Source: an uncultured Clostridia bacterium
GTDB lineage: Bacteria; Bacillota; Clostridia; Christensenellales; UBA1242
Assembly (NCBI GenBank): GCA_934747805.1
Contig: CAKVHC010000005.1
Span: forward strand, 668 to 64,667
Length of the DNA: 64,000 nt
Reading direction: 5' to 3'
A model generated the notes under the pieces. It did not search any database. It was not told the origin of the DNA and was given only the letters and a program-made list of their open reading frames with translations. The position numbers were made by a program, and so were the translations under genes. This document shows positions 1-64,000 of the stretch, piece by piece; position 1 is the stretch's first letter; every line of letters begins with the position of its first letter.

Positions 1-53
1 AAATAATTTATATTTTTTCGTATTATTAATCAATATTTATTTCAATATTTTAT

Positions 54-82
54 TTGCCAAATAATTTTGTTTCGTGTAAAAT
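54..82 (+). promoter_or_regulatory. candidate sigma-A promoter of tex
   Basis: TTGCCA (54-59), 17-nt spacer, TAAAAT (77-82). A GAGGA Shine-Dalgarno sits a few nt before ATG 100. Confidence 0.4.
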
Positions 83-99
83 AATGGGGCGAGGAAATT

Positions 100-1905
100 A
101 TGGATTTTATAAAAGTATTATCGGCGGAATTTAACATTGCGCCAACACATGCAAAAAATATTATTGACCTATTGGACGAGGGTTGCACTGTTCCGTTCAT
201 CTCACGTTATCGTAAAGAGATGACTGGTTCGGCTGACGACGTGTTGCTCAGAAACTTTTGTGATAGATTGAACTATCTCCGCAACTTTGAAGATAGAAAA
301 AATCAGATTATCAAAATCATCACTGAACAAGAAAAAATGACTCCAGAAATTATGGCTAGTTTGGATGCTGCAAACACTATGGTTGAATTGGAAGATATTT
401 ATCGACCATTCAAACCAAAACGTCAAACACGTGCCACCATTGCGGAAAGCAAAGGCTTGAAACCTTTGGCAGAGATCATTTGGGAGCAGAAGGACAAGAC
501 TCCGCTTGCAGATCTGGCAGTGCCATATATTAATGAAGAAAAGAAAGTCAACACAGTCGATGATGCATTGAACGGAGCTAGCGATATCATCGCTGAATGG
601 ATTAGCGACGATGCAGAACTTAGAAAGAATTTGCGTGAATTTATCGCCAAGACTGCTTTCATCACATCAACACTTGTTAAGGATAAAGAAAACGCTGGCA
701 CATACTCAATGTATGACAACTACAAAGAGCAGGCTAGCAAAATGCCTAGTCACCGTGTGTTAGCAATCAATCGTGGCGAAAACGAAGAATGCTTGAAAGT
801 GGACGTCGAAATGAACGAGCCAAAATGTCTAGAACGCATTGAAAAAATGTTTATCAAAAAAGATTGCCCAAATCTCGAGTTCTTGCGTAATACAATTCAA
901 GACTCATTTGAGCGACTCTTACAACCATCTCTAGCACGTGAGCTCCGAGCAGGGCTTACTGACGTTGCGAACGAACAAGCGATCAAAATGTTTGAAGTGA
1001 ATTTGAAACCTCTTTTGATGCAACCACCACTCAAAAACAAAGTTATTCTTGGACTTGACCCAGCATACAGAACTGGCTGCAAGGTCGCAGTGATTGACGC
1101 CAACGGCAATGTTATTGACACGACGGTCATTTATCCAACACCACCACACAACGATATTGAGAAGAGTGAAGAAGTGGTCACTCGTTTGATTAGAAAATAT
1201 GGCGTTGAAGCCATTTCAATCGGCAATGGCACGGCCAGCAAGGAAAGTGAAATTTTTGTAAGCAACTTGCTCAAAAAAATTCCTAACAAAGTGGCATATA
1301 TGGTCGTAAGTGAGGCCGGAGCATCCGTTTACTCAGCCAGCAAACTCGGACAGGAGGAATTCCCAACGTTCGACGTTACGCAGCGTAGTGCAGTCAGCAT
1401 CGCTCGTCGTCTGCAAGATCCACTTGCCGAACTTATCAAGATCGACGTCAAAGCAATTGGCGTTGGGCAATATCAACACGATATGCCACAAAAAAGACTC
1501 ACAGAAGTTTTGGACGGCGTGGTCGAAGACTGCGTTAACTCAGTTGGTGTTGACCTAAACACCGCAAGTTATAAACTGCTTGAACACGTGTCAGGCTTGA
1601 ATGCCGGCATCGCAAAGAACATTGTTGAATATCGTAAGGAAAACGGTGCATTTGAAAACCGCAAAGAACTATTGAAAGTGTCCAAACTCGGAAACAAGGC
1701 TTTCGAGCAATGTGCAGGCTTTTTGAGAATTCGTGACGGTAATAACATTTTGGATAACACAGCCGTGCACCCAGAGAGTTATGAATCTGTGAAGAAGCTT
1801 TTAAAACTTTTCAACCTAACCGAAGAAGACGTGAAGAACAACAATCTCGGCAATCTTGAACAACTGGTTGAGAAAAAAGGTCTTGACAACGTGGCAGGAC
1901 TATGA
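100..1905 (+). CDS. tex: Tex-like transcription accessory protein, N-terminal 601 aa (helical N-domain, YqgF/RuvX-like fold, helix-hairpin-helix region); ends at an in-frame TGA
   Basis: Family hallmarks seen in the translation: ISRYRKEMTG near the N-terminus, LGLDPAYRTGCKVAVID (YqgF-like), IGVGQYQHD, VGVDLNTAS..LL..VSGL (HhH). The S1 domain is missing from this ORF and is encoded just downstream in the same frame. Confidence 0.8.
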   Translation: MDFIKVLSAEFNIAPTHAKNIIDLLDEGCTVPFISRYRKEMTGSADDVLLRNFCDRLNYLRNFEDRKNQIIKIITEQEKMTPEIMASLDAANTMVELEDIYRPFKPKRQTRATIAESKGLKPLAEIIWEQKDKTPLADLAVPYINEEKKVNTVDDALNGASDIIAEWISDDAELRKNLREFIAKTAFITSTLVKDKENAGTYSMYDNYKEQASKMPSHRVLAINRGENEECLKVDVEMNEPKCLERIEKMFIKKDCPNLEFLRNTIQDSFERLLQPSLARELRAGLTDVANEQAIKMFEVNLKPLLMQPPLKNKVILGLDPAYRTGCKVAVIDANGNVIDTTVIYPTPPHNDIEKSEEVVTRLIRKYGVEAISIGNGTASKESEIFVSNLLKKIPNKVAYMVVSEAGASVYSASKLGQEEFPTFDVTQRSAVSIARRLQDPLAELIKIDVKAIGVGQYQHDMPQKRLTEVLDGVVEDCVNSVGVDLNTASYKLLEHVSGLNAGIAKNIVEYRKENGAFENRKELLKVSKLGNKAFEQCAGFLRIRDGNNILDNTAVHPESYESVKKLLKLFNLTEEDVKNNNLGNLEQLVEKKGLDNVAGL

Positions 1906-1914
1906 GAAATAGGC

Positions 1915-2259
1915 GTGCCAACAATGCAAGACAACATTAAAGAACTTTTGAAACCAGGCCGTGACATACGTGACGAATTGCCACCTCCAATGCTGCGTAG
2001 CGACATTATGTCTATGGAAGACTTGCAAGTGGGCATGGAACTCGATGGCACGGTGCGAAACGTAATTGACTTTGGTGCGTTTGTAGATATCGGCGTGCAC
2101 CAAGACGGACTTGTTCACATTAGTGAAATCTGTGACAGATATATCAAACATCCAAGCGAAGAATTGTCTGTCGGTCAAATCGTAAAAGTTAAGGTTATAT
2201 CACTTGACCTTGAAAAGAAACGTATCGGCCTTTCAATAAAGCGTGTAGGCAAAGATTAG
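1915..2259 (+). CDS. tex: S1 RNA-binding domain, the C-terminal part of Tex, in the same reading frame as 100..1905 and separated from it only by TGA 1903-1905
   Basis: KPGRDIRDEL linker followed by GMELDGTVRNVIDFGAFVDIGVHQDGLVHISE...VKVKVISLDLEKKRIGLSIK, a typical S1 fold. Possible restarts are GTG 1915 or ATG 1924, neither with a convincing RBS. Confidence 0.6.
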   Translation: MPTMQDNIKELLKPGRDIRDELPPPMLRSDIMSMEDLQVGMELDGTVRNVIDFGAFVDIGVHQDGLVHISEICDRYIKHPSEELSVGQIVKVKVISLDLEKKRIGLSIKRVGKD

Positions 2260-2263
2260 GCAA

Positions 2264-2293
2264 ACAAAAAAACACTCAATTGAGTGTTTTTTT
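2264..2293. terminator. bidirectional rho-independent terminator between tex and the small membrane protein gene
   Basis: AAAAAACACTC-AATT-GAGTGTTTTTTT hairpin flanked by an A-run and a T-run. Confidence 0.6.
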
Positions 2294-2299
2294 AAATTG

Positions 2300-2521
2300 C
2301 TATACGTTAAGCAATCTCCAAATTCTGCCGTTCATAATCATCAATACTAGGTCAACGATCCAGATGATGTTCCAGCCTAATACAAGACGAAGAATGCCTG
2401 CAACGATTTTGCCTTCTTGGAAACGAACGATTGCGCCACAGATCCAAGATGTTACAGGGATAATAGCCAAGATTAGACTAACGATTCTGCCAAGACCAAA
2501 GTAGTCCTTAGATTTTGCCAT
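2300..2521 (-). CDS. small two-TM integral membrane protein (73 aa), unknown function
   Basis: ATG at 2521 is preceded by a perfect AAGGAGG. The translation MAKSKDYFGLGRIVSLILAIIPVTSWICGAIV...IWIVDLVLMIMNG has two hydrophobic helices. The longer track ORF start at 2572 has no RBS. Confidence 0.55.
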   Translation of the reverse strand: MAKSKDYFGLGRIVSLILAIIPVTSWICGAIVRFQEGKIVAGILRLVLGWNIIWIVDLVLMIMNGRIWRLLNV

Positions 2522-2609
2522 AAATGCCTCCTTACATAATATAATAATAACATTGAAGACAAAATATGTCAAAAAATATGGCAGAGTTTGTAGAAAAATT
2601 TAAAAATTT

Positions 2610-3320
2610 TTAGCACACACGACTAGGTCTAGGTGGGAAAATCTCTTTTAACATTTCTAGCACTACAGTGAGTGCGGAACTATTTGCAGTGGCTTTGTAA
2701 GCATAATAGTCGTTCACAGCGTTGTCGTCCGCATTGTTGGATATGCCCTTTATTGTTACATAGTCCAAATCCTCCAGCTGTGCAATCTCGCCGATTGTTG
2801 CAGACTCCATGTCAATGGCTTCCAAGTTGAACTGAGTGCGTAAAGCGTTTGCCGTTGCCGTGCTAGCGATGAACTGATCGCCCGAACCTATTGTGCCTGA
2901 CGTTGAGGCAAGGCCTAAACGTTGTATGGCATTGTTTGCGTATCCGATTAGCCCTGCGTTTGCTGGGAATTGCGTTTGTGTAAGTTCTGGGATTTCACCA
3001 GCATTAAATCCGAGTGCTGTTACATCAACATCGTGTTGCAATGTGTTGGTTGAGATAAAAATGCTGTTGAATGCGATTCCGTTAAGCCCAGCCAAATTGC
3101 CTGTGTTTATGAGCAAATCTGGATGGAAACAATCAATTATGGTCATAACGTTTCTAGTCACGAACACTTTTGTTTCGCCAACATTGGCAATTATGGCTCG
3201 TTTGCCGTTAACGCAAATGTGATAAACCTTCAATCCGTTTACGAGTTGGCATTTTGGATTGTATTCTTTTGGAAGTAAATTTTCCAAATCCATAAAATCC
3301 GAAGTTAAAATTGCTATCAT
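2610..3320 (-). CDS. mtnN: 5'-methylthioadenosine/S-adenosylhomocysteine nucleosidase
   Basis: PNP_UDP_1-type motifs: GSGDQFI, IDMESATIGEIA, IKGISNNADD. Size ~236 aa. GGAG lies 8 nt before the ATG at 3320. Confidence 0.75.
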   Translation of the reverse strand: MIAILTSDFMDLENLLPKEYNPKCQLVNGLKVYHICVNGKRAIIANVGETKVFVTRNVMTIIDCFHPDLLINTGNLAGLNGIAFNSIFISTNTLQHDVDVTALGFNAGEIPELTQTQFPANAGLIGYANNAIQRLGLASTSGTIGSGDQFIASTATANALRTQFNLEAIDMESATIGEIAQLEDLDYVTIKGISNNADDNAVNDYYAYKATANSSALTVVLEMLKEIFPPRPSRVC

Positions 3321-3481
3321 AATAGACTCCATTTATGAGAATATGTGCTTTTGCGAGATTATCTCGCCCAGTTTACATATTTGCTCCAATACTAGTTTAT
3401 TATCGCAATAACAACTTTGCTACTTGTGTTGTTGACTTTGAATATACTTTTTTTTTGACAAAATATAGTAAGCGTTTTTGG

Positions 3482-3510
3482 TTGTAATTAGTGTATCCAT
3501 TTGATATAAT
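3482..3510 (+). promoter_or_regulatory. candidate extended -10 promoter of the N-acyltransferase operon
   Basis: TTGTAA (3482-3487), 17-nt spacer ending in TGA, TATAAT (3505-3510), i.e. TGnTATAAT. Confidence 0.5.
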
Positions 3511-3546
3511 ATACCTGTAGTATACTTGCAAAGGAATGAAAAAAAT

Positions 3547-4320
3547 ATGATTCAGTTAATCAATCAACCTAAAAGTTGCGGCTATACCGTCCGCCTTGCT
3601 GAGAATAAGGACGAACTTTTGCGTGCTCAAAAGTTGAGATATAAGTCAATGGTTTTGGAGTTCAATCCTACTGCCGATCCGAATGGCACTGATGCCTGCG
3701 AGGAAGACAATTTTTGCGATCACTTAATTGCTATAAAAGACGACACAGGTGAGATTGTTGGCAACTATCGTTTTGTCACCAAATCTCACGGAATACCTTT
3801 CTTTTGTTTAGGTGAATTTGACATCGACAATTTGAACAAAAAAGACGGCATTTTGGAAATTGGTCGAGCCGTTGTCGACCCGGATTGCCGCAATGCCCCA
3901 ATTATTAAACTATTGTGGCACGGATTGTTCAACTATTGCAAGCAATTCGGAATAAGATACATATTCGGTACGGCTAGCTATCATTTTACGGACTATAATG
4001 CTGATGACATTCAGAATTTTAAATACAAAGACTCGTTTACCAATCTCTACCAAAATTACCTCGTGGAAAACGCCATCAACTGTGTGGCTAAAGCTCCAGC
4101 CATCAGCCTAAAGAAAGTGGCTGAAGTGGTGGGCGAGTTTGACCCAGTTGAAGCTAAATTTCAAACTCCTGCACTCATTCGCACCTACCTTGCAATGGGC
4201 GGTAAGGTGTGTGACAGTGCGTACATTGATGACGTGTACAAAACGATTGACTGCATGGTGATTACAGATCTGTGCAACTACAACGAGATTTTTGTCAAAA
4301 AACTATTGGGAGATCTATAA
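3547..4320 (+). CDS. GNAT-superfamily N-acyltransferase of the OlsB / hemolysin-like / N-acyl amino acid synthase type (Acetyltransf_5-like)
   Basis: YTVRLAENKDELLRAQKLRYKSMVLEF...DNFCDHLIAIKDDTGEIVGNYRF...LEIGRAVVDPDCRN...LLWHGLFNYCKQFGIRYIFGTASY matches the family pattern I know. AAGGAA RBS before ATG 3547. Confidence 0.8.
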   Translation: MIQLINQPKSCGYTVRLAENKDELLRAQKLRYKSMVLEFNPTADPNGTDACEEDNFCDHLIAIKDDTGEIVGNYRFVTKSHGIPFFCLGEFDIDNLNKKDGILEIGRAVVDPDCRNAPIIKLLWHGLFNYCKQFGIRYIFGTASYHFTDYNADDIQNFKYKDSFTNLYQNYLVENAINCVAKAPAISLKKVAEVVGEFDPVEAKFQTPALIRTYLAMGGKVCDSAYIDDVYKTIDCMVITDLCNYNEIFVKKLLGDL

Positions 4321-6233
4321 TGAAAAAAAAGCTTCTATACCTAATCCCCATAGTTGCGTTTTTGGCTTTGCTTGCAGTGTTCGTAGTTGACATTGTGGAG
4401 ATTTGGCCGCAGCTAACCAGTGGCTCCGAAACAGCAGTGGAAGATGCTCTATCTCAGCTTGGTTTCCGTGGAGCAATGGTACTGTCACTAATTCAGACCA
4501 TGCAAGTGCTGATTGTCTTTATCCCTTGCGAATTCGTACAAATTGTCAGCGGCGTAACCTCTGGTGTCTTGTGGGGTTCAGTTATTTGCTGGATTGGAAT
4601 AATTCTCGGTGCGACCATTATTTATATGCTGGTCAATCTATTTAAAGTCAAAAACGACAGCATCAAGAATTCTTCTGCTTATGATACAATAGAACTTTTA
4701 AGTCACAAAAAGAAAAGTGTGTCTAAATTAGTTTTGATACTATTTTTCCTGCCAGCCATTCCTTATGGCATGATTTGCTATTATGCGGCAGGCAACAATC
4801 TTAGTTATTGGCGTTACATACTATTGGTTATCATAGGCGTTGCACCTTCGATTGTGGTTGATACAATTTTGGGCAAGGCGTTCATAGCACTCATTTCAAA
4901 ATATATGGGCTGGGTAGTCGCTGGAATCTTGGTGATGACAATTGGCGTGATGCTGATTGTCAACGCTGTTTCCAAACGCAAAATGAACAAAATGCTGTAT
5001 GGCGAACCGAATCCGAGTTTTGCCACCATTATGGCTACTAGGAAGCCACGTAAACCTGATGCATATACATTCGATATGTGCCGTAGTTTCTTGGGAAAAC
5101 GCATAATCAAACGCAATCGTGTCGTGCTACTTAATGACGAGGTGAAAGACATAAAAGAGTCCTGCCTAATTCTTAGCACTCATCCGTCTTGGCCTGACTT
5201 TATGTACTGTGCACTTAGCATGCCGTATATACGCTACAATGCAGTAGTGAATTATAGCCTTTTTTACAACGGCTTCTATCGACACTTTTTTGAAAAATTG
5301 GGCGTAATCCCAAAGAAAATGTTTACTCCAGACTCACGTGCAATCAAAGATATGTTCAGTGTGGCACGCAATGGTGGCTCTATTATGATGATGCCAGAAG
5401 GCAGAATGAGTATTAATGGCACGCACCAAGATATGCCAGCTGGACTGGACAAACTTGTCAAGAAACTCGGATTGCCAGTGGTGACTGTTCGTCCACACGG
5501 AGCGTATTTAACTCGTGCCAAATGGATGAAGTCTAGACGTCGTGGACGTGTGGAAGTGGAGTGTCATTTGACATTGACAAAAGACGAGATAATCAATAAT
5601 GACATTGACTACATTAGAAATAAAATCGAGCCAGCATTGGAGTTTGATGACTTTGCATGGAACGATGACGCACATGTGCGTTTCAAGGGCAAAAGTTTGT
5701 GCAAAGGTGTAGAGGGAATCCTGTACATTTGTCCGCATTGCCATAGCGAATACAGTTTGCGTGGCGAGAAAAACGCCATCATTTGTGATAACTGCCATAA
5801 CGTCGTGAATATGAATAATTATTATAATTTTACTAATCCACCAACCGATGAGATTAAAAACATACGTGATTGGTACAATTATCAAGTGGGCGTCGAACGT
5901 GAACGCATCAGCAAACCAGATTACGCACTAGTAACTGACGTTACTGTCAAAACTTATACGCACAACGGTCGTGGTCTTTGCCTAGCAGGTGAGGGAACGT
6001 GCACAATGTCGCATGCAGGCATCAATTACAAAGGCAGCTTTAACGACGAGCAGGAGGAATGGACGGTGGCGCCGAAAGACTTGCAAGCCCTGTTGTTTGG
6101 ATGCGATGAAGACTTTGAACTCTATCACGACAACAAGTTTTATTATTTCCAACCCAAATCTAATCGATTGCAGTGTGTTCAATGGGCGATTGTGAGTGAG
6201 CTTTTGCACAACTATCACAAAAACGAAGAATAA
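4320..6233 (+). CDS. three-part fusion: TVP38/TMEM64 (DedA/VTT-like) membrane domain + PlsC-type lysolipid acyltransferase + C-terminal CxxC...CxxC zinc-ribbon region
   Basis: The start overlaps the upstream stop (TAATG). VTT-like helices: LIVFIPCEFVQIVSGV...LPAIPYGMICYYAG. PlsC motifs HPSWPD (HX4D) and MMMPEGRMS. Zinc ribbon CPHCHSEYSLRGEKNAIICDNCHN. Confidence 0.75.
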   Translation: MKKKLLYLIPIVAFLALLAVFVVDIVEIWPQLTSGSETAVEDALSQLGFRGAMVLSLIQTMQVLIVFIPCEFVQIVSGVTSGVLWGSVICWIGIILGATIIYMLVNLFKVKNDSIKNSSAYDTIELLSHKKKSVSKLVLILFFLPAIPYGMICYYAAGNNLSYWRYILLVIIGVAPSIVVDTILGKAFIALISKYMGWVVAGILVMTIGVMLIVNAVSKRKMNKMLYGEPNPSFATIMATRKPRKPDAYTFDMCRSFLGKRIIKRNRVVLLNDEVKDIKESCLILSTHPSWPDFMYCALSMPYIRYNAVVNYSLFYNGFYRHFFEKLGVIPKKMFTPDSRAIKDMFSVARNGGSIMMMPEGRMSINGTHQDMPAGLDKLVKKLGLPVVTVRPHGAYLTRAKWMKSRRRGRVEVECHLTLTKDEIINNDIDYIRNKIEPALEFDDFAWNDDAHVRFKGKSLCKGVEGILYICPHCHSEYSLRGEKNAIICDNCHNVVNMNNYYNFTNPPTDEIKNIRDWYNYQVGVERERISKPDYALVTDVTVKTYTHNGRGLCLAGEGTCTMSHAGINYKGSFNDEQEEWTVAPKDLQALLFGCDEDFELYHDNKFYYFQPKSNRLQCVQWAIVSELLHNYHKNEE

Positions 6234-6258
6234 AAAGAGAAAATTTTCTCTTTTTTTC
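6233..6258 (+). terminator. rho-independent terminator after the acyltransferase gene
   Basis: AAAAAGAGAAAATTTTCTCTTTTTTT palindrome plus T-run. Confidence 0.55.
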
Positions 6259-6364
6259 ATTCTTAAAAAATTTCGGCAACAATTTTATTTTGTTTTGTAA
6301 AATGTTGTAAATATGCTAAAATATTTGTGATTGAAAATTTTGTTCAATCATTATAGGAGAAGTT

Positions 6365-7180
6365 ATGAAAAAAATTGCGATAATAACAGGCGCATCGTCC
6401 GGCATCGGCAGGTCGTTCTGTAAACAATATGATACAAAAAATTTCGATGAGATTTGGGCAATTGCACTCGACAAAGAAGGATTGGAGTCTTTGAAGAAAG
6501 AGTGTCAAACGAAAATTATTCCGCTTGCCTACGATTTGACCGTAACTGAGTCATTCGACGATTTCAAGGCTCGACTCAAGAAAGCAAACCCTGATGTGCA
6601 GTTGCTAATCAATTGCTCGGGCTTTGGCAAATTTGCAAGATATGACGAAATCAAAGTGGAAACCAGTGCAAATATGATTGACCTAAACTGCAAAGCCACT
6701 ATGCGAATGACAGAATACACCTTGCCATATATGACAAAAGGTGCTAGAATAATGAACATAGCAAGTGTGGCTGGCTGGCAACCGATTCCTTTTATCAATG
6801 TGTACGCTGCGACCAAAGCGTTTGTAATCAGCTATTCACGTGCCCTTAACCGTGAGCTTAAGCCACGTGGTATTAGCGTAACCACCATTTGCCCATTCTG
6901 GACAAAGACAGCATTCTTCAAGCGTGCAAAAGACAACGCTGCCACTCAAGAAGTGGTGACAAAATATGTGGCTATGTATGACCCAGACTTTGTGGTTAAA
7001 CAAGCCATGAAAGCCACCGAAAAACGTAAAGACTTGGTGGTTGTTGGGTTCAAGAGCAAAATGCAATGCTGGTTGGTGAAGACACTGCCACATAGCTGGA
7101 TTATGAATATCTGGATGCGTCAACAGAAATTGAACAAAAAATACAAAGACCGTCCAGTCAATCCTGATGCTGGAAAATAA
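6365..7180 (+). CDS. short-chain dehydrogenase/reductase (SDR) family oxidoreductase
   Basis: ITGASSGIG nucleotide-binding motif and YAATKA catalytic motif. GGAG RBS. Confidence 0.85.
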   Translation: MKKIAIITGASSGIGRSFCKQYDTKNFDEIWAIALDKEGLESLKKECQTKIIPLAYDLTVTESFDDFKARLKKANPDVQLLINCSGFGKFARYDEIKVETSANMIDLNCKATMRMTEYTLPYMTKGARIMNIASVAGWQPIPFINVYAATKAFVISYSRALNRELKPRGISVTTICPFWTKTAFFKRAKDNAATQEVVTKYVAMYDPDFVVKQAMKATEKRKDLVVVGFKSKMQCWLVKTLPHSWIMNIWMRQQKLNKKYKDRPVNPDAGK

Positions 7181-7182
7181 TT

Positions 7183-7914
7183 ATGTTAGAGATAAAAAAT
7201 TTAAGTTATTCAATAGTTGAAAATGGAAAGAAAAAGGAAATTTTGAAAAACATTTCCCTTTGTTTGCACGACAACGAAACATTGGTGATCACAGGTGCAA
7301 ATGGCGCAGGAAAATCGACCCTGTTAAAACTCATTATGGGACTAGCCATAGCCACCAGTGGACAACTCTTGCTTGACGGACAGGATATTACGAATATGTC
7401 AATCACCGAACGTGCTCGTCTTGGCGTGGCATATGCATTTCAGACCCCTGTCAGATTCAAGGGCTTGAAGGTGCGAGATGTGTTGAACACTGCTCAAAAC
7501 GGAGATAAAATTATGGACGTGTGCAACTATCTTTCAAAAGTTGGTTTGTGCGCACGTGAATATATTAACCGTGAGCTTGACGACAGTCTTTCCGGCGGAG
7601 AGATTAAACGTATTGAGGTGGCAACGATTCTTGCTCGCAAAGCACGAATCAATCTTTTTGATGAACCAGAAGCAGGCATCGATCTTTGGAGTATGGACGG
7701 ATTGATTAAATGTTTCCACCAAAGTAAAACGGATAACAAATCAATCAACATTATTGTTAGCCACCAAGAAAAGATTTTGGACATTGCCGACAAGATTTTG
7801 GTGCTGGACAATAAGCAAATCAAGGAATTTGGCACAAGAGGTGAAATCCTTGGCAAACTGAAACTTAGTCCGACCAACTGCATAAGGCTAAATAAGGAGA
7901 ATGAAAATGACTAA
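7183..7914 (+). CDS. sufC: Fe-S cluster assembly ATPase SufC
   Basis: ABC ATPase motifs GANGAGKST, LSGGEIKR, LFDEPEAGID. SufC-like size. Directly followed by a SufB/D gene. Confidence 0.85.
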   Translation: MLEIKNLSYSIVENGKKKEILKNISLCLHDNETLVITGANGAGKSTLLKLIMGLAIATSGQLLLDGQDITNMSITERARLGVAYAFQTPVRFKGLKVRDVLNTAQNGDKIMDVCNYLSKVGLCAREYINRELDDSLSGGEIKRIEVATILARKARINLFDEPEAGIDLWSMDGLIKCFHQSKTDNKSINIIVSHQEKILDIADKILVLDNKQIKEFGTRGEILGKLKLSPTNCIRLNKENEND

Positions 7915-8821
7915 TGAAGAAAAAGAACTCCTTGCAAAGATTAGCGACCTTCACCAGCTCCCAGAGGGTGCATACAATATTCGTCTCAATGGTGAGGGCT
8001 ACAAACGTCATTCCACAGAAGATATTGAAATTGTGCCAAAAGCGGACAAGCCCGGCATTGACATAATTGTCAAGCCTAACGTTGTAGGCAAAAGTGTGCA
8101 TATACCTGTCATTGTCAGTCGAACCGGACTCAAAGATTTGGTCTACAACGATTTTTACATTGGTGAAGGCAGTGACGTGCTGATAGTGGCAGGTTGTGGC
8201 ATCCATAACACGGGCGACAAAACCAGCGAACATAACGGCATACATGCTTTCCACCTTGCAAAAAATTGCAAAGTTAAGTATGTGGAACGTCATTTCGGTC
8301 AGGGCGTTGGCGACCGAGTGCTCAACCCTGTTACTGAGGTGGAACTTGGCGACAATTCGTCAATGATTATGGAAACCACTCAAATGGGTGGCGTGTCAAA
8401 TGCAATTCGTACGACCAAAGCGAAAGTTGGCAATGATGCTAGCCTAGTAATCAAAGAAAAAATTTTGACCACCAACTCTCAGATTGCCGAAACCAAATTT
8501 AATGTGGAACTGGTGGGTGAGAATAGCAGTGTGGACGTGGTGAGCCGAAGCGTTGCGAAAGACGATTCTAGCCAAACTTTCCACAGCAACGTGATTGGCA
8601 AAAACAAGTCATTTGGCCACGTTGAGTGTGATGCCATTATGACTGGCCACTCACATGTAAGGTCAATACCTGAAATCGACGCAATAGACAACAATGCAAC
8701 ACTTGTGCACGAGGCTGCCATTGGCAAGATTGCAGGCGAGCAACTTATCAAACTTATGACGCTTGGACTAGATGAACACCAGGCTGAAGATTTAATCATT
8801 CAAGGATTTTTAAACAACTAA
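7907..8821 (+). CDS. SufB/SufD-family Fe-S cluster assembly scaffold protein (short form)
   Basis: The C-terminal SufBD signature ...ECDAIMTGHSHVRSIPEIDAIDNNATLVHEAAIGKIAGEQLIKLMTLGLDEHQAEDLIIQGF. AAGGAG lies 7 nt before ATG 7907 (ATG 7901 is also possible). Overlaps the sufC stop. Confidence 0.75.
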   Translation: MTNEEKELLAKISDLHQLPEGAYNIRLNGEGYKRHSTEDIEIVPKADKPGIDIIVKPNVVGKSVHIPVIVSRTGLKDLVYNDFYIGEGSDVLIVAGCGIHNTGDKTSEHNGIHAFHLAKNCKVKYVERHFGQGVGDRVLNPVTEVELGDNSSMIMETTQMGGVSNAIRTTKAKVGNDASLVIKEKILTTNSQIAETKFNVELVGENSSVDVVSRSVAKDDSSQTFHSNVIGKNKSFGHVECDAIMTGHSHVRSIPEIDAIDNNATLVHEAAIGKIAGEQLIKLMTLGLDEHQAEDLIIQGFLNN

Positions 8822-9693
8822 TGACAGTATGCAATAATTGCCCACGAAGGTGTAATGTCGACCGCAGAAAAGCGGTCGGCTTTTGTGGTATGCCGGAGAA
8901 GGTTGAAATCGCAAAAGCAGGCCTTTTTAAATGGGAAGAGCCATGCGTGTCGATAGGAGCGGGAAGCGGTGCAATATTTTTCACAGGATGCAATCTGAAA
9001 TGCGTATTCTGTCAGAATTGGGAGTTGTCCAGCAATCATGTTGGCAAGAAAATTGGCATTCAACAACTGGCGAATATTTTTAAGAAACTGGAAGAATCGG
9101 GAGCACAAAATATCAATCTTGTGAGCCCAAGTCATTATTACAAGCAGATCATTGAAGCACTAAAAATCTATCGTCCCAGCATTCCAATTATTTACAACTC
9201 CAATGGTTACGACAGTGTGGAAAGCATTGCCGAATTGAAAGACTACATTGACGTGTTTTTAGTTGATATAAAATACGTTGACGCTAATCTATCTAGCCGA
9301 CTTAGTCACGCATCAGATTATTTTAGCGTGGCGGAAAAAGCCTTGACGCAAATGCTGAAAAATCAACCACGAATTGTTATGCAAAATGGTGCTATCAAAA
9401 AAGGTGTAATTGTTCGACATTTGGTTTTGCCAAATCACACTGACGACAGCATAAAAGTGCTCGAGTATTTGTCCAACTATCGCAGCCAAATTTTGCTCAG
9501 CATTATGAGTCAATACACGCCAGTATATAAAGCAAGCGAACATGCAGACATTAATCGAAAACTAAAACCTATCGAATACAAACACGTCGTTGACAAAGCA
9601 CGTCAATTAGGTTTTGAAAATGGCTACATACAAGACTTTGCTTCTAGCGATTGCCAATTTATTCCTAGTTGGGATTTTGAAGGTGTGGAATAA
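8821..9693 (+). CDS. radical SAM protein, PflX / pyruvate formate-lyase-activase-like
   Basis: CNLKCVFCQN (CX3CX2C) plus an N-terminal Cys cluster CNNCPRRC. TAATG overlap with the upstream gene. Confidence 0.7.
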   Translation: MTVCNNCPRRCNVDRRKAVGFCGMPEKVEIAKAGLFKWEEPCVSIGAGSGAIFFTGCNLKCVFCQNWELSSNHVGKKIGIQQLANIFKKLEESGAQNINLVSPSHYYKQIIEALKIYRPSIPIIYNSNGYDSVESIAELKDYIDVFLVDIKYVDANLSSRLSHASDYFSVAEKALTQMLKNQPRIVMQNGAIKKGVIVRHLVLPNHTDDSIKVLEYLSNYRSQILLSIMSQYTPVYKASEHADINRKLKPIEYKHVVDKARQLGFENGYIQDFASSDCQFIPSWDFEGVE

Positions 9694-9963
9694 AATTAAT
9701 AATATATATTTTTAAATAAATTAATTACGATTTTATTAAATAAATAATTGCGAATATAATTAATGAAAAAATAAAATGTTAAAAAATATTAATAAAAATC
9801 ACAATAATTATTAAATAATTACGCTAAATATTAAATATTTATAAAAATTTTAATTAAAAATCATATTTAATATTTAAATATCAAATAAATTAATTTAATA
9901 AATAAAATTCTAATTTAAATAAAAATAGAAAATAAATTAAATAAAATCAAAAGAGAAAATAAT

Positions 9964-11274
9964 ATGAATATTCAAGAATTGAAAAATAAAAAAGTGGGAT
10001 TTGTTGCACTGGGTTGTGCAAAAAATACAGTCGGCTTGGAAAAGATGATTGCCACCATAAAAAACTTTGGAATGCAGATTGTAAATGATGAACACGAAGC
10101 TAACATTATGGTTATCAATAGCTGTGCATTTTTGGCTAGCACTAGGCAGGAAGGTTTCGACCTAATCAAAGAGTTTTGTACTCTCAAGTCGGGCAACCTA
10201 GAAAAGATAATTTTGACAGGTTGTCTGCCCAACTATCACCTGCAAGATGTGTCAAAAAATTTGGCTGGTGTAGACCTAATCTTGACGCAAGATAGAAATG
10301 CACATATTGTGGAAGAAATTGCCAAACTATATGGCGTGAAATTGACGTGCGAGTATGACGGTTTTTCACGCACACTCACAACGCCTAGCCATTATGCATT
10401 TTTGCGTATTGCTGACGGCTGCGACAATTTCTGTTCTTATTGCACTATTCCATATATCACTGGCAGATATCGCAGCGAGTCGCTTGACAGCCTAGTGCGT
10501 GAAGCAAAATTGCTCGTGGCTAATGGCGCTCGTGAACTTATTTTGGTGGCGCAAGACATTACAACTTATGGAAAAGATTTGTACGGCAAAGTGGAACTAA
10601 AAAATCTCATCAACCAACTATCTGCCATATCCGAGCTCAAACACATTCGTCTGGTCTACTGCTACCCAGAGCATATCACGGACGAGTTGATTGACATCAT
10701 CAAAACCAACGACAAGGTTTGTAAATATATCGACATCCCATTGCAACACATTTCAAACAGTGTTCTAAAGAAAATGAACCGCCAAAACACCAAAGAAAAC
10801 ACTCTCGCACTCATCCAAAAACTACGTAAAGAAATCCCAGACATTCAAATTCGCACTACCTTTATACTCGGCTTCCCACAAGAAACGGAAAAAGATTTCA
10901 ACGAGTTGTGCGAATTCGTCCGCACGCAAAAGTTAAACCAGGTGGGATTCTTTGCTTATTCACAAGAACCAGGAACACCAGCAAGCGCAATGGACGGACA
11001 GGTGAGTGAATCGGTCAAACACGACCGTCTGTCACGCCTTGCCGAAATTCAATACGACGTGGTGGAAGAAAATAACCATGCACAGATAGGCCGTGAATAT
11101 ATCTGTGTTGCCGACGAAATAATTGACGGCAAAACTATTATGCACAGTCAATATCAAATGCCACGTGACGATAGTGCAGTCATTGTAAATCGTCCACTGC
11201 AAATTGGCGGCGAATATATGGTAAAAATCGTTGGTTACGATGGCTATGACTTGTTGGGTGAAATCTCAAAATAA
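9964..11274 (+). CDS. rimO: ribosomal protein S12 methylthiotransferase RimO (MiaB/RimO family radical SAM)
   Basis: N-terminal VALGCAKNTVGLEKM (UPF0004 domain), radical SAM CDNFCSYCTIP, C-terminal TRAM-like segment, 436 aa. Confidence 0.75.
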   Translation: MNIQELKNKKVGFVALGCAKNTVGLEKMIATIKNFGMQIVNDEHEANIMVINSCAFLASTRQEGFDLIKEFCTLKSGNLEKIILTGCLPNYHLQDVSKNLAGVDLILTQDRNAHIVEEIAKLYGVKLTCEYDGFSRTLTTPSHYAFLRIADGCDNFCSYCTIPYITGRYRSESLDSLVREAKLLVANGARELILVAQDITTYGKDLYGKVELKNLINQLSAISELKHIRLVYCYPEHITDELIDIIKTNDKVCKYIDIPLQHISNSVLKKMNRQNTKENTLALIQKLRKEIPDIQIRTTFILGFPQETEKDFNELCEFVRTQKLNQVGFFAYSQEPGTPASAMDGQVSESVKHDRLSRLAEIQYDVVEENNHAQIGREYICVADEIIDGKTIMHSQYQMPRDDSAVIVNRPLQIGGEYMVKIVGYDGYDLLGEISK

Positions 11275-11315
11275 ATCAAAAAAAACACTAAAATAACAAC
11301 AAAAAACACGCATTT
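11273..11315 (+). repeat. direct repeat copy A (5' arm of a terminator, truncated at the loop)
   Basis: AAATCAAAAAAAACACTAAAATAACAACAAAAAACACGCATTT. Matches 12059-12099 except for A-run lengths. Confidence 0.85.
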
Positions 11316-11485
11316 ATATGTAACGTTACTACTTGTTCTCATTTTATCTATAAATGTTGTTTGTCTTCAGTGGAAACATTAGTGTTTGCCGACCTAAATT
11401 ATCAAGCACAAATCTGAGTGTCATTTCAAAAAAATAACTTGTATTTTTTTATTAAAAATGATACACTCAGCTAAAAGAGGCGGAT

Positions 11486-12040
11486 ATGAGACAAAAATTT
11501 ATTGATAAAATATACATGAGAGAGGTTCTTGAAAAAGAATGGTATCTTGAAAAAGATGAGAAATTTAATGGCTACATTGCCTTAAAGTATATAAAGAATA
11601 TTTTAAGGCCTTTAACAGCTTTTAGTAACGGTAAAAAATATGTAGGTCTAGACAAGGGATATTCAATACTTGAATATGTTCCACTAGATAGGAAGTATAA
11701 TTGCAGAATCTTTTTTGACAACCTAAACAGACCTTTATGTTTTTACTTTGATATTAACAATGGCTCAGGTATTGAAAATGATGTTCCTTGGTACGATGAT
11801 TTGTATCTTGACGTAACAATGGAATGTCCTACTATTACTGAAATTGGATATTATGTTCGCCTTGATGATGAAGCAGAATTTAAAATGGCCAAAAAAGAAG
11901 GCAAAATTGACGAAGACACATATAATGCTGGTTACAAAGTTGCTATGGATTTAATGCAAGAGCTTAGAGAACAAAAAAATGATATCGTAAATAGATGTCA
12001 ATTTGACCTGTATAGAATTAAAACTTTATTAAGATTATAA
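11486..12040 (+). CDS. DUF402-like (FomD/Ntdp-type nucleoside di/triphosphatase family) protein, tentative
   Basis: AAGAGG RBS. Pattern ...FYFDINNG...PWYDDLYLDVTM... is reminiscent of DUF402. Recognised by eye only. Confidence 0.45.
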   Translation: MRQKFIDKIYMREVLEKEWYLEKDEKFNGYIALKYIKNILRPLTAFSNGKKYVGLDKGYSILEYVPLDRKYNCRIFFDNLNRPLCFYFDINNGSGIENDVPWYDDLYLDVTMECPTITEIGYYVRLDDEAEFKMAKKEGKIDEDTYNAGYKVAMDLMQELREQKNDIVNRCQFDLYRIKTLLRL

Positions 12041-12058
12041 AAAGAGAAATTGAAAAAC

Positions 12059-12099
12059 AAATCAAAAACACTAAAATAACAACAAAAAAACACGCATTT
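12059..12099 (+). repeat. direct repeat copy B (continues into a complete terminator hairpin)
   Basis: AAATCAAAAACACTAAAATAACAACAAAAAAACACGCATTT followed by TGCGTGTTTTTT. Confidence 0.85.
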
Positions 12100-12112
12100 T
12101 GCGTGTTTTTTC
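12084..12112. terminator. rho-independent terminator (A-run / CACGC-ATTTT-GCGTG / T-run)
   Basis: Seen directly at 12091-12105, with flanking A7 and T7 runs. Confidence 0.65.
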
Positions 12113-12229
12113 TAAACTTTTTAAAGTTTTAACTATTTTTCATCAATTTTAATGATTAAATTAATTATTTTTAATTGTTGAAAATATTTTAATTTTCATT
12201 ATTTAAAGAAGTTTTAAACAACTGAGTTG

Positions 12230-14281
12230 TTATTTAAAGAAGTCAAAATCGTCGTCATCATCATCTGTCGAGTTGCCCAGCACTATGCGGTTTCTTTCGA
12301 CAATATCGTAATAGACGTGTTCTTCGTCAAGTGCAACATTTGGCGTGTAAGGAATTTTTGGTGCGCGAATGTTGTAAATGTCTTTCGCATAGAAGTATGG
12401 GGTGAATGTCGCTTTGACAGGGTCTTTGAAACGATAGTATGAAATGATAAGTTTGTTTTTGGCTGGGTCGTTGGCTGTCGCATTGTTGACAGTTGGAAGC
12501 TCTTGTGCATCGATAAGTGGGATAGATACCGCTTTTTTGCTTTCGCTTGTGCTTTTTTTGTCGCTTCCGCCACCGCTTGATGTGGATTTGTCGGTCATTT
12601 CAATCGTGCGATTACCCAGCTTTTTGCTGAAAGTTTCGTTGGTTTCGTGGTCGTCCGAACCCATGTAAACGGTGATAGGTGTGTTGTTGTAAATGGTTTG
12701 GCTGTCTTCCTTACCATAACGGCTGTCAAGTTGTGAGTATGACTGGATTGCCATTACGTAGAATATGCCACGGCTTCGTGCAACGGAAATGGTTGGTCCA
12801 AAGTCTGGGAATTTAGGCAAGTTTGCGAACTCGTCTAGTAGGAAATAGACGTGACGTTTTAGGCTCGCCATAGTGCCTGGTTTTTGGAAACTGATGGCTT
12901 CTTCAACGAGTTGCTTGTAGATTTGGGTGAAACAGATAGTTGCAATAGGGTCACGAGTGTGAATGTAGTCAGGGATTTTGATAAAGAATGCACTTGGCTT
13001 ACGTGGAATCTCACGGAAATTGATTTCTGTCTTGCTGGTCAGTAGGCAAACGCCCATATCGCTAAACGGAGCCATTTTCTCGCTGACAATTGACATATAT
13101 GATTTCATTGTGCCTTCCGCAGCGGTGAGCACTGGGCTACACAATGCTGCAACTTTACTGAATTTGCTACGTCCGTCAATATACTTTTTCAAGCTGGCAC
13201 GTGGGTCACGTCCGCTCGTATCAATGTGGTTACATATTTTATATAGGTTGTATGGATTGAATTTGTCTTTGGTCATTCCAAGTCGTTCGTCATCGCTGTC
13301 TTCCAGCATGGCGAGTGCAATGCCTAGAATGTATGACCTAGCACCACGTTCCCAACCTGGTTGAGTCTTGTCTTCCACCGTTGCAATCGTGCTGACAAAG
13401 TCGCTCAAATCGTTCTGTGCTTCGTCAATGAGTTCCTTTTTCTTCACCTCCATATCGCTGAACAAAAGTTGCTGATTGATGTAAGCGTGTTTGTTAAATT
13501 CGTACCAACTGGTTTCGTCTTCGTTAAAGTCTTGCGTCTTCACCATTTTGTTGGTGTCTACCTTGTCGCCAGCTTGGTGAACGAATAGCATTTCTTCAAT
13601 GTGTTGCGCCATTTTATATTTGTTGTACGCATTCTCCATTGGGTTCCATTTCATACTGCTGAATGGCTCGGCAAGGTCGAGAATCTTGATGTCGTATCCA
13701 TGCTCTTTCAGGTTTTCATAGTTGTGGTCGAGAATGTCGCCCTTTGGGTCGGAGATGATGAAACTTGGTCGAGCCTTTGTGCGTGACATAATCTGCACGA
13801 ATGGTTCGAGATATTGCGTAGATTTACCACTACCGGTTGTACCAATGATAAGTGTGTGAATAGGGTCAACATAGTTAATGTGGATAGTTTTACCTTTCTT
13901 CTCTGCACGGATGAGAATGCCGTCCTTTGGCATATCTTTCAATGTTTCCATTGTGCAGTGGTTGTGCTTGGTGTCCAACTCTTTGTCGCTCATCCATTTC
14001 TTGTCGTAGTATTGGTCGGTCGTCTTGCCGGATGTGTCTTTACCTTTCCAGCTGCCACCGCCTTTGTCTTTCTTCTTGCTGTCCCATTTCATCAGCAATA
14101 CGACGAATAGGCACAACGCACCAACGAAGAATACCATCATCGTGGTGCTGCTGGCAAGATATGCGGGCGAGAATACGAACGACCCCGCATTGTCCATCAT
14201 GGAGCTGGCAGTGTATGCTATTGCGTATATGCCAATGAGATATAGCACGCCCCAAAATAATTTCTTAAATATCTTCTTCAT
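12230..14281 (-). CDS. virD4: T4SS coupling protein, VirD4/TraG/TraD family
   Basis: Two N-terminal TM helices. Walker A IIGTTGSGKSTQ, DPKGD motif (FIISDPKGDILD), Walker B YFLLDEFANLP. 683 aa with an acidic C-terminal tail (DDDDDDFDFF). Confidence 0.85.
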   Translation of the reverse strand: MKKIFKKLFWGVLYLIGIYAIAYTASSMMDNAGSFVFSPAYLASSTTMMVFFVGALCLFVVLLMKWDSKKKDKGGGSWKGKDTSGKTTDQYYDKKWMSDKELDTKHNHCTMETLKDMPKDGILIRAEKKGKTIHINYVDPIHTLIIGTTGSGKSTQYLEPFVQIMSRTKARPSFIISDPKGDILDHNYENLKEHGYDIKILDLAEPFSSMKWNPMENAYNKYKMAQHIEEMLFVHQAGDKVDTNKMVKTQDFNEDETSWYEFNKHAYINQQLLFSDMEVKKKELIDEAQNDLSDFVSTIATVEDKTQPGWERGARSYILGIALAMLEDSDDERLGMTKDKFNPYNLYKICNHIDTSGRDPRASLKKYIDGRSKFSKVAALCSPVLTAAEGTMKSYMSIVSEKMAPFSDMGVCLLTSKTEINFREIPRKPSAFFIKIPDYIHTRDPIATICFTQIYKQLVEEAISFQKPGTMASLKRHVYFLLDEFANLPKFPDFGPTISVARSRGIFYVMAIQSYSQLDSRYGKEDSQTIYNNTPITVYMGSDDHETNETFSKKLGNRTIEMTDKSTSSGGGSDKKSTSESKKAVSIPLIDAQELPTVNNATANDPAKNKLIISYYRFKDPVKATFTPYFYAKDIYNIRAPKIPYTPNVALDEEHVYYDIVERNRIVLGNSTDDDDDDFDFFK

Positions 14282-14492
14282 ACTAAACCTTTATATTATT
14301 TCAAATTTTACTTATTAGCACACGCATTGTCAAACAATATTTTCTTTAATTTAGGTATTTATTCCTATAATTATGTTCAAAATAGTGTTGCATAGCTTCG
14401 TTTTGCACGGCTCTTTGTGCCCGCAATTATGCTTGATTGCCGTGCTAGCCGCAAATTTTGTATATTTTTTTAAAAAATTGTGTAAAAATCGT

Positions 14493-14522
14493 TTGCAAAA
14501 TTAATTTTGCTTGTGTTACAAT
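14493..14522 (+). promoter_or_regulatory. candidate extended -10 promoter of pilin-like gene 1
   Basis: TTGCAA (14493-14498), 18-nt spacer, TGT-TACAAT (-10 at 14517-14522). Confidence 0.45.
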
Positions 14523-14561
14523 CAAGTCAAGAAACGAAAACGAAAGTATAAGGAGAAAATT

Positions 14562-14924
14562 ATGAATACACTTTTAGTTGGTATTGCTAATAAAATGTTA
14601 AGTGTTGGTACTATGCTTGCCACAGATGAGTCTGGCAAAAATGTTACAGAACAGACTTGGTTCACTACATTAATTGCTAACATTCAAAAATGGATTACAC
14701 CATTGCTAGTTTTGGCTTGTGCGGCAGGTGCTATTTGGGCAATTGTGTTGGGCGTAAAGATGGCTCAGGCAGAGGATAAAGGCAAACGTGACGAAGCTAA
14801 ACAAGCACTTATTAACGTAATTATTGCGTTGGTTGCAGTCATTGCTTTGATCTTGATCTTCACAGTAGTTGGCAATGCGTTGTTGAAGAATCCTATTGTG
14901 TCAACCGCTGCTTCATCAAATTAA
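14562..14924 (+). CDS. VirB2/TrbC-like pilin-like conjugal-transfer-type protein, paralog 1 (120 aa)
   Basis: AAGGAG RBS before ATG 14562. Two hydrophobic helices (PLLVLACAAGAIWAIVLGV and LINVIIALVAVIALILIFTVVG) are joined by the charged loop KMAQAEDKGKRDEAKQA, the classic pilin hairpin topology. Confidence 0.6.
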   Translation: MNTLLVGIANKMLSVGTMLATDESGKNVTEQTWFTTLIANIQKWITPLLVLACAAGAIWAIVLGVKMAQAEDKGKRDEAKQALINVIIALVAVIALILIFTVVGNALLKNPIVSTAASSN

Positions 14925-14936
14925 TAATAAAGAAAA

Positions 14937-14966
14937 CAAAAATGCACTTTTGAGTGCATTTTTTTA
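14937..14966 (+). terminator. rho-independent terminator after pilin-like gene 1
   Basis: AAAAATGCACT-TTTG-AGTGCATTTTTTT. Confidence 0.7.
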
Positions 14967-15057
14967 TGCTATTATGACAATAATTTTAAAATTGTCGAAT
15001 ATTTTGTTGCTTATTAATTTTTTATGTGATAAATTTTAACTAGACGTAGGAGAATAT

Positions 15058-15486
15058 ATGAATTTATTGACTATTATTGCAAACGGAATAATGTCTGGAA
15101 AAGTGAATTTGGGACCAGTGATGCCAGATATTAAAGAAGATGGTGGCAACGGTGGTACAACCGGCGGGACAACTGGCGGTACAGGAGGTGCAAAACCTGA
15201 CTCTAGTGTAATAACTGATCAAGTATGGTTTAGAAATTTGATTAGTGCGATACAAAAATGGATCACGCCATTGCTAGTTTTGGCTTGCGCAGCAGGTGCC
15301 ATTTGGGCAATTGTATTGGGCGTTAAAATGGCTCAAGCAGAAGACAAAGGTAAACGTGACGAAGCTAAACAAGCACTCGTAAATGTAATCATCGCATTGG
15401 TGGCTGTAATTGCTTTGATTTTAATTTTTACAGTAGTTGGCAATGCGTTGTTGAAGAATCCTATTGTGTCAACCGCTGCTGATTAA
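15058..15486 (+). CDS. VirB2/TrbC-like pilin-like protein, paralog 2 (142 aa) with a Gly/Thr-rich insert
   Basis: AGGAG RBS. The C-terminal ~85 aa are nearly identical to paralog 1. The N-terminal part carries GGNGGTTGGTTGGTGGAKPDSS. Confidence 0.6.
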   Translation: MNLLTIIANGIMSGKVNLGPVMPDIKEDGGNGGTTGGTTGGTGGAKPDSSVITDQVWFRNLISAIQKWITPLLVLACAAGAIWAIVLGVKMAQAEDKGKRDEAKQALVNVIIALVAVIALILIFTVVGNALLKNPIVSTAAD

Positions 15487-15491
15487 TAAAT

Positions 15492-15520
15492 AAAAAAATG
15501 CACTTTCGAGTGCATTTTTT
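15492..15520 (+). terminator. rho-independent terminator after pilin-like gene 2
   Basis: AAAAAATGCACT-TTCG-AGTGCATTTTTT, a paralogous copy of the 14937-14966 hairpin. Confidence 0.7.
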
Positions 15521-15876
15521 GTTTGCCTGTTTGGAAGAGTATTTTGCTGGCAGAGTGAGAAATGATTATAAATATAGATTTTAGTTCTAGGCAATATTGC
15601 CGCTTTGCGAGGTGGATTATTTGCAATACGGTTCAAAAGGTATTTTTTAACCCCCAAGATTGCCTAAATTTGTCGTAAAAGTGCGATAAGATAAAACAAA
15701 TTGCTTGCTAAATAATTTTATATTAGATATACTCTAATTAGTATATACACGCCCTAATGACGCTGCTGCAAGTGTGATGTGTGAGCCACAATTTGCCACA
15801 ATCAGTCGCAACTGAAAATATTTCTTTGTCGGCTGGGTATAATTAAAATGATGACGAAAGAACAAAGGAGAATTAT

Positions 15877-18729
15877 ATGGGATTAATGTTGATCGGATTG
15901 TCGAGTTTGCTGGAAATAGATATTTTTCCGTTTCTATTCGAAGCACTGACAAAACCATTATTCCAGATCATTTCGGTTTTTGAAGGGATATTCAAGGGTC
16001 TGGCAGGCATTGTTGACCCTGTATCTTCGGACATCGGATTGGTGGAGAATGCTGCAGGCAGTAAAAATATCATAGTTCAATTGTTTCAAAGCAAAACTAT
16101 GCAGAGCATTTTGACCTCGCTCATGCTATTCGGCATTGTCGTGCTCGTGCTGTCGGTAATTTTGGCAATTATACGTAACGTATACAAAGATGATTCCAAA
16201 GTCACCATTTCTTCAATCATCGGTCAAGCCATAAAGGCTGTGATAGGTTTCATTCTCGTGCCTTCACTTTGCCTTGTTGGTGTAATGTTGAGCAACGTGA
16301 TCCTTGTGGCAGTCGACGGAGCAACCAACGCTCGTGGCACACCGTCATTCGCCGCAGGCATATATTCTGCGTGTCAAAAGGAAGATCCTGTTCAAAACGT
16401 ATTTAATGATGTAATTTATAGTGCTCCTGTAGATTATTTTGGCAACATTAATCAATCTAGCAGTGGCGACTCATCTAGTGGAGAGAGTACTGGCTCTGAA
16501 GAGTCAGGCAGTACGACGACCGACGATACTTCTGTATACGATTTTCACATCGCAGGAATAATTTATGCACAATATCTGTGGCAAGCACTCACTGAAGATT
16601 GTATATATGGCGGACAATTAGTTTGGGTATACAGAACAGACTCACTGGGTCAATATTTAACTGATGTCAAATATGTCGATGTGTTGGGTTTGAAAGTAGA
16701 AGATGATGATCTTTTAGACTTCACCGATATGAACAATTGGGACAATGGTAATGGCATTGCCGGAGTGATAGATACGAAAGAAGATGTCGCACTATTCTAC
16801 GAAATGCTTAAAAACCAATACACAGCGAATTTCCCAAATGCAGAAAAATTGGTTATTAAGGCCATTGCAGGCAACGCTATCGGTAAGAAGTATCCGAAGT
16901 GTAAGATAGCTCTTTCTAGCAAAACAGGTACCACCACAAAAAACTATTTTTGTGCAGGTAGCGATAAATATGATTTAAAAGAACAATCATTTGTGTATTA
17001 CTATTATGGCAAAGCCTTATTCGATTATAATGGTGATTATGGTGAAGTTCAACAAGATGAAAAATACCTTAAAGAAGCGTATGTTGCATTTGAAAAAAGC
17101 AAGACTTTTGGTGCAACCAGTTGGTACTTTCAGAAAAATTCTTCGCAATGGACAAATGACAACTTAAACAAAACATTGTGTTTGGGTGACAATATTAACT
17201 ATTTCTTTGCATTCGTGGCTAGCATAATGGTGGCAAAATCATTGTTCGTGCTGTGCTTTGGTATGGCGAAACGTATTGTTCAGCTCGCATTGTATTATGT
17301 TCTCTCGCCAATAGCATTGGCACTTTATCCATTCGATAATGGTAAAGCGTTCGGCAGTTGGAAGAGTGACTTCGTTGGCTACACTGTAGGTGCATTTGGT
17401 GCTGTGGCTGGTGTAAACTTAACCATTCAACTCATGCCAGTAGTCAACAGAATTCAAATTTTCTCTTCAAGAATATATAACGACGTAACACAATTAATTC
17501 TCTACATCATTCTTGCACAAGGCATGGAAAGTCTGGTCAAGACCCTAAGCGGCTGGATTGGCGGCAAAGACCTATTCGCCGAAGGCAAGGCAACTTCACA
17601 AACAGCAACTGCTCCTATCAAGAAGGTCGCTGGCTCAGTAATGAAAGTGGCTGGCACGGTAATTGGTACTGGTGTCGGTGTTGCAATAGGCGCATCTGCT
17701 GCTAGAAAGAATAAAGGAACGCTCAAAACATTAACAGATAAAATGGGCGGCACTGCAGAGGAAAAATTAGAAGCAGAAGAAACGGCAAAGGCAGCTGGAT
17801 ATTCAAGTGCATCTGCGTATAAAGCCGACTTAGAGAAGAATTCGTCAAATGGTAAAGCGTGGTATTTAGGTGGTGGACTTGGTACAGCATTGAAGAATAC
17901 AGTAAAAACTAAAGCTAATCAGATTGGCGATTTTGCTACTAACAAATTTGCTAGCACTCAATTTGGTATGGCGTTCGATAAAGAAACAGGCCTATCAAAA
18001 CTGATTTCGAAGAGTGCAGCTCAGGATGCGTCTGCAAAGGTTAAGACAGACTTAGAAGCCAAACTTGATACAGACTTTAAGAATGGCATTGTAACTGCAA
18101 AAATGTCTGCAGACTTAACCAAAGCATTGGAGGATATCAAAGCATCGCTGGATAAAAATTCTAGTACGAGTGCTGCTAGTATGAATGCGACTGCAGTTGA
18201 GGCCTTTGCTGGACAGTTGGCAGGCATAAAAGGGCTTACTACTGATAACGCAGAAGAATTTATCAGAACAGGCAATATGTCACTAATTAGTAGTTTGAGC
18301 GGTAAAGCACAGCAAATGGCAATACAAACACGCTCCAACTATCTAGCGTCTGACGAGTATCAAGATTATGCTCGGAATTTACGTGCGGCAAGGTCATATG
18401 GACTTACTGAAGCTGATCTCAATGATGCAGGCTTTAAAGCAGAAAATGTCGTTAATACTATTATGAGCTCAATTACAAATAATTTGGATTATGCTAAATT
18501 TAGAACCGCACAGCAAACGGGCAACGAACAAGAGATGTATCGCATGATGGCTGCTAGTGTTGCTGCAACAACCAATATTTCACATAGTATGATTGATCAA
18601 TTGACGAAGGGTGTTGCTTCAATTACAACTTCTGCAGTCGATGCAATTAAAAAGACACAAACTGAAACACAGACTAAAGTGCAACAGCAAACTGAAAATC
18701 GTTGGAAAGGTTCAGCACCTAAAAAATAA
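15877..18729 (+). CDS. VirB6/TrbL/TcpH-like polytopic T4SS membrane protein with a large extracytoplasmic loop and a long Ala/Lys/Thr-rich C-terminal tail
   Basis: AAAGGAG RBS. About 8 hydrophobic helices in two blocks (aa ~75-145 and ~455-645) are separated by a ~300-aa soluble loop. The C-terminal ~300 aa are low-complexity and coiled-coil-like. Assignment rests on position between pilin and VirB4 genes, with no motif-level proof. Confidence 0.55.
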   Translation: MGLMLIGLSSLLEIDIFPFLFEALTKPLFQIISVFEGIFKGLAGIVDPVSSDIGLVENAAGSKNIIVQLFQSKTMQSILTSLMLFGIVVLVLSVILAIIRNVYKDDSKVTISSIIGQAIKAVIGFILVPSLCLVGVMLSNVILVAVDGATNARGTPSFAAGIYSACQKEDPVQNVFNDVIYSAPVDYFGNINQSSSGDSSSGESTGSEESGSTTTDDTSVYDFHIAGIIYAQYLWQALTEDCIYGGQLVWVYRTDSLGQYLTDVKYVDVLGLKVEDDDLLDFTDMNNWDNGNGIAGVIDTKEDVALFYEMLKNQYTANFPNAEKLVIKAIAGNAIGKKYPKCKIALSSKTGTTTKNYFCAGSDKYDLKEQSFVYYYYGKALFDYNGDYGEVQQDEKYLKEAYVAFEKSKTFGATSWYFQKNSSQWTNDNLNKTLCLGDNINYFFAFVASIMVAKSLFVLCFGMAKRIVQLALYYVLSPIALALYPFDNGKAFGSWKSDFVGYTVGAFGAVAGVNLTIQLMPVVNRIQIFSSRIYNDVTQLILYIILAQGMESLVKTLSGWIGGKDLFAEGKATSQTATAPIKKVAGSVMKVAGTVIGTGVGVAIGASAARKNKGTLKTLTDKMGGTAEEKLEAEETAKAAGYSSASAYKADLEKNSSNGKAWYLGGGLGTALKNTVKTKANQIGDFATNKFASTQFGMAFDKETGLSKLISKSAAQDASAKVKTDLEAKLDTDFKNGIVTAKMSADLTKALEDIKASLDKNSSTSAASMNATAVEAFAGQLAGIKGLTTDNAEEFIRTGNMSLISSLSGKAQQMAIQTRSNYLASDEYQDYARNLRAARSYGLTEADLNDAGFKAENVVNTIMSSITNNLDYAKFRTAQQTGNEQEMYRMMAASVAATTNISHSMIDQLTKGVASITTSAVDAIKKTQTETQTKVQQQTENRWKGSAPKK

Positions 18730-18744
18730 CTTTAAAGGAAAAAT

Positions 18745-21387
18745 ATGCAAAGATTTATTCCAGGTAAGACGAAGGTCAAAACTGAATTTTGGAAGGGCGT
18801 AACGATCAGTGATTTAATCACTGGTCTTATTGCTCTTGCGGGGGCAGGACTGATTCTTGCTGCCAACATATTTGACATGCGAACAAAAATCGTCGTTCTG
18901 CTATCTTGGCTTGGACTTATGGCGAGTATGTTTATCCCTGTCGATGAAGGATTGCGACTATATGGTTCGCTTGGACTTTTGTTCAGGTTTATGGCGTTCA
19001 AAAAGCGATATTCCACCGACCTTGAAAAAAAACATTATGCTCCGATGAGCGAACTGACTCCATTCTTGAACATCGAGTTGGGCAAGTATATCAACTACGG
19101 TGAATATCGTGGAATGGTGCTAGAAATTATGCCTCTCGAATTCGGACTGTTGAACGAAGACAAGCAAAATATGATGATCAACACATTCGCCAGCGGCTTG
19201 CGAAGACTGAGTGAATATCAGTCGGCGACCATTGTCAAACTCAAAAAGCCGATGGTGTTTGATAGTTACATGGCTCGTGATGACGAAAAGTTTGCCATTC
19301 TTAACCAGCAGTACGCTGAGGGTGAGTTCACCAAAGAAGAACTCGATGCACGTGGATTAATATTCGAAGAACGTGTAATGACTCTCGATCATGCCAATCG
19401 TCAAGACCCAATATTGCAAGACCATTTTTATATGGTGGTGTATGGCTCAGATAAAGATGCTCTCGAAAGCACAGTAGAAGGTATCAAAAACACTATTGGT
19501 TCAGGTCAAACACCTGTAAAAGCACATGTTTTGAAAGAAGTCGACCTTGTGTCATTCTTAAAATCTAACTACACAGAAAACTTTAACGAAAAAGAAATTG
19601 CTTCCGTTCCAGTTTCGCAATATATGAAATATGTCTTGCCAAAGACAGTGGAGTTTAAGGTGTCACGAACGGTTGTTGATGGCAATGGCTATCGCAACTT
19701 CGTTGTGTCACAATATCCGCTTGCCGTAGACAATGGTTGGGCGTATTCGTTATTCGCACTCGACAAGGCACGTGTGGTGATGAATTTCCACCCGATGCAG
19801 CGTGACAAAGCGGAAAAAATGATTGACCGTGCCATAATGGAAACGGAAACCAAACTGGAAAAAGCAGGCAAAAGCAGTAAGCAGATTGAATTGGAAACCC
19901 AATTGGAAACAATGCGTAGCTTGCTTGAAATGCTCAAAAACAACAACGAACAACTATTCAACGTCAACACTCACATTCAATGTAAAGAAGTGGCACGTAA
20001 GGAGATTAAGTCTATCCTACGTCAAAACGGCTTTAGGGTGGCAGAAATGTTCGGCCGTCAGGTCGATGCCTACATTTCAAACAGCATCAGCCGACTCGAC
20101 CTTGTCAAATCGTTTGAGCGTGGCATGCCAACAACCACTTTGGCGGCAGCATTCCCATTCGTGTCAAGTTCGATGCAGGATCCAACAGGTTTCTACATCG
20201 GCGACAACGAATATCCAGTATTCATTGACTTCTTCTCACGAAAAGAACGTATCAATAGTAACATGATGATTGTCGGTAAATCTGGTTCTGGTAAATCTTA
20301 CGCAACCAAGACGCTGCTTGCCAACCTTGCGGCCGACAAAACTAAAATATTCCTTCTCGACCCAGAAAAAGAATATGTGCCACTTGCACGCAATTTGCAT
20401 GGCAAAATTATTGACGTGGGCTCTTCCAGTCAAGGCATGATTAATCCATTCCAAATCATGTTCAGTTTGAAAGAAGATGATGACGAAGAAGAGGGCACGG
20501 ACGACTTCTCGACCCACTTGCAATTCTTGGAACAATTCTTCCGTGTGGTATTGGAAGGCATTTCCACCGATGCATTTGAGTTGTTGAATACGCTGGTAGT
20601 TGAACTCTACAAGAGCAAAGGCATTGACCAGCGAACAGACGTAACAAAACTGAAACAAACCGACTTCCCAATATTCGATGACCTATACGACCTTATCTGC
20701 AAGAAGCTCGCTAAAGAAAAGGACGAATATTTCAAACGAAACTACCAAATTTTGCAGACGTACGTACAAAAGTTTAGCACAGACGGACGTAACGCTAACC
20801 TTTGGAACGGTTACACGTCGCTCACCACGACAGAAAACTTTATTCTATTTAACTTCCGTACAATGTTCGCCAACCGAAACGAATCGCTTGCAAACGCACA
20901 AATGTTGTTGATATTTAAATATCTAAACAACGAAATCATTAAAAACCGTGACTACAACCTAAGCCACAACTTCAAGCGACAAGTTGTCGTTGCCGTCGAT
21001 GAAGCACACATGTTTATCGACCCTAAATTCCCAGTTGCACTTTCATTTATGGCGGAGATGGCAAAACGTATCCGTAAATATGAAGGTATGCAAATCATTA
21101 TTACACAAAACATCAAAGACTTCTTGGGCAGTGCGGACATCGTTCGTCAATCATCGGCGATTATCAACGCCAGCCAGTACAGTTTGATTTTCCAACTTGC
21201 GCCTAACGATATGAACGACTTGTTGCAACTTTATGCGTCCAGTGGTGGACTTACTAAAGAAGAACAAGACGGCATTGTCACGGCCGACAAAGGTGTCTGC
21301 TTCCTAATCACAGGCCCATTGTCACGTACATTTGTGCACATCGTTGCTCTGCCAACAGTTAGATATATGATTGGTGAAGCCAAATAA
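18745..21387 (+). CDS. virB4: VirB4/TraE/TrsE-family T4SS ATPase with a fused N-terminal VirB3/PrgI-like two-TM module
   Basis: Walker A MIVGKSGSGKSYATK, Walker B VVVAVDEAHMFID. The first ~90 aa (KTEFWKGVTISDLITGLIALAGAGLILAANIF...VLLSWLGLMASMFIPV) look like a VirB3/PrgI-like membrane hairpin. Confidence 0.85.
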   Translation: MQRFIPGKTKVKTEFWKGVTISDLITGLIALAGAGLILAANIFDMRTKIVVLLSWLGLMASMFIPVDEGLRLYGSLGLLFRFMAFKKRYSTDLEKKHYAPMSELTPFLNIELGKYINYGEYRGMVLEIMPLEFGLLNEDKQNMMINTFASGLRRLSEYQSATIVKLKKPMVFDSYMARDDEKFAILNQQYAEGEFTKEELDARGLIFEERVMTLDHANRQDPILQDHFYMVVYGSDKDALESTVEGIKNTIGSGQTPVKAHVLKEVDLVSFLKSNYTENFNEKEIASVPVSQYMKYVLPKTVEFKVSRTVVDGNGYRNFVVSQYPLAVDNGWAYSLFALDKARVVMNFHPMQRDKAEKMIDRAIMETETKLEKAGKSSKQIELETQLETMRSLLEMLKNNNEQLFNVNTHIQCKEVARKEIKSILRQNGFRVAEMFGRQVDAYISNSISRLDLVKSFERGMPTTTLAAAFPFVSSSMQDPTGFYIGDNEYPVFIDFFSRKERINSNMMIVGKSGSGKSYATKTLLANLAADKTKIFLLDPEKEYVPLARNLHGKIIDVGSSSQGMINPFQIMFSLKEDDDEEEGTDDFSTHLQFLEQFFRVVLEGISTDAFELLNTLVVELYKSKGIDQRTDVTKLKQTDFPIFDDLYDLICKKLAKEKDEYFKRNYQILQTYVQKFSTDGRNANLWNGYTSLTTTENFILFNFRTMFANRNESLANAQMLLIFKYLNNEIIKNRDYNLSHNFKRQVVVAVDEAHMFIDPKFPVALSFMAEMAKRIRKYEGMQIIITQNIKDFLGSADIVRQSSAIINASQYSLIFQLAPNDMNDLLQLYASSGGLTKEEQDGIVTADKGVCFLITGPLSRTFVHIVALPTVRYMIGEAK

Positions 21388-21412
21388 AAAGTAGCATTTG
21401 CTACTTTTTTTT
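21386..21412 (+). terminator. rho-independent terminator after virB4
   Basis: AAAAAGTAGC-ATTT-GCTACTTTTTTTT. Confidence 0.65.
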
Positions 21413-21512
21413 ATTCCATAACCGCAAGTGTATGCATACACCAATTTATAGGCATCGAAGCTTTTGTCGAATAAAAGCGAAATTTTTACGCACATTATTT
21501 GTAGGAGTTTTT

Positions 21513-22040
21513 ATGAATAGCGGAATGAAAAGGCGTGTGGACGAATTGGGCAGAATTGTTCTGCCACGAGAGATTAGAAAAAGTTATCGTATTGATACAG
21601 GTGCAAAGATGGAAATATACGTTAACGACGACGGCTGCATCGTATTAAAGAAAGCAACTGAATTGCCTGACCGCAAAGAATACGAACGTGTGGTGACAGC
21701 ATTGGCAAGTGCGATTGAAAACGACATACTTATCACCGACCGTGAGCAAGTGTTGGCATCGAACAAAAAACGTTTTGTTGACAAACACTTATCGGACGAA
21801 TCATACGAAATTGTGCGTAAGCAAGATAGTATATTAAAAAACCGCACTCAAGGTGCGATTATGATTAATGTTATTGAAAATGAAAAGTCCAATTATTCGA
21901 GCGAACTTTTTGTGCCTATCGTCCGTGACGGCGATAGCATTGGCTCGATAATCGTCCTTGCAGACGAGAACAAAACTTTGTCTACAGAGAACATAAAACT
22001 TTGCAAGGCGTTTGCATTAATGCTTTCGCTCGTGGATTAA
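21513..22040 (+). CDS. spoVT: stage V sporulation protein T (AbrB-type SpoVT domain + GAF-like C-terminal domain)
   Basis: AGGAG RBS before ATG 21513. MKRRVDELGRIVLPREIRKSYRIDTGAKMEIYVNDDGCIVLKK closely mirrors the B. subtilis SpoVT N-terminus. 175 aa. Confidence 0.75.
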   Translation: MNSGMKRRVDELGRIVLPREIRKSYRIDTGAKMEIYVNDDGCIVLKKATELPDRKEYERVVTALASAIENDILITDREQVLASNKKRFVDKHLSDESYEIVRKQDSILKNRTQGAIMINVIENEKSNYSSELFVPIVRDGDSIGSIIVLADENKTLSTENIKLCKAFALMLSLVD

Positions 22041-22970
22041 TTATTTCATCTTTTCGAGTGTGTCAAATGCTGAATAGATTTGATTGAGAGATGTGTACAG
22101 GCACATTTCTTTTTTTAGGGCGTTTGCGCCACGAATATCTCGGGTGTACCACATTAAATGCTTCTTAAAATACGGCACGACATATCTTTCATCAGGGTAA
22201 TACTCCAGCAGCAGTCGTAAATGCTCTTTTGCCACGTCTATTGGGTCAGGTGTAGGCAAGTTCTTAAGTCGATTAAAGATGAATGGTGCTCCCATGGTTG
22301 CTCTGCCAACCATAAAGCCGTCAGCGCCAGTTTGTTTGGCTCGCTCAAGGCTGGCTTCGTCCACAATGTCGCCAGATAATACAACAGGAATGTTCAGCAC
22401 ACTCTTTAGTGTTTTCACAGCAGAATAATCTGCCATGCCACTGTATCCTTGCTCTCGTGTGCGTGGATGCAAAGTTACAAAACTTACTCCACATTCTTCG
22501 CACATTTTGCCAAAATCTATAAAGTTTTCCACTCCGTCAATGCCGAGCCTAAACTTGACACTGACAGGCTTGCCACTGTTTCGTACGAGTGCCATAATGC
22601 ATGTACGTGCATGCTCAATATCTCGCATCATGGCAGAGCCGTCGCCATTATTGACAATCTTGGGTGCAGGGCAGCCGCAGTTGAAGTCGATAATATCAAA
22701 CTGCTGCACTTGTGGGTGAGTGCATGCTTTGATCAATGCATCTGGCTCATGCCCAAAGAGTTGCACGCAGCTAGGGTTCTCGTTTGGCAATGTGTGTAAC
22801 AAGTCAAGTGTTTTTTCATTGCCCATGGCGATTGCCTTGGCACTCACCATTTCTGTAACCGTCAAGTCAGCACCATATCTACGAGCGAGCGAACGAAATG
22901 CAAAATCTGTGACACCTGCCATTGGTGACAATATTAGCGGTTTTGACAAAAAGAATTGATTTATATCCAT
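22041..22970 (-). CDS. dusB: tRNA-dihydrouridine synthase (DusB-like)
   Basis: LSPMAGVTD, DINCGCP-like (DFNCGCPAPK), TLHPRTREQ motifs. The start is placed at ATG 22970 (alternative ATG 23009); neither has an SD sequence. Confidence 0.8.
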   Translation of the reverse strand: MDINQFFLSKPLILSPMAGVTDFAFRSLARRYGADLTVTEMVSAKAIAMGNEKTLDLLHTLPNENPSCVQLFGHEPDALIKACTHPQVQQFDIIDFNCGCPAPKIVNNGDGSAMMRDIEHARTCIMALVRNSGKPVSVKFRLGIDGVENFIDFGKMCEECGVSFVTLHPRTREQGYSGMADYSAVKTLKSVLNIPVVLSGDIVDEASLERAKQTGADGFMVGRATMGAPFIFNRLKNLPTPDPIDVAKEHLRLLLEYYPDERYVVPYFKKHLMWYTRDIRGANALKKEMCLYTSLNQIYSAFDTLEKMK

Positions 22971-23026
22971 ACGATTTATTATAGCATAATTTAAATAATT
23001 TTCAATCATCTTGTTAAACTATTTTT

Positions 23027-24550
23027 ATGAATAAAAAGTCTGTTTTGTATGGTGCAAGCATTCTAACCATCGGTTCGCTCATCACACGAATTTTGGGTGC
23101 ATTTTATCGCATTCCGCTAACACGAGTTTTGGGTGCTGTTGGCACTGGTATGTATCAAATGGTGTTTCCGATTTATGCACTATTTATCGTGCTGTCAACA
23201 TCTGGAATGCCGCTGGCGATTAGCAAATTGATTGCAAATTCAAATGCCAGCATTTATGACAAGAGAAAAATAATTAAAAAATTCCTTCTAGCCATACTTG
23301 CGTTGTCAATCGCACTTGCAATTGTGCTGTGTTCAACATGCACACTAATTTCACGTGCACAGGGTAACGTAAACTTGTACAAAAATTATCTAGTAATTTC
23401 TCCAGCCATAATCTTTGTAGGCATCATAAGCGTGCTGCGTGGATATTTTCAAGGTGAACAAAACTATAAACCGACTGCAATTAGCCAAATTGTCGAGCAA
23501 ATTGTAAAAATTGGCGTAGGTTTGACACTTGCGTTTAGTCTGAAAAAGTATGGCATCGAGTATGCCGTTTTGGGCGCAATAACAGGCGTCACTGCCAGCG
23601 AGATGGTCGCCTGCATTGTGCTTTTAGCACAATATAGGAAAAAGATGAGAGGCGTTACGTATTCGTCTGTTGTGACAAAAAGTGTGACTAGCGAACCAAT
23701 ATTAAAAACAATTCTTCCAATTCTCATCTATTCAGTGTTGATGCCATTGTCTAAAGTGATTGACAGTTTGGTGGTGGTGAATATTTTGAAACGAAATTTC
23801 ACTATAGAAATAGCAACGGCTATGTATGGCATTGAGTCAGGTGCCGTTAGTTCATTGATAAATTTGCCAATGGTTCTATCCTTTGCTTTGGCGTCGGCAA
23901 TACTGCCAAATTTGGCAAACATTAAGGACGACGAATTACGAAAGCCTGTTATTGCTCAAACTATCAAAATTAATATGATGATAATTCTGCCATGCACACT
24001 TGGATTGATAATATTTAGCAAACCAATTATCAGTTTGTTGTATGGGAGAAGCCTAAACCTTGTTTCTTTGCAAGGTGAGCGTTTGGCAGTCAGTATTTTA
24101 GCAATGACCGCTGTCGGAGTTTTTTACATGAGTTTTGTGCAAATTTTCAGTGCCATTTTGCAGGGCGTCGGTAGATCAAAACTTGCTGTAAGAAATCTCA
24201 TAATTGCATTGGTATTGAAATACATCGTTCAAACAGGTTTGTTATTCATTCCAAGCATCAATATTTATGGATTGGTTATTGGCAATCTGATTTGTTATAT
24301 CACCGTGTTTATGTTGAACGTTTACGCTGTTAAAGATTATTTGACGCTAACGAATAATGTTTTCAACAAACAATTTTTTTCCATACTTTTGTCGTTCGCA
24401 TTAGGTTATAGTTTTTATTATTTTATTAATAATATTTTCGGATTTATTATTGCAGTAATATTTATTGTATTTTCCTATTTTTTATCGCTTCAATTATTTG
24501 GCGAAATAAATATCAAAAATATGCGAAAATATAAAGTAAAAATCAAATAA
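23027..24550 (+). CDS. MOP-superfamily lipid II / polysaccharide flippase (SpoVB / YabM / MurJ-like)
   Basis: 507 aa, ~14 TM helices. N-terminal GASILTIGSLITRILGAFYRIPLTRVLG is typical of the family. It neighbours spoVT as yabM does in B. subtilis. Confidence 0.75.
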   Translation: MNKKSVLYGASILTIGSLITRILGAFYRIPLTRVLGAVGTGMYQMVFPIYALFIVLSTSGMPLAISKLIANSNASIYDKRKIIKKFLLAILALSIALAIVLCSTCTLISRAQGNVNLYKNYLVISPAIIFVGIISVLRGYFQGEQNYKPTAISQIVEQIVKIGVGLTLAFSLKKYGIEYAVLGAITGVTASEMVACIVLLAQYRKKMRGVTYSSVVTKSVTSEPILKTILPILIYSVLMPLSKVIDSLVVVNILKRNFTIEIATAMYGIESGAVSSLINLPMVLSFALASAILPNLANIKDDELRKPVIAQTIKINMMIILPCTLGLIIFSKPIISLLYGRSLNLVSLQGERLAVSILAMTAVGVFYMSFVQIFSAILQGVGRSKLAVRNLIIALVLKYIVQTGLLFIPSINIYGLVIGNLICYITVFMLNVYAVKDYLTLTNNVFNKQFFSILLSFALGYSFYYFINNIFGFIIAVIFIVFSYFLSLQLFGEINIKNMRKYKVKIK

Positions 24551-24681
24551 TTGCAAAAAATATAGATATTTATATGATTGTAAGTGATAATTAAATAAAA
24601 CTAATTAATTTTAATATGATAAAATAAATAAAAAATATATGATTATTTGTGATAAATTATTTACTACAAATTCATATATTT

Positions 24682-25143
24682 CTATTTTTTATTTCGTAAT
24701 TTTTTAAAGAACTTTTGCAGGCAATCTTTCACTTCTTTTTCATGAGTTTTAAGCTCAAATATTTCCACAGGTTTAGCAATTCGGTTGTCGTCACATATTT
24801 GATAGTTGGACAGGACGGCACCAAACTTTTCATCACGTGCACCAATAAAAAGTTTACTAAGTCGAGCAGAAATAATTGCACCTGCACACATAGGACATGG
24901 CTCAAGTGTAACATACATTTCGCATTCATCCAGTCGCCAACTTTTTAACTTCTTGCATGCCTTATTTATTGCAATGATTTCAGCGTGCAAAAGTGCGTTT
25001 TGTTTGCCTTCTTTTTTGTTGTGAGCTTTGGCAATCAATTTATCATTTTTAAATATGCAGGCGCCAACAGGAACTTCTAGTTTTCTGTTTGCTTTATACA
25101 TCTCATTAATGGCAATTTGCATTTTATCTTTTGTGGATAGCAT
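24682..25143 (-). CDS. tadA: tRNA adenosine(34) deaminase
   Basis: HAEIIAI and PCPMCAGAI zinc-binding deaminase motifs, 153 aa. Confidence 0.9.
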   Translation of the reverse strand: MLSTKDKMQIAINEMYKANRKLEVPVGACIFKNDKLIAKAHNKKEGKQNALLHAEIIAINKACKKLKSWRLDECEMYVTLEPCPMCAGAIISARLSKLFIGARDEKFGAVLSNYQICDDNRIAKPVEIFELKTHEKEVKDCLQKFFKKLRNKK

Positions 25144-25146
25144 GTT

Positions 25147-25989
25147 TTAACTCCTTACATAGTCCAGTGCGATTTGTGGCACTTGTTTGTTCTGTTCGAA
25201 AATTTCTTTTAGATATTCTTCACCAATTGGATGTGGCAATTCTTCTCGTCCCACTTCAAATGTGTAGGCAGGTATTTGCAACTCACGTATGCACCAGTCC
25301 TTATATCCGCCAGTGCTGTTTTGAGTGAGGATGAGTTCATATCCCGTCGAGTTTGCGAATTGTTCGCCTAATGCACGGTCACGTGCCAAGTCTGTTTCGC
25401 TTTCGCCGTTGAAACAATAATAAATAACTTCGCCTTTTGAGTGGTAACTTATAGACAATTTAATTCTATTCTTTTTTGTGAAATTTGTCAAAACTCTCAC
25501 TTCACGTTCGCTTTCGGCATAAAAGCCTACAAAGTCTTCACTTGCCGGGCAAAACACGTTTTGTGTTCCCTGTCCCCAATCGGCATTAAAATTGGTGTTT
25601 AGGTCGACGGCGTTGGCGTTGGCTTTCCATTGTGAAAAATCTGTGCCACCGTTGATCGTGCTTAGATAATCTTGAGTGGTGGCACAAGGCAGACTATCCA
25701 GTCCGTCCAACACTAATGCCAGCCCATCTGGATTTGTGCAAAAAATGAAATATATTCCACCAGTAGTTGCCGGGGTGTTGGCATACTGTTTGGCTAATTC
25801 AATCACCAACAAACTTGAAATATATTCTCGTGAGTGAATTCCGCCCTGTATTATTATCTGTGGTCCACTAAACGAACCAACGTGTGTGCCATATATAGGA
25901 CGATTTAATGTCGATTGTCCAATGGTGAATATTTCCAGCCCATAATTTTGCAATTCAAAAATGCGATTATTAAATTCATTAAAAGTCAT
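25147..25989 (-). CDS. M14-family zinc carboxypeptidase (gamma-D-glutamyl-meso-diaminopimelate peptidase-like)
   Basis: GGIHSREY (HxxE zinc motif), NPDG, and a conserved H in LSISYHSKGEVIYY. Confidence 0.7.
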   Translation of the reverse strand: MTFNEFNNRIFELQNYGLEIFTIGQSTLNRPIYGTHVGSFSGPQIIIQGGIHSREYISSLLVIELAKQYANTPATTGGIYFIFCTNPDGLALVLDGLDSLPCATTQDYLSTINGGTDFSQWKANANAVDLNTNFNADWGQGTQNVFCPASEDFVGFYAESEREVRVLTNFTKKNRIKLSISYHSKGEVIYYCFNGESETDLARDRALGEQFANSTGYELILTQNSTGGYKDWCIRELQIPAYTFEVGREELPHPIGEEYLKEIFEQNKQVPQIALDYVRS

Positions 25990-26127
25990 AAATACCTCTA
26001 ATAAATTTATGCAAAAAATAAAATGCTTGTGAAAAACTTTGAAAATATATAAATTTACGTAAAAATTTAATTATTTTATATAAATTTTACGTTTTTCATA
26101 TTATTTCTAGTTTGTGGTTTATATAAA

Positions 26128-26155
26128 ACAAAAAGAGCAAAATTTTGCTCTTTTT
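26128..26155. terminator. bidirectional hairpin terminator downstream of the CPBP genes
   Basis: AAAAGAGCAA-AATT-TTGCTCTTTTT. Confidence 0.55.
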
Positions 26156-27212
26156 ATAAAATTCCCCATATAAATGTGAATATTGTAATTACACTTCCGA
26201 AGAATACTGCAATCCTATAAAAGATTTTATATTTCTCTGCGGTTGTGGAATATTGAGTTTTTGAGTTGAATTCAGCTATGCGTGCATACTCAAGTTCGGT
26301 GATGCGCTCAGCCATTACTCTTGGCGTTTCTATCGGCAAGTTTTTCTCTTTGAGAATTTTCGCATATGTTATAAGTTTTCGTTTGTAAGTTAATTTATAC
26401 AGTAACTTGTAGCACATGATAATACTGCCAATTAGCAACGCAAGACACATTGATATGAATAGGATAGTTAGCGTGGCTGATTGAACGCCTAATCCGTTCT
26501 GCAGCAGGCTGACGAAATCAAATGCTATATCATATTTGATTTCGAGATAAGATAGTATCACGCTAATGCAGTTGTTGACAAAGTGGATAATCATGCTTGG
26601 ATAAATGCTATCAGTGATATAAGCCACATAGCCAATTAAATAACCCAGTATTGTGGCATAAAAGAATTTCTCCACACTGAAATGCAAAAGTCCGAATAAT
26701 AATGACGAGATAAGCAGCGCTTGGCGGCTGCCCACCAATTTTTGATTTGCGCCAAACAACATGCCACGATGCACAAATTCTTCGCAGAATGCAGGCAGGG
26801 CTGCCGTGAATACAATGCTATACAGCAGCGTTGCGAATGTTGGATTGGTTGTGGAAAGTTTCGGCATAATGCTAATATTTTCATAGCCGAGATAATAGAT
26901 AATGCCGTTTGCCACACTAGACACCACACTGTTTAGCAAGAATAGCAGCACTCCCAGTCCAAATGTTAGGGCAATTACATCACCGCCAACACGTTTAAAA
27001 CCGAAGTCTTTGAATGTTTGCTTGCTTCTTTTGCTAACCAAAAGCGTGTATAGTAAAAACGTGCCGCCAAACATTACAACAATTTGAATCAGACAAGAAT
27101 ATAACCAATCTGGCATCTTGACGCCGATACTGGCAATGAAAAATATAACCGCAATCAAACTCATTACGATTAAATAAATTAAAGATGTCTTTGCAAACTT
27201 TCTATTTTCCAT
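26154..27212 (-). CDS. CPBP-family intramembrane glutamic endopeptidase (CAAX protease/Abi), paralog 2
   Basis: EEFVHRG, FGLLH, HFVNN motifs on a polytopic membrane protein. ATG 27212 overlaps the upstream TAA (TAATG). Confidence 0.75.
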   Translation of the reverse strand: MENRKFAKTSLIYLIVMSLIAVIFFIASIGVKMPDWLYSCLIQIVVMFGGTFLLYTLLVSKRSKQTFKDFGFKRVGGDVIALTFGLGVLLFLLNSVVSSVANGIIYYLGYENISIMPKLSTTNPTFATLLYSIVFTAALPAFCEEFVHRGMLFGANQKLVGSRQALLISSLLFGLLHFSVEKFFYATILGYLIGYVAYITDSIYPSMIIHFVNNCISVILSYLEIKYDIAFDFVSLLQNGLGVQSATLTILFISMCLALLIGSIIMCYKLLYKLTYKRKLITYAKILKEKNLPIETPRVMAERITELEYARIAEFNSKTQYSTTAEKYKIFYRIAVFFGSVITIFTFIWGIL

Positions 27213-28141
27213 TAAACAATTCCAGTGACGAAAATTAAAATCCAAATGGCGACCATTCCAGCAAAGCCGAGCCAAAAGCCAATTTGGTTTTGAGATTCAG
27301 TTTTGCGTGAAGTGTAGTCCATATTTAATTTATATTTTATTTTACTAAAACCTATGATACCCAAAGCAAAAACAATGCTGCAAACCACACTCAAAATGAT
27401 TTGGGTTGTGTTTGGTGTGCCAATCTCTGCGCTAGAGATATAGTTGGAAACAAGTACTAAGGCGTTGTTGAAAAAGTGTGTGAGTATACAATACCAAATG
27501 TTGCCCCATTTGTCCATAATTAGACCTAACAGAAGGCCGAACAGAATAGGATATATGAATTGATATCCAGACATGTGAAAGACGGCGAAACATAGGCTGC
27601 TCATCACGATGGCAAATGTGCGAGAATGAGTGCGTAGACAATTGAAGATTGCTCCACGGAACAAAAGTTCTTCGCAAACAGCAGGAAGCAAAGCCAAGAA
27701 GAAGAGCGAGAAAATAAGTCTGCCGATAGAATTGATTTCAAATCCTAAACCGCTAGATTGTAATGGAATGAGCGACAGTGCCCATTCTATTGTGTTGACC
27801 AATGGTGTTAAAAGATATAGACTGGCGATGCCGGACAATATGCATATAATACACACGACGGGATTAGGTCGAGAGAATAGCTGATCGCTGAAAATCGGAC
27901 GACGTGTTTTGTATAAGAATAAGAACACGCCAAAGAAAGTGCCCTGATTAATCAAATAAAGTGCAGCGATAGACCAAAAGCTAGATCTAATCGTTTCGAG
28001 CGGAATATTATATTTCTTACTAATCACTGCCAAAATGGAGTTGGCAAAAAGGAGTGCAAGCTGGCTAAACAAAAAAGCAAAAACGAAAGCAAGTATTGCT
28101 GTAGTTAAATTAGAATTTCTAATCGATTTATTTTCATTCAT
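27212..28141 (-). CDS. CPBP-family intramembrane glutamic endopeptidase, paralog 1
   Basis: CEELLFRG, FAVFH, HFFNN motifs, 309 aa, polytopic. Confidence 0.75.
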   Translation of the reverse strand: MNENKSIRNSNLTTAILAFVFAFLFSQLALLFANSILAVISKKYNIPLETIRSSFWSIAALYLINQGTFFGVFLFLYKTRRPIFSDQLFSRPNPVVCIICILSGIASLYLLTPLVNTIEWALSLIPLQSSGLGFEINSIGRLIFSLFFLALLPAVCEELLFRGAIFNCLRTHSRTFAIVMSSLCFAVFHMSGYQFIYPILFGLLLGLIMDKWGNIWYCILTHFFNNALVLVSNYISSAEIGTPNTTQIILSVVCSIVFALGIIGFSKIKYKLNMDYTSRKTESQNQIGFWLGFAGMVAIWILIFVTGIV

Positions 28142-28227
28142 ATTTCAAGTATAACATATACACAAAAATTATGCAAAAATAATTAAAAAGTTTGAAAAAT
28201 TGGCAAAAATAATAAAAATGAAGTAAT

Positions 28228-28259
28228 TTATCCACATTTTTTCAAAAAATTGTGGAAAA
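28228..28259. promoter_or_regulatory. inverted pair of DnaA-box-like 9-mers
   Basis: TTATCCACA (28228-28236, perfect consensus) and TGTGGAAAA (28251-28259, the reverse complement of TTTTCCACA, one mismatch), separated by 14 nt. Located just upstream of a candidate promoter. Confidence 0.45.
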
Positions 28260-28274
28260 AATTGCAAAAATTAT

Positions 28275-28302
28275 TTGCACCCAAAATTTATCTGTGTATA
28301 AT
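28275..28302 (+). promoter_or_regulatory. candidate sigma-A promoter of the DAC-like gene (long leader)
   Basis: TTGCAC (28275-28280), 16-nt spacer, TATAAT (28297-28302). About 175 nt lie between it and ATG 28481. Confidence 0.4.
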
Positions 28303-28480
28303 AAAATTAAATTAAGTATATTTAATATAAACTGTGCAATAAAAATTCAAAAAAATTTTTATTCGCCATTCAAATTCCACAGATAAACTTGACATCGCAA
28401 TTCAAATAAACATTCGTTTGCTTGCAAATGACTAAGTCGCTTGCAGACAAAACTTTAGACAATATTGTAAAGGGGGTATT

Positions 28481-29638
28481 ATGACTGAAATTAAATTTTT
28501 TGGCGAAGGAAGACAATCAGTCGAATCGTTTCTTGAGAAACAATACCCATCCTTAACAGGTGAAATGTGTACTCAACTTATGGACTTCATTCCCAACCTA
28601 AATCGTTACCAGGAAGAAGGCGCCAAACTTAGACCAACTTTGCTGTTTTGCCAAGACATCAACAAATGCGTGCGTGCCGTGAAAGACGGTTACAGTCTTC
28701 AAGTGTTTGAAGAAAAAGACGAGAGCACCTTCCGACTCAGAATGAAAGCTTTGGCATCCTTTTCCCGCCACGGATGGAATATTTATATCGAAACCAAGCC
28801 AGACAGTGTGCGTTACGGAATTGTCAAAGCATTGAATAGCATCAAGGATATGACTTATGAACAGCTTTTGTTTGAAGAGTCAAATCTTGTAAACACAGAC
28901 AACGAAATAGTTTTCGTCAAAGGCATGGGCGGTAGTGCGGTGAGCCTTCGTTCAATCAAGGGTGATGACCTTGTCATCGACTTCGCACTTTCAAAAACTG
29001 CCGAAGCGGGCAATCGTGAAGAGTCGCTTGACAACTTCGTTGCTGACACATTCTCAAAATTGCGTACGACCAAGAAAAAGCTCAATAGCGTCAAAACATT
29101 GTTTAAAAACATTTTCCAAAAAGCCTATCGCAGCATTGACGGTGCGATCTGCGTTGTTGTGGATAAGGATTATGTCGATAGTGGATTTTTTGCCGACGGA
29201 ATTTGGTTGGAAAAACCTATCGAGTTTAGCAAACTGTTCTTGAAGTCAGGTTCGTTCAGCGAAGCCAAACTTATGGATATGTCCAATCTGTTTATTGACA
29301 TGCTCAACTATGATGGCATCACAATCATAGACAACATTGGTCGAGTGCGAGCATACAACGTGTTTGTGGAATCGTCGAACTCAAGACTGTCCAACATTTT
29401 GGGCGGAGCACGTAAAAGAGCCGCATACACCATTCTCAACACCAAACGTAAAAAAATTGTGGGTGTATATTTCCAATCTCACGATGGCGAACTGTTCTAC
29501 AACCGAGTAAAAGCACACGATGACAAACCTAAAGTGAGAAAAGCGAAAGCCGAACCTAAACCAGTCGCTGTAAAAGTTGAAGAAGTAAAAGCACAAGAAG
29601 TGAAGCTAGAAACTGTAGAAAAAAATGAAAACGCATAA
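28481..29638 (+). CDS. hypothetical protein with a divergent DisA_N/DAC (diadenylate cyclase)-like C-terminal domain and a Lys/Glu/Val/Pro-rich tail
   Basis: AGGGGG RBS. IDGAICVVVDKD...NYDGITIIDNIGRVRAYNVFV...LGGARKRAAYT...IVGVYFQSHDGELF parallels the DAC layout GALIVI...HDGAVII...G.I.AA...GTRHRAA...VSEE.G, but DGA is DGI and RHR is RKR. Confidence 0.45.
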   Translation: MTEIKFFGEGRQSVESFLEKQYPSLTGEMCTQLMDFIPNLNRYQEEGAKLRPTLLFCQDINKCVRAVKDGYSLQVFEEKDESTFRLRMKALASFSRHGWNIYIETKPDSVRYGIVKALNSIKDMTYEQLLFEESNLVNTDNEIVFVKGMGGSAVSLRSIKGDDLVIDFALSKTAEAGNREESLDNFVADTFSKLRTTKKKLNSVKTLFKNIFQKAYRSIDGAICVVVDKDYVDSGFFADGIWLEKPIEFSKLFLKSGSFSEAKLMDMSNLFIDMLNYDGITIIDNIGRVRAYNVFVESSNSRLSNILGGARKRAAYTILNTKRKKIVGVYFQSHDGELFYNRVKAHDDKPKVRKAKAEPKPVAVKVEEVKAQEVKLETVEKNENA

Positions 29639-29664
29639 AACGTGATAAAAATTCACGTTTTTTT
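29638..29664 (+). terminator. rho-independent terminator
   Basis: AAACGTGA-TAAAAAT-TCACGTTTTTTT. Confidence 0.65.
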
Positions 29665-29722
29665 CTTGTTTACAGTTTATTTTTTTTGCCATTTGTGATA
29701 TATTTGCTATGGAGATAATTTT

Positions 29723-30241
29723 ATGAAATTGATTGTAGGACTTGGTAATATTGGTGACGAATATAAAAATACCTATCATAACATAGGTTTTGATTTTGTA
29801 GATTATTTGGCAAAAAAATATTCGTTTCCAGCTTTCAAAACGCAAAAACATAGTCTAATAAGTCGTGGCAAGATTGACTCGGTCGATGTTTTGCTGGCCA
29901 AACCTACCACATATATGAATAATTCCGGCATAGCGGTCGAAGAGCTGCGTGCGTATTACAAACTGGACAACGCAGACATTTGCATTGCACTAGACGACAT
30001 TGATTTGGATTTGGGTGCGAGCAGATTTCGTGAAGGTGGTTCGGCTGGCACGCATAACGGACTGAGAAGCATTGTGAATTACGTCGGCTCGACGCCACGC
30101 ATTCGCATAGGTGCTGGCAGGGATGAGAAAATGGATTTGGCAGACTATGTTTTATCTAAGGTCAACCCAGAAGCTCGCAATCTTATAGACAGTGCAATCG
30201 AAACATCGGAAGACAAACTCAAACAATTCTTGGACAACTAA
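29723..30241 (+). CDS. pth: peptidyl-tRNA hydrolase
   Basis: MKLIVGLGNIGDEYKNTYHNIGF, and DDIDLDLG...GSAGTHNGLRS, 172 aa. Confidence 0.9.
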   Translation: MKLIVGLGNIGDEYKNTYHNIGFDFVDYLAKKYSFPAFKTQKHSLISRGKIDSVDVLLAKPTTYMNNSGIAVEELRAYYKLDNADICIALDDIDLDLGASRFREGGSAGTHNGLRSIVNYVGSTPRIRIGAGRDEKMDLADYVLSKVNPEARNLIDSAIETSEDKLKQFLDN

Positions 30242-33200
30242 TGAAACTCAATTCTCTTATACAAAATTTAAAAACGAGCCAGTTGATATCCAATCGTTTA
30301 AATCAGAGCGATAAAATATATGTTCGTGGTGGCTCAATAGGTGAAACTGTGGCGCAACTTATTAATGTAAATCGCCCACAGGTTTGTTTTGTTGCCGATT
30401 CTGACCGTGCTGGCGAACTCACAACAGGAATGCGTCAACTAGGACGTGAGTCAGTGGCACTGTTCGATTTGACCGAGCCGTTCACCAATTTTAAGTATTC
30501 GAGCAAAAAATCCACATTTGACCTGATTTGTAAACTAGATTTTATACTGAACAACAAAAATGCCTTTGTCGCTGTTACACCAGAAATGAGCGTTTTTCCA
30601 TTGCCTAGCCGTGACGAATTCATCGACCATATCCAAACTCTCAGCGTAGGCAAGGAGTACTCACTTGACTCGCTCGCATCAACGCTCGTTGCCAACGGCT
30701 ACACACGTGTAGAGCGTGTGGAAGACGTGGCTGAGTTTAGTCTGAAAGGCGATTTGCTCGACATATTTATGGTTGGACAAGACTGCCCAACACGAATCAG
30801 TTTTTGGGGCGACGAAATTGAATCGATCCAGCAACTCGAGTTTTCCACCATGAACAAACTTGCCGATTTGCAGTCGGTTCGTATTCTGCCTGCCACGCTC
30901 GTTTATCTAAATAATGACGAACGTGAACAAATGGCGTTGAGATTGGCAAAGATAATTTCTCTGCACGACGGCGACATTTCCAACTTTATTAGTTTGGCAC
31001 GTGACGTCGAACTGGGCTCGACCAATATTGACGTGCATTTCGTCGCAATGCTTACTGACAAATGTTATCACACCATTGCTGACTATCTGCCGAACGCAGT
31101 CAGCGTTGTTTATCGTGAGTTTGCATATCTTGAACGCTTAAAGAACGTCAAAGACGTGATAAACAAACGTTCGCAGTCACTTTTTGACACGGATTTCAAG
31201 TTTGCTGCGGACAAAACGTTTGAAAAACAGATAATATTCGACCAAATTGAAGCTCAGCACGACCAAATGTTGATTCGCAGTGAAAATCTGGGTAGTTTTC
31301 TTACTCGTTTTGACGACCTTGTCAAGAAAACGCAAGAATATCTGTCTTGGCATAGGCAGGTTGTGTATTGCATCAAGACGGCGGAGACATTGAATTCTGT
31401 GGCTCAAATCTTGCGTGCTCGCAATATCAATTTTGCCATTGATGACCTTAGCGCCAAGTTTACAATCTTAAATGCGGACTTTGATTTCAACATTATATTC
31501 AATGACGAAAACGTAGTGGTTTTCGGAGCGAATAACTTTGCTTACAAACGTCAGGTCAAGCAAAAATCCGCCACTACTCCAACATATCTGCCAAAAAAAG
31601 GTGAGTATGTAGTCCACGAAGTGCATGGAATCGGCTATTGTGAAGGCGTAGAATCAATTGAAGCTTTGGGCGTTACACGAGATTATTTCAAAATTGTTTA
31701 CGAAGGCGATTCTGTTCTGTATGTTCCGTGTGAAAATTGCACATCTCTTTCATTATATATGTCAGGCGGAGCCGACAAGGTGGTTAAACTCAATAAAATA
31801 GGTGGCAAAGAGTTTGCCGCAACCACTCGCCGTGCCATGAAGTCGATTAAGGAAATGGCAAAAGAACTGATTTTGCTTTATTCCGAGCGAGCACACAACA
31901 CTCGCACACCTTATCCAAAGGACGACTATCTGTACGACCAATTCGAAGCGTCATTCAACTACGACGAAACCCCCGACCAGCAGAGTGCAATCGCTGATAT
32001 TGAACGAGATATGCACAGCACGAAGATTATGGATAGGCTAATTTGCGGTGACGTGGGCTTCGGCAAAACGGAAGTTGCATTCCGTGCCGCATTCCGTGCC
32101 GTGTTAGATAATAGGCAGGTGGCATTCCTTGCACCAACCACTGTCCTTAGTTTGCAACACTACAACTCTGCACTTGAAAGGTTCAAAGATTTCGGCATAA
32201 AGATTGAAATGCTTAATCGTTTCCGCACCAAGAAAGAGCAAGACAAAATCCTTGACGACCTAGCCACTGGCAAGATAAACATAATTTGTGGCACTCATAG
32301 GCTTTTGTCCAAAGATGTAAAATTTGACAATCTTGGGCTTCTTATACTCGACGAAGAACAGAGATTCGGCGTGACGGCGAAAGAAACTATCAAAAAAATG
32401 AAAACGAGCGTGGATGTACTGACGCTTTCTGCCACTCCAATCCCACGCACACTCAATATGGCATTGATGAAGATTCGTGATATAAGCATTCTAAACACGC
32501 CTCCAGTCAATCGAAAGAGCGTGAAGACATACGTAGTGAAATACGACCTAAACACGATTGTCGAAGCCATTTTGCGTGAACATGATAGAGGTGGACAGAT
32601 TCTGATTGTCGGCAACAAAATCGACGAACTCTACACTCTGGCTGGCGAGTTAAGACAGAACTTGCCTGAAGATATTGTCTTGGACGTGGCTCACGGACAA
32701 ATGCCATGCGGACAACTTGAAGATGCAGTTCACAAACTTTACAAACGTGAAACCGATGTGTTCCTATCCACAACTATCATTGAAAACGGCATAGATTTGC
32801 CTTACGCCAACACTATGATAGTTTTGCAAAGTCAAATTTTGGGGCTGGCGCAGATGTATCAATTGCGTGGCAGAGTGGGCAGGTCAAATACACAGGCATA
32901 CTGCTTTTTCACCTATCCGTCAGACAAAGCACTTACACGTGAAGCGAGCGAAAGGCTGGAAGCGATTGCCGAGCATACTGAACTAGGCAGCGGCATCAAA
33001 CTTGCCATGCGTGACCTTCAAATACGTGGGGCAGGCGACCTTTTGGGCAGCGAACAGAGTGGGCATATCGCCAACATTGGTTACGACATGTACATTCGCC
33101 TGCTAGAACGTGCAACCAAAGAACTTCGTGGACAAGACGTGCCAACCAAGCGTGAAATCAAACTCGACATTGCAATCAATGCAACGATTCCAAACGATTT

Positions 33201-33600
33201 CTGCATTGACGAAGTCGAAAGACTCAAAATTTACAATCAAATATTTGCCATTGACTCATTGCAAGCCCAAAAAGACGTTTTGCAAAAGCTTCGTGACGTC
33301 TATGGCGCAATTCCGTCAAGCGTGTTGCAATTGACAAACCTTGCCATCATCAAGCATTTTGGCGAGCTGTCTAATGTGAAACATATAATCATCAACTCGC
33401 ACCAATGCTCAATCGAGTATTACCCAGAACAGTTTGATGCTCAAAAAGTATTGGATAAAATAACGGATTTTGCAGGATTTAGTATTAAAAACACCAAACT
33501 GCCAACAATCAGTGTATCAACAACTAACCGCACACTTATTGACTTGCAAGCGGATATCACACGCTGGCTGGTCAATTTTGGCAAAGTTGACGTAAAATAA
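30241..33600 (+). CDS. mfd: transcription-repair coupling factor
   Basis: 1119 aa. GDVGFGKTEVA, LILDEEQRFG, QLRGRVGRS helicase motifs, a CarD-like segment (GEYVVHEVHGIG) and pth-mfd synteny. The start overlaps the pth stop (TAATG). Confidence 0.95.
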   Translation: MKLNSLIQNLKTSQLISNRLNQSDKIYVRGGSIGETVAQLINVNRPQVCFVADSDRAGELTTGMRQLGRESVALFDLTEPFTNFKYSSKKSTFDLICKLDFILNNKNAFVAVTPEMSVFPLPSRDEFIDHIQTLSVGKEYSLDSLASTLVANGYTRVERVEDVAEFSLKGDLLDIFMVGQDCPTRISFWGDEIESIQQLEFSTMNKLADLQSVRILPATLVYLNNDEREQMALRLAKIISLHDGDISNFISLARDVELGSTNIDVHFVAMLTDKCYHTIADYLPNAVSVVYREFAYLERLKNVKDVINKRSQSLFDTDFKFAADKTFEKQIIFDQIEAQHDQMLIRSENLGSFLTRFDDLVKKTQEYLSWHRQVVYCIKTAETLNSVAQILRARNINFAIDDLSAKFTILNADFDFNIIFNDENVVVFGANNFAYKRQVKQKSATTPTYLPKKGEYVVHEVHGIGYCEGVESIEALGVTRDYFKIVYEGDSVLYVPCENCTSLSLYMSGGADKVVKLNKIGGKEFAATTRRAMKSIKEMAKELILLYSERAHNTRTPYPKDDYLYDQFEASFNYDETPDQQSAIADIERDMHSTKIMDRLICGDVGFGKTEVAFRAAFRAVLDNRQVAFLAPTTVLSLQHYNSALERFKDFGIKIEMLNRFRTKKEQDKILDDLATGKINIICGTHRLLSKDVKFDNLGLLILDEEQRFGVTAKETIKKMKTSVDVLTLSATPIPRTLNMALMKIRDISILNTPPVNRKSVKTYVVKYDLNTIVEAILREHDRGGQILIVGNKIDELYTLAGELRQNLPEDIVLDVAHGQMPCGQLEDAVHKLYKRETDVFLSTTIIENGIDLPYANTMIVLQSQILGLAQMYQLRGRVGRSNTQAYCFFTYPSDKALTREASERLEAIAEHTELGSGIKLAMRDLQIRGAGDLLGSEQSGHIANIGYDMYIRLLERATKELRGQDVPTKREIKLDIAINATIPNDFCIDEVERLKIYNQIFAIDSLQAQKDVLQKLRDVYGAIPSSVLQLTNLAIIKHFGELSNVKHIIINSHQCSIEYYPEQFDAQKVLDKITDFAGFSIKNTKLPTISVSTTNRTLIDLQADITRWLVNFGKVDVK

Positions 33601-33629
33601 TTGCTTTTTTTGCGTTAATCGTTTATAAT
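33601..33629 (+). promoter_or_regulatory. candidate sigma-A promoter of the PrsA-like gene
   Basis: TTGCTT (33601-33606), 17-nt spacer, TATAAT (33624-33629). AGGAG RBS follows. Confidence 0.45.
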
Positions 33630-33658
33630 AAAACGCATAATTACTAGGAGAGATTTTA

Positions 33659-35404
33659 ATGCAGAAGAAATTATCCAAAATTTTAGTATTGATTATCATG
33701 GTCTGCCTAACGTTCGCAGGCTGCACCTTTTTGAGCGTTGACCCAGTCAAATTCTATTCCGCAACCGTGGCGACTGTGGGAGATGAGAAGATTACACGCC
33801 AAGACTTGCGTAATGCTTATGAGTCATATGGTTATTACTATTATGTGTATCAACAGAAGAAAACCCCTGCCGAAGCCATTAAAGAGACTTTGAACACCGA
33901 GATCGACAAGAAAATGCTGTTTAACTATTGTGTAAAGACCAAGAATTACACGCTCACTCACGACGAAATGAACGAACTATGGAATGACGTATACAACTAT
34001 TTTGATAGTTTGTATGCTAGTTACAAATCTAAGGCGTATGACCGCTTGGATATCACAGACCCAGATACCAACGAAAAAGAAAAAGATATTGATTCCGCAT
34101 TTAAGGCTTACAAACCATACGAAAAATCAGCTGAAATTAGCTGGGAAGTTGTGGATGGCAAGACAATTTACACCATAATTGACGCCGACAATGACGAAGA
34201 AGACAGCACCGACATTGCTATTGCAATCAACTGGAGCGATTACACTGCCATTGCTGGTGACCCAAATAGTGAAAACTACACCAACTATATCAAGACGGTG
34301 TGGGCTAAATACACTCCAAGCATCACAGAAAACATTTACAGCGAGTGCTATGACCTTGCCGTAAAAGATTTGATATATAAGAATAGATACGTGCGTGAGA
34401 ATGGCAAATCATTGTCAACTGAGCCAGAAGATGTCATTTTGCGTGAAGTTAAGCGTGTTTACTGGCAGAACTATGTCGCTCAGATGATTGGCAAGCTTCA
34501 GGATGAATACGACAAATTGCCTAATAAGTATGACGAGAAAGAAATCTTAAGAAAATATAAAGACTTGGTAGGAGAGAGTTATATTGATTACAACGCTTCC
34601 AAAGAGTCCAATATTGAAAAATATGACAGCGCAATGGTGGGAAAAAATGCAAAAGCAGATAAAGTATACTACCACCCAAACAACAATTATTTCTATGTAA
34701 ACAACCTGCTACTTGGCTTCAACACTGACCAAAAGGCAATGGTTACTCGCAAGAAAGACGAACTTAATGAAGCAGATTTCAAAGAGTGGTTGGCAGATTT
34801 CGCAAATGAGAAGCTCTTGAACAACGACAAAGGCGTCAAGATTCATGACCTAGAAACAGGCGAAATCACTGGCACAACTTCTGCTCAATATGTTTTGAAT
34901 TATCTCAACAACAATTTGAACGGCTCAAATTATGATAAAGCCAACGTGTTTAACACAGCAATCTATATGTACGGCACTGACCCTGGCATGTATAATGCTT
35001 CCATGCCTTACATTGACTCAAAAGACAACACCTCAATGGTGACCGAGTTTAATGAAGCTGGAGTCAAGCTCGACGAAGCGGGCGTTTATGGTAAAATTAG
35101 TGGGTTAGTTCTCACTGAATATGGCTATCACATTTTGTTCTATGCTGGCAAAGTTAACCCTGCTGCAAACAACTCAGCATTGAGTTATGACAACCTAAAT
35201 AACGTCACAGTTAAGGATTTGGCAGAAACTACAATCAATTACACTTCAAACAAAACATTGTTCGACTTGATGTTCGACCAAGTTTACGGCGACTATGCTA
35301 GCAAGTATAGTGCTTATGAAGACAAACTGCTTGACTTAATTTCTCAAACTGTCAAAGTGCATATTTACAAATCTGTGCGTGACACGTCACTGAAAAATGT
35401 ATAA
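33659..35404 (+). CDS. PrsA/SurA-like lipoprotein foldase (parvulin-type peptidyl-prolyl isomerase region near the C-terminus)
   Basis: Lipoprotein signal LVLIIMVCLTFAGC. A parvulin-like TEYGYHILFYAG segment. 581 aa, longer than typical PrsA. Confidence 0.6.
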   Translation: MQKKLSKILVLIIMVCLTFAGCTFLSVDPVKFYSATVATVGDEKITRQDLRNAYESYGYYYYVYQQKKTPAEAIKETLNTEIDKKMLFNYCVKTKNYTLTHDEMNELWNDVYNYFDSLYASYKSKAYDRLDITDPDTNEKEKDIDSAFKAYKPYEKSAEISWEVVDGKTIYTIIDADNDEEDSTDIAIAINWSDYTAIAGDPNSENYTNYIKTVWAKYTPSITENIYSECYDLAVKDLIYKNRYVRENGKSLSTEPEDVILREVKRVYWQNYVAQMIGKLQDEYDKLPNKYDEKEILRKYKDLVGESYIDYNASKESNIEKYDSAMVGKNAKADKVYYHPNNNYFYVNNLLLGFNTDQKAMVTRKKDELNEADFKEWLADFANEKLLNNDKGVKIHDLETGEITGTTSAQYVLNYLNNNLNGSNYDKANVFNTAIYMYGTDPGMYNASMPYIDSKDNTSMVTEFNEAGVKLDEAGVYGKISGLVLTEYGYHILFYAGKVNPAANNSALSYDNLNNVTVKDLAETTINYTSNKTLFDLMFDQVYGDYASKYSAYEDKLLDLISQTVKVHIYKSVRDTSLKNV

Positions 35405-35406
35405 TT

Positions 35407-35437
35407 AAAAAAGTCCACATTTTCTGTGGATTTTTTT
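35407..35437 (+). terminator. rho-independent terminator
   Basis: AAAAAAGTCCACA-TTTTC-TGTGGATTTTTTT. Confidence 0.65.
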
Positions 35438-35496
35438 ATTTGCTGTGAATAAAAGTTCTCATTTGACACAAATTAAAGTCAGTCAAAGGAGATTAT

Positions 35497-36090
35497 ATGG
35501 AAGACAAAAACACTAACGTAAGAACAAGGAAAAAAGGCAATGGTTCAACAGCAATATTGGTTTTGTCCATTTTGCTAGGTGTGTCCGTTGCATTAGGAAT
35601 CACTGCTGCCTTCTTTACAGCGAATAGAACGGCAACAGGTACAATTACATTGGGCAACCCAGTGGATATCAACATTTCACAAGGGGGAACTAATGTTACA
35701 ACTCTTGCATTTGAAGGCAATGCTTATCCTGGCACAACCTACGATGCTCCTATTTCAATCGTGGCTGCTGCTGGCACAAGTGAAGCGTGCTTGCGTGCAA
35801 AAGTTACACTCACCAACACTGACACTGCTGCAATCAACGTTGAAGCTACTACCAGTGAAAATTGGGTGAAGGGTGAAGATGATTACTACTATTACAATGG
35901 CACAATCAATGCTGGTAATAGTGTTGATTTCATCTCAAAGATCACCGTTCCTACAACTCTAACGAACGAAGACGCTAAAAAGACTTACTCAGTTTCAATC
36001 GTATGTGAAGCTATTCAAAAGGCAAACGGCGCTGCCGCTGCGACTTGGACAACTGCTCCAAAAGATTGGTTGACTAACTACGGCAAGTAA
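35497..36090 (+). CDS. TasA/camelysin-family protein with a SipW-dependent-type signal peptide
   Basis: The N-terminal basic stretch, TM helix and ITAAFFTANRTATGTITLGN resemble the SipW-cognate signal class. ~200-aa beta-rich body. Confidence 0.55.
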   Translation: MEDKNTNVRTRKKGNGSTAILVLSILLGVSVALGITAAFFTANRTATGTITLGNPVDINISQGGTNVTTLAFEGNAYPGTTYDAPISIVAAAGTSEACLRAKVTLTNTDTAAINVEATTSENWVKGEDDYYYYNGTINAGNSVDFISKITVPTTLTNEDAKKTYSVSIVCEAIQKANGAAAATWTTAPKDWLTNYGK

Positions 36091-36103
36091 TCTTAATTGA
36101 CAA

Positions 36104-36133
36104 TAAAAAAAGCAATCATCAGATTGCTTTTTT
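36104..36133. terminator. bidirectional rho-independent terminator
   Basis: AAAAAAAGCAATC-ATCA-GATTGCTTTTTT. Confidence 0.65.
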
Positions 36134-36134
36134 A

Positions 36135-36707
36135 TTATTTGTTAAAGTTGAAATAGTCGTTTGGATTAACTTTGTTGTCGTTTAAGGTGACTTCAAAGTG
36201 CAAGTGTGCACCTTGAGTGGCTTCGTTCGCTGCAGTGTCACTAACCGCACCGAGCACAGTTCCTTTCTTGACGATGTCGCCTTTTGCCACTTTCAATTCT
36301 TTTGCCAAAGATTTATATGTGGTCTTTAATCCGTCCTTGTGTTGTATTACTACATAATAACCATTGAGATAACTATTGCCAGCCTCAATAACCGTGCCTT
36401 CATAAACTGCGACCACTGGGCTGCCTGCCTTTGCTGTAAAGTCCACCGCTTTGTGAGCTTCCCATTGCTTGAGAGTAGGGTTGTATTGCAGTTCGGTGTC
36501 ACTGTAGTCTTTTGTAATTGATGCATTGGCTACTGGGATATCAAACTTAATCGGCGTTGTGCTGACGCTAATTGCGTTCGAGTTTGCCCCGATTGTTGCG
36601 AATGTAATACCTAGTGCTAGAATCAGTGCGATTGAGCAGGTGATGATTGCTAGTTTGTATCTCGACCAAATGCTTGTCTTTCTGTGCAATTTTATGTTTT
36701 GTTCCAT
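36135..36707 (-). CDS. membrane-anchored M23/LytM-family metallopeptidase (SpoIIQ-like architecture)
   Basis: One N-terminal TM helix. Intact HKAVD (HxxxD) and HLHFE (HxH) motifs. 190 aa. Confidence 0.8.
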   Translation of the reverse strand: MEQNIKLHRKTSIWSRYKLAIITCSIALILALGITFATIGANSNAISVSTTPIKFDIPVANASITKDYSDTELQYNPTLKQWEAHKAVDFTAKAGSPVVAVYEGTVIEAGNSYLNGYYVVIQHKDGLKTTYKSLAKELKVAKGDIVKKGTVLGAVSDTAANEATQGAHLHFEVTLNDNKVNPNDYFNFNK

Positions 36708-36752
36708 ATTTCACTCCTTGATTCGATTATTGCCACACATATTTTTTCTATA

Positions 36753-37205
36753 CTAAAAACTTCCATAAATCATCGGCCAACCCAATGTGGCTTTTTCGCC
36801 ACGAATAGCGAGTTGGATGTTGCTATCGTTACACTGAGTTTTTATTAGCGGAGAAAAAGCATAAATGATTGTCATGCCCAATTCTTGCAAATACTCAGTC
36901 CGCATCGCTTTAGCTTTTAGTTTGGATAAATATATGTAAATCTTGTCCGAGTCGATTTCTACACTTTCGCCCACGATATGCGTGTTTCGAGATGTGGATG
37001 TGTTGCAAAATAGACCCGCACAGTTGTAATTTTCACCACCTATAACCATTTCACGTGAATAATGATTGATTGTGTCGTTTGGGAATATTCTCGCCAAACT
37101 AAATTGCTCACTAGTATTGCATGCCAACACCAGCATATAGCAACAAATGATTAAAATAAGAAACTTTGTAATGTTATATCTCATACACAGAATGATTGCC
37201 AACAT
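36753..37205 (-). CDS. putative lipoprotein, tentatively YwmB/DUF1779-like
   Basis: Possible lipobox MLVLAC if translation starts at the internal Met (37184). The C-terminal NIQLAIRGEKATLGWPMIYGSF recalls the YwmB family from memory only. Confidence 0.3.
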   Translation of the reverse strand: MLAIILCMRYNITKFLILIICCYMLVLACNTSEQFSLARIFPNDTINHYSREMVIGGENYNCAGLFCNTSTSRNTHIVGESVEIDSDKIYIYLSKLKAKAMRTEYLQELGMTIIYAFSPLIKTQCNDSNIQLAIRGEKATLGWPMIYGSF

Positions 37206-37216
37206 TATAAAAGTTA

Positions 37217-37267
37217 AACAAAAAATGTGAAATCTATAAACAGCATCGTTTAAATAGATTTCACATT
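37217..37267 (-). terminator. long-stem hairpin terminator after the 37272..38279 gene
   Basis: Perfect 14-bp inverted repeat AATGTGAAATCTAT (37224-37237) / ATAGATTTCACATT (37254-37267), followed by a T-run on the minus strand. Confidence 0.55.
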
Positions 37268-37271
37268 ATCT

Positions 37272-38279
37272 TTAAATTATGTTGAGAAGTTTTGAATAGG
37301 CGAGAAGTGTTTTCTTGTTGGTGTCAATATTTTTTTTGAGCATCTCTTGAGCTAGTTTCATATTCAGTCCGGCATTCGAAGAAGAGATAAATTTTAGGCT
37401 GTTTATTGCACGCAAATTGTTCTGCAAGATTTGTATAAAGTTGTTGCAATAATTTTTGATTGCATAGTGCATTTCGTTGTCCGCACATAGCGAATAAAAA
37501 TAGTTGATAAATTTGAAATATGTTTTGCTAAATGGAACGAATTTTTTTGCCATTTTATATACGTCAAATATTTGAGTATTTCCGCATTTAATATTAATAA
37601 ATGTATACAGATAAATTTGTTCAATAGTAATTAAATCTTGCAAAGAAAATTGATTTATATTAAAAATATCTATATTTTCATTGTTTTTTAATAAAAAATT
37701 ATGAATATTTATAACAATTTCAAAATATTTAATAATAAAATAATCAATATTTAAATGAGAACTTTCTATATAAAAATTATTAATAATATTTATTATTTGA
37801 TTTAATTCAAAACATATCGATTTATCGTTTAAAATGGAGTGGTGAAATATTTGCTCGATTAAAGCATTTTCTATGTAAACGAGATTGGCAAATGCTGTAC
37901 TAGATTGGTTGGAAATGTTGGCATTGACAATGTCAGGAATCACTAATGTTTGACTATCAAAATTGATGTATGATAGGCAGTTGTAACTTGTGGGTATGAA
38001 CAATGTGTCAACGTCGATTTGTGCATATTCCTGTCCAATAGTAATCGCCAATCTAAAGCTGGATTTTTCAATTAATTCTTGCAAAAAACTGTCGCCATTC
38101 GTGTCACGAGTTAGATATTTTGTCAGCACGCACTCAGTTTTAAGCAATTGATTAAGTTCATCCACCAAACTGGCAGGCGTGCTAAAATCGTATATAAGTA
38201 GGACAGGTTGATAAGGGGCTTTCGCTTTTACTATATTTTTCACTTTTTCAAGGTAGTCAGTTTGTGCAATTTCAATCAT
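37272..38279 (-). CDS. hypothetical protein (335 aa), no confident family
   Basis: GGAG lies 7 nt before ATG 38279 (the track ORF begins at an upstream TTG). Asn/Ile-rich, no TM helix or signal peptide seen. Confidence 0.5.
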   Translation of the reverse strand: MIEIAQTDYLEKVKNIVKAKAPYQPVLLIYDFSTPASLVDELNQLLKTECVLTKYLTRDTNGDSFLQELIEKSSFRLAITIGQEYAQIDVDTLFIPTSYNCLSYINFDSQTLVIPDIVNANISNQSSTAFANLVYIENALIEQIFHHSILNDKSICFELNQIINIINNFYIESSHLNIDYFIIKYFEIVINIHNFLLKNNENIDIFNINQFSLQDLITIEQIYLYTFINIKCGNTQIFDVYKMAKKFVPFSKTYFKFINYFYSLCADNEMHYAIKNYCNNFIQILQNNLRAINSLKFISSSNAGLNMKLAQEMLKKNIDTNKKTLLAYSKLLNII

Positions 38280-38386
38280 AATTTTCTCCAATTCAATATT
38301 AACAATTCGTTAAACGTTTATTTTTGCCAATTTTGACAAAACATAGAGCCTTTTGTTGAAAATGCAATTTAATTACGTGATTTTGT

Positions 38387-38415
38387 TTTACAAAAACCAA
38401 TATTTGCTTTATAAT
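38387..38415 (+). promoter_or_regulatory. candidate sigma-A promoter of acpP
   Basis: TTTACA (38387-38392), 17-nt spacer, TATAAT (38410-38415). Confidence 0.5.
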
Positions 38416-38444
38416 GAAATCATCAATCTTATAGAGAGGTATTT

Positions 38445-38681
38445 ATGGAAAACGTTGAAAAGAGAGTTATTAACATTATCGCTAATGGTTTGCACAAAAA
38501 ACCTGAAGAAATTAAGTTGACTTCACGCCTTGTTGAAGATTTGGGAGCAGATAGTCTTGACTTCTTTGAGCTGCTAATGGGTTTTGAAGATGAATTTAAG
38601 ACAACAGTTAGTGACGAGGATGCCACTAAGTTCAAGACAGTAGGCGACATTGTTAATCACTTAAACGCTTTGAAAAAATAA
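38445..38681 (+). CDS. acpP: acyl carrier protein
   Basis: 78 aa with LGADSLDFFELLMGFEDEF (phosphopantetheine-attachment DSL motif). Confidence 0.85.
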   Translation: MENVEKRVINIIANGLHKKPEEIKLTSRLVEDLGADSLDFFELLMGFEDEFKTTVSDEDATKFKTVGDIVNHLNALKK

Positions 38682-38683
38682 AT

Positions 38684-38711
38684 AAAAAAAACTAGGGTCA
38701 CCTAGTTTTTT
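38684..38711. terminator. bidirectional rho-independent terminator shared by acpP and spoIIID
   Basis: AAAAAAAACTAGG-GTCA-CCTAGTTTTTT. The spoIIID TGA stop (38698-38700) lies in the loop. Confidence 0.7.
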
Positions 38712-38958
38712 CATTGAGATATTTCTGCCTTGTGGCTTCACCGCCATGCAAATGCTTCTCTTCAAAATGTTTGTCTAACACAGTTTTTAGCTGAGTATAC
38801 AACGGATAATTGCTTTTTCTAAGTCTATTGCTAACGTAACTGTGAACGCTACTCTTACTCATATCAAATTCTGCGGCAGTCTGTCTAATTGTTGCATTGG
38901 TTCTAAGAATGTATCTTGCTAAAAGGCTTTCTTTCGATGATGATTGATTGTCTGACAT
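38698..38958 (-). CDS. spoIIID: stage III sporulation protein D (HTH transcription factor)
   Basis: GAGGTG RBS before ATG 38958. IRQTAAEFDMSKSSVHSYV (HTH) and the C-terminal HLHGGEATRQKY parallel B. subtilis SpoIIID. 86 aa. Confidence 0.8.
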   Translation of the reverse strand: MSDNQSSSKESLLARYILRTNATIRQTAAEFDMSKSSVHSYVSNRLRKSNYPLYTQLKTVLDKHFEEKHLHGGEATRQKYLNEKTR

Positions 38959-39016
38959 ATTCACCTCGTACATTATATATACAAGGCCTGTCAGCAAAAT
39001 ATGACATCATTCGACA

Positions 39017-39724
39017 TTATTTGTCTAAAAGATTGTATCTCTCAGTGGCAACTATGGCATTGGCAATCTTGTCGCTCGCATTTGGCACTCGCTCGTCTAG
39101 GGTTGACAAAAGGTCTTTTGCTTTCTGCCTAGACGTAACTTTATCCACAGGACATGTACTCTTTTGCACAGGCAAGTTTTTTGCATAACTAACCACATCT
39201 TTTTCTCGTGTTAAAAATAGTGGGCGTATCACCGTAATGTCAGTGTTGGACATATACGACTTTGGTTTAATTGTACTTAGTCTTCCTTCGTAAAGTGCGC
39301 TCATTACAAACGTGTCTAACATGTCGTCCAAGTGGTGTGCAAGTGCGAGTTTGTTCGCTCCCAACTTTTTTGCAGTTGTGCATAAAATTCCACGACGAAG
39401 TTTGGCGCACAATGAACAAGGATTGCTTTCTTTCCTGACGTTAAAAATGATGTCTGCGATATCCGTCTGTTCAATGTGATATTTAATGCCGTTGTCCTTA
39501 CAGAACTTGACCAACTTGTCGTATGATTGTTTGCCTGAGTAGTTGTCCACAGTGATGGCAATAATGTCAAAGTGCGGCACGTAAAATCTTTTGATGTCGT
39601 TCAATATTTTGAGCAAAGCCAAACTATCTTTGCCTCCAGATAGTCCGACTGCAATCACGTCGCCTTCATCAATTAGGTCGTATTTTTTGATTGTATGTAT
39701 TACTTGTGTTTGAATATTTTTCAT
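39017..39724 (-). CDS. ttcA: PP-loop ATPase of the TtcA (tRNA 2-thiocytidine) family
   Basis: VGLSGGKDS PP-loop, CSLCAKLRRG, and a C-terminal CPVD cysteine. 235 aa. Confidence 0.7.
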   Translation of the reverse strand: MKNIQTQVIHTIKKYDLIDEGDVIAVGLSGGKDSLALLKILNDIKRFYVPHFDIIAITVDNYSGKQSYDKLVKFCKDNGIKYHIEQTDIADIIFNVRKESNPCSLCAKLRRGILCTTAKKLGANKLALAHHLDDMLDTFVMSALYEGRLSTIKPKSYMSNTDITVIRPLFLTREKDVVSYAKNLPVQKSTCPVDKVTSRQKAKDLLSTLDERVPNASDKIANAIVATERYNLLDK

Positions 39725-40030
39725 AATAATATTTTAGCATAAAAATAACTTTTGTAAAGTGTGTAAAAAAAATATTAATTAAAAATTTTTAACTATTAAA
39801 AAAAATACATTGTTTTTTCATAAAAAACATAAAAAATATATAAAAATTTCGCTTTTTTATAAAAAATTAAAAAAATTACATTATTTTATTAAATTATTAA
39901 AGAAAATAGTTAATAAGGCGAATAAATATATATTTTAATTATTTTTTTATTAAAAAAAATTGCAAAAAAAATAAAAATAATATGTCAAGCAAATGCAGTG
40001 CTAATTGCCGATTAATATTGTAATATTTAT

Positions 40031-40060
40031 TTGACTAAATTAGTTAATATATTTTATAAT
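40031..40060 (+). promoter_or_regulatory. candidate sigma-A promoter of the giant gene
   Basis: TTGACT (40031-40036), 18-nt spacer, TATAAT (40055-40060). GAGAGGA RBS before ATG 40110. Confidence 0.45.
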
Positions 40061-40109
40061 TATTATATATAATTATTGGAAAAATGCAGAAAATACAAGA
40101 GAGGAAAAT

Positions 40110-43100
40110 ATGAAGAAATTTGCAACCCTTTTAGCAGTTATTCTAATGGCCTTTGGCGCATGCTTTTTGACCGCCTGCACTCAGCCATATTCCAAAATTT
40201 ATTTGGAAGTGTATGATGCGCAAGGCACAAAGCTTGAACTAGACGAAGATTATAGATTTGTTCTCAACGATAACGGAGAGAACGATTTTTCGTTGAGCGT
40301 AAAAGTACGTGGAGTTAAGAAAGAGAAAGTAACCGTTGGGTTTACAAAGAAATCTTCAACAACTGCATTTTCCATTCTTGAATATCAAACAGTCGGAGAT
40401 ACGGCAACAGTTAAGTTGCGTGGTGACAATCGTGGTGTTGGTTATCTTTATGTTCGTGTTTTGGAATCCGATAAAGTTAAAGAAATTGCCGTACCTATCA
40501 AAATCGTAAAAGAGATTACCAACCTTGAAGTTAAACCTGATGTCTATACAGCCGTTACAATCGGCACTAGCATCACGCTTGACAATTCAATGTTGGCATT
40601 CACACCATACAACACAAATGAAACAGAAGTTGAATTTGCACTATCTGCTCAGGGTGCTCAGCGTAATTACGTCACTCTTGTAAACAACAAGTTGACAGTG
40701 GCTGGTGGCTACAATATTGACGATTTGGGCGAAACTATCAAAATTACCGCAACATCAAAATACAAACAAAACTTGAAAGCGGAGTTTGACGTTTATGTGG
40801 TTGAAAGTTTGAACCCATCAAATATCGCACTTTCATATTTTGACTATGACAACAAGACGTTGGTTAGTGGCGACGGCCAAAACATTGTCAACGTTGGCAA
40901 CGAAATTACATTGGTTAAAGGAGCGGACGCTTATAAGTCTGTTTACATTGCAATCTCGGCCAACAGTAACTATAAGTTTAACGAAGAAGTGGGCTTGGAA
41001 GTTATGGCATATCTGCCAAACAATCAAATCGTGAAAGTGACACGTTGCAACGACCTGACTGACGTCGAATATCCAGTCTATCGCGTTTCTAGTGAATTGT
41101 TCGACGGAACAACGAAAATCAATTTTAAAGTGTATTTCAGCAAATTTGGCAATATCGCTGCAGTAGAAAAGTCTGTTAACGTACGTGTCATCGATATGCC
41201 ATACGCCTTGATGCTCAATGGTGAAACAGAAGACGTTTACGATTTGGATTTGTACACTAGTTACGATTCATCATCAAAAGGCTTGGCTCTCAATTTCAAC
41301 GTGTTGCCAAACAATGTTATTAATGAGTACAATCAGATATATTTAAATGTAGAAAATGTCAACATTGCTGAAGCTTTGGTGCTGAGATACGTCGATGACT
41401 ACGGCGTTTTACGCACCATACAACCTAGCCAAACGGAATACGTTTTGCCACGAAATAAAACAGTCTACGTTTCATTAAATCCAGCAGTTAATTACACTGA
41501 CTACATTGCTACAGGCATCAAACTTAACGCTTGGTGCTATACCACTATCGACAAATTTGCAGGAAGAGATGTCACTGACAGAAATAAGAAAAACGTGCTA
41601 ATCAATCTTGCCATCAAGCAAGGCATTAGTGGAATTGGAGTGTACAAAGACGGTGCAAACAATATCGTAGACGCCATCAATGAAAACATTAGTTTGGTTG
41701 CCAACAATGTCACTAGTGGCGGCACTAATCGTACAATATATTTAGATTTCACACCTACTGGCTCGGTTGACGTGAACAAAAATATCACTATTCAGTCTGC
41801 CAAACCATCAGTGGTTCAATTCGTGCTTGGCGGCACAACATATTCAAGGATAACTGGCAATCAGCTCAGTTCAGTTGTCAAAAATACGTCAAGTTCAATT
41901 GAGAAAACGTTGTATGCCTTGACAATTAAAGGTTTTGATAAAGGCGAGACTCAGATTATCGTCACAACCGGCAATGGCGTTACGAAATACATCAATATTA
42001 CGACTGTAGCAGGCACAAACTCGCTTTCGCTTAATGAAGCATCTACACGAAATATTGCATATTCACTCACGGAAACGGGCAGTTTCTATCGTGGTTACAC
42101 TGATATAATCGTTCCAGCAGGCAGTGCAATTAATTTAAAAGTGAATGGTACTACTGCTAATGCCGACATTGCCATTCTGAACGCTCGTGTAATCGGCGGC
42201 GAAAATGGTTTGAGTCAAAACGAAGTAGTTAGTCTATATGACACAGGCAGTCAAATCACACTCACAGGTTTGATTGAAGGTGTCAACAGAGTTCAGTTTA
42301 ATGTTCAATATTTTGACATGAACGGCAATTCTCAAACATGGTTCATTTCATTCTACGTGTATGTTTACATTCCAGTGCGAGCATTTGAACTTAGCACTCA
42401 TTCGGCTAGTTTAATGTACAATGTGGGATACTTTGAAAAAGAGCAATATTCGCAGTTGACACTTGGCGTAAGATACAACGCCGAAGGTGCGACTGAAACG
42501 ATTGAACTTCTGTCAACCTATGCTAAAGAATCGTTTAAAAACGAAGCCGATAACAACAAACTAATTCATTACGATTCGGCAACTGGCAAGATTTTGCTCA
42601 GAGTGTACACTATCACACGCACCCTAAACGAATCAATCTTTATGGGCTCGCTCGAAAGCACGGCTCGTATGGACAAGAACAATCTCAATATCCAACTCAA
42701 ACTCAATGAATTGCAAGATATGCCAACCAACACAAACGTTACGGTCAACTTGCAACAATTTGATAACGTGGTCTCCAGTCAGCGTTGCAATATTACTATT
42801 CGCAAGGCTGTTAAGGCTGAAAATATAGTTGTAAACAACATTTCCAAGAAATCCGGCGCATACGTAATAAATTTCGACTTGCGTAATGGTCGTTGTGGCT
42901 TGACAAAGACTGACATTGAGAAATATTTGCTCAATCCTGATAACAATTTCAAGCAAATCTTGGCATCAATCACCAATGCGAATGATGTCACTTTTAACCA
43001 AATTGACTACAAAATCGTCAAATATCTGAACGATTATGGCGATATGGTGGACGGCGATGATTCTACAATATCAATCGTGCAATCCAATGGCGAATTTACT

Positions 43101-46100
43101 TTAATTCCTCATAAGGGCGGCGAAGTGATTTTGCACATTTTCCCACACGACAGATGGATTTCTGCCACTGAATACGACCGAAATGGCCCAGTCATTGAAA
43201 TTGACATCAAAGTCAGCGACGGTGACAAGGTGCCTTATCAGATTGGTTCTGTTTCACAACTTTTGGCGATTGGCGAGAACGAAGAAACAATGAGCTACAA
43301 ATATGAGCTCGTTAGCGATATCAATCTAACATACAAAGGCGCAACAGCCGTTCTTCCAATAGGTAAGACGAAAAATGGCATTTTGGCATTCACTGGTTCA
43401 TTGTCTGGCGCTTACAAAATCAACAAAGACGACGGCAGCGTATTGTCTGTACAGTACTATTTGCGAAACCCAGTATTCACGTTGGAAAATAGCGGCACAG
43501 AAAGTTTTGCCGGACTATTTGCCCAAAATGACGGCATTCTCAGAAATATATATATTGACAACGCTCGTTTTGCTGTTTATGGTGCGGAAAACCAGGCAAT
43601 TACGCTAAATGACGTTACATTTACTAATTACTACCTTGCTGGGCTAGTCGGGAAGAATAACGGACAAATCATAGATTGTTATGTTGGTTTGGCACGCAAT
43701 GGCGTGGAAAACAGCGAAATCAAGTTTGACGTAACTGTAAACAAGGAATTTAACATTTATGCTGGCGGACTAGTCGCATACAACATGGGTTCAATCACTG
43801 CCAACTCAATTATGTCTTCAGGCGAGTTGAACCTTAGTGTCACCAAAAGTATTACTCAATCCAACCAAACAAGCGTATACCTTGGTGGCATCATTGGTCA
43901 GAACAAGGGCATAATCGACGGCAACTATCAGAGTGACTATCAGAGATATGCTCGTGAGTTTAATCCGAAACTCGCAGACTTTAATAACGGCAAATATTAC
44001 GTACTTGTTGACGGCGAATACACCAAGGCAAAAACTAACACTTCCGTTTATGATCCAAAAGCGACATATTATCGTCTTTCTGCAGGCGTGCTTGAATCAA
44101 ATAAGCGTGTCCTCAGCGAACATATCAGCACGGATATTGTGCTTAATGCATCAATAGCAACCGATTATAGTTACATTGGCGGCATTGCTGGATACAATAA
44201 CGGAATAATTGGCAATGTTAGTTTCAATGGGGTTATCGATTGTATATCCAACGGTAAAACATTGGTTGGTCGTGTTGGTGAAACTGTCACATCATTTGTA
44301 GGCGGTCTAGTTGGCTACAACAAGGGCAATGCCGAGAATGAGCAAGACATTTACAACAGCATTGCTATCGCTTGCCAAATCCTTACTGCAGACGAAAATG
44401 TCAACAACAAGACAGAAAAGCGTGACGGCGACGACATAGGCTTATATATGGGCGCTGGTGCTGTCGGCGGAGCAGTGGGTGGCAGCGAAAACAGCAAGTT
44501 GTACCTTGTTGGCACGCAGTTTATGACCACAATTGACGACGAGAACTACACGTCCATAACAGCGAATCAAGTTGTGGGTGGACTTATCGGCATATCAAAT
44601 GCTGACGAAATCAGCTATTGCTATGTGGAGAGTTTCTTCAAACAATACGCTGCTGGCGATTTGGCTAAGAGTGTTAATACAATGAATGATATCGCTTTGT
44701 ATGAAAATGCAGACGTTTCACTCACATCTCTAGCTAGCGGCTTTATCGCATCAGCGAATGATTCCAAAATTGACCGCAGTTTTGCTAAACTTAATGTGGC
44801 GTTCATCCCAAGCGATACTAGTGTCACTAATTCAGATATCCATTTAGCAGGCTTGTTGTCAGCAGGCAGCGCACAGATAACTAATAGTTATTTCAAAGGA
44901 AACCTTATCAATGCGGACAGCGATGCAGGTCTGCTCGCAAGTGCTTATGCAAGCGCTAATGTCGCATCTGTTTATGCAAAAGGTTATATCAACGCTCCAA
45001 GCTTTGATGCCGACAATTTGCAAGATAGTTATGCCTTCTTGGTAGTCGAAAAAGACGGAACATTGATTGAAAATGCAACGTCATATATGTTTGGTGATGA
45101 TTTCTCAGACTCAATCACGTCAAACAATGCCAACAACAACTACATTTGGTTCTACGACCCTAACGGCAGCGAATATAATGACGGTGACCCTGTTCAATGG
45201 TGCAACGGAGTGAAGTTTGCAACACTAATTCCAACAGCAATTCGCATTGAAATCAACGCAGACGAAGACGGAGCGATATATAAGAGCCAAGCCAACATAA
45301 ATGACGATAGCAAGAATCTTTTGGCAGGCTACAAATATGATGACAGCACAATGATATTGTTCTATCGCTCGTTCGTGGCTGGCAACGAATACGCCAACTA
45401 TATGCGTCTGAACGATTTAATCAGTGCAATAATTACTCCAGACCAAGCCAAAGCAGACATAGAGTACAAAATTGTTGACGGCAATATCGCTCGCATCAAC
45501 AAAGTGAATGGTTATAGTTGTGTGACTCTATCTACAACAGGCAAATTCACTTTGCGTGTGTATGCAATATACAATTCAGCACTTTACCAAGACATCACTG
45601 TTTATGTGACAAATGGTGTAAGCGAATATGATTTGTACAATACAACAGATACTAGCGCCAGCCAGAACAAGTTGGCTGATGGCAGAGTTCTCAGTCTAGC
45701 GACCGATTCTTCTACAATTTTCTCTTCAAAAGTTCGCTTTACTGACGGCAATGTTACTAACAATATTTACAACACCAATACTGCACTCTATCTAGACTTT
45801 GACGTCAATGCTGACGAAGAGATATTTACAATCAACGAACAATCTCCAAACAACAACTTCAAAGCAGATAAAAACTTGGCTATTAAGACGGTCTCTTCCG
45901 ATTCGGAAATTCTCAAAGATAGACAAGACAAGATAACGGCTGTAAAAGTTACGCCTTATATCGACTTGCATGAACTATTTGCAGACAACTTCGCAGCTGG
46001 CGAAAGAATTAAATTGTTGCCACTTGTTCGTGAATTTAATTTCCGTGTGTGCAAACGTGCAAGTGCAATCAACACAAACAATGTTCTTGCCATTGCTAGC

Positions 46101-49100
46101 GAATCAAGTAGATACGCCAGTCTAAACATTGAACTTGTGACCGACTATACGTCAAGCGTGTTGCCTACAATCGACACACTCACAAATGGCGAACAGTTGA
46201 ACGAAACTGATGCTTTGCGTTTGTCAATCAGTGCGGACGAAGATAGTCAGGCATTCGTTGACAAAATCATGTCGACCTATGGAGAGAAGAATGTTACAGA
46301 CTTGTTCGACATCTCGTGTGAAATCTTGCCTTCAGCGAACGGCATTATGTATAACGACTTGCGTATTCAACTGAAAGAAGATTATCGAGAGCTAGACAAC
46401 GAATTGCATTTCAATTTGCATTTCTGGGCAGACAGCAATGCCGACGTAACTAGTGATGTTGGATTGACAATTACTCCATCTAGCATAACTAAGATTGTTA
46501 TGAACCATTTTGCTGAAACAAGTGCCAGTCAGACGGTTGGCGGTTCGACAAAGCAAACCGTTCAATCCAATTCGGCAACGAATATGATTGTTCCTGGCAA
46601 ATCTGGCATTATGATGATCTCTGTCAACCCAATCTATGCGAATGTGGATTATTTCACAATTGAGTCATCACAAAACATTGGCTACAGCATCTCGTTTGAG
46701 CAAATGGTGAAAGTGGAAGGCAAGGACGAATACATAACATTGTTCCCACGTCCATCAGCACCAAATCTAGCAAAATATAGCACGATTGATGCTGACGGCA
46801 ATTTGAGTTATGATGGCAATCTATACGTTCGTACTATTTTGCCAACAATTGTGGCACGTGAGCTCAATTTTGAGGTGACAGTCAACGCATATTTAAACAC
46901 TAGTCCAACTAGTCTAAAAAGAGCAACTAAAACCCTGCTCACAGCGTATGTTCCAGAAATAAATCTGACAGTCGACCAAGATGACGCTGTCAGCGTATAT
47001 CTAATGGAACCTTTGTACACTGAAGATGGGACAAACAACGTCCTTGATGCAAGCGAAATGGATTTGTACATTCGCTACACCACCGAACGTGACGATGCTA
47101 AATATATATATAATGAAAAAGTGAAAGTTGACGAAAATGGCGAAATCACTTATAGAAATGAGACCGCCTATTATGTGCCTTTGCAAGAAGGTCAAGACGT
47201 CAACAGAGAGATGCTTTATGTCCGTCGTGAATATTTCTTGGTGGAAAATAATACATCAAACATTAGAATCAATATGGAAGTGGTCGGCTATGAATTTGGT
47301 AGTCCATCATATGATGCAAAATGGTTGGACACTCCAGATGAAGATGGCCAAGTTATTGCACAAGCACCAACGCTAGTACGCACTCAGCGTGGTGTATATG
47401 CCGGTTCATCCAGACTCACCATTATGGGCAACGAGTCAAATGTCGGCAAGCGTCTCAAACTTACTGCAAAGATCGAAGTTCTACGCAACGGCATTAGGAA
47501 AGATGCTGAAAAGGAACTGCGTTTCATAATAGTGGAGAACATTATTCGTCCAAGAAATGTGACAATCGGAAACCTAACTGACGACAACACTTTGTCATTT
47601 GCGATGGGCTCATCACAGTCGCTAGACATTGTATGGAAGACTGATACAGGCATTTTGAACAAAGAAAAGCAAGAGAAAATCAACCGCACTTTATACGACT
47701 GCATCGGTGGAGTGGGCACTGATTTCAATGCTGAAAGATTGGCAAACTTGTTCTATATTCGTCGCAACACAGTGTATGGCATAACCAATGACCCATTGAA
47801 ACTGGGCACGGATAGTAGCAGTCTATTCCGCATAAAAGAAAACTACACTAACCGTGAGTTTACTGGACTTACTATCATTGGCACTAGCCAAACTAACGGC
47901 ACAGTTCTCGGCTTTAAAGTGTACTACTATTATGACGAGAACTTAGAATTGAAGTTCACAACCGATTACGAAGCATTTAAAAACAAATATGTTCTAACGG
48001 AAATCAATTTTGAGTTTAATCTGTTGATTTACTACACATCAACTGAACAAGAACCTATTCCAATTTACACTGCAAGCCAGTTCAAGTCATATTTGTCTGC
48101 TACAGTCAGCGATACCAACACATCAAACACTAACTATATTTTGATGGCGGATATTGCTTTGGAAGATTACGAACCATTCAACGCCAACTTTAGCAGTTTG
48201 GACGGTAACGGCAAGGTGATAAAGATTTACAACTTCACACCTAGTGCACCAACTAGCGAATCTACCGCACGTGTGGGATTGTTCAAGACTGTTAGTGCCA
48301 ACACGATAATCAAGAACGTCACTCTCGACGTTTCAATGCTCAAGGACATCAACCTTGTAGCATACTCAGGTTACGAAGTGGGACTTTTGGCAGTCAGCAA
48401 CGCTGGTATTATTACCAACTGCGATGTGGTGGCTTTGAGATTGAATAGTTCAAACACGACTTCTTCACTCAAGACAATAAACATTCTTGCTCAACAATCC
48501 ACAACGACTGCACATTTCGGTGGATTAGTTGTCAACAACACGGGCAACATTACCAATAGCCGAATTGGTGTTCCATCATTTGTTTCATACATTATCAACT
48601 CCACAGATACCAAGACTGAAACGGATACTCAAACATATATCAGCAACGACATTTTGATCACTGGCGTGGGCGATATGGGTGGATTCGTATACAGCAACAG
48701 CGGAATTATCTCAAGCTCATATGTTCGTGGATTGAACTTTACTAACAATTCAACCGAACTCGACACGTCAAAGACCGCTGGATTTGTTGTCAACAATACA
48801 GGCAGAATATATTTCTCATACGTTCGTGGTTCGGGCGATGCCACTGTTGGTCGACCAAGAATGACGTCAACAAGCATCACCTCAAATGGCGATGTGGCAG
48901 GCTTCGTGTCCAAAAACTCAGGCTATATCGGTGACTGCTACGCAAATATCAAAGTATTCAGTGTAAGCAAGTTCACTGCAGGCTTTGTTGGTTCAAACAG
49001 TTCATCAATTGAAAGATGCTATTCAGCGTGCGACATTGAAAGCAATGCTCCACGTCAAACGCCATTCACTGGCACAAATATCTTGCACGAATTGCAAGAC

Positions 49101-52100
49101 AGCTCTAATGGCGGAATTGTGGATTGCTATTATCTGATTTTGAGTGGGGAGTCCTTCCCAATTGAAGATGACAGTGCCCATGATATGAGCATCAGCAGTT
49201 TCCAAATGGCAAATACGCTCAACAACTTCAACTTTGTCAACTCAACCAATGTTGACGAAGCAAAAGCAGGCATTTGGATCTATAACTTTGAAGACGAAAA
49301 TGCAAAGGTCAAAGAAAGTTACGTTCTACCAGATTTGACCAGCCCTAACGAAATTGCTAAATCTTTGAGATATCTCAACACCGAACTTACTGACGAACAA
49401 GGCAATGTCGTTGGTTATAGTTATCTTTACAACAAAGGCTACGAACTCGGTTCACAAATCAACCCATACATTATCCGTTACGCAAGCGAATTCAACAAGG
49501 TTTTCGCAGATGCATTGACGGCGGATGACAGCACTCAGATTGTTCAATCTTTGGCAAACGTGAGATTTGTGAGCGATATCGATTTCAAAGATGTCGGCAA
49601 CGAAGTCAAGACAAGAGAAAGAGTTGTTTTCTCTGGTCAGATTGACGGCAACGGAATGCAAATCAATGGCATCAACATCACCACCAACACAACAAACAAG
49701 GCCCTTAACAGTCTTGGTTTGTTCTCGAAAGTGATTAAGGCAAACACCATTGATGCTCGCACTCCAATCATTAAAAATATCACGCTCAACTACACAAAAT
49801 TGTCAGGCACAAGCACAGCGTATGTTGGGGGTCTAGCAGGCATAATCCGTGATTCGTATGTCATAAATGTTAACCTAACTGGTGGCATTGTCGTGCAAGC
49901 CTACAACTATGCAGGCGGCTTGGCAGGTATGATTACAGGCAAGTCACTCATAATGAATGTAAATTCAAACTTGAGTGTCAGTGTCGGCAACCACAACGAG
50001 ATCGTTGACCAATATGGTCATTACGTGCCTTACACATACTTTAGTTTTGAAGACTATTCACGCATCAACAGAAACTCAACACAAGAGTCTTATGAAAACT
50101 ATTTGACTACATTGTCTTACGCAGGTGGTTTGGCAGGCGTTATCGACCTTAAACTAGAAGAGGTCGAAACTCCAGCCGACCTAACACGACCAAATGTAAA
50201 TCTGGTTAAGATTAACGCAATCGCTAACAAAACTGGAATCACTAGTGTTGGCAGCAATGTCAGTGTCTTTGCCGATGTCGTTGGTGGTGTGGCAGGTTAT
50301 GCTGGCGTAAACACGTATATCAATTCAACCAAGTTCTATCTCAACACTGCATCAAATAATAATTCTATTCTTCAAGGATATTATAGCGTCGGTGGTTTGA
50401 TAGGCGAGAATCTTGGCAAACTTGCAGTCAGCGAACTGGTCTGCGACAACGATAGTCAACTCACTATCGACAAAGCAAACGGTGCATACATTCGTGGCGA
50501 AACTAACACAATCAGCGGTAACTATTTGGGTGCTAGAGGCAGCTATTTCGCAGGTGGCTTGATAGGTATCAACTATCAAGGTGCAGTGGAACACTGTCAA
50601 ACTCACTTGTCGCTATACGATTGCGACGCTCAATTTGTGGGCGGAATTGTAGGTGGCACGCTAGGTGGTGCGTTCAACACAATGTATACGGCTAGTGCTA
50701 TGCCAGTTTTGACCAAGGAAAACACTTATTCAGGCGGTTTTGCTGGCATCACATTTAACGCATTTAACAAAAACAAATTGCCAGTAGAAATGGCAAATAG
50801 CATTTGGCAGCAGTACATCAACAACTATATCAATGCTCAACCTAACTCATTGGTTGGCAAGATTAGTGTCGTGCTCAATCGTGTGGTTTGTGCACAGTAT
50901 TACGACCATGCAAAACTGACAGAACTCAATGCTAACGAACACAACGGTTCGTTCATTGGATACTCAGCTCTCACTCAAAAGCAAACCGAGACGGACAGTG
51001 TGTTCTCGTATAGAGGCTCTCAACTAGACACACTCTATGCTTCTTCAAACAAGCCAACCAATTGCTTTGTTGACGGCACATACTATTATGACGAAAACAA
51101 TAGCGTTGCATTTAATGAAATCGCTCATTTCGATCAGGAAGACGACATGTTCGATACAAAAATGTTGGATTTGAAGACAATGTCTATCGAAACATTGACC
51201 AACCGTGAGGAAGGTCACGAAGCTGATCAGCGTGCTGAATTCCAAAAAGTGTTCAGCGAATGGAGTCTAAACTACTGGACTGCTCTCGATGAAACCACAA
51301 TTTATCCAAGACTATTGCAAATCGGTTTTGGCAGCGTGATCGAGATTGACTCGGCCAGTGATTTAAAATACATTGACCAAAATCCATCCGGTTCGTTCGT
51401 CATAACTCGTGACATTAATATGAATGGTGTTGACTTGGAAGACTGCGTAATCAGACAGACTTTCACAGGACGACTCATTGGTTACAAAGAAGACGGCAGC
51501 GCTCCTACAATCTACAATATGAGCATGAAAGCGACCTCAAACGACCCTTCATGCTTGGCATTCTTCCACGAAATCAAGAATGCAACAATTAGCAATATCA
51601 ATTTCAGATACAAGAGCTTTAATGCCGACCAAAAAGGTGGCAATGTCGCAGGCGTAGTTGCAGTTGATTTAGGCGGTTCGACACTGTCGGAAATCACTGT
51701 TGGCTTCAATGGTAATTTCTCAAACTCCACTACACTCAAAGAATACGACATGACCCAAACATTAACTGCAATGAATGCTGGCAACGTGGGTGGTTTGGTG
51801 GCTGAAAGTAACGGCACCAACATTGTCAACTGTGAAGTGCGTATGAATATAAGTTCAGGCGCAGACAACACAGGCGGTTTGGTGGGCAGTGCACACACTG
51901 CTAGCAACTGGATCACTGCTGACGGATATGCACCAATTACAACTGTTGTAAGCAGCGTATACTTCGGCAACATTGACTGCACAACCGATAAGGCCGAAAA
52001 CACTAAGGCAATCGGCGGCTTGGTGGGCAAACTCACCAATGGTGCAATCAACAATTCTCGCACATATTTGTTGAAAGAAAACAACGAAATCGATAAAGAA

Positions 52101-55100
52101 AAAGTTGCTAATATTACATTCAATCAATGCTACACTGGATGCAACGAATTGTATGTTGGCGGACTTGTTGGTCAGGCTGTGGCAGATATCAGTCAAAACA
52201 AAGAATCAATTGGCTTTACAAATTGTGAAGTGTTAACCAACATCACAGCATTGACTAATGCACAACAAGGCCAGAACATTTACATTGGTTATGTTGTAGG
52301 TCACGCAACTAGTGCAAGCTTCACAACAATTACAGTTCACAAAGACTGCAAATTAAATGCTTCAAACGGCCTTACACTTAACGACCTGTATTATGGTGGC
52401 ATTAGTGGTTATGGATTTGACGTAACTATTAGTGAATCTACTATTCTATCGGAGATTACACTAAGTCGCATTAAGGCATTGACCATACACATGGGTGGTG
52501 CGTTTGGTCACATTATGAATAATGCAAGCAAAATCTCTGGCGTACTAGTGTCCAACACAATTTCTACTAAAGATTTGGTAGGAAAAGACGCAAAAATATA
52601 CGTAGGTGGTATTGTTGGTGAAACGACAGTAGAAACCAAAACTGACGGTGTTATTGCAGTTCGCACCTCAGCACACTTCGGCAAAATAAATATTGGAAAT
52701 TCAGAAACCGGAACATATTATGTTGGCGGAATTATCGGCTTTACTAATGGCGTGCAGATTGAAGCGTGCCAAACAGGTGCTGATATGATTATCGGCAACA
52801 TAAAAGACTACGAGATTGCAGGTATAGTCGGATATATATCAGCTAGTGATGCAAAACCTGTGACAATTACTCGTTGCATAATGTTGTCATATTTCAAGCT
52901 TTCCAACCAATTGGTTCGCTCAAATAATTACTCCGTTGAAAGCGGAGTAGACCCAATCTGTATGGGTAATGTAGGCGATAGCTCAACTGGCAATATCTAC
53001 AGTGCGGATTATAGTTTCATTGTTGCAAGACAAAACTATATCAAAAACAAGAATGATACTACAGGTTTCTTGACTAACATGCGTGCTGACCAATTGCTCG
53101 GCAAACTGACAAACAACGGCGTTGTGTTGTCATATGCAGTTAATGCGGCACTCAGCACAGATAAGACATCACTCAGCACAGATGATGCGTATGTTCTCAA
53201 TCGAGCAGATAGAAACAGCGTAGGTGGACAATCTAATGTTTACGCTATGGGTGCTTTGCCTAATAACAAATCAACTAGCTATGTAATGCCATATCTCATA
53301 ACTCTCGGTGAGAGAATGAGTGCGAATGAATTGTTTAAACATGGTTCAGTAATGAGGCCAAAAGTATTGACGGAAACTGATAATATCTTTACAGAAGAGA
53401 GTCAGATTTTTGTCGTATGGGATAATTTCACATTCAACGCAACTCCTGACAAACTCAACAGTCGAATTGTAGGCTGTGGCGTAACGTTTGAACTGGGTAG
53501 CAACTTTGTTCAAACTATTGGCGCTAGTGGTGCAATCTCAGGCGTGACATTCAGCGCGAAAGCCAACGTCAACGGAGTAAGGGTTTCCAACAACGGTGGC
53601 GTAATCGCCAACACAAACCAAGGTGTAATATTCGACTGCCATATGATTGACGAAATCACGATTGACAGTTCGACTATGACATCTGGCACAGACAAATTCG
53701 GTTGCGTGGTCGGTGTAAACAACGGCACAATCTTTGGATTTGGTAACGGTGCGAAATTCACACTCGGCAATGGCGCAAAACAATTCGTTTCGGGCATTGC
53801 TGTGACGAATAACGGCAGAATCGAAGGTTGCTATGTGACGGCAGACTTGACCGAAGTTGCACTCAACAATCCTAACACCGCAGGTTTGGTGCACACCAAT
53901 CTCGGTGTAATCTACAACACCTATTTCGCAGGTGCATTGAGTGGCGGCGGCACTCTTGACGACGCTCTCGTCCTAAATCAAAACATCCGCACTGGCGGAG
54001 AAACTTGCTTGGCGACTATGGATGTGTTTACGCACAATGACGAAAACGGCAAACAAGTCGGACAAGAAAAAAATGTATACGTAGACTACTATGCTAACTG
54101 CAAAACAGGAGAACTAAGTACAACTACTACAACAAGAGCATTGTTTGAAAATGGTGGCGATGCTACACAACTGTTAGTCGGCAATATTTGGGCAACTCAG
54201 AGATATATTGGAAATGAAGCAACCAAAGGTCATTACGGTAATCTACAAAACGTTGGTAACACAATAATCGTTAACCTAAACTATGGTTATCCAATTATCA
54301 ATATTGGAACAAGGATTTACAATTACAAAGATGTCGATCCGGATAGCAGCGGCTGGATAAAAGATGAAGATAGTCAGTATAAGTATATAGGTCGTGAGTC
54401 TGGTGATGGTTCTAACAAAAATCCTATTGAAATTATCAATCTTGGCGTGATGGACTACACTCGCAGCTTGTACTCGAACACAAACGTCAAAGAATACAAA
54501 CTCACTCGCAACATTGTGATTGCGAACAACTCGACATATTCATTGTCAAATTATTGGAGCAAAAATGCTGACGATAACGACAGCTCGTATTATGGTGCTA
54601 CGACAACATTCAAGCAGATATTTAATGGCAATGAAAAAATAATCTTCAACCTGTATGGTGGAGCATTATTCAACACGTTGGAAGAAAAGACAGAAAACAA
54701 TACTCAAGTTGGCGGAATAATTAGCGATGTCAATTTGTTCAACTCATACTCTGGTGACTCAGGCAAGACTGTTTCAGGCGGCTTGGTTGGTAAACTGACA
54801 TCAGGCACAGTGCAAAAGGTGAATGTTTATGGTGTGATCAATGCATCGGCTGCAATTGCTAACACAATGAGTGGCGGCACTATCACAGAATGCAAAATTC
54901 TTGCAGATCAGATCTCTGGCAACGAATCGACAGGTGGTGTGGTGCACACTATTTCTGGAGGTCGAATTACAAAATGTCAAGTAAGTGGTGCTGACAATCA
55001 AATTGAACCTAAGATTATTGGTGTTAAAGTTGGTGCTGCAGGTCTAGCATATTCGGCAACTGGCTCGGCAGTGTTGCAAGACAACACAGTTTCAGGTGTA

Positions 55101-58100
55101 ACAATTCAAGCTGTCAGTGGCTTCACTGCGGGTGCAATAGCCAAATGCGATGCTAAGACAGTGGCGGAAGCGACGGACACAGATAAGTATGTTTTGTACA
55201 ATAACAAAATCAGCGCTACTGTTGCAGGTGGCGGACATGTCGCAGGTTTGGTCGGACAACTTAGTGGCGGCAACATCGACAGCAATCACGCAACTGATGA
55301 TAACGCAAAGATTGCACTACAAGGCACAGCTGCAACTTCTATTCTGGGTGGTCTAATTGGTCAATCGAACAGAACTGTAAACGGAACTGCAAAAGTAACT
55401 AACAACAAAGTCACACTTGGCATTGCTACTGGTGATAATGGTAATAATGCGGATAGTAAGAACAAACGTTTCGGTGGTTTACTTGGTGAAGACTTGAAAG
55501 AAATAACCTTTGAAGGCAACACAATTTCAGGCAAATTTGAGATGAACAAGAATGAAACTAGCAACGAAAGTATTTCGGGCGGTTTGACAAGCATTCCTGT
55601 AGCTTCAAAATTTAAAGACAACACAATTAGTTTGACAATTACAGACTTCTCTGCAAATCAGAGCAGTGCAATGGGTGGATACTTTGGCAAAGTTGGTAGT
55701 GACTACAGCCTCAGTGATAGCGCAACACAAACAACTGACAACACACCAGTTGTGTTCGATGGCGATGGCAATACATCCAATGTCCCTAACTATACGAACA
55801 CCAACTTGCTAACTGCCAAGGCTCAATTCCAAGGCGTGTTCAATGTTGGTCTACAAGTGGGATATATGACCGCTTGGAACCGTGCAGCTTTGGATTCTAC
55901 GAGTAGCAATGTTAACAAGAGTACTATTGCCATCGGATTTAAGAATGTGGGCGGTATGGTTGGTAAGATTGAAAAACATACGGAGACGATTTCAAATCTG
56001 GAAAGTAAAGGCATTATCAAATCCATGTCTAAAATGATTAATGGCGAGAGTGCTCCATCCAACTTTGGCGGATTGTTCGGTGCTATCAATGATAAGAGCA
56101 AGGTTACACTTAGCAATTTGACGAACGGATGCAACATTGAAACTCTAGGCACTGAGATAGATTCACACGCCAATTTGGTTGGCGGTATTGTCGGCAAACT
56201 TGGCGCAGTGCCAAAATACTACTCAGCTAAGAAATCCACAGTCAACTCAGAAGTGAAATTTGGCGGCGAAAGCGGTTATGACACTCAGGAATACACGATT
56301 GAAAATTGCGCATCTACAGCAAAAATTCAAGGTAAATATTATGTGGGCGGCATTGTTGGTTCATTAGCAACGCAAGGCGCAGAATTAAGCCTTAACAGTT
56401 TGGAATCTAGTGGCGAAGTTAAAGGCTACGGTGTAGTCGGCGGCATTCTTGGCTTGACCTATACACCAGGTGATAAAGACACAACTTTGAAAATCGCAAA
56501 ACTTACCAATCAGGCCAAATTGGATATTGTAAACGTTAACGACGGCGGAGATTACTTTGGCGGAATTACAGGCACAATATTCAGCACAAATCGTATACTT
56601 TACACTTCAGTTAAGACCGGTGAAGACGGCAACGAAACTAAGGTTTGCGACTTCGATGGCTTGACAAATAGCGGTAAGATTATTGGCGGTAACTACACGG
56701 GCGGATTGTTCGGTAAAATCGTTTCCACTAGCGGCAGTATCAAAGGTTTCGTAGGCGTTGCGGCTGGAGGCAATGTGACCGGTAAGGATTACGTCGGTGG
56801 CATAATGGGCGAATATACAATCGACCCTAACTTGCCAAATGGCACTGTATTTACAATCTCGGACATAACTTCGGGAGGAACACGCAAAGGTCAAAACTAC
56901 GTCGGCGGATTGTTCGGCAGACTTGACTTAACAGGTTATGAATACAACGAAAACGGCGAACTACAAGAAGTCGGTTTATATACTAAAAATATCTATGCAA
57001 GGATTAGTAATATAACCAATAATGCAATTATTGAAAAAACTGCGAAAGGTGATGAGTATATTGGTGGCATTATAGGTGAACTTGATGCACACAACGCTAT
57101 AGTAGATATTACTCCACTAAACGATGGTGAAAAATCATTGATTAACACTAGAGCAGTTAGTGGCGGCGGCTATACTGGTGGCATATTTGGCAATGTAAAA
57201 CTAAATAACGAAATTACAGTCAATAAGCAAGATGCGGCTGGAAATGTCGTAGAAGAAAATTTCCATTCAACAATTACAGACCTGCATAACACAGGTACGA
57301 TTACAGGTACAGCTGATTATGTGGGTGGCGTAATAGGATATCTAAACTACACGGACAGTAAAGCTGTTGGTTATACAGTTTATAACCTTGTAAACGGTGG
57401 TGTAGTTAATGCATCAGATGCAAGCAATGTAGGCGGTATCTTTGGCAGCGTTAAGAACTATAACATCTACGGCATAAGTGAAGAAAGTATTGATAAACAA
57501 TACACTAAACAGATATTCAAAAATACAGCTTCAGTAAAAGGCAGATCCAATGTGGGCGGAATTATTGGATATACTGCAAATGATGTGTCTAACCTAAATG
57601 GTAAGTTGCTTCCTGGAAGCTACGGCTATAATGTTTTATATGAAGTAGACAATGTTGGCAATTTAGTCGTTAATTCAACTGGAGAAAAAGCGGGAATTGG
57701 TGCAAATATTTCGAACACGGGTTCCGTTACTGGTAAAAACGGCGGAAACAATGTTGGTGGGTTCATTGGTTGTGTAACTAGTGACCCTAATGGCAAAGTA
57801 CAAACTAGCGGCAAAATAGATTATTTGTTCGCTACATCCGAATTAGAAGTGCATGGTGGAACAAACGTAGGTGGCGTAATTGGATATTATAACTGTCCAA
57901 ACGATTCATATTTAACATTTACTTCACGTTCAAATATGGTTGAAGGTGGCAGTAATGTCGGTGGACTAATTGGTCGATTTAAATTAACTACCTCAAACGC
58001 TCCTAAGTTCATAAATAAACTTACATATGTTGGCAATGGAACTATTTCAGGTGAAAAATCTGGAGAATATGTTGGCGGTTTAGTAGGATATATCGAGACT

Positions 58101-59711
58101 ACAGGTTCAAATACAACTATTGATCTAGGATTTGAGTTCAAGACGGCTGAAAAAGAAATATTATCACAACCAGATACTCCAGCAATTGTTGCGGTGGATA
58201 CAATCTCTGGTGGAAGTTATATTGGCGGCTTGTTGGGTTATGGTGAAAATATCAACATAAAAAATGCCAAAGTCACATTCGGAAGCATAAATGGTAATCA
58301 ACATGTTGGTGGATTGGTCGGATCTGTGAAAGATGTAACTATCACCAACTGCTATCTCTTGGGGAACAACACGCAAACATCAACAGCAACAACAATCGGA
58401 GAATTAGGTGCTAGCTACGATGTTGGCGGTCTAGTAGGCAAAGCAAACCATATCGAGACAAATTACGTGTTAATCGATGGAATGGAAATTTGCGGAGTTG
58501 AATCCGTTGGCGGATTGATAGGTTCAACTAATTCATCGGGCAATTCACCTATAAATAAAATTTCCCAATATGTATATGTGATGAATTCTAAAGTATCTGG
58601 TTCAAATATGGTTGGCGGCATTATCGGCTCTTCATGTGAAACAAGCTTGTCTCGTGCAAAAGCAGGACTTAAATTATTGTCCGGAGAAAGCAATGTTGGT
58701 GGCGTCATTGGTAAGGCGGAATCAACAGAAATTGATAATCCAAGGTTCACAATTGAAGAACTTTCAGGCAGTGAGAATGTTGGCGGCCTAGTCGGCTATT
58801 ATATAGCATCTGCTGGTGTGTATAGTTACGGTAAGTTTAAGCTTGGCTTTGCGTCATTAGCTGGTGATGCTGGTTATCATATTGGTACATTTACATGTGG
58901 GAGGAATGATAATTACACAGCAGGCAATTCAATTGGTATTCTAGACGTAAGTGACGGTGGCTGCACAAGCTTAAAGCTTCAAGCACCAAAGATAGATGAT
59001 GGTGGAACGTCTATTGGTAAATATACAGTAGGTACTATCATAGATCAATTCTATGTTAAGACCACTGCATTCGATGGCACAACATTGAGTTCAACTTATG
59101 CAAACAAAACGACGATGACTATAGATACTATCAGTCAGGGAAAAACTTATCCTTATGGTCAAATAAAAGATACTAACAATTTAAGTAACACAGAGATTAT
59201 GCATGCGAATGATGCAGACGAAAGTATGCTATATTCAAAACTAGAAAGAGTATCACCTGTGAAACTAACTCTTACTTATGGCGTGACCATATCTCAGTCA
59301 GGCCCTAAGACTTGTGCTGTCAACGACTCCAACCGTCATTATTATACGATCTATACATACAAAGCAGCTGTAACATATGCCGGAGAATTTAATGACGAAC
59401 CTAAATCTAACGATATTAGTGGAACGTCAACGGGTGGTTCGTATGGCACTTGCAACCAGAATGAGAATGGAGAATGTACGGCTGAACCAGTGGATAAGTA
59501 TGCACGTGAATCCGTGACAATCAAAACTAACTATAAATATGAATATGTGCTAGATGAGGTACAGTATACTTTACAAAGTTTATTGCAGTCTTACTTGCCA
59601 GTATATGAAGAGGACGGCATCATATGGAATGCTCCTAGAGCGGAAGGCTCCACGGTTACTGTTATGAATAAAGTTACCGAAAAGATGATATTGGAATTAA
59701 ATATTAACTAG
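40110..59711 (+). CDS. giant (6533 aa) surface lipoprotein: N-terminal lipobox, Ig-like (Big_2-type) stalk regions and at least five GLUG-motif beta-solenoid modules; putative adhesin or surface fibre
   Basis: Uninterrupted 19.6-kb ORF. Signal and lipobox MKKFATLLAVILMAFGACFLTAC. Dozens of G-G-[LI]-[VIA]-G repeats (GGLVGYN, GGIIGQN, VGGLIGRF and others). Recurrent module caps of the type P-x-x-I-x-S-x-x-[QE]-[LF]...F-[ST]-G-x-[LI]-[DS]-G-N-G. A strong terminator follows. Confidence 0.85.
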   Translation: MKKFATLLAVILMAFGACFLTACTQPYSKIYLEVYDAQGTKLELDEDYRFVLNDNGENDFSLSVKVRGVKKEKVTVGFTKKSSTTAFSILEYQTVGDTATVKLRGDNRGVGYLYVRVLESDKVKEIAVPIKIVKEITNLEVKPDVYTAVTIGTSITLDNSMLAFTPYNTNETEVEFALSAQGAQRNYVTLVNNKLTVAGGYNIDDLGETIKITATSKYKQNLKAEFDVYVVESLNPSNIALSYFDYDNKTLVSGDGQNIVNVGNEITLVKGADAYKSVYIAISANSNYKFNEEVGLEVMAYLPNNQIVKVTRCNDLTDVEYPVYRVSSELFDGTTKINFKVYFSKFGNIAAVEKSVNVRVIDMPYALMLNGETEDVYDLDLYTSYDSSSKGLALNFNVLPNNVINEYNQIYLNVENVNIAEALVLRYVDDYGVLRTIQPSQTEYVLPRNKTVYVSLNPAVNYTDYIATGIKLNAWCYTTIDKFAGRDVTDRNKKNVLINLAIKQGISGIGVYKDGANNIVDAINENISLVANNVTSGGTNRTIYLDFTPTGSVDVNKNITIQSAKPSVVQFVLGGTTYSRITGNQLSSVVKNTSSSIEKTLYALTIKGFDKGETQIIVTTGNGVTKYINITTVAGTNSLSLNEASTRNIAYSLTETGSFYRGYTDIIVPAGSAINLKVNGTTANADIAILNARVIGGENGLSQNEVVSLYDTGSQITLTGLIEGVNRVQFNVQYFDMNGNSQTWFISFYVYVYIPVRAFELSTHSASLMYNVGYFEKEQYSQLTLGVRYNAEGATETIELLSTYAKESFKNEADNNKLIHYDSATGKILLRVYTITRTLNESIFMGSLESTARMDKNNLNIQLKLNELQDMPTNTNVTVNLQQFDNVVSSQRCNITIRKAVKAENIVVNNISKKSGAYVINFDLRNGRCGLTKTDIEKYLLNPDNNFKQILASITNANDVTFNQIDYKIVKYLNDYGDMVDGDDSTISIVQSNGEFTLIPHKGGEVILHIFPHDRWISATEYDRNGPVIEIDIKVSDGDKVPYQIGSVSQLLAIGENEETMSYKYELVSDINLTYKGATAVLPIGKTKNGILAFTGSLSGAYKINKDDGSVLSVQYYLRNPVFTLENSGTESFAGLFAQNDGILRNIYIDNARFAVYGAENQAITLNDVTFTNYYLAGLVGKNNGQIIDCYVGLARNGVENSEIKFDVTVNKEFNIYAGGLVAYNMGSITANSIMSSGELNLSVTKSITQSNQTSVYLGGIIGQNKGIIDGNYQSDYQRYAREFNPKLADFNNGKYYVLVDGEYTKAKTNTSVYDPKATYYRLSAGVLESNKRVLSEHISTDIVLNASIATDYSYIGGIAGYNNGIIGNVSFNGVIDCISNGKTLVGRVGETVTSFVGGLVGYNKGNAENEQDIYNSIAIACQILTADENVNNKTEKRDGDDIGLYMGAGAVGGAVGGSENSKLYLVGTQFMTTIDDENYTSITANQVVGGLIGISNADEISYCYVESFFKQYAAGDLAKSVNTMNDIALYENADVSLTSLASGFIASANDSKIDRSFAKLNVAFIPSDTSVTNSDIHLAGLLSAGSAQITNSYFKGNLINADSDAGLLASAYASANVASVYAKGYINAPSFDADNLQDSYAFLVVEKDGTLIENATSYMFGDDFSDSITSNNANNNYIWFYDPNGSEYNDGDPVQWCNGVKFATLIPTAIRIEINADEDGAIYKSQANINDDSKNLLAGYKYDDSTMILFYRSFVAGNEYANYMRLNDLISAIITPDQAKADIEYKIVDGNIARINKVNGYSCVTLSTTGKFTLRVYAIYNSALYQDITVYVTNGVSEYDLYNTTDTSASQNKLADGRVLSLATDSSTIFSSKVRFTDGNVTNNIYNTNTALYLDFDVNADEEIFTINEQSPNNNFKADKNLAIKTVSSDSEILKDRQDKITAVKVTPYIDLHELFADNFAAGERIKLLPLVREFNFRVCKRASAINTNNVLAIASESSRYASLNIELVTDYTSSVLPTIDTLTNGEQLNETDALRLSISADEDSQAFVDKIMSTYGEKNVTDLFDISCEILPSANGIMYNDLRIQLKEDYRELDNELHFNLHFWADSNADVTSDVGLTITPSSITKIVMNHFAETSASQTVGGSTKQTVQSNSATNMIVPGKSGIMMISVNPIYANVDYFTIESSQNIGYSISFEQMVKVEGKDEYITLFPRPSAPNLAKYSTIDADGNLSYDGNLYVRTILPTIVARELNFEVTVNAYLNTSPTSLKRATKTLLTAYVPEINLTVDQDDAVSVYLMEPLYTEDGTNNVLDASEMDLYIRYTTERDDAKYIYNEKVKVDENGEITYRNETAYYVPLQEGQDVNREMLYVRREYFLVENNTSNIRINMEVVGYEFGSPSYDAKWLDTPDEDGQVIAQAPTLVRTQRGVYAGSSRLTIMGNESNVGKRLKLTAKIEVLRNGIRKDAEKELRFIIVENIIRPRNVTIGNLTDDNTLSFAMGSSQSLDIVWKTDTGILNKEKQEKINRTLYDCIGGVGTDFNAERLANLFYIRRNTVYGITNDPLKLGTDSSSLFRIKENYTNREFTGLTIIGTSQTNGTVLGFKVYYYYDENLELKFTTDYEAFKNKYVLTEINFEFNLLIYYTSTEQEPIPIYTASQFKSYLSATVSDTNTSNTNYILMADIALEDYEPFNANFSSLDGNGKVIKIYNFTPSAPTSESTARVGLFKTVSANTIIKNVTLDVSMLKDINLVAYSGYEVGLLAVSNAGIITNCDVVALRLNSSNTTSSLKTINILAQQSTTTAHFGGLVVNNTGNITNSRIGVPSFVSYIINSTDTKTETDTQTYISNDILITGVGDMGGFVYSNSGIISSSYVRGLNFTNNSTELDTSKTAGFVVNNTGRIYFSYVRGSGDATVGRPRMTSTSITSNGDVAGFVSKNSGYIGDCYANIKVFSVSKFTAGFVGSNSSSIERCYSACDIESNAPRQTPFTGTNILHELQDSSNGGIVDCYYLILSGESFPIEDDSAHDMSISSFQMANTLNNFNFVNSTNVDEAKAGIWIYNFEDENAKVKESYVLPDLTSPNEIAKSLRYLNTELTDEQGNVVGYSYLYNKGYELGSQINPYIIRYASEFNKVFADALTADDSTQIVQSLANVRFVSDIDFKDVGNEVKTRERVVFSGQIDGNGMQINGINITTNTTNKALNSLGLFSKVIKANTIDARTPIIKNITLNYTKLSGTSTAYVGGLAGIIRDSYVINVNLTGGIVVQAYNYAGGLAGMITGKSLIMNVNSNLSVSVGNHNEIVDQYGHYVPYTYFSFEDYSRINRNSTQESYENYLTTLSYAGGLAGVIDLKLEEVETPADLTRPNVNLVKINAIANKTGITSVGSNVSVFADVVGGVAGYAGVNTYINSTKFYLNTASNNNSILQGYYSVGGLIGENLGKLAVSELVCDNDSQLTIDKANGAYIRGETNTISGNYLGARGSYFAGGLIGINYQGAVEHCQTHLSLYDCDAQFVGGIVGGTLGGAFNTMYTASAMPVLTKENTYSGGFAGITFNAFNKNKLPVEMANSIWQQYINNYINAQPNSLVGKISVVLNRVVCAQYYDHAKLTELNANEHNGSFIGYSALTQKQTETDSVFSYRGSQLDTLYASSNKPTNCFVDGTYYYDENNSVAFNEIAHFDQEDDMFDTKMLDLKTMSIETLTNREEGHEADQRAEFQKVFSEWSLNYWTALDETTIYPRLLQIGFGSVIEIDSASDLKYIDQNPSGSFVITRDINMNGVDLEDCVIRQTFTGRLIGYKEDGSAPTIYNMSMKATSNDPSCLAFFHEIKNATISNINFRYKSFNADQKGGNVAGVVAVDLGGSTLSEITVGFNGNFSNSTTLKEYDMTQTLTAMNAGNVGGLVAESNGTNIVNCEVRMNISSGADNTGGLVGSAHTASNWITADGYAPITTVVSSVYFGNIDCTTDKAENTKAIGGLVGKLTNGAINNSRTYLLKENNEIDKEKVANITFNQCYTGCNELYVGGLVGQAVADISQNKESIGFTNCEVLTNITALTNAQQGQNIYIGYVVGHATSASFTTITVHKDCKLNASNGLTLNDLYYGGISGYGFDVTISESTILSEITLSRIKALTIHMGGAFGHIMNNASKISGVLVSNTISTKDLVGKDAKIYVGGIVGETTVETKTDGVIAVRTSAHFGKINIGNSETGTYYVGGIIGFTNGVQIEACQTGADMIIGNIKDYEIAGIVGYISASDAKPVTITRCIMLSYFKLSNQLVRSNNYSVESGVDPICMGNVGDSSTGNIYSADYSFIVARQNYIKNKNDTTGFLTNMRADQLLGKLTNNGVVLSYAVNAALSTDKTSLSTDDAYVLNRADRNSVGGQSNVYAMGALPNNKSTSYVMPYLITLGERMSANELFKHGSVMRPKVLTETDNIFTEESQIFVVWDNFTFNATPDKLNSRIVGCGVTFELGSNFVQTIGASGAISGVTFSAKANVNGVRVSNNGGVIANTNQGVIFDCHMIDEITIDSSTMTSGTDKFGCVVGVNNGTIFGFGNGAKFTLGNGAKQFVSGIAVTNNGRIEGCYVTADLTEVALNNPNTAGLVHTNLGVIYNTYFAGALSGGGTLDDALVLNQNIRTGGETCLATMDVFTHNDENGKQVGQEKNVYVDYYANCKTGELSTTTTTRALFENGGDATQLLVGNIWATQRYIGNEATKGHYGNLQNVGNTIIVNLNYGYPIINIGTRIYNYKDVDPDSSGWIKDEDSQYKYIGRESGDGSNKNPIEIINLGVMDYTRSLYSNTNVKEYKLTRNIVIANNSTYSLSNYWSKNADDNDSSYYGATTTFKQIFNGNEKIIFNLYGGALFNTLEEKTENNTQVGGIISDVNLFNSYSGDSGKTVSGGLVGKLTSGTVQKVNVYGVINASAAIANTMSGGTITECKILADQISGNESTGGVVHTISGGRITKCQVSGADNQIEPKIIGVKVGAAGLAYSATGSAVLQDNTVSGVTIQAVSGFTAGAIAKCDAKTVAEATDTDKYVLYNNKISATVAGGGHVAGLVGQLSGGNIDSNHATDDNAKIALQGTAATSILGGLIGQSNRTVNGTAKVTNNKVTLGIATGDNGNNADSKNKRFGGLLGEDLKEITFEGNTISGKFEMNKNETSNESISGGLTSIPVASKFKDNTISLTITDFSANQSSAMGGYFGKVGSDYSLSDSATQTTDNTPVVFDGDGNTSNVPNYTNTNLLTAKAQFQGVFNVGLQVGYMTAWNRAALDSTSSNVNKSTIAIGFKNVGGMVGKIEKHTETISNLESKGIIKSMSKMINGESAPSNFGGLFGAINDKSKVTLSNLTNGCNIETLGTEIDSHANLVGGIVGKLGAVPKYYSAKKSTVNSEVKFGGESGYDTQEYTIENCASTAKIQGKYYVGGIVGSLATQGAELSLNSLESSGEVKGYGVVGGILGLTYTPGDKDTTLKIAKLTNQAKLDIVNVNDGGDYFGGITGTIFSTNRILYTSVKTGEDGNETKVCDFDGLTNSGKIIGGNYTGGLFGKIVSTSGSIKGFVGVAAGGNVTGKDYVGGIMGEYTIDPNLPNGTVFTISDITSGGTRKGQNYVGGLFGRLDLTGYEYNENGELQEVGLYTKNIYARISNITNNAIIEKTAKGDEYIGGIIGELDAHNAIVDITPLNDGEKSLINTRAVSGGGYTGGIFGNVKLNNEITVNKQDAAGNVVEENFHSTITDLHNTGTITGTADYVGGVIGYLNYTDSKAVGYTVYNLVNGGVVNASDASNVGGIFGSVKNYNIYGISEESIDKQYTKQIFKNTASVKGRSNVGGIIGYTANDVSNLNGKLLPGSYGYNVLYEVDNVGNLVVNSTGEKAGIGANISNTGSVTGKNGGNNVGGFIGCVTSDPNGKVQTSGKIDYLFATSELEVHGGTNVGGVIGYYNCPNDSYLTFTSRSNMVEGGSNVGGLIGRFKLTTSNAPKFINKLTYVGNGTISGEKSGEYVGGLVGYIETTGSNTTIDLGFEFKTAEKEILSQPDTPAIVAVDTISGGSYIGGLLGYGENINIKNAKVTFGSINGNQHVGGLVGSVKDVTITNCYLLGNNTQTSTATTIGELGASYDVGGLVGKANHIETNYVLIDGMEICGVESVGGLIGSTNSSGNSPINKISQYVYVMNSKVSGSNMVGGIIGSSCETSLSRAKAGLKLLSGESNVGGVIGKAESTEIDNPRFTIEELSGSENVGGLVGYYIASAGVYSYGKFKLGFASLAGDAGYHIGTFTCGRNDNYTAGNSIGILDVSDGGCTSLKLQAPKIDDGGTSIGKYTVGTIIDQFYVKTTAFDGTTLSSTYANKTTMTIDTISQGKTYPYGQIKDTNNLSNTEIMHANDADESMLYSKLERVSPVKLTLTYGVTISQSGPKTCAVNDSNRHYYTIYTYKAAVTYAGEFNDEPKSNDISGTSTGGSYGTCNQNENGECTAEPVDKYARESVTIKTNYKYEYVLDEVQYTLQSLLQSYLPVYEEDGIIWNAPRAEGSTVTVMNKVTEKMILELNIN

Positions 59712-59771
59712 TGAAACACTTTTAATTTAGGTTCTAATAACATTAGACTTCTATAAAATATCTTAACACAC

Positions 59772-59801
59772 AAAAAACGGAGATTGCTCTCCGTTTTTTT
59801 T
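59772..59801 (+). terminator. rho-independent terminator of the giant gene
   Basis: AAAAAACGGAGA-TTGC-TCTCCGTTTTTTTT. Confidence 0.75.
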
Positions 59802-60004
59802 GATTGGCATTGGTGAGGCGACTTAGTGCTAGAGTGGGCAAATAGGACTCTAATTCGCTTTTAGTTTTGCATTACATAATTAATGAGATAAAAATATTTA
59901 TTTGCGAATTATTCTATTATTTGTATTTAATTTATTGAATAAATTGTGGTAATTTAATTTGTATCAATTTAGCTAATGAAGATTTCAATTTATAATTAAT
60001 CAAA

Positions 60005-60033
60005 TAAAAAACGACCTTTTTAGGCCGTTTTTT
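60005..60033. terminator. bidirectional hairpin, probable terminator of the three-paralog operon
   Basis: AAAAAACGACCT-TTTT-AGGCCGTTTTTT (one mismatch in the stem), ~150 nt downstream of the 60182 stop on the minus strand. Confidence 0.45.
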
Positions 60034-60181
60034 AATGTAAATTATTCAACTTTTTTAAATATTTTTAAATAATATTAAGATTTCAAAAAATAATTTATAA
60101 TTAATATTTATAATTAATCTTGTAATTTATTTTTAATTATATTTTTTTGAATTTTAATTAAATAGATACATTTAATCTAAA

Positions 60182-60682
60182 TTATCTACTAGCAATTTCT
60201 TCACTGGTTCGTGGACGGACTACAACGTTTTGGAATCTAACGGTGATGAAATCGAGATTGTTAAATGGGAATGCTTTTAGTGAACTTGCCAACTTTTCGG
60301 TTTTAGTCAATTCGTTGGTTTCGTCTTTTGATTTAAGTTTTGCATTTTTGATGAATGTGTTAATCAAACGCATGAAGTGAATCTTGTAATCGTTTGAGTA
60401 AATGCGTTGGTTCTCTTGTTTGCTCAGCTCTTCTTGAAAATCTGGAATTACTACACTAACAAGGTCACAAGCATCAGAATAAAGCAACTCGGATGTATAA
60501 GTTTCAGGGTCTGCAACGTATGAGGCGGTCTTGCTAACCAAGATTCTGTTGCCACTGACTGGCTCATTGCACACGATGTCAACTGAGCCCAAATATTTCT
60601 TTTCCTTGCCGTTATACATTGCATCGCTAACAAACCTGTGATGCTTTGCCATGGAGCCTCTATCTTTTCTGTCTTTATACAT
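60182..60682 (-). CDS. hypothetical protein, member 3 of a three-paralog operon (166 aa)
   Basis: AAGGAG lies 8 nt before the ATG. Basic N-terminus, then a shared beta-alpha pattern with the two upstream genes. No known motif recognised. Confidence 0.6.
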   Translation of the reverse strand: MYKDRKDRGSMAKHHRFVSDAMYNGKEKKYLGSVDIVCNEPVSGNRILVSKTASYVADPETYTSELLYSDACDLVSVVIPDFQEELSKQENQRIYSNDYKIHFMRLINTFIKNAKLKSKDETNELTKTEKLASSLKAFPFNNLDFITVRFQNVVVRPRTSEEIASR

Positions 60683-60693
60683 ATTTTTTCTCC

Positions 60694-61173
60694 TTATAAA
60701 GTGCTTGCAGATGAAACGAAACTGTCGAATTCCACTTTAGTGCCTACCTTGTAAACAGGTTTATAGTTGGCAGACAAACTCTTGATTGACACCCGCTCCA
60801 TAATCATTGGATTAATGCCCATAGCTTCGCAATGCTCACGAACAATTCTGTCAAAGTTGCGGTTGACATAAACTCGTTGGTCAGCGATATTGCCAGCACT
60901 TTGCACTTCGGAATTCAGTTGTGCCACACTGTTAACAAGCATTTCGCAAACATGGTTAAAGTCAACGTTGGTAGGATAGTTGTCATTCTTCTTTACAAAA
61001 TAGTTTTTAAAATTGCCTCTTGCACAGCCTGAAAACTCTACACTCCCGAAATACACTTGATATTTAGTGCCACGGCTGTTGGCAGCCACCTGTCTAACTT
61101 CACGTTTTTTTGCTTTTGAAATTCCGTGTTCATTTGTCCAATTTCCATTTGCTATATTATTTACTCCTTTCAT
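60694..61173 (-). CDS. hypothetical protein, member 2 of a three-paralog operon (159 aa)
   Basis: Shares KNYFVKKNDNYPTNVDFNHVCEMLVNSV with KHYFVCRNSNCPEDFDYKRFVEILIRAV of the upstream gene. Its start overlaps the upstream gene by 17 nt. Confidence 0.6.
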   Translation of the reverse strand: MKGVNNIANGNWTNEHGISKAKKREVRQVAANSRGTKYQVYFGSVEFSGCARGNFKNYFVKKNDNYPTNVDFNHVCEMLVNSVAQLNSEVQSAGNIADQRVYVNRNFDRIVREHCEAMGINPMIMERVSIKSLSANYKPVYKVGTKVEFDSFVSSASTL

Positions 61174-61666
61174 ATTTTTCTAGGCTTTTAATGTCTTTTA
61201 CTCTGATTTGGTCTGGTTTGAATTCGGCTGGCATTAGCGATCCCGGTGCAAACCCTTCCGCCATTTGCATATTGCCATTAGCTGACGTAAGCGTAACTAG
61301 TTGCAATGATTTTGGATCCATGAGATATCTGCGAATGGTGTTTCTAATGATGGTTTCCGATTCAGTGTTCAAAAACTTTCGTAAATCATCGCCAGCGTAA
61401 CTCGATGACGCTTCTGCCACCTTCTTGACTGCACGAATCAAAATCTCAACAAAACGCTTGTAGTCAAAATCTTCCGGGCAGTTAGAGTTCCTGCATACAA
61501 AATAGTGTTTGTATTTGGTAGGGCAATCTTTCAGTGGCACCGTGTATACATAGGTGTAACGGCGTTCTGAACAAGCCTCACGCATGGCAGCTCGATAACC
61601 TTCAGCCCGTTTCTTGTAGCTAAACGAATTGTCAAGATTGTTACTTCGTTGTGGGTATTTTGACAT
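61157..61666 (-). CDS. hypothetical protein, member 1 of a three-paralog operon (169 aa)
   Basis: AGGGGG RBS, own promoter. Paralogous to 60694..61173. Confidence 0.6.
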   Translation of the reverse strand: MSKYPQRSNNLDNSFSYKKRAEGYRAAMREACSERRYTYVYTVPLKDCPTKYKHYFVCRNSNCPEDFDYKRFVEILIRAVKKVAEASSSYAGDDLRKFLNTESETIIRNTIRRYLMDPKSLQLVTLTSANGNMQMAEGFAPGSLMPAEFKPDQIRVKDIKSLEKYERSK

Positions 61667-61687
61667 ATCTCCCCCTAAATCTCATCC

Positions 61688-61716
61688 ATTCTAACACACA
61701 TGTGGCACGATTTCAA
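61688..61716 (-). promoter_or_regulatory. candidate extended -10 promoter of the three-paralog operon
   Basis: On the minus strand: TTGAAA (61716-61711), 17-nt spacer ending in TGT, TAGAAT (61693-61688). About 20 nt separate it from ATG 61666. Confidence 0.5.
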
Positions 61717-62034
61717 CCCGTTTTGCGAAATTTGTCAACAAAATTTTCACTTTGTATTCTTATATAACTATATATATAGACATATTTTCATTAATAAAGG
61801 GCAAAAATCTCAATGCTATGAGCACGCTAGGTTTGTAATATTTTGCGTAGAACATTTAAAAAATATTTTGTTCCAAAACAACATTTTTGGGGCATAAGTC
61901 ACTCTTTTTAAAAGTTTTTGCAAAAGATTTTAAGACCTTTTTGAGCCTAAAACAGCTATTTATGCGGGTTTTGGCTGGTTTTGACGAAATTTTAAAAAAT
62001 TTTTCAAAAAAATAAAAAAATTTTCAAAAAAGTG

Positions 62035-62063
62035 TTGACAAAGGTTTTTTAATGTGTTATATT
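62035..62063 (+). promoter_or_regulatory. rRNA (23S) promoter with an upstream A/T-tract UP-like element
   Basis: TTGACA (62035-62040), 17-nt spacer, TATATT (62058-62063). Preceded by ...TTTTCAAAAAAATAAAAAAATTTTCAAAAAAGTG. Confidence 0.6.
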
Positions 62064-62278
62064 CGTAAAGCATTCACCAATGAGGCAACAGCCAAACGGA
62101 GAATGCGAGTACAATGACAACTGCATATTAGTAAAAGGTAAAGACGAAAATATTTTACAAATATACGACACGAAGTAAATTTTTATTATCGTGAGTAATA
62201 AGCATTAATTATACAACAATATAATTAAGCCGTGTAAAATTGCGAATTTTTAGCTAAGTATAACAAAGATAATTTTAG

Positions 62279-64000
<1,722 letters not shown>

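What the first reader, a model, noticed from the sequence alone, without database searches (positions are those of the whole stretch)
12230..21387. Orphan, stripped-down type IV secretion core fixed between housekeeping genes, with no relaxase, recombinase, hydrolase or VirB8-like partner in view
Five consecutive genes encode a T4SS core. They are a VirD4/TraG coupling ATPase (GTTGSGKST, DPKGD, LLDEFANLP), two VirB2/TrbC-like pilin-like proteins, a 950-aa VirB6/TcpH-like polytopic protein, and a VirB4 ATPase (GKSGSGKSY, VAVDEAHMF) with a fused VirB3/PrgI-like membrane hairpin. Everything that would make this a conjugative element is missing from the 64-kb window. There is no relaxase, no integrase, transposase or serine recombinase, no peptidoglycan hydrolase, no VirB8/TcpC-like protein, and no replication or partition gene. 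The flanks are core genes: rimO on the left and spoVT-dusB-murJ on the right. Composition, RBS style, TAA stops and terminator style all match the neighbours, so acquisition does not look recent. From memory, the order pilin-like / large TM protein / VirB4 matches the conserved core of mycoplasma ICEs. Comparably minimal T4SS-like loci have also been reported as functionally important in reduced-genome epibiotic bacteria. Together with the 6533-aa surface protein 19 kb away, this raises the hypothesis of a domesticated contact-dependent DNA or protein exchange or uptake machine rather than a selfish ICE.
Basis: partly seen in the sequence, partly recalled or inferred. Interest (0 to 1): 0.7.

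Follow-up and report, generated by a model that had tools for sequence, protein, structure and literature searches.

The report
Domesticated type IV secretion system, gut Firmicute
A tiny-genome gut bacterium (family UBA1242, Clostridia) keeps a stripped-down conjugation-type secretion machine as a fixed, strongly conserved chromosomal locus rather than as a mobile element, much as the ultra-small Patescibacteria do, which suggests it is used to interact with partner cells.

Summary
Window 12230-21387 encodes a VirD4 coupling ATPase, two VirB2-like pilins, a 950-aa VirB6-like membrane protein, and a VirB4 ATPase with a fused VirB3-like hairpin.

The pilin, membrane-protein and VirB4 genes are of the mollicute ICE/plasmid type (Mbov_0395/0396/0397). 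The organism belongs to UBA1242 (Christensenellales), an uncultured family with genomes of about 1 Mb or less.

The locus is not an ICE:
- The same gene order lies beside spoVT, and often dusB-murJ, in 67 species-level genomes.
- VirB4 and VirD4 co-diverge with neighbouring housekeeping genes (Mantel r 0.72-0.98).
- They are the most constrained genes nearby (dN/dS 0.014 and 0.033).
- No relaxase, recombinase, att repeat or tRNA is present.

The closest mobile relative (L079) carries a MobL relaxase next to VirD4. MobL is absent from the window and from all UBA1242 loci.

The VirB6-like protein is hypervariable and modular. A conspecific strain has its C-terminal tail replaced (about 370 aa).

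Domestication is well supported. What the machine does is inferred. Partner-directed secretion is my leading guess, and DNA exchange or uptake remain rivals.

I found no earlier description of this locus in UBA1242. I class it as a new variant of a known kind.

The parts
12230..14281 (-). VirD4-type coupling ATPase (T4CP), 683 aa. It has N-terminal TM segments, Walker A at residues 147-155, Walker B at 479-488, and an acidic C-terminal tail (DDDDDDFDFFK).
   Evidence: Pfam T4SS-DNA_transf, TraG-D_C and TrwB_AAD_bind; NCBIfam conju_CD1115 272.7 bits against a cutoff of 250. The Walker motifs are invariant in 39 relatives. dN/dS against L001 is 0.033. It is 31.6% identical over its full length to the T4CP of the MobL-bearing element L079.
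14305..14333 (-). Promoter-like site for VirD4 (TTGACA-17-TAAAAT) in the divergent intergenic region.
   Evidence: Consensus scan, 11 of 12 matches. Prediction only.
12084..12112 (.). Bidirectional terminator-like hairpin downstream of VirD4.
14562..14924 (+). Pilin 1 (VirB2-like / Mbov_0395-like), 120 aa counted from ATG 14562. It has a signal-like N-terminus followed by a two-helix hydrophobic hairpin. A promoter-like site lies at 14493-14522 and a terminator hairpin at 14938-14963.
   Evidence: Pfam T4SS_pilin 40.4 bits against a gathering score of 26.6; NCBIfam Mbov_0395 family 38.3 bits against a cutoff of 40. Sequence read; alignment; promoter and terminator scan.
15058..15486 (+). Pilin 2, 142 aa. 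Same C-terminal hairpin as pilin 1, but with a different, Gly/Thr-rich N-terminal part. It has its own terminator at 15493-15520. It is absent from the conspecific strain L076.
   Evidence: Pfam T4SS_pilin 33.5 bits. 255-nt direct repeat at 85% identity. dS 0.95 and dN 0.065 against pilin 1. AF2 model shows two long helices but at low confidence. L076 comparison.
15521..15876 (.). Non-coding spacer before the VirB6-like gene. Onthoplasma relatives carry an extra gene for a bitopic protein of about 500 aa at this position.
   Evidence: No ORF of 60 aa or more on the + strand. Relatives. No remnant detected.
15877..18729 (+). Extended VirB6-like polytopic protein, 950 aa. Four regions: N-terminal TM bundle (residues 1-150; 15877-16326); variable hydrophilic insert (151-440; 16327-17196); conserved TM core (441-600; 17197-17676); and a polymorphic C-terminal tail (601-950; 17677-18729).
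   Evidence: NCBIfam MMCAP2_0566_fam 97 bits against a cutoff of 90, split into two stretches. A homologous gene sits directly upstream of VirB4 in 55 of 55 loci. Region-wise identities and module swapping. Tail replaced in the conspecific strain L076. AF2 model is poor, pLDDT 56.
18745..21387 (+). VirB4 ATPase with a fused VirB3-like N-terminal membrane hairpin (residues 18-67; 18796-18945), 880 aa. Walker A at residues 511-518, Walker B at 748-756. It starts 16 nt after the VirB6-like gene and probably shares an operon with it.
   Evidence: NCBIfam VirB4_plasma 589.3 bits against a cutoff of 590; Pfam P-loop_TraG, DUF87 and AAA_10. PDB 4AG5 at 9e-48. Motifs 96-100% conserved at every position except one Walker B residue, in 63 sequences. 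dN/dS 0.014.
21386..21409 (.). Terminator-like hairpin ending the VirB6-like/VirB4 transcription unit.
   Evidence: (I25).

Best explanation
**Shown.** This is a functional, vertically inherited chromosomal type IV secretion system of the uncultured, genome-reduced family UBA1242 (Christensenellales). It is not a conjugative element. It is the mating-pore plus coupling-protein module of a monoderm, mollicute-ICE-like (MPF_FATA-type) conjugation system. That module has lost its relaxase and the rest of its mobile-element genes, and it has been kept under strong purifying selection next to spoVT.

**Inferred mechanism.**
- The VirB3-VirB4 fusion ATPase and the VirB6-like protein form the membrane translocon.
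- The VirB2-like pilins form an external fibre or conduit.
- VirD4 recruits cytoplasmic macromolecular substrates and feeds them into the channel.
- The machine acts by cell contact on a partner or host cell on which these metabolically deficient bacteria are thought to depend.
- The fast-evolving, cassette-like insert and tail of the VirB6-like protein, and the variable pilin N-termini, set partner specificity or are themselves delivered.

My leading guess for the substrate is protein, that is, an effector or host-manipulation role like the Rickettsiales rvh system. The function would be analogous to the essential T4SS of Patescibacteria.

**Confidence.** About 0.9 that it is a domesticated, functional T4SS and not an ICE. 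About 0.45 for partner-directed export as the mechanism.
For: **Identity.** Pfam and NCBIfam hits for all five genes. VirB4 C-terminal domain matches PDB 4AG5. The closest annotated relatives are the Spiroplasma and Mesomycoplasma Mbov_0395/0396/0397 blocks.

**Organism.** VirB4 is 98% identical to that of MAG HGM11372. Genus HGM11372 and family UBA1242 are described as having genomes mostly under 1 Mb, lacking amino-acid, nucleotide and lipid synthesis and standard importers, and as being predicted obligate symbionts or parasites (PMC12306168).

**Fixation.**
- VirB4 relatives occur in 67 species-representative genomes of this clade.
- A VirB6-like gene lies directly upstream of VirB4 in 55 of 55 loci. 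A pilin is present in 43 of 46. VirD4 lies upstream in 38 of 43, divergently oriented in 37. spoVT lies within 1.5 kb downstream in 42 of 57.
- Distance matrices of VirB4 and VirD4 correlate with those of dusB, murJ, M14, tadA and spoVT (Mantel r 0.72-0.98, p <= 0.004).
- There are no att-like repeats, tRNA genes, recombinases or relaxases in the window.
- No relative was found on viral contigs.

**Function retained.**
- dN/dS is 0.014 for VirB4 and 0.033 for VirD4, the lowest dN of 16 genes compared.
- The Walker A and B motifs are almost entirely conserved across the family.
- Both pilin copies are under purifying selection.

**Derivation from a mobile ancestor.** Element L079 (VirB4 42% identical) has MobL relaxase, VirD4, pilin, a 490-aa TM protein and VirB4, plus a primase and a methylase. 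Its VirD4, pilin and TM protein all hit the UBA1242 loci. Its MobL hits neither the window nor any of the 67 loci.

**Partner-interface signature.**
- The VirB6-like protein is the most diverged gene nearby (65% aa identity, against 82-98% for the other proteins except the pilins, about 80%).
- Its insert and tail recombine independently of the TM scaffold.
- A conspecific strain that is 97-100% identical over 13 kb has the tail-coding segment replaced and only one pilin.
- The same pattern of conserved ATPases with diverse VirB2 and VirB6 is reported for Anaplasma (PMC3556328).

**Precedent.** The Patescibacteria T4SS is chromosomal, lacks a relaxase, has VirB2-like pilins and is essential for epibiotic growth (PMC12102498; PMC12857230 section 22).
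Against: - There is no expression, localisation or phenotype data. The partner-dependent lifestyle of UBA1242 is itself only a genomic inference.
- No effector candidate, and no VirB1- or VirB8-like gene, was identified in the locus. This organism appears to have a peptidoglycan wall (murJ-like and M23 genes in the window; sporulation genes reported for the family).
- The rest of the genome could not be searched, so a relaxase elsewhere is not excluded. Mollicute ICEs of this T4SS type conjugate without any recognised relaxase.
- A tightly linked, highly conserved T4CP of a conjugative family fits DNA transfer equally well.
- The variable tail of the VirB6-like protein is probably cytoplasmic (positive-inside rule). 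That weakens a simple 'surface recognition' reading for the tail.
- VirD4 is not adjacent in 5 of 43 loci.
- Synonymous divergence in VirD4 and VirB4 is lower than in the flanks. This could mean some lateral exchange of these genes between lineages.
Confidence: 0.45

Rival explanations
1. Chromosomal DNA-exchange machine. The fixed T4SS conjugates chromosomal DNA between UBA1242 cells, like ICE-driven mycoplasma chromosomal transfer. It would use an unrecognised or unlinked relaxase, or none. This would supply recombination to a small, ratchet-prone genome. The variable VirB6-like modules would act as mating or exclusion specificity determinants.
For: - The closest characterised homologues (M. 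agalactiae ICEA CDS5, CDS15, CDS16, CDS17) are required for conjugation, and no relaxase has been identified in those ICEs.
- VirD4 belongs to a conjugative T4CP family and is ultra-conserved.
- The nearest mobile relatives are MobL-type conjugative elements.
- The locus shows abundant recombination: cassette swaps, an indel flanked by a 35-nt repeat, variable pilin copy number, and low dS in the ATPases.
Against: - There is no relaxase, oriT or MobL in the window or within +/-10 kb in the 67 loci.
- From general knowledge: long-term family-wide fixation with co-divergence is typical of T4SSs that benefit the bearer directly (rvh, Dot/Icm, Patescibacteria). It is not typical of DNA-donation machines, which are usually patchy.
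- Recombination at the locus shows that gene flow occurs, but not that this machine mediates it.
Confidence: 0.25
2. Import conduit. The T4SS and pilus take up DNA, nucleotides or other molecules from the environment or from an attached host cell. This would resemble ComB or Ced, or the 'feeding tube' idea proposed for Patescibacteria, and would compensate for missing biosynthesis and transporters.
For: - UBA1242 genomes lack nucleotide, amino-acid and lipid synthesis and standard importers (PMC12306168).
- An uptake role for the T4SS and pilus has been proposed for Patescibacteria (PMC12857230 section 22).
- In two other lineages, related orphan cores sit next to competence genes: comEC-holA in L077 and dprA in M. 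hyopneumoniae L070.
Against: - From general knowledge and PMC12857230: the known T4SS-type importers (ComB, Ced) work without a VirD4 coupling protein. In Southlakia the T4CP is unlinked and dispensable (PMC12102498).
- Here VirD4 is linked in 38 of 43 loci and has the second-lowest dN of the 16 genes compared.
- The weak CedB and CedD hits cover only the P-loop region and fall far below the cutoffs.
Confidence: 0.12
3. Decaying or partial ICE. The five genes are a remnant of an integrated conjugative element, or the visible part of a larger element whose relaxase and integrase lie outside the window.
For: The genes derive from a conjugation module. Mobile relatives with relaxases exist (L079, L078).
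Against: - Housekeeping genes flank the locus directly on both sides in the window. The right-hand flank is conserved across genera.
- All ORFs are intact with conserved catalytic motifs, and the locus has the strongest purifying selection in the neighbourhood.
- The locus co-diverges with its neighbours.
- Composition does not differ from the rest of the window.
- There are no att repeats or tRNA genes.
Confidence: 0.03

Closest known systems
Mollicute ICE/plasmid T4SS module (M. agalactiae ICEA CDS5, CDS15, CDS16, CDS17; NCBIfam Mbov_0395/0396/0397; Spiroplasma plasmids)
   Same: - Same order of small two-helix protein, polytopic TM protein and VirB4.
- VirB4 aligns over almost its full length to the Mbov_0397 model.
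- The TM protein passes the MMCAP2_0566 domain cutoff.
- No VirB1 or VirB8 is present, as the review reports for mycoplasma ICEs.
   Different: - VirB4 is only 28-33% identical.
- Three of the four NCBIfam scores fall just or clearly below the cutoffs.
- There is no DDE recombinase, CDS14 lipoprotein, CDS19 or other ICE backbone gene.
- The locus is fixed and vertically inherited in a walled Clostridia lineage.
- The VirB6-like protein is extended to 950 aa with variable modules.
- VirD4 is divergently transcribed, and its nearest annotated plasmid family is clostridial CD1115.
Chromosomal T4SS of Patescibacteria (e.g. Southlakia epibionticum)
   Same: - Monoderm, MPF_FATA-derived and chromosomal.
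- No relaxase nearby.
- VirB2-like pilins of Pfam PF18895 next to virB4.
- Host genome of about 1 Mb or less with missing biosynthesis.
- Widely conserved within the lineage (PMC12102498; PMC12857230).
   Different: - It occurs in a different phylum (Bacillota).
- VirB3 is fused to VirB4 here, whereas no such fusion was found among 2,474 Patescibacteria VirB4 proteins.
- The T4CP is adjacent and extremely conserved here, but mostly unlinked and dispensable there.
- No TrsD-like, VirB1-like or VirB8-like partner was seen here.
- Essentiality is unknown here.
Uncharacterised MobL-bearing mobile elements with the same T4SS type (metagenomic L079; ICE-like L078)
   Same: VirD4, pilin, VirB6-like and VirB4 all have homologues. 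VirB4 is 42% identical and VirD4 is 32% identical over its full length.
   Different: - Those elements carry a MobL relaxase directly upstream of VirD4, together with a primase, a methylase, SSB, a toxin-antitoxin pair and resistance genes.
- Their VirB6-like protein is short (490 aa).
- In L079 all genes lie on one strand.
- The UBA1242 locus has none of the mobile-element genes.
Rickettsiales vir homolog (rvh) T4SS
   Same: - A domesticated T4SS in reduced-genome obligate symbionts.
- The ATPases are conserved, while VirB2 and the 'extended' VirB6 proteins are duplicated and highly diverse between strains (PMC3556328).
- A related lineage (L071) even has three giant VirB6-like paralogues.
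   Different: This is an analogy only. rvh is a diderm P-type (VirB/D) system with VirB7-B11. There is no sequence relationship beyond the shared ATPases.
Canonical Gram-positive conjugative T4SS (ICEBs1, pCW3 Tcp, pCF10, C. difficile CTn; six-component minimal model)
   Same: VirD4, VirB4, VirB3-like and VirB6-like functions are present. VirD4 passes the CD1115 family cutoff.
   Different: - No VirB1-like hydrolase or VirB8/TcpC-like protein lies in the locus.
- Pilin-like genes are present, and the review says these are otherwise unknown in Gram-positive T4SSs apart from Patescibacteria.
- VirB4 scores only 176 bits against the CD1110 cutoff of 325.

Membership tests
Type IV secretion system (any class) | VirB4-family ATPase with intact Walker A and B motifs | tested here: met
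   Pfam P-loop_TraG, DUF87 and AAA_10 above gathering scores. PDB 4AG5 at 9e-48. Motifs almost entirely conserved in 63 relatives.
Type IV secretion system (any class) | VirD4-type coupling protein | tested here: met
   T4SS-DNA_transf 127.8 bits. conju_CD1115 272.7 bits against a cutoff of 250.
Mollicute ICE-type T4SS module (Mbov_0395/0396/0397) | VirB4 of the Mbov_0397 equivalog family | tested here: inconclusive
   589.3 bits against a curated cutoff of 590, aligned over model positions 9-883 of 894. Only 28-33% identical to Spiroplasma and Mesomycoplasma proteins.
Mollicute ICE-type T4SS module (Mbov_0395/0396/0397) | Mbov_0395-family pilin-like protein | tested here: inconclusive
   38.3 and 37.1 bits against a cutoff of 40. 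Pfam T4SS_pilin is above its gathering score.
Mollicute ICE-type T4SS module (Mbov_0395/0396/0397) | Mbov_0396 / MMCAP2_0566 polytopic TM protein directly upstream of VirB4 | tested here: met
   The MMCAP2_0566 domain scores 97 bits against a cutoff of 90. The Mbov_0396 equivalog scores 58 bits against a cutoff of 70, which is not met. Gene order matches L069 and L070.
Integrative conjugative element (including mycoplasma ICE) | Relaxase, or for mycoplasma ICEs the CDS22 DDE recombinase with the CDS14 and CDS19 backbone | tested here: not met
   None found in the scanned window ORFs of 100 aa or more. The MobL of the nearest mobile relative is absent from the window and from 67 loci with +/-10 kb flanks. 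The rest of the genome could not be searched.
Integrative conjugative element (including mycoplasma ICE) | Integrase or recombinase, att-type direct repeats, and often a tRNA target | tested here: not met
   No recombinase families. No repeat bounding 12230-21387. No tRNA gene in 64 kb.
Integrative conjugative element (including mycoplasma ICE) | Patchy, horizontally transferred distribution | tested here: not met
   Collinear locus in 67 species representatives. Mantel r 0.72-0.98 with adjacent housekeeping genes. Completeness of presence across all UBA1242 genomes was not testable.
Patescibacteria-type domesticated T4SS | Chromosomal, no relaxase nearby, PF18895 pilins near virB4, in a lineage with genomes of about 1 Mb and missing biosynthesis | tested here: met
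   This shows that it works like that system, not that it belongs to that clade.
Patescibacteria-type domesticated T4SS | VirB4 inside the monophyletic Patescibacteria clade, with separate VirB3/PrgI and TrsD-like partners | not tested
   No Patescibacteria reference sequences could be brought in, and the cluster names of the representatives were uninformative. VirB3 is fused here, unlike in that dataset.
Patescibacteria-type domesticated T4SS | Required for growth on a host cell | not testable with these tools
   The organism is uncultured.
Gram-positive minimal conjugative T4SS (VirB1, B3, B4, B6, B8, D4) | VirB1-like cell-wall hydrolase and VirB8/TcpC-like bitopic protein in the locus | tested here: not met
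   Neither is present between 12230 and 21387. M23 and M14 peptidases lie 4-15 kb away. Onthoplasma relatives have an unassigned bitopic protein of about 500 aa, which is absent here.

The most novel reading that the evidence does not exclude
UBA1242 bacteria are Firmicute counterparts of Patescibacteria: obligate epibionts or parasites of other gut microbes. On this reading they independently co-opted a conjugation machine, here of the mollicute-ICE type, as an essential host-interaction organelle. The cassette-swapped insert and tail of the extended VirB6-like protein, and the variable pilins, would be the host-range or specificity determinants, or substrates that are themselves translocated. 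That would make T4SS domestication a convergent hallmark of the ultra-small partner-dependent lifestyle across phyla.
Probability: 0.25. Interest if true: 0.85.

Novelty: new variant of a known kind. Interest (0 to 1): 0.65.

Why it matters
UBA1242 is a widespread but almost unstudied gut lineage of humans and farm animals. Its genomes are as small as those of obligate symbionts. The two papers that analyse its gene content do not mention a secretion system.

A T4SS that is fixed in the chromosome, among the most constrained genes in its neighbourhood, and equipped with a strain-variable membrane component is a concrete candidate for how these cells obtain what they cannot make, or how they exchange DNA.

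It also shows that the 'conjugation machine turned organelle' described for Patescibacteria and Rickettsiales has arisen again, inside the Firmicutes. Here both the mobile ancestor type (MobL-bearing elements) and the domesticated descendants are available for comparison. That makes the steps of domestication directly traceable: loss of the relaxase, inversion of VirD4, and extension of VirB6.

Tried and rejected
- **AlphaFold2 of the 950-aa protein** with a 20-sequence alignment gave a poor model (pLDDT 56, pTM 0.40). Foldseek against PDB found nothing at E <= 0.001.
- **AlphaFold2 of pilin 2** gave a low-confidence helical hairpin. Foldseek and a profile search of PDB gave only non-specific helical or TM matches. 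The pilin call therefore rests on Pfam and NCBIfam only.
- **Bitopic-protein comparison.** I tested whether the ~290-aa insert of the VirB6-like protein is homologous to the extra bitopic ~500-aa protein of Onthoplasma loci. The HMM search was negative. No copy of that protein exists elsewhere in the window. A complementary presence/absence pattern held only partly.
- **Pfam on the variable tails and the insert:** nothing.
- **Cluster-member look-ups** to name the lineages of more distant VirB4 relatives returned almost no taxonomic names.
- **Viral contig scan:** no relatives.
- **Rfam:** nothing in the locus.
- **Variable insertions downstream of VirB4 in relatives** were checked for mobile-element or effector genes. 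They contained only housekeeping genes and surface proteins.
- **An error of mine.** The pil1 row of the dN/dS table used a start shifted by one base and should be ignored.
- **Rejected: a recent tandem duplication of the pilin.** dS between the two copies is 0.95.


Full report
**What is there.**

The region holds five intact ORFs.
- On the minus strand, 12230-14281 encodes a 683-aa VirD4-type coupling protein. It hits Pfam T4SS-DNA_transf, TraG-D_C and TrwB_AAD_bind. NCBIfam conju_CD1115 scores 272.7 bits against a cutoff of 250.
- On the plus strand there are two small proteins with a hydrophobic helix-loop-helix. Both score above the gathering threshold of Pfam T4SS_pilin (PF18895). Both fall just under the cutoff of NCBIfam's 'Mbov_0395 family pilin-like conjugal transfer protein'.
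- Next comes a 950-aa polytopic protein with no Pfam hit. It passes the cutoff of the NCBIfam MMCAP2_0566 conjugal-transfer domain.
- Last is an 880-aa VirB4. It aligns end to end with the 'Mbov_0397 family ICE element conjugal transfer ATPase' model (589.3 bits against a cutoff of 590). Its C-terminal domain matches the solved VirB4 domain 4AG5. It begins with two hydrophobic helices, consistent with a fused VirB3-like hairpin.

Reading the DNA and the consensus scans suggests four transcription units:
- VirD4 alone, transcribed divergently.
- Each pilin separately, with its own promoter-like site and a nearly identical terminator hairpin.
- The VirB6-like gene plus VirB4, separated by 16 nt and ending at a hairpin at 21386-21409.

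The first pilin most likely starts at ATG 14562, behind an AAGGAG site.

**Surroundings.**

The scanned ORFs of 100 aa or more in the window are mostly housekeeping or envelope genes, plus several with no family hit. They include Tex, SufBD, a rimO-like gene, spoVT, dusB, a murJ-like gene, tadA, an M14 peptidase, CAAX proteases, pth, mfd and tilS. This is the origin-proximal pth-mfd-spoVT neighbourhood known from Bacillus (general knowledge).
- No relaxase, integrase or transposase family is detected.
- There are no tRNA genes.
- No direct repeat brackets the segment.
- GC content does not differ from the rest of the window.
- The claim that the window holds no peptidoglycan hydrolase needs correcting. 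An M23 metallopeptidase (36135-36707) and an M14 carboxypeptidase (25147-25989) are present, although outside the locus.

**Whose genome.**

VirB4 is 98% identical to that of the human-gut MAG 'HGM11372'. It is 84-86% identical to that of MAG KG228-83. A 2025 paper assigns KG228-83 to genus HGM11372, family UBA1242, order Christensenellales. That paper describes UBA1242 genomes as follows:
- mostly under 1 Mb;
- lacking amino-acid, nucleotide and lipid synthesis, parts of glycolysis, ATP synthase and standard importers;
- probably belonging to obligate symbionts or parasites.

Neither that paper nor a 2026 study of UBA1242 in chickens mentions a secretion system. Further literature searches found no description of one.

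**Fixed, not mobile.**

A scan of one genome per species found VirB4 relatives in 67 genomes. All were labelled Onthoplasma, Christensenella-like, Lachnospiraceae or unclassified Clostridia MAGs.

Gene order is conserved across them, at VirB4 identities of 48-67% outside the window's own genus:
- A VirB6-like gene lies directly upstream of VirB4 in 55 of 55 informative loci.
- A pilin is present in 43 of 46.
- VirD4 lies upstream in 38 of 43, and is divergent in 37 of those.
- A spoVT gene lies within 1.5 kb downstream in 42 of 57.
- dusB, murJ, tadA, M14 and the CAAX genes often follow.

Pairwise distance matrices of VirB4 and VirD4 correlate with those of the adjacent housekeeping proteins (Mantel r 0.72-0.98, p <= 0.004). 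VirB4 diverges no faster than dusB, murJ, M14 or tadA.

Against the congeneric genome L001:
- VirB4 (dN 0.010, dN/dS 0.014) and VirD4 (dN 0.015, dN/dS 0.033) have the lowest dN of 16 genes compared.
- The Walker A and B motifs of both ATPases are almost entirely conserved across the family.
- The two pilin copies differ by dS 0.95 but only dN 0.065.

Where relatives have extra DNA between VirB4 and dusB, it encodes housekeeping enzymes and surface proteins, not mobile-element genes. No relative occurs on viral contigs.

There are no bounding repeats, no patchy distribution, and the profile HMMs match.

**Where it came from.**

Among 72,556 plasmids, the nearest VirB4 proteins are those of Spiroplasma plasmids and a Mesomycoplasma record (28-33% identity). 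All others are around 22%. Their annotated loci show the same Mbov_0395 / Mbov_0396 / Mbov_0397 order.

An exhaustive search of 1.8 billion representative proteins shows a continuum of relatives from 50% down to 27% identity. Sampling their contexts was informative.
- **L079** (VirB4 42% identical, on contigs of about 39 kb) reads MobL relaxase, VirD4, a 1634-aa protein, a pilin, a 490-aa TM protein and VirB4. A primase-like protein, a DNA methylase and a helicase follow. This is a mobile element.
- **L078** is another ICE-like context.
- L079's VirD4 (32% identical over its full length), pilin and TM protein all hit the UBA1242 loci. Its MobL hits neither the window nor any of the 67 loci.

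The simplest reading is that the UBA1242 locus is the mating-pore plus coupling-protein module of such an element. It has lost its relaxase and cargo, VirD4 has been inverted, and the VirB6-like protein has been lengthened from about 490 aa to 730-970 aa.

**The variable part.**

The VirB6-like protein is the least conserved gene in the neighbourhood. It is 65% identical to its L001 orthologue, against 82-98% for the other proteins, apart from the pilins at about 80%.

It has four regions: an N-terminal TM bundle, a hydrophilic insert of about 290 aa that splits the MMCAP2_0566 domain, a conserved TM core, and a tail of about 350 aa. Onthoplasma orthologues lack the insert.

Region-by-region comparison of 20 homologues shows that the insert and the tail are exchanged independently of the TM scaffold:
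- One pair has 100% identical tails on scaffolds that are 45-86% identical.
- Another pair has 96-99% identical scaffolds with tails only 41% identical.

The clearest case is L076, a conspecific strain that is 97-100% identical in nucleotide sequence across 13 kb. It differs from the window in three ways:
- It lacks the DUF402 gene.
- It has one pilin gene instead of two.
- Window positions ~17600-18700, the tail-coding segment, are replaced by unrelated sequence (47-57% identity) with sharp borders.

Every tail starts with a conserved stretch. This contains a Gly/Ala-rich hydrophobic segment followed by Arg/Lys. By the positive-inside rule, that suggests a further TM helix and a cytoplasmic tail (inference only).

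No family or fold could be assigned to the insert or the tails.

A lineage with 45% VirB4 identity (L071) carries three VirB6-like paralogues of 1006-2389 aa around VirB4.

**How it probably works.**

Shown: the locus is an intact, selected, vertically inherited T4SS core with a coupling protein. What follows is inferred from knowledge of T4SSs.
- VirB3-VirB4 and the VirB6-like protein form the membrane translocon.
- The pilins form an extracellular fibre or conduit.
- VirD4 selects cytoplasmic substrates.

T4SS-type importers (ComB, Ced) work without a VirD4. In Southlakia the T4CP is unlinked and dispensable. Here VirD4 is linked and has the second-lowest dN of the genes compared. I therefore favour export towards a contacted cell over import.

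Fixation across a whole family of metabolically dependent bacteria, with strain-level diversification of the VirB6-like and pilin components, resembles the Rickettsiales rvh system and the essential Patescibacteria T4SS. I therefore rank a partner- or host-interaction role first, at about 0.45.

Chromosomal DNA exchange of the mycoplasma type is a serious rival, at about 0.25. The closest characterised homologues conjugate without a recognised relaxase. The locus itself shows frequent recombination.

An uptake role stands at about 0.12. It is kept alive by the organism's auxotrophies and by related orphan cores lying next to comEC-holA (L077) and dprA (L070).

A decaying or partial ICE is essentially excluded.

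**What remains open.**
- The rest of the genome could not be searched for a relaxase.
- No VirB1- or VirB8-like partner is present in the locus, although the organism appears to have a wall.
- Whether the small proteins build a pilus is unknown. The review describes the mycoplasma counterparts as VirB3-like.
- VirD4 and VirB4 have much lower synonymous divergence from L001 (dS 0.45 and 0.70) than their neighbours do (1.1-2.8). This may reflect recombination between lineages.
- The suggested link to the 6533-aa ORF was not tested. That ORF is a lipoprotein with only a weak M26 N-terminal hit.

**Verdict.**

The system belongs to a known kind: a conjugation-derived T4SS domesticated by a reduced-genome, probably partner-dependent bacterium. 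It is a new variant of that kind for four reasons:
- It occurs in the Firmicutes.
- Its module is of the mollicute-ICE type.
- It has a fused VirB3-VirB4 and a linked T4CP.
- Its extended VirB6-like protein is swapped in cassettes between strains.

I could not find this locus described in the literature.

Noticed in passing
window 11281-12099: A perfect 35-nt direct repeat (11281-11315 and 12064-12099) brackets the DUF402 gene (11486-12040). The gene and one repeat copy are absent from the congeneric L001 and from the conspecific strain L076. This is a strain-specific insertion right beside the T4SS locus.
   Followed up: partly
window 12230-21387 compared with L001: VirD4 and VirB4 have much lower synonymous divergence (dS 0.45 and 0.70; 85-95% nt identity) than all flanking housekeeping genes (dS 1.1-2.8; about 80% nt identity). 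The gene between them is the most diverged. The cause could be codon-level constraint or recent recombination of the ATPase genes between lineages. This is unexplained.
   Followed up: partly
window 40110-59711: The 6533-aa ORF begins with a lipoprotein signal (…FLTAC) and is rich in Gly, Asn, Thr and Ser. Its only family hit is a weak one to Peptidase_M26_N. It is a giant surface lipoprotein of unknown function.
   Followed up: partly
window 62282-64000: The 5' 1.7 kb of a 23S rRNA gene runs off the end of the window, with no 16S gene anywhere upstream in the window. The rRNA genes therefore appear to be unlinked.
   Followed up: no
L071/L072 1-22646: A lineage with 45% VirB4 identity (on contigs up to 1.2 Mb) has VirD4 on the minus strand, two pilins, and three VirB6-like paralogues of 2389, 2267 and 1006 aa around VirB4. 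Each paralogue has a split MMCAP2_0566/Mbov_0396 domain. This expansion recalls the Rickettsiales VirB6 paralogues.
   Followed up: partly
L007 5561-7072, L015 6023-7516, L066 6035-7357 and 38 other loci: Onthoplasma-type loci carry an extra gene between the pilin and the VirB6-like gene. Its product is 366-609 aa, with an acidic N-terminus, one TM helix and an ectodomain of about 330 aa. It has no Pfam or NCBIfam family. L002 has a lipoprotein relative. It is a candidate VirB8-like or adhesin component and is absent from the window's genus.
   Followed up: partly
L070 10016-19663 (Mesomycoplasma hyopneumoniae NZ_LR214993.1): This is an orphan block of dprA, Mbov_0395, Mbov_0396, Mbov_0397 and Mbov_0399. 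It sits between housekeeping genes (eno and serS on one side, rpsT and aspS on the other) in a record filed as a plasmid that looks chromosomal. It is a similar stripped-down core in a mollicute, next to a DNA-processing gene.
   Followed up: no
L077 3595-12718: In a Christensenellales MAG with 50% VirB4 identity, the VirB6-like/VirB4 pair lies directly downstream of comEC-holA. No VirD4 or Pfam-recognised pilin gene was seen within 10 kb.
   Followed up: no
window 21432-22040 and the 67 related loci: The spoVT-like regulator gene stays next to VirB4 in 42 of 57 loci, even though its orientation flips and dusB/murJ are often moved away by insertions. This could be ancestral synteny or a regulatory link.
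   Followed up: partly
L074 408-3233; L075 7001-9874: Homologues of the 950-aa protein occur on short contigs in contexts without an adjacent VirB4 or VirD4. In L075 the gene follows argS, a DHDPS-family gene and a tRNA U5-methyltransferase, plus an XRE-type regulator. These may be orphan paralogues or rearranged loci.
   Followed up: no
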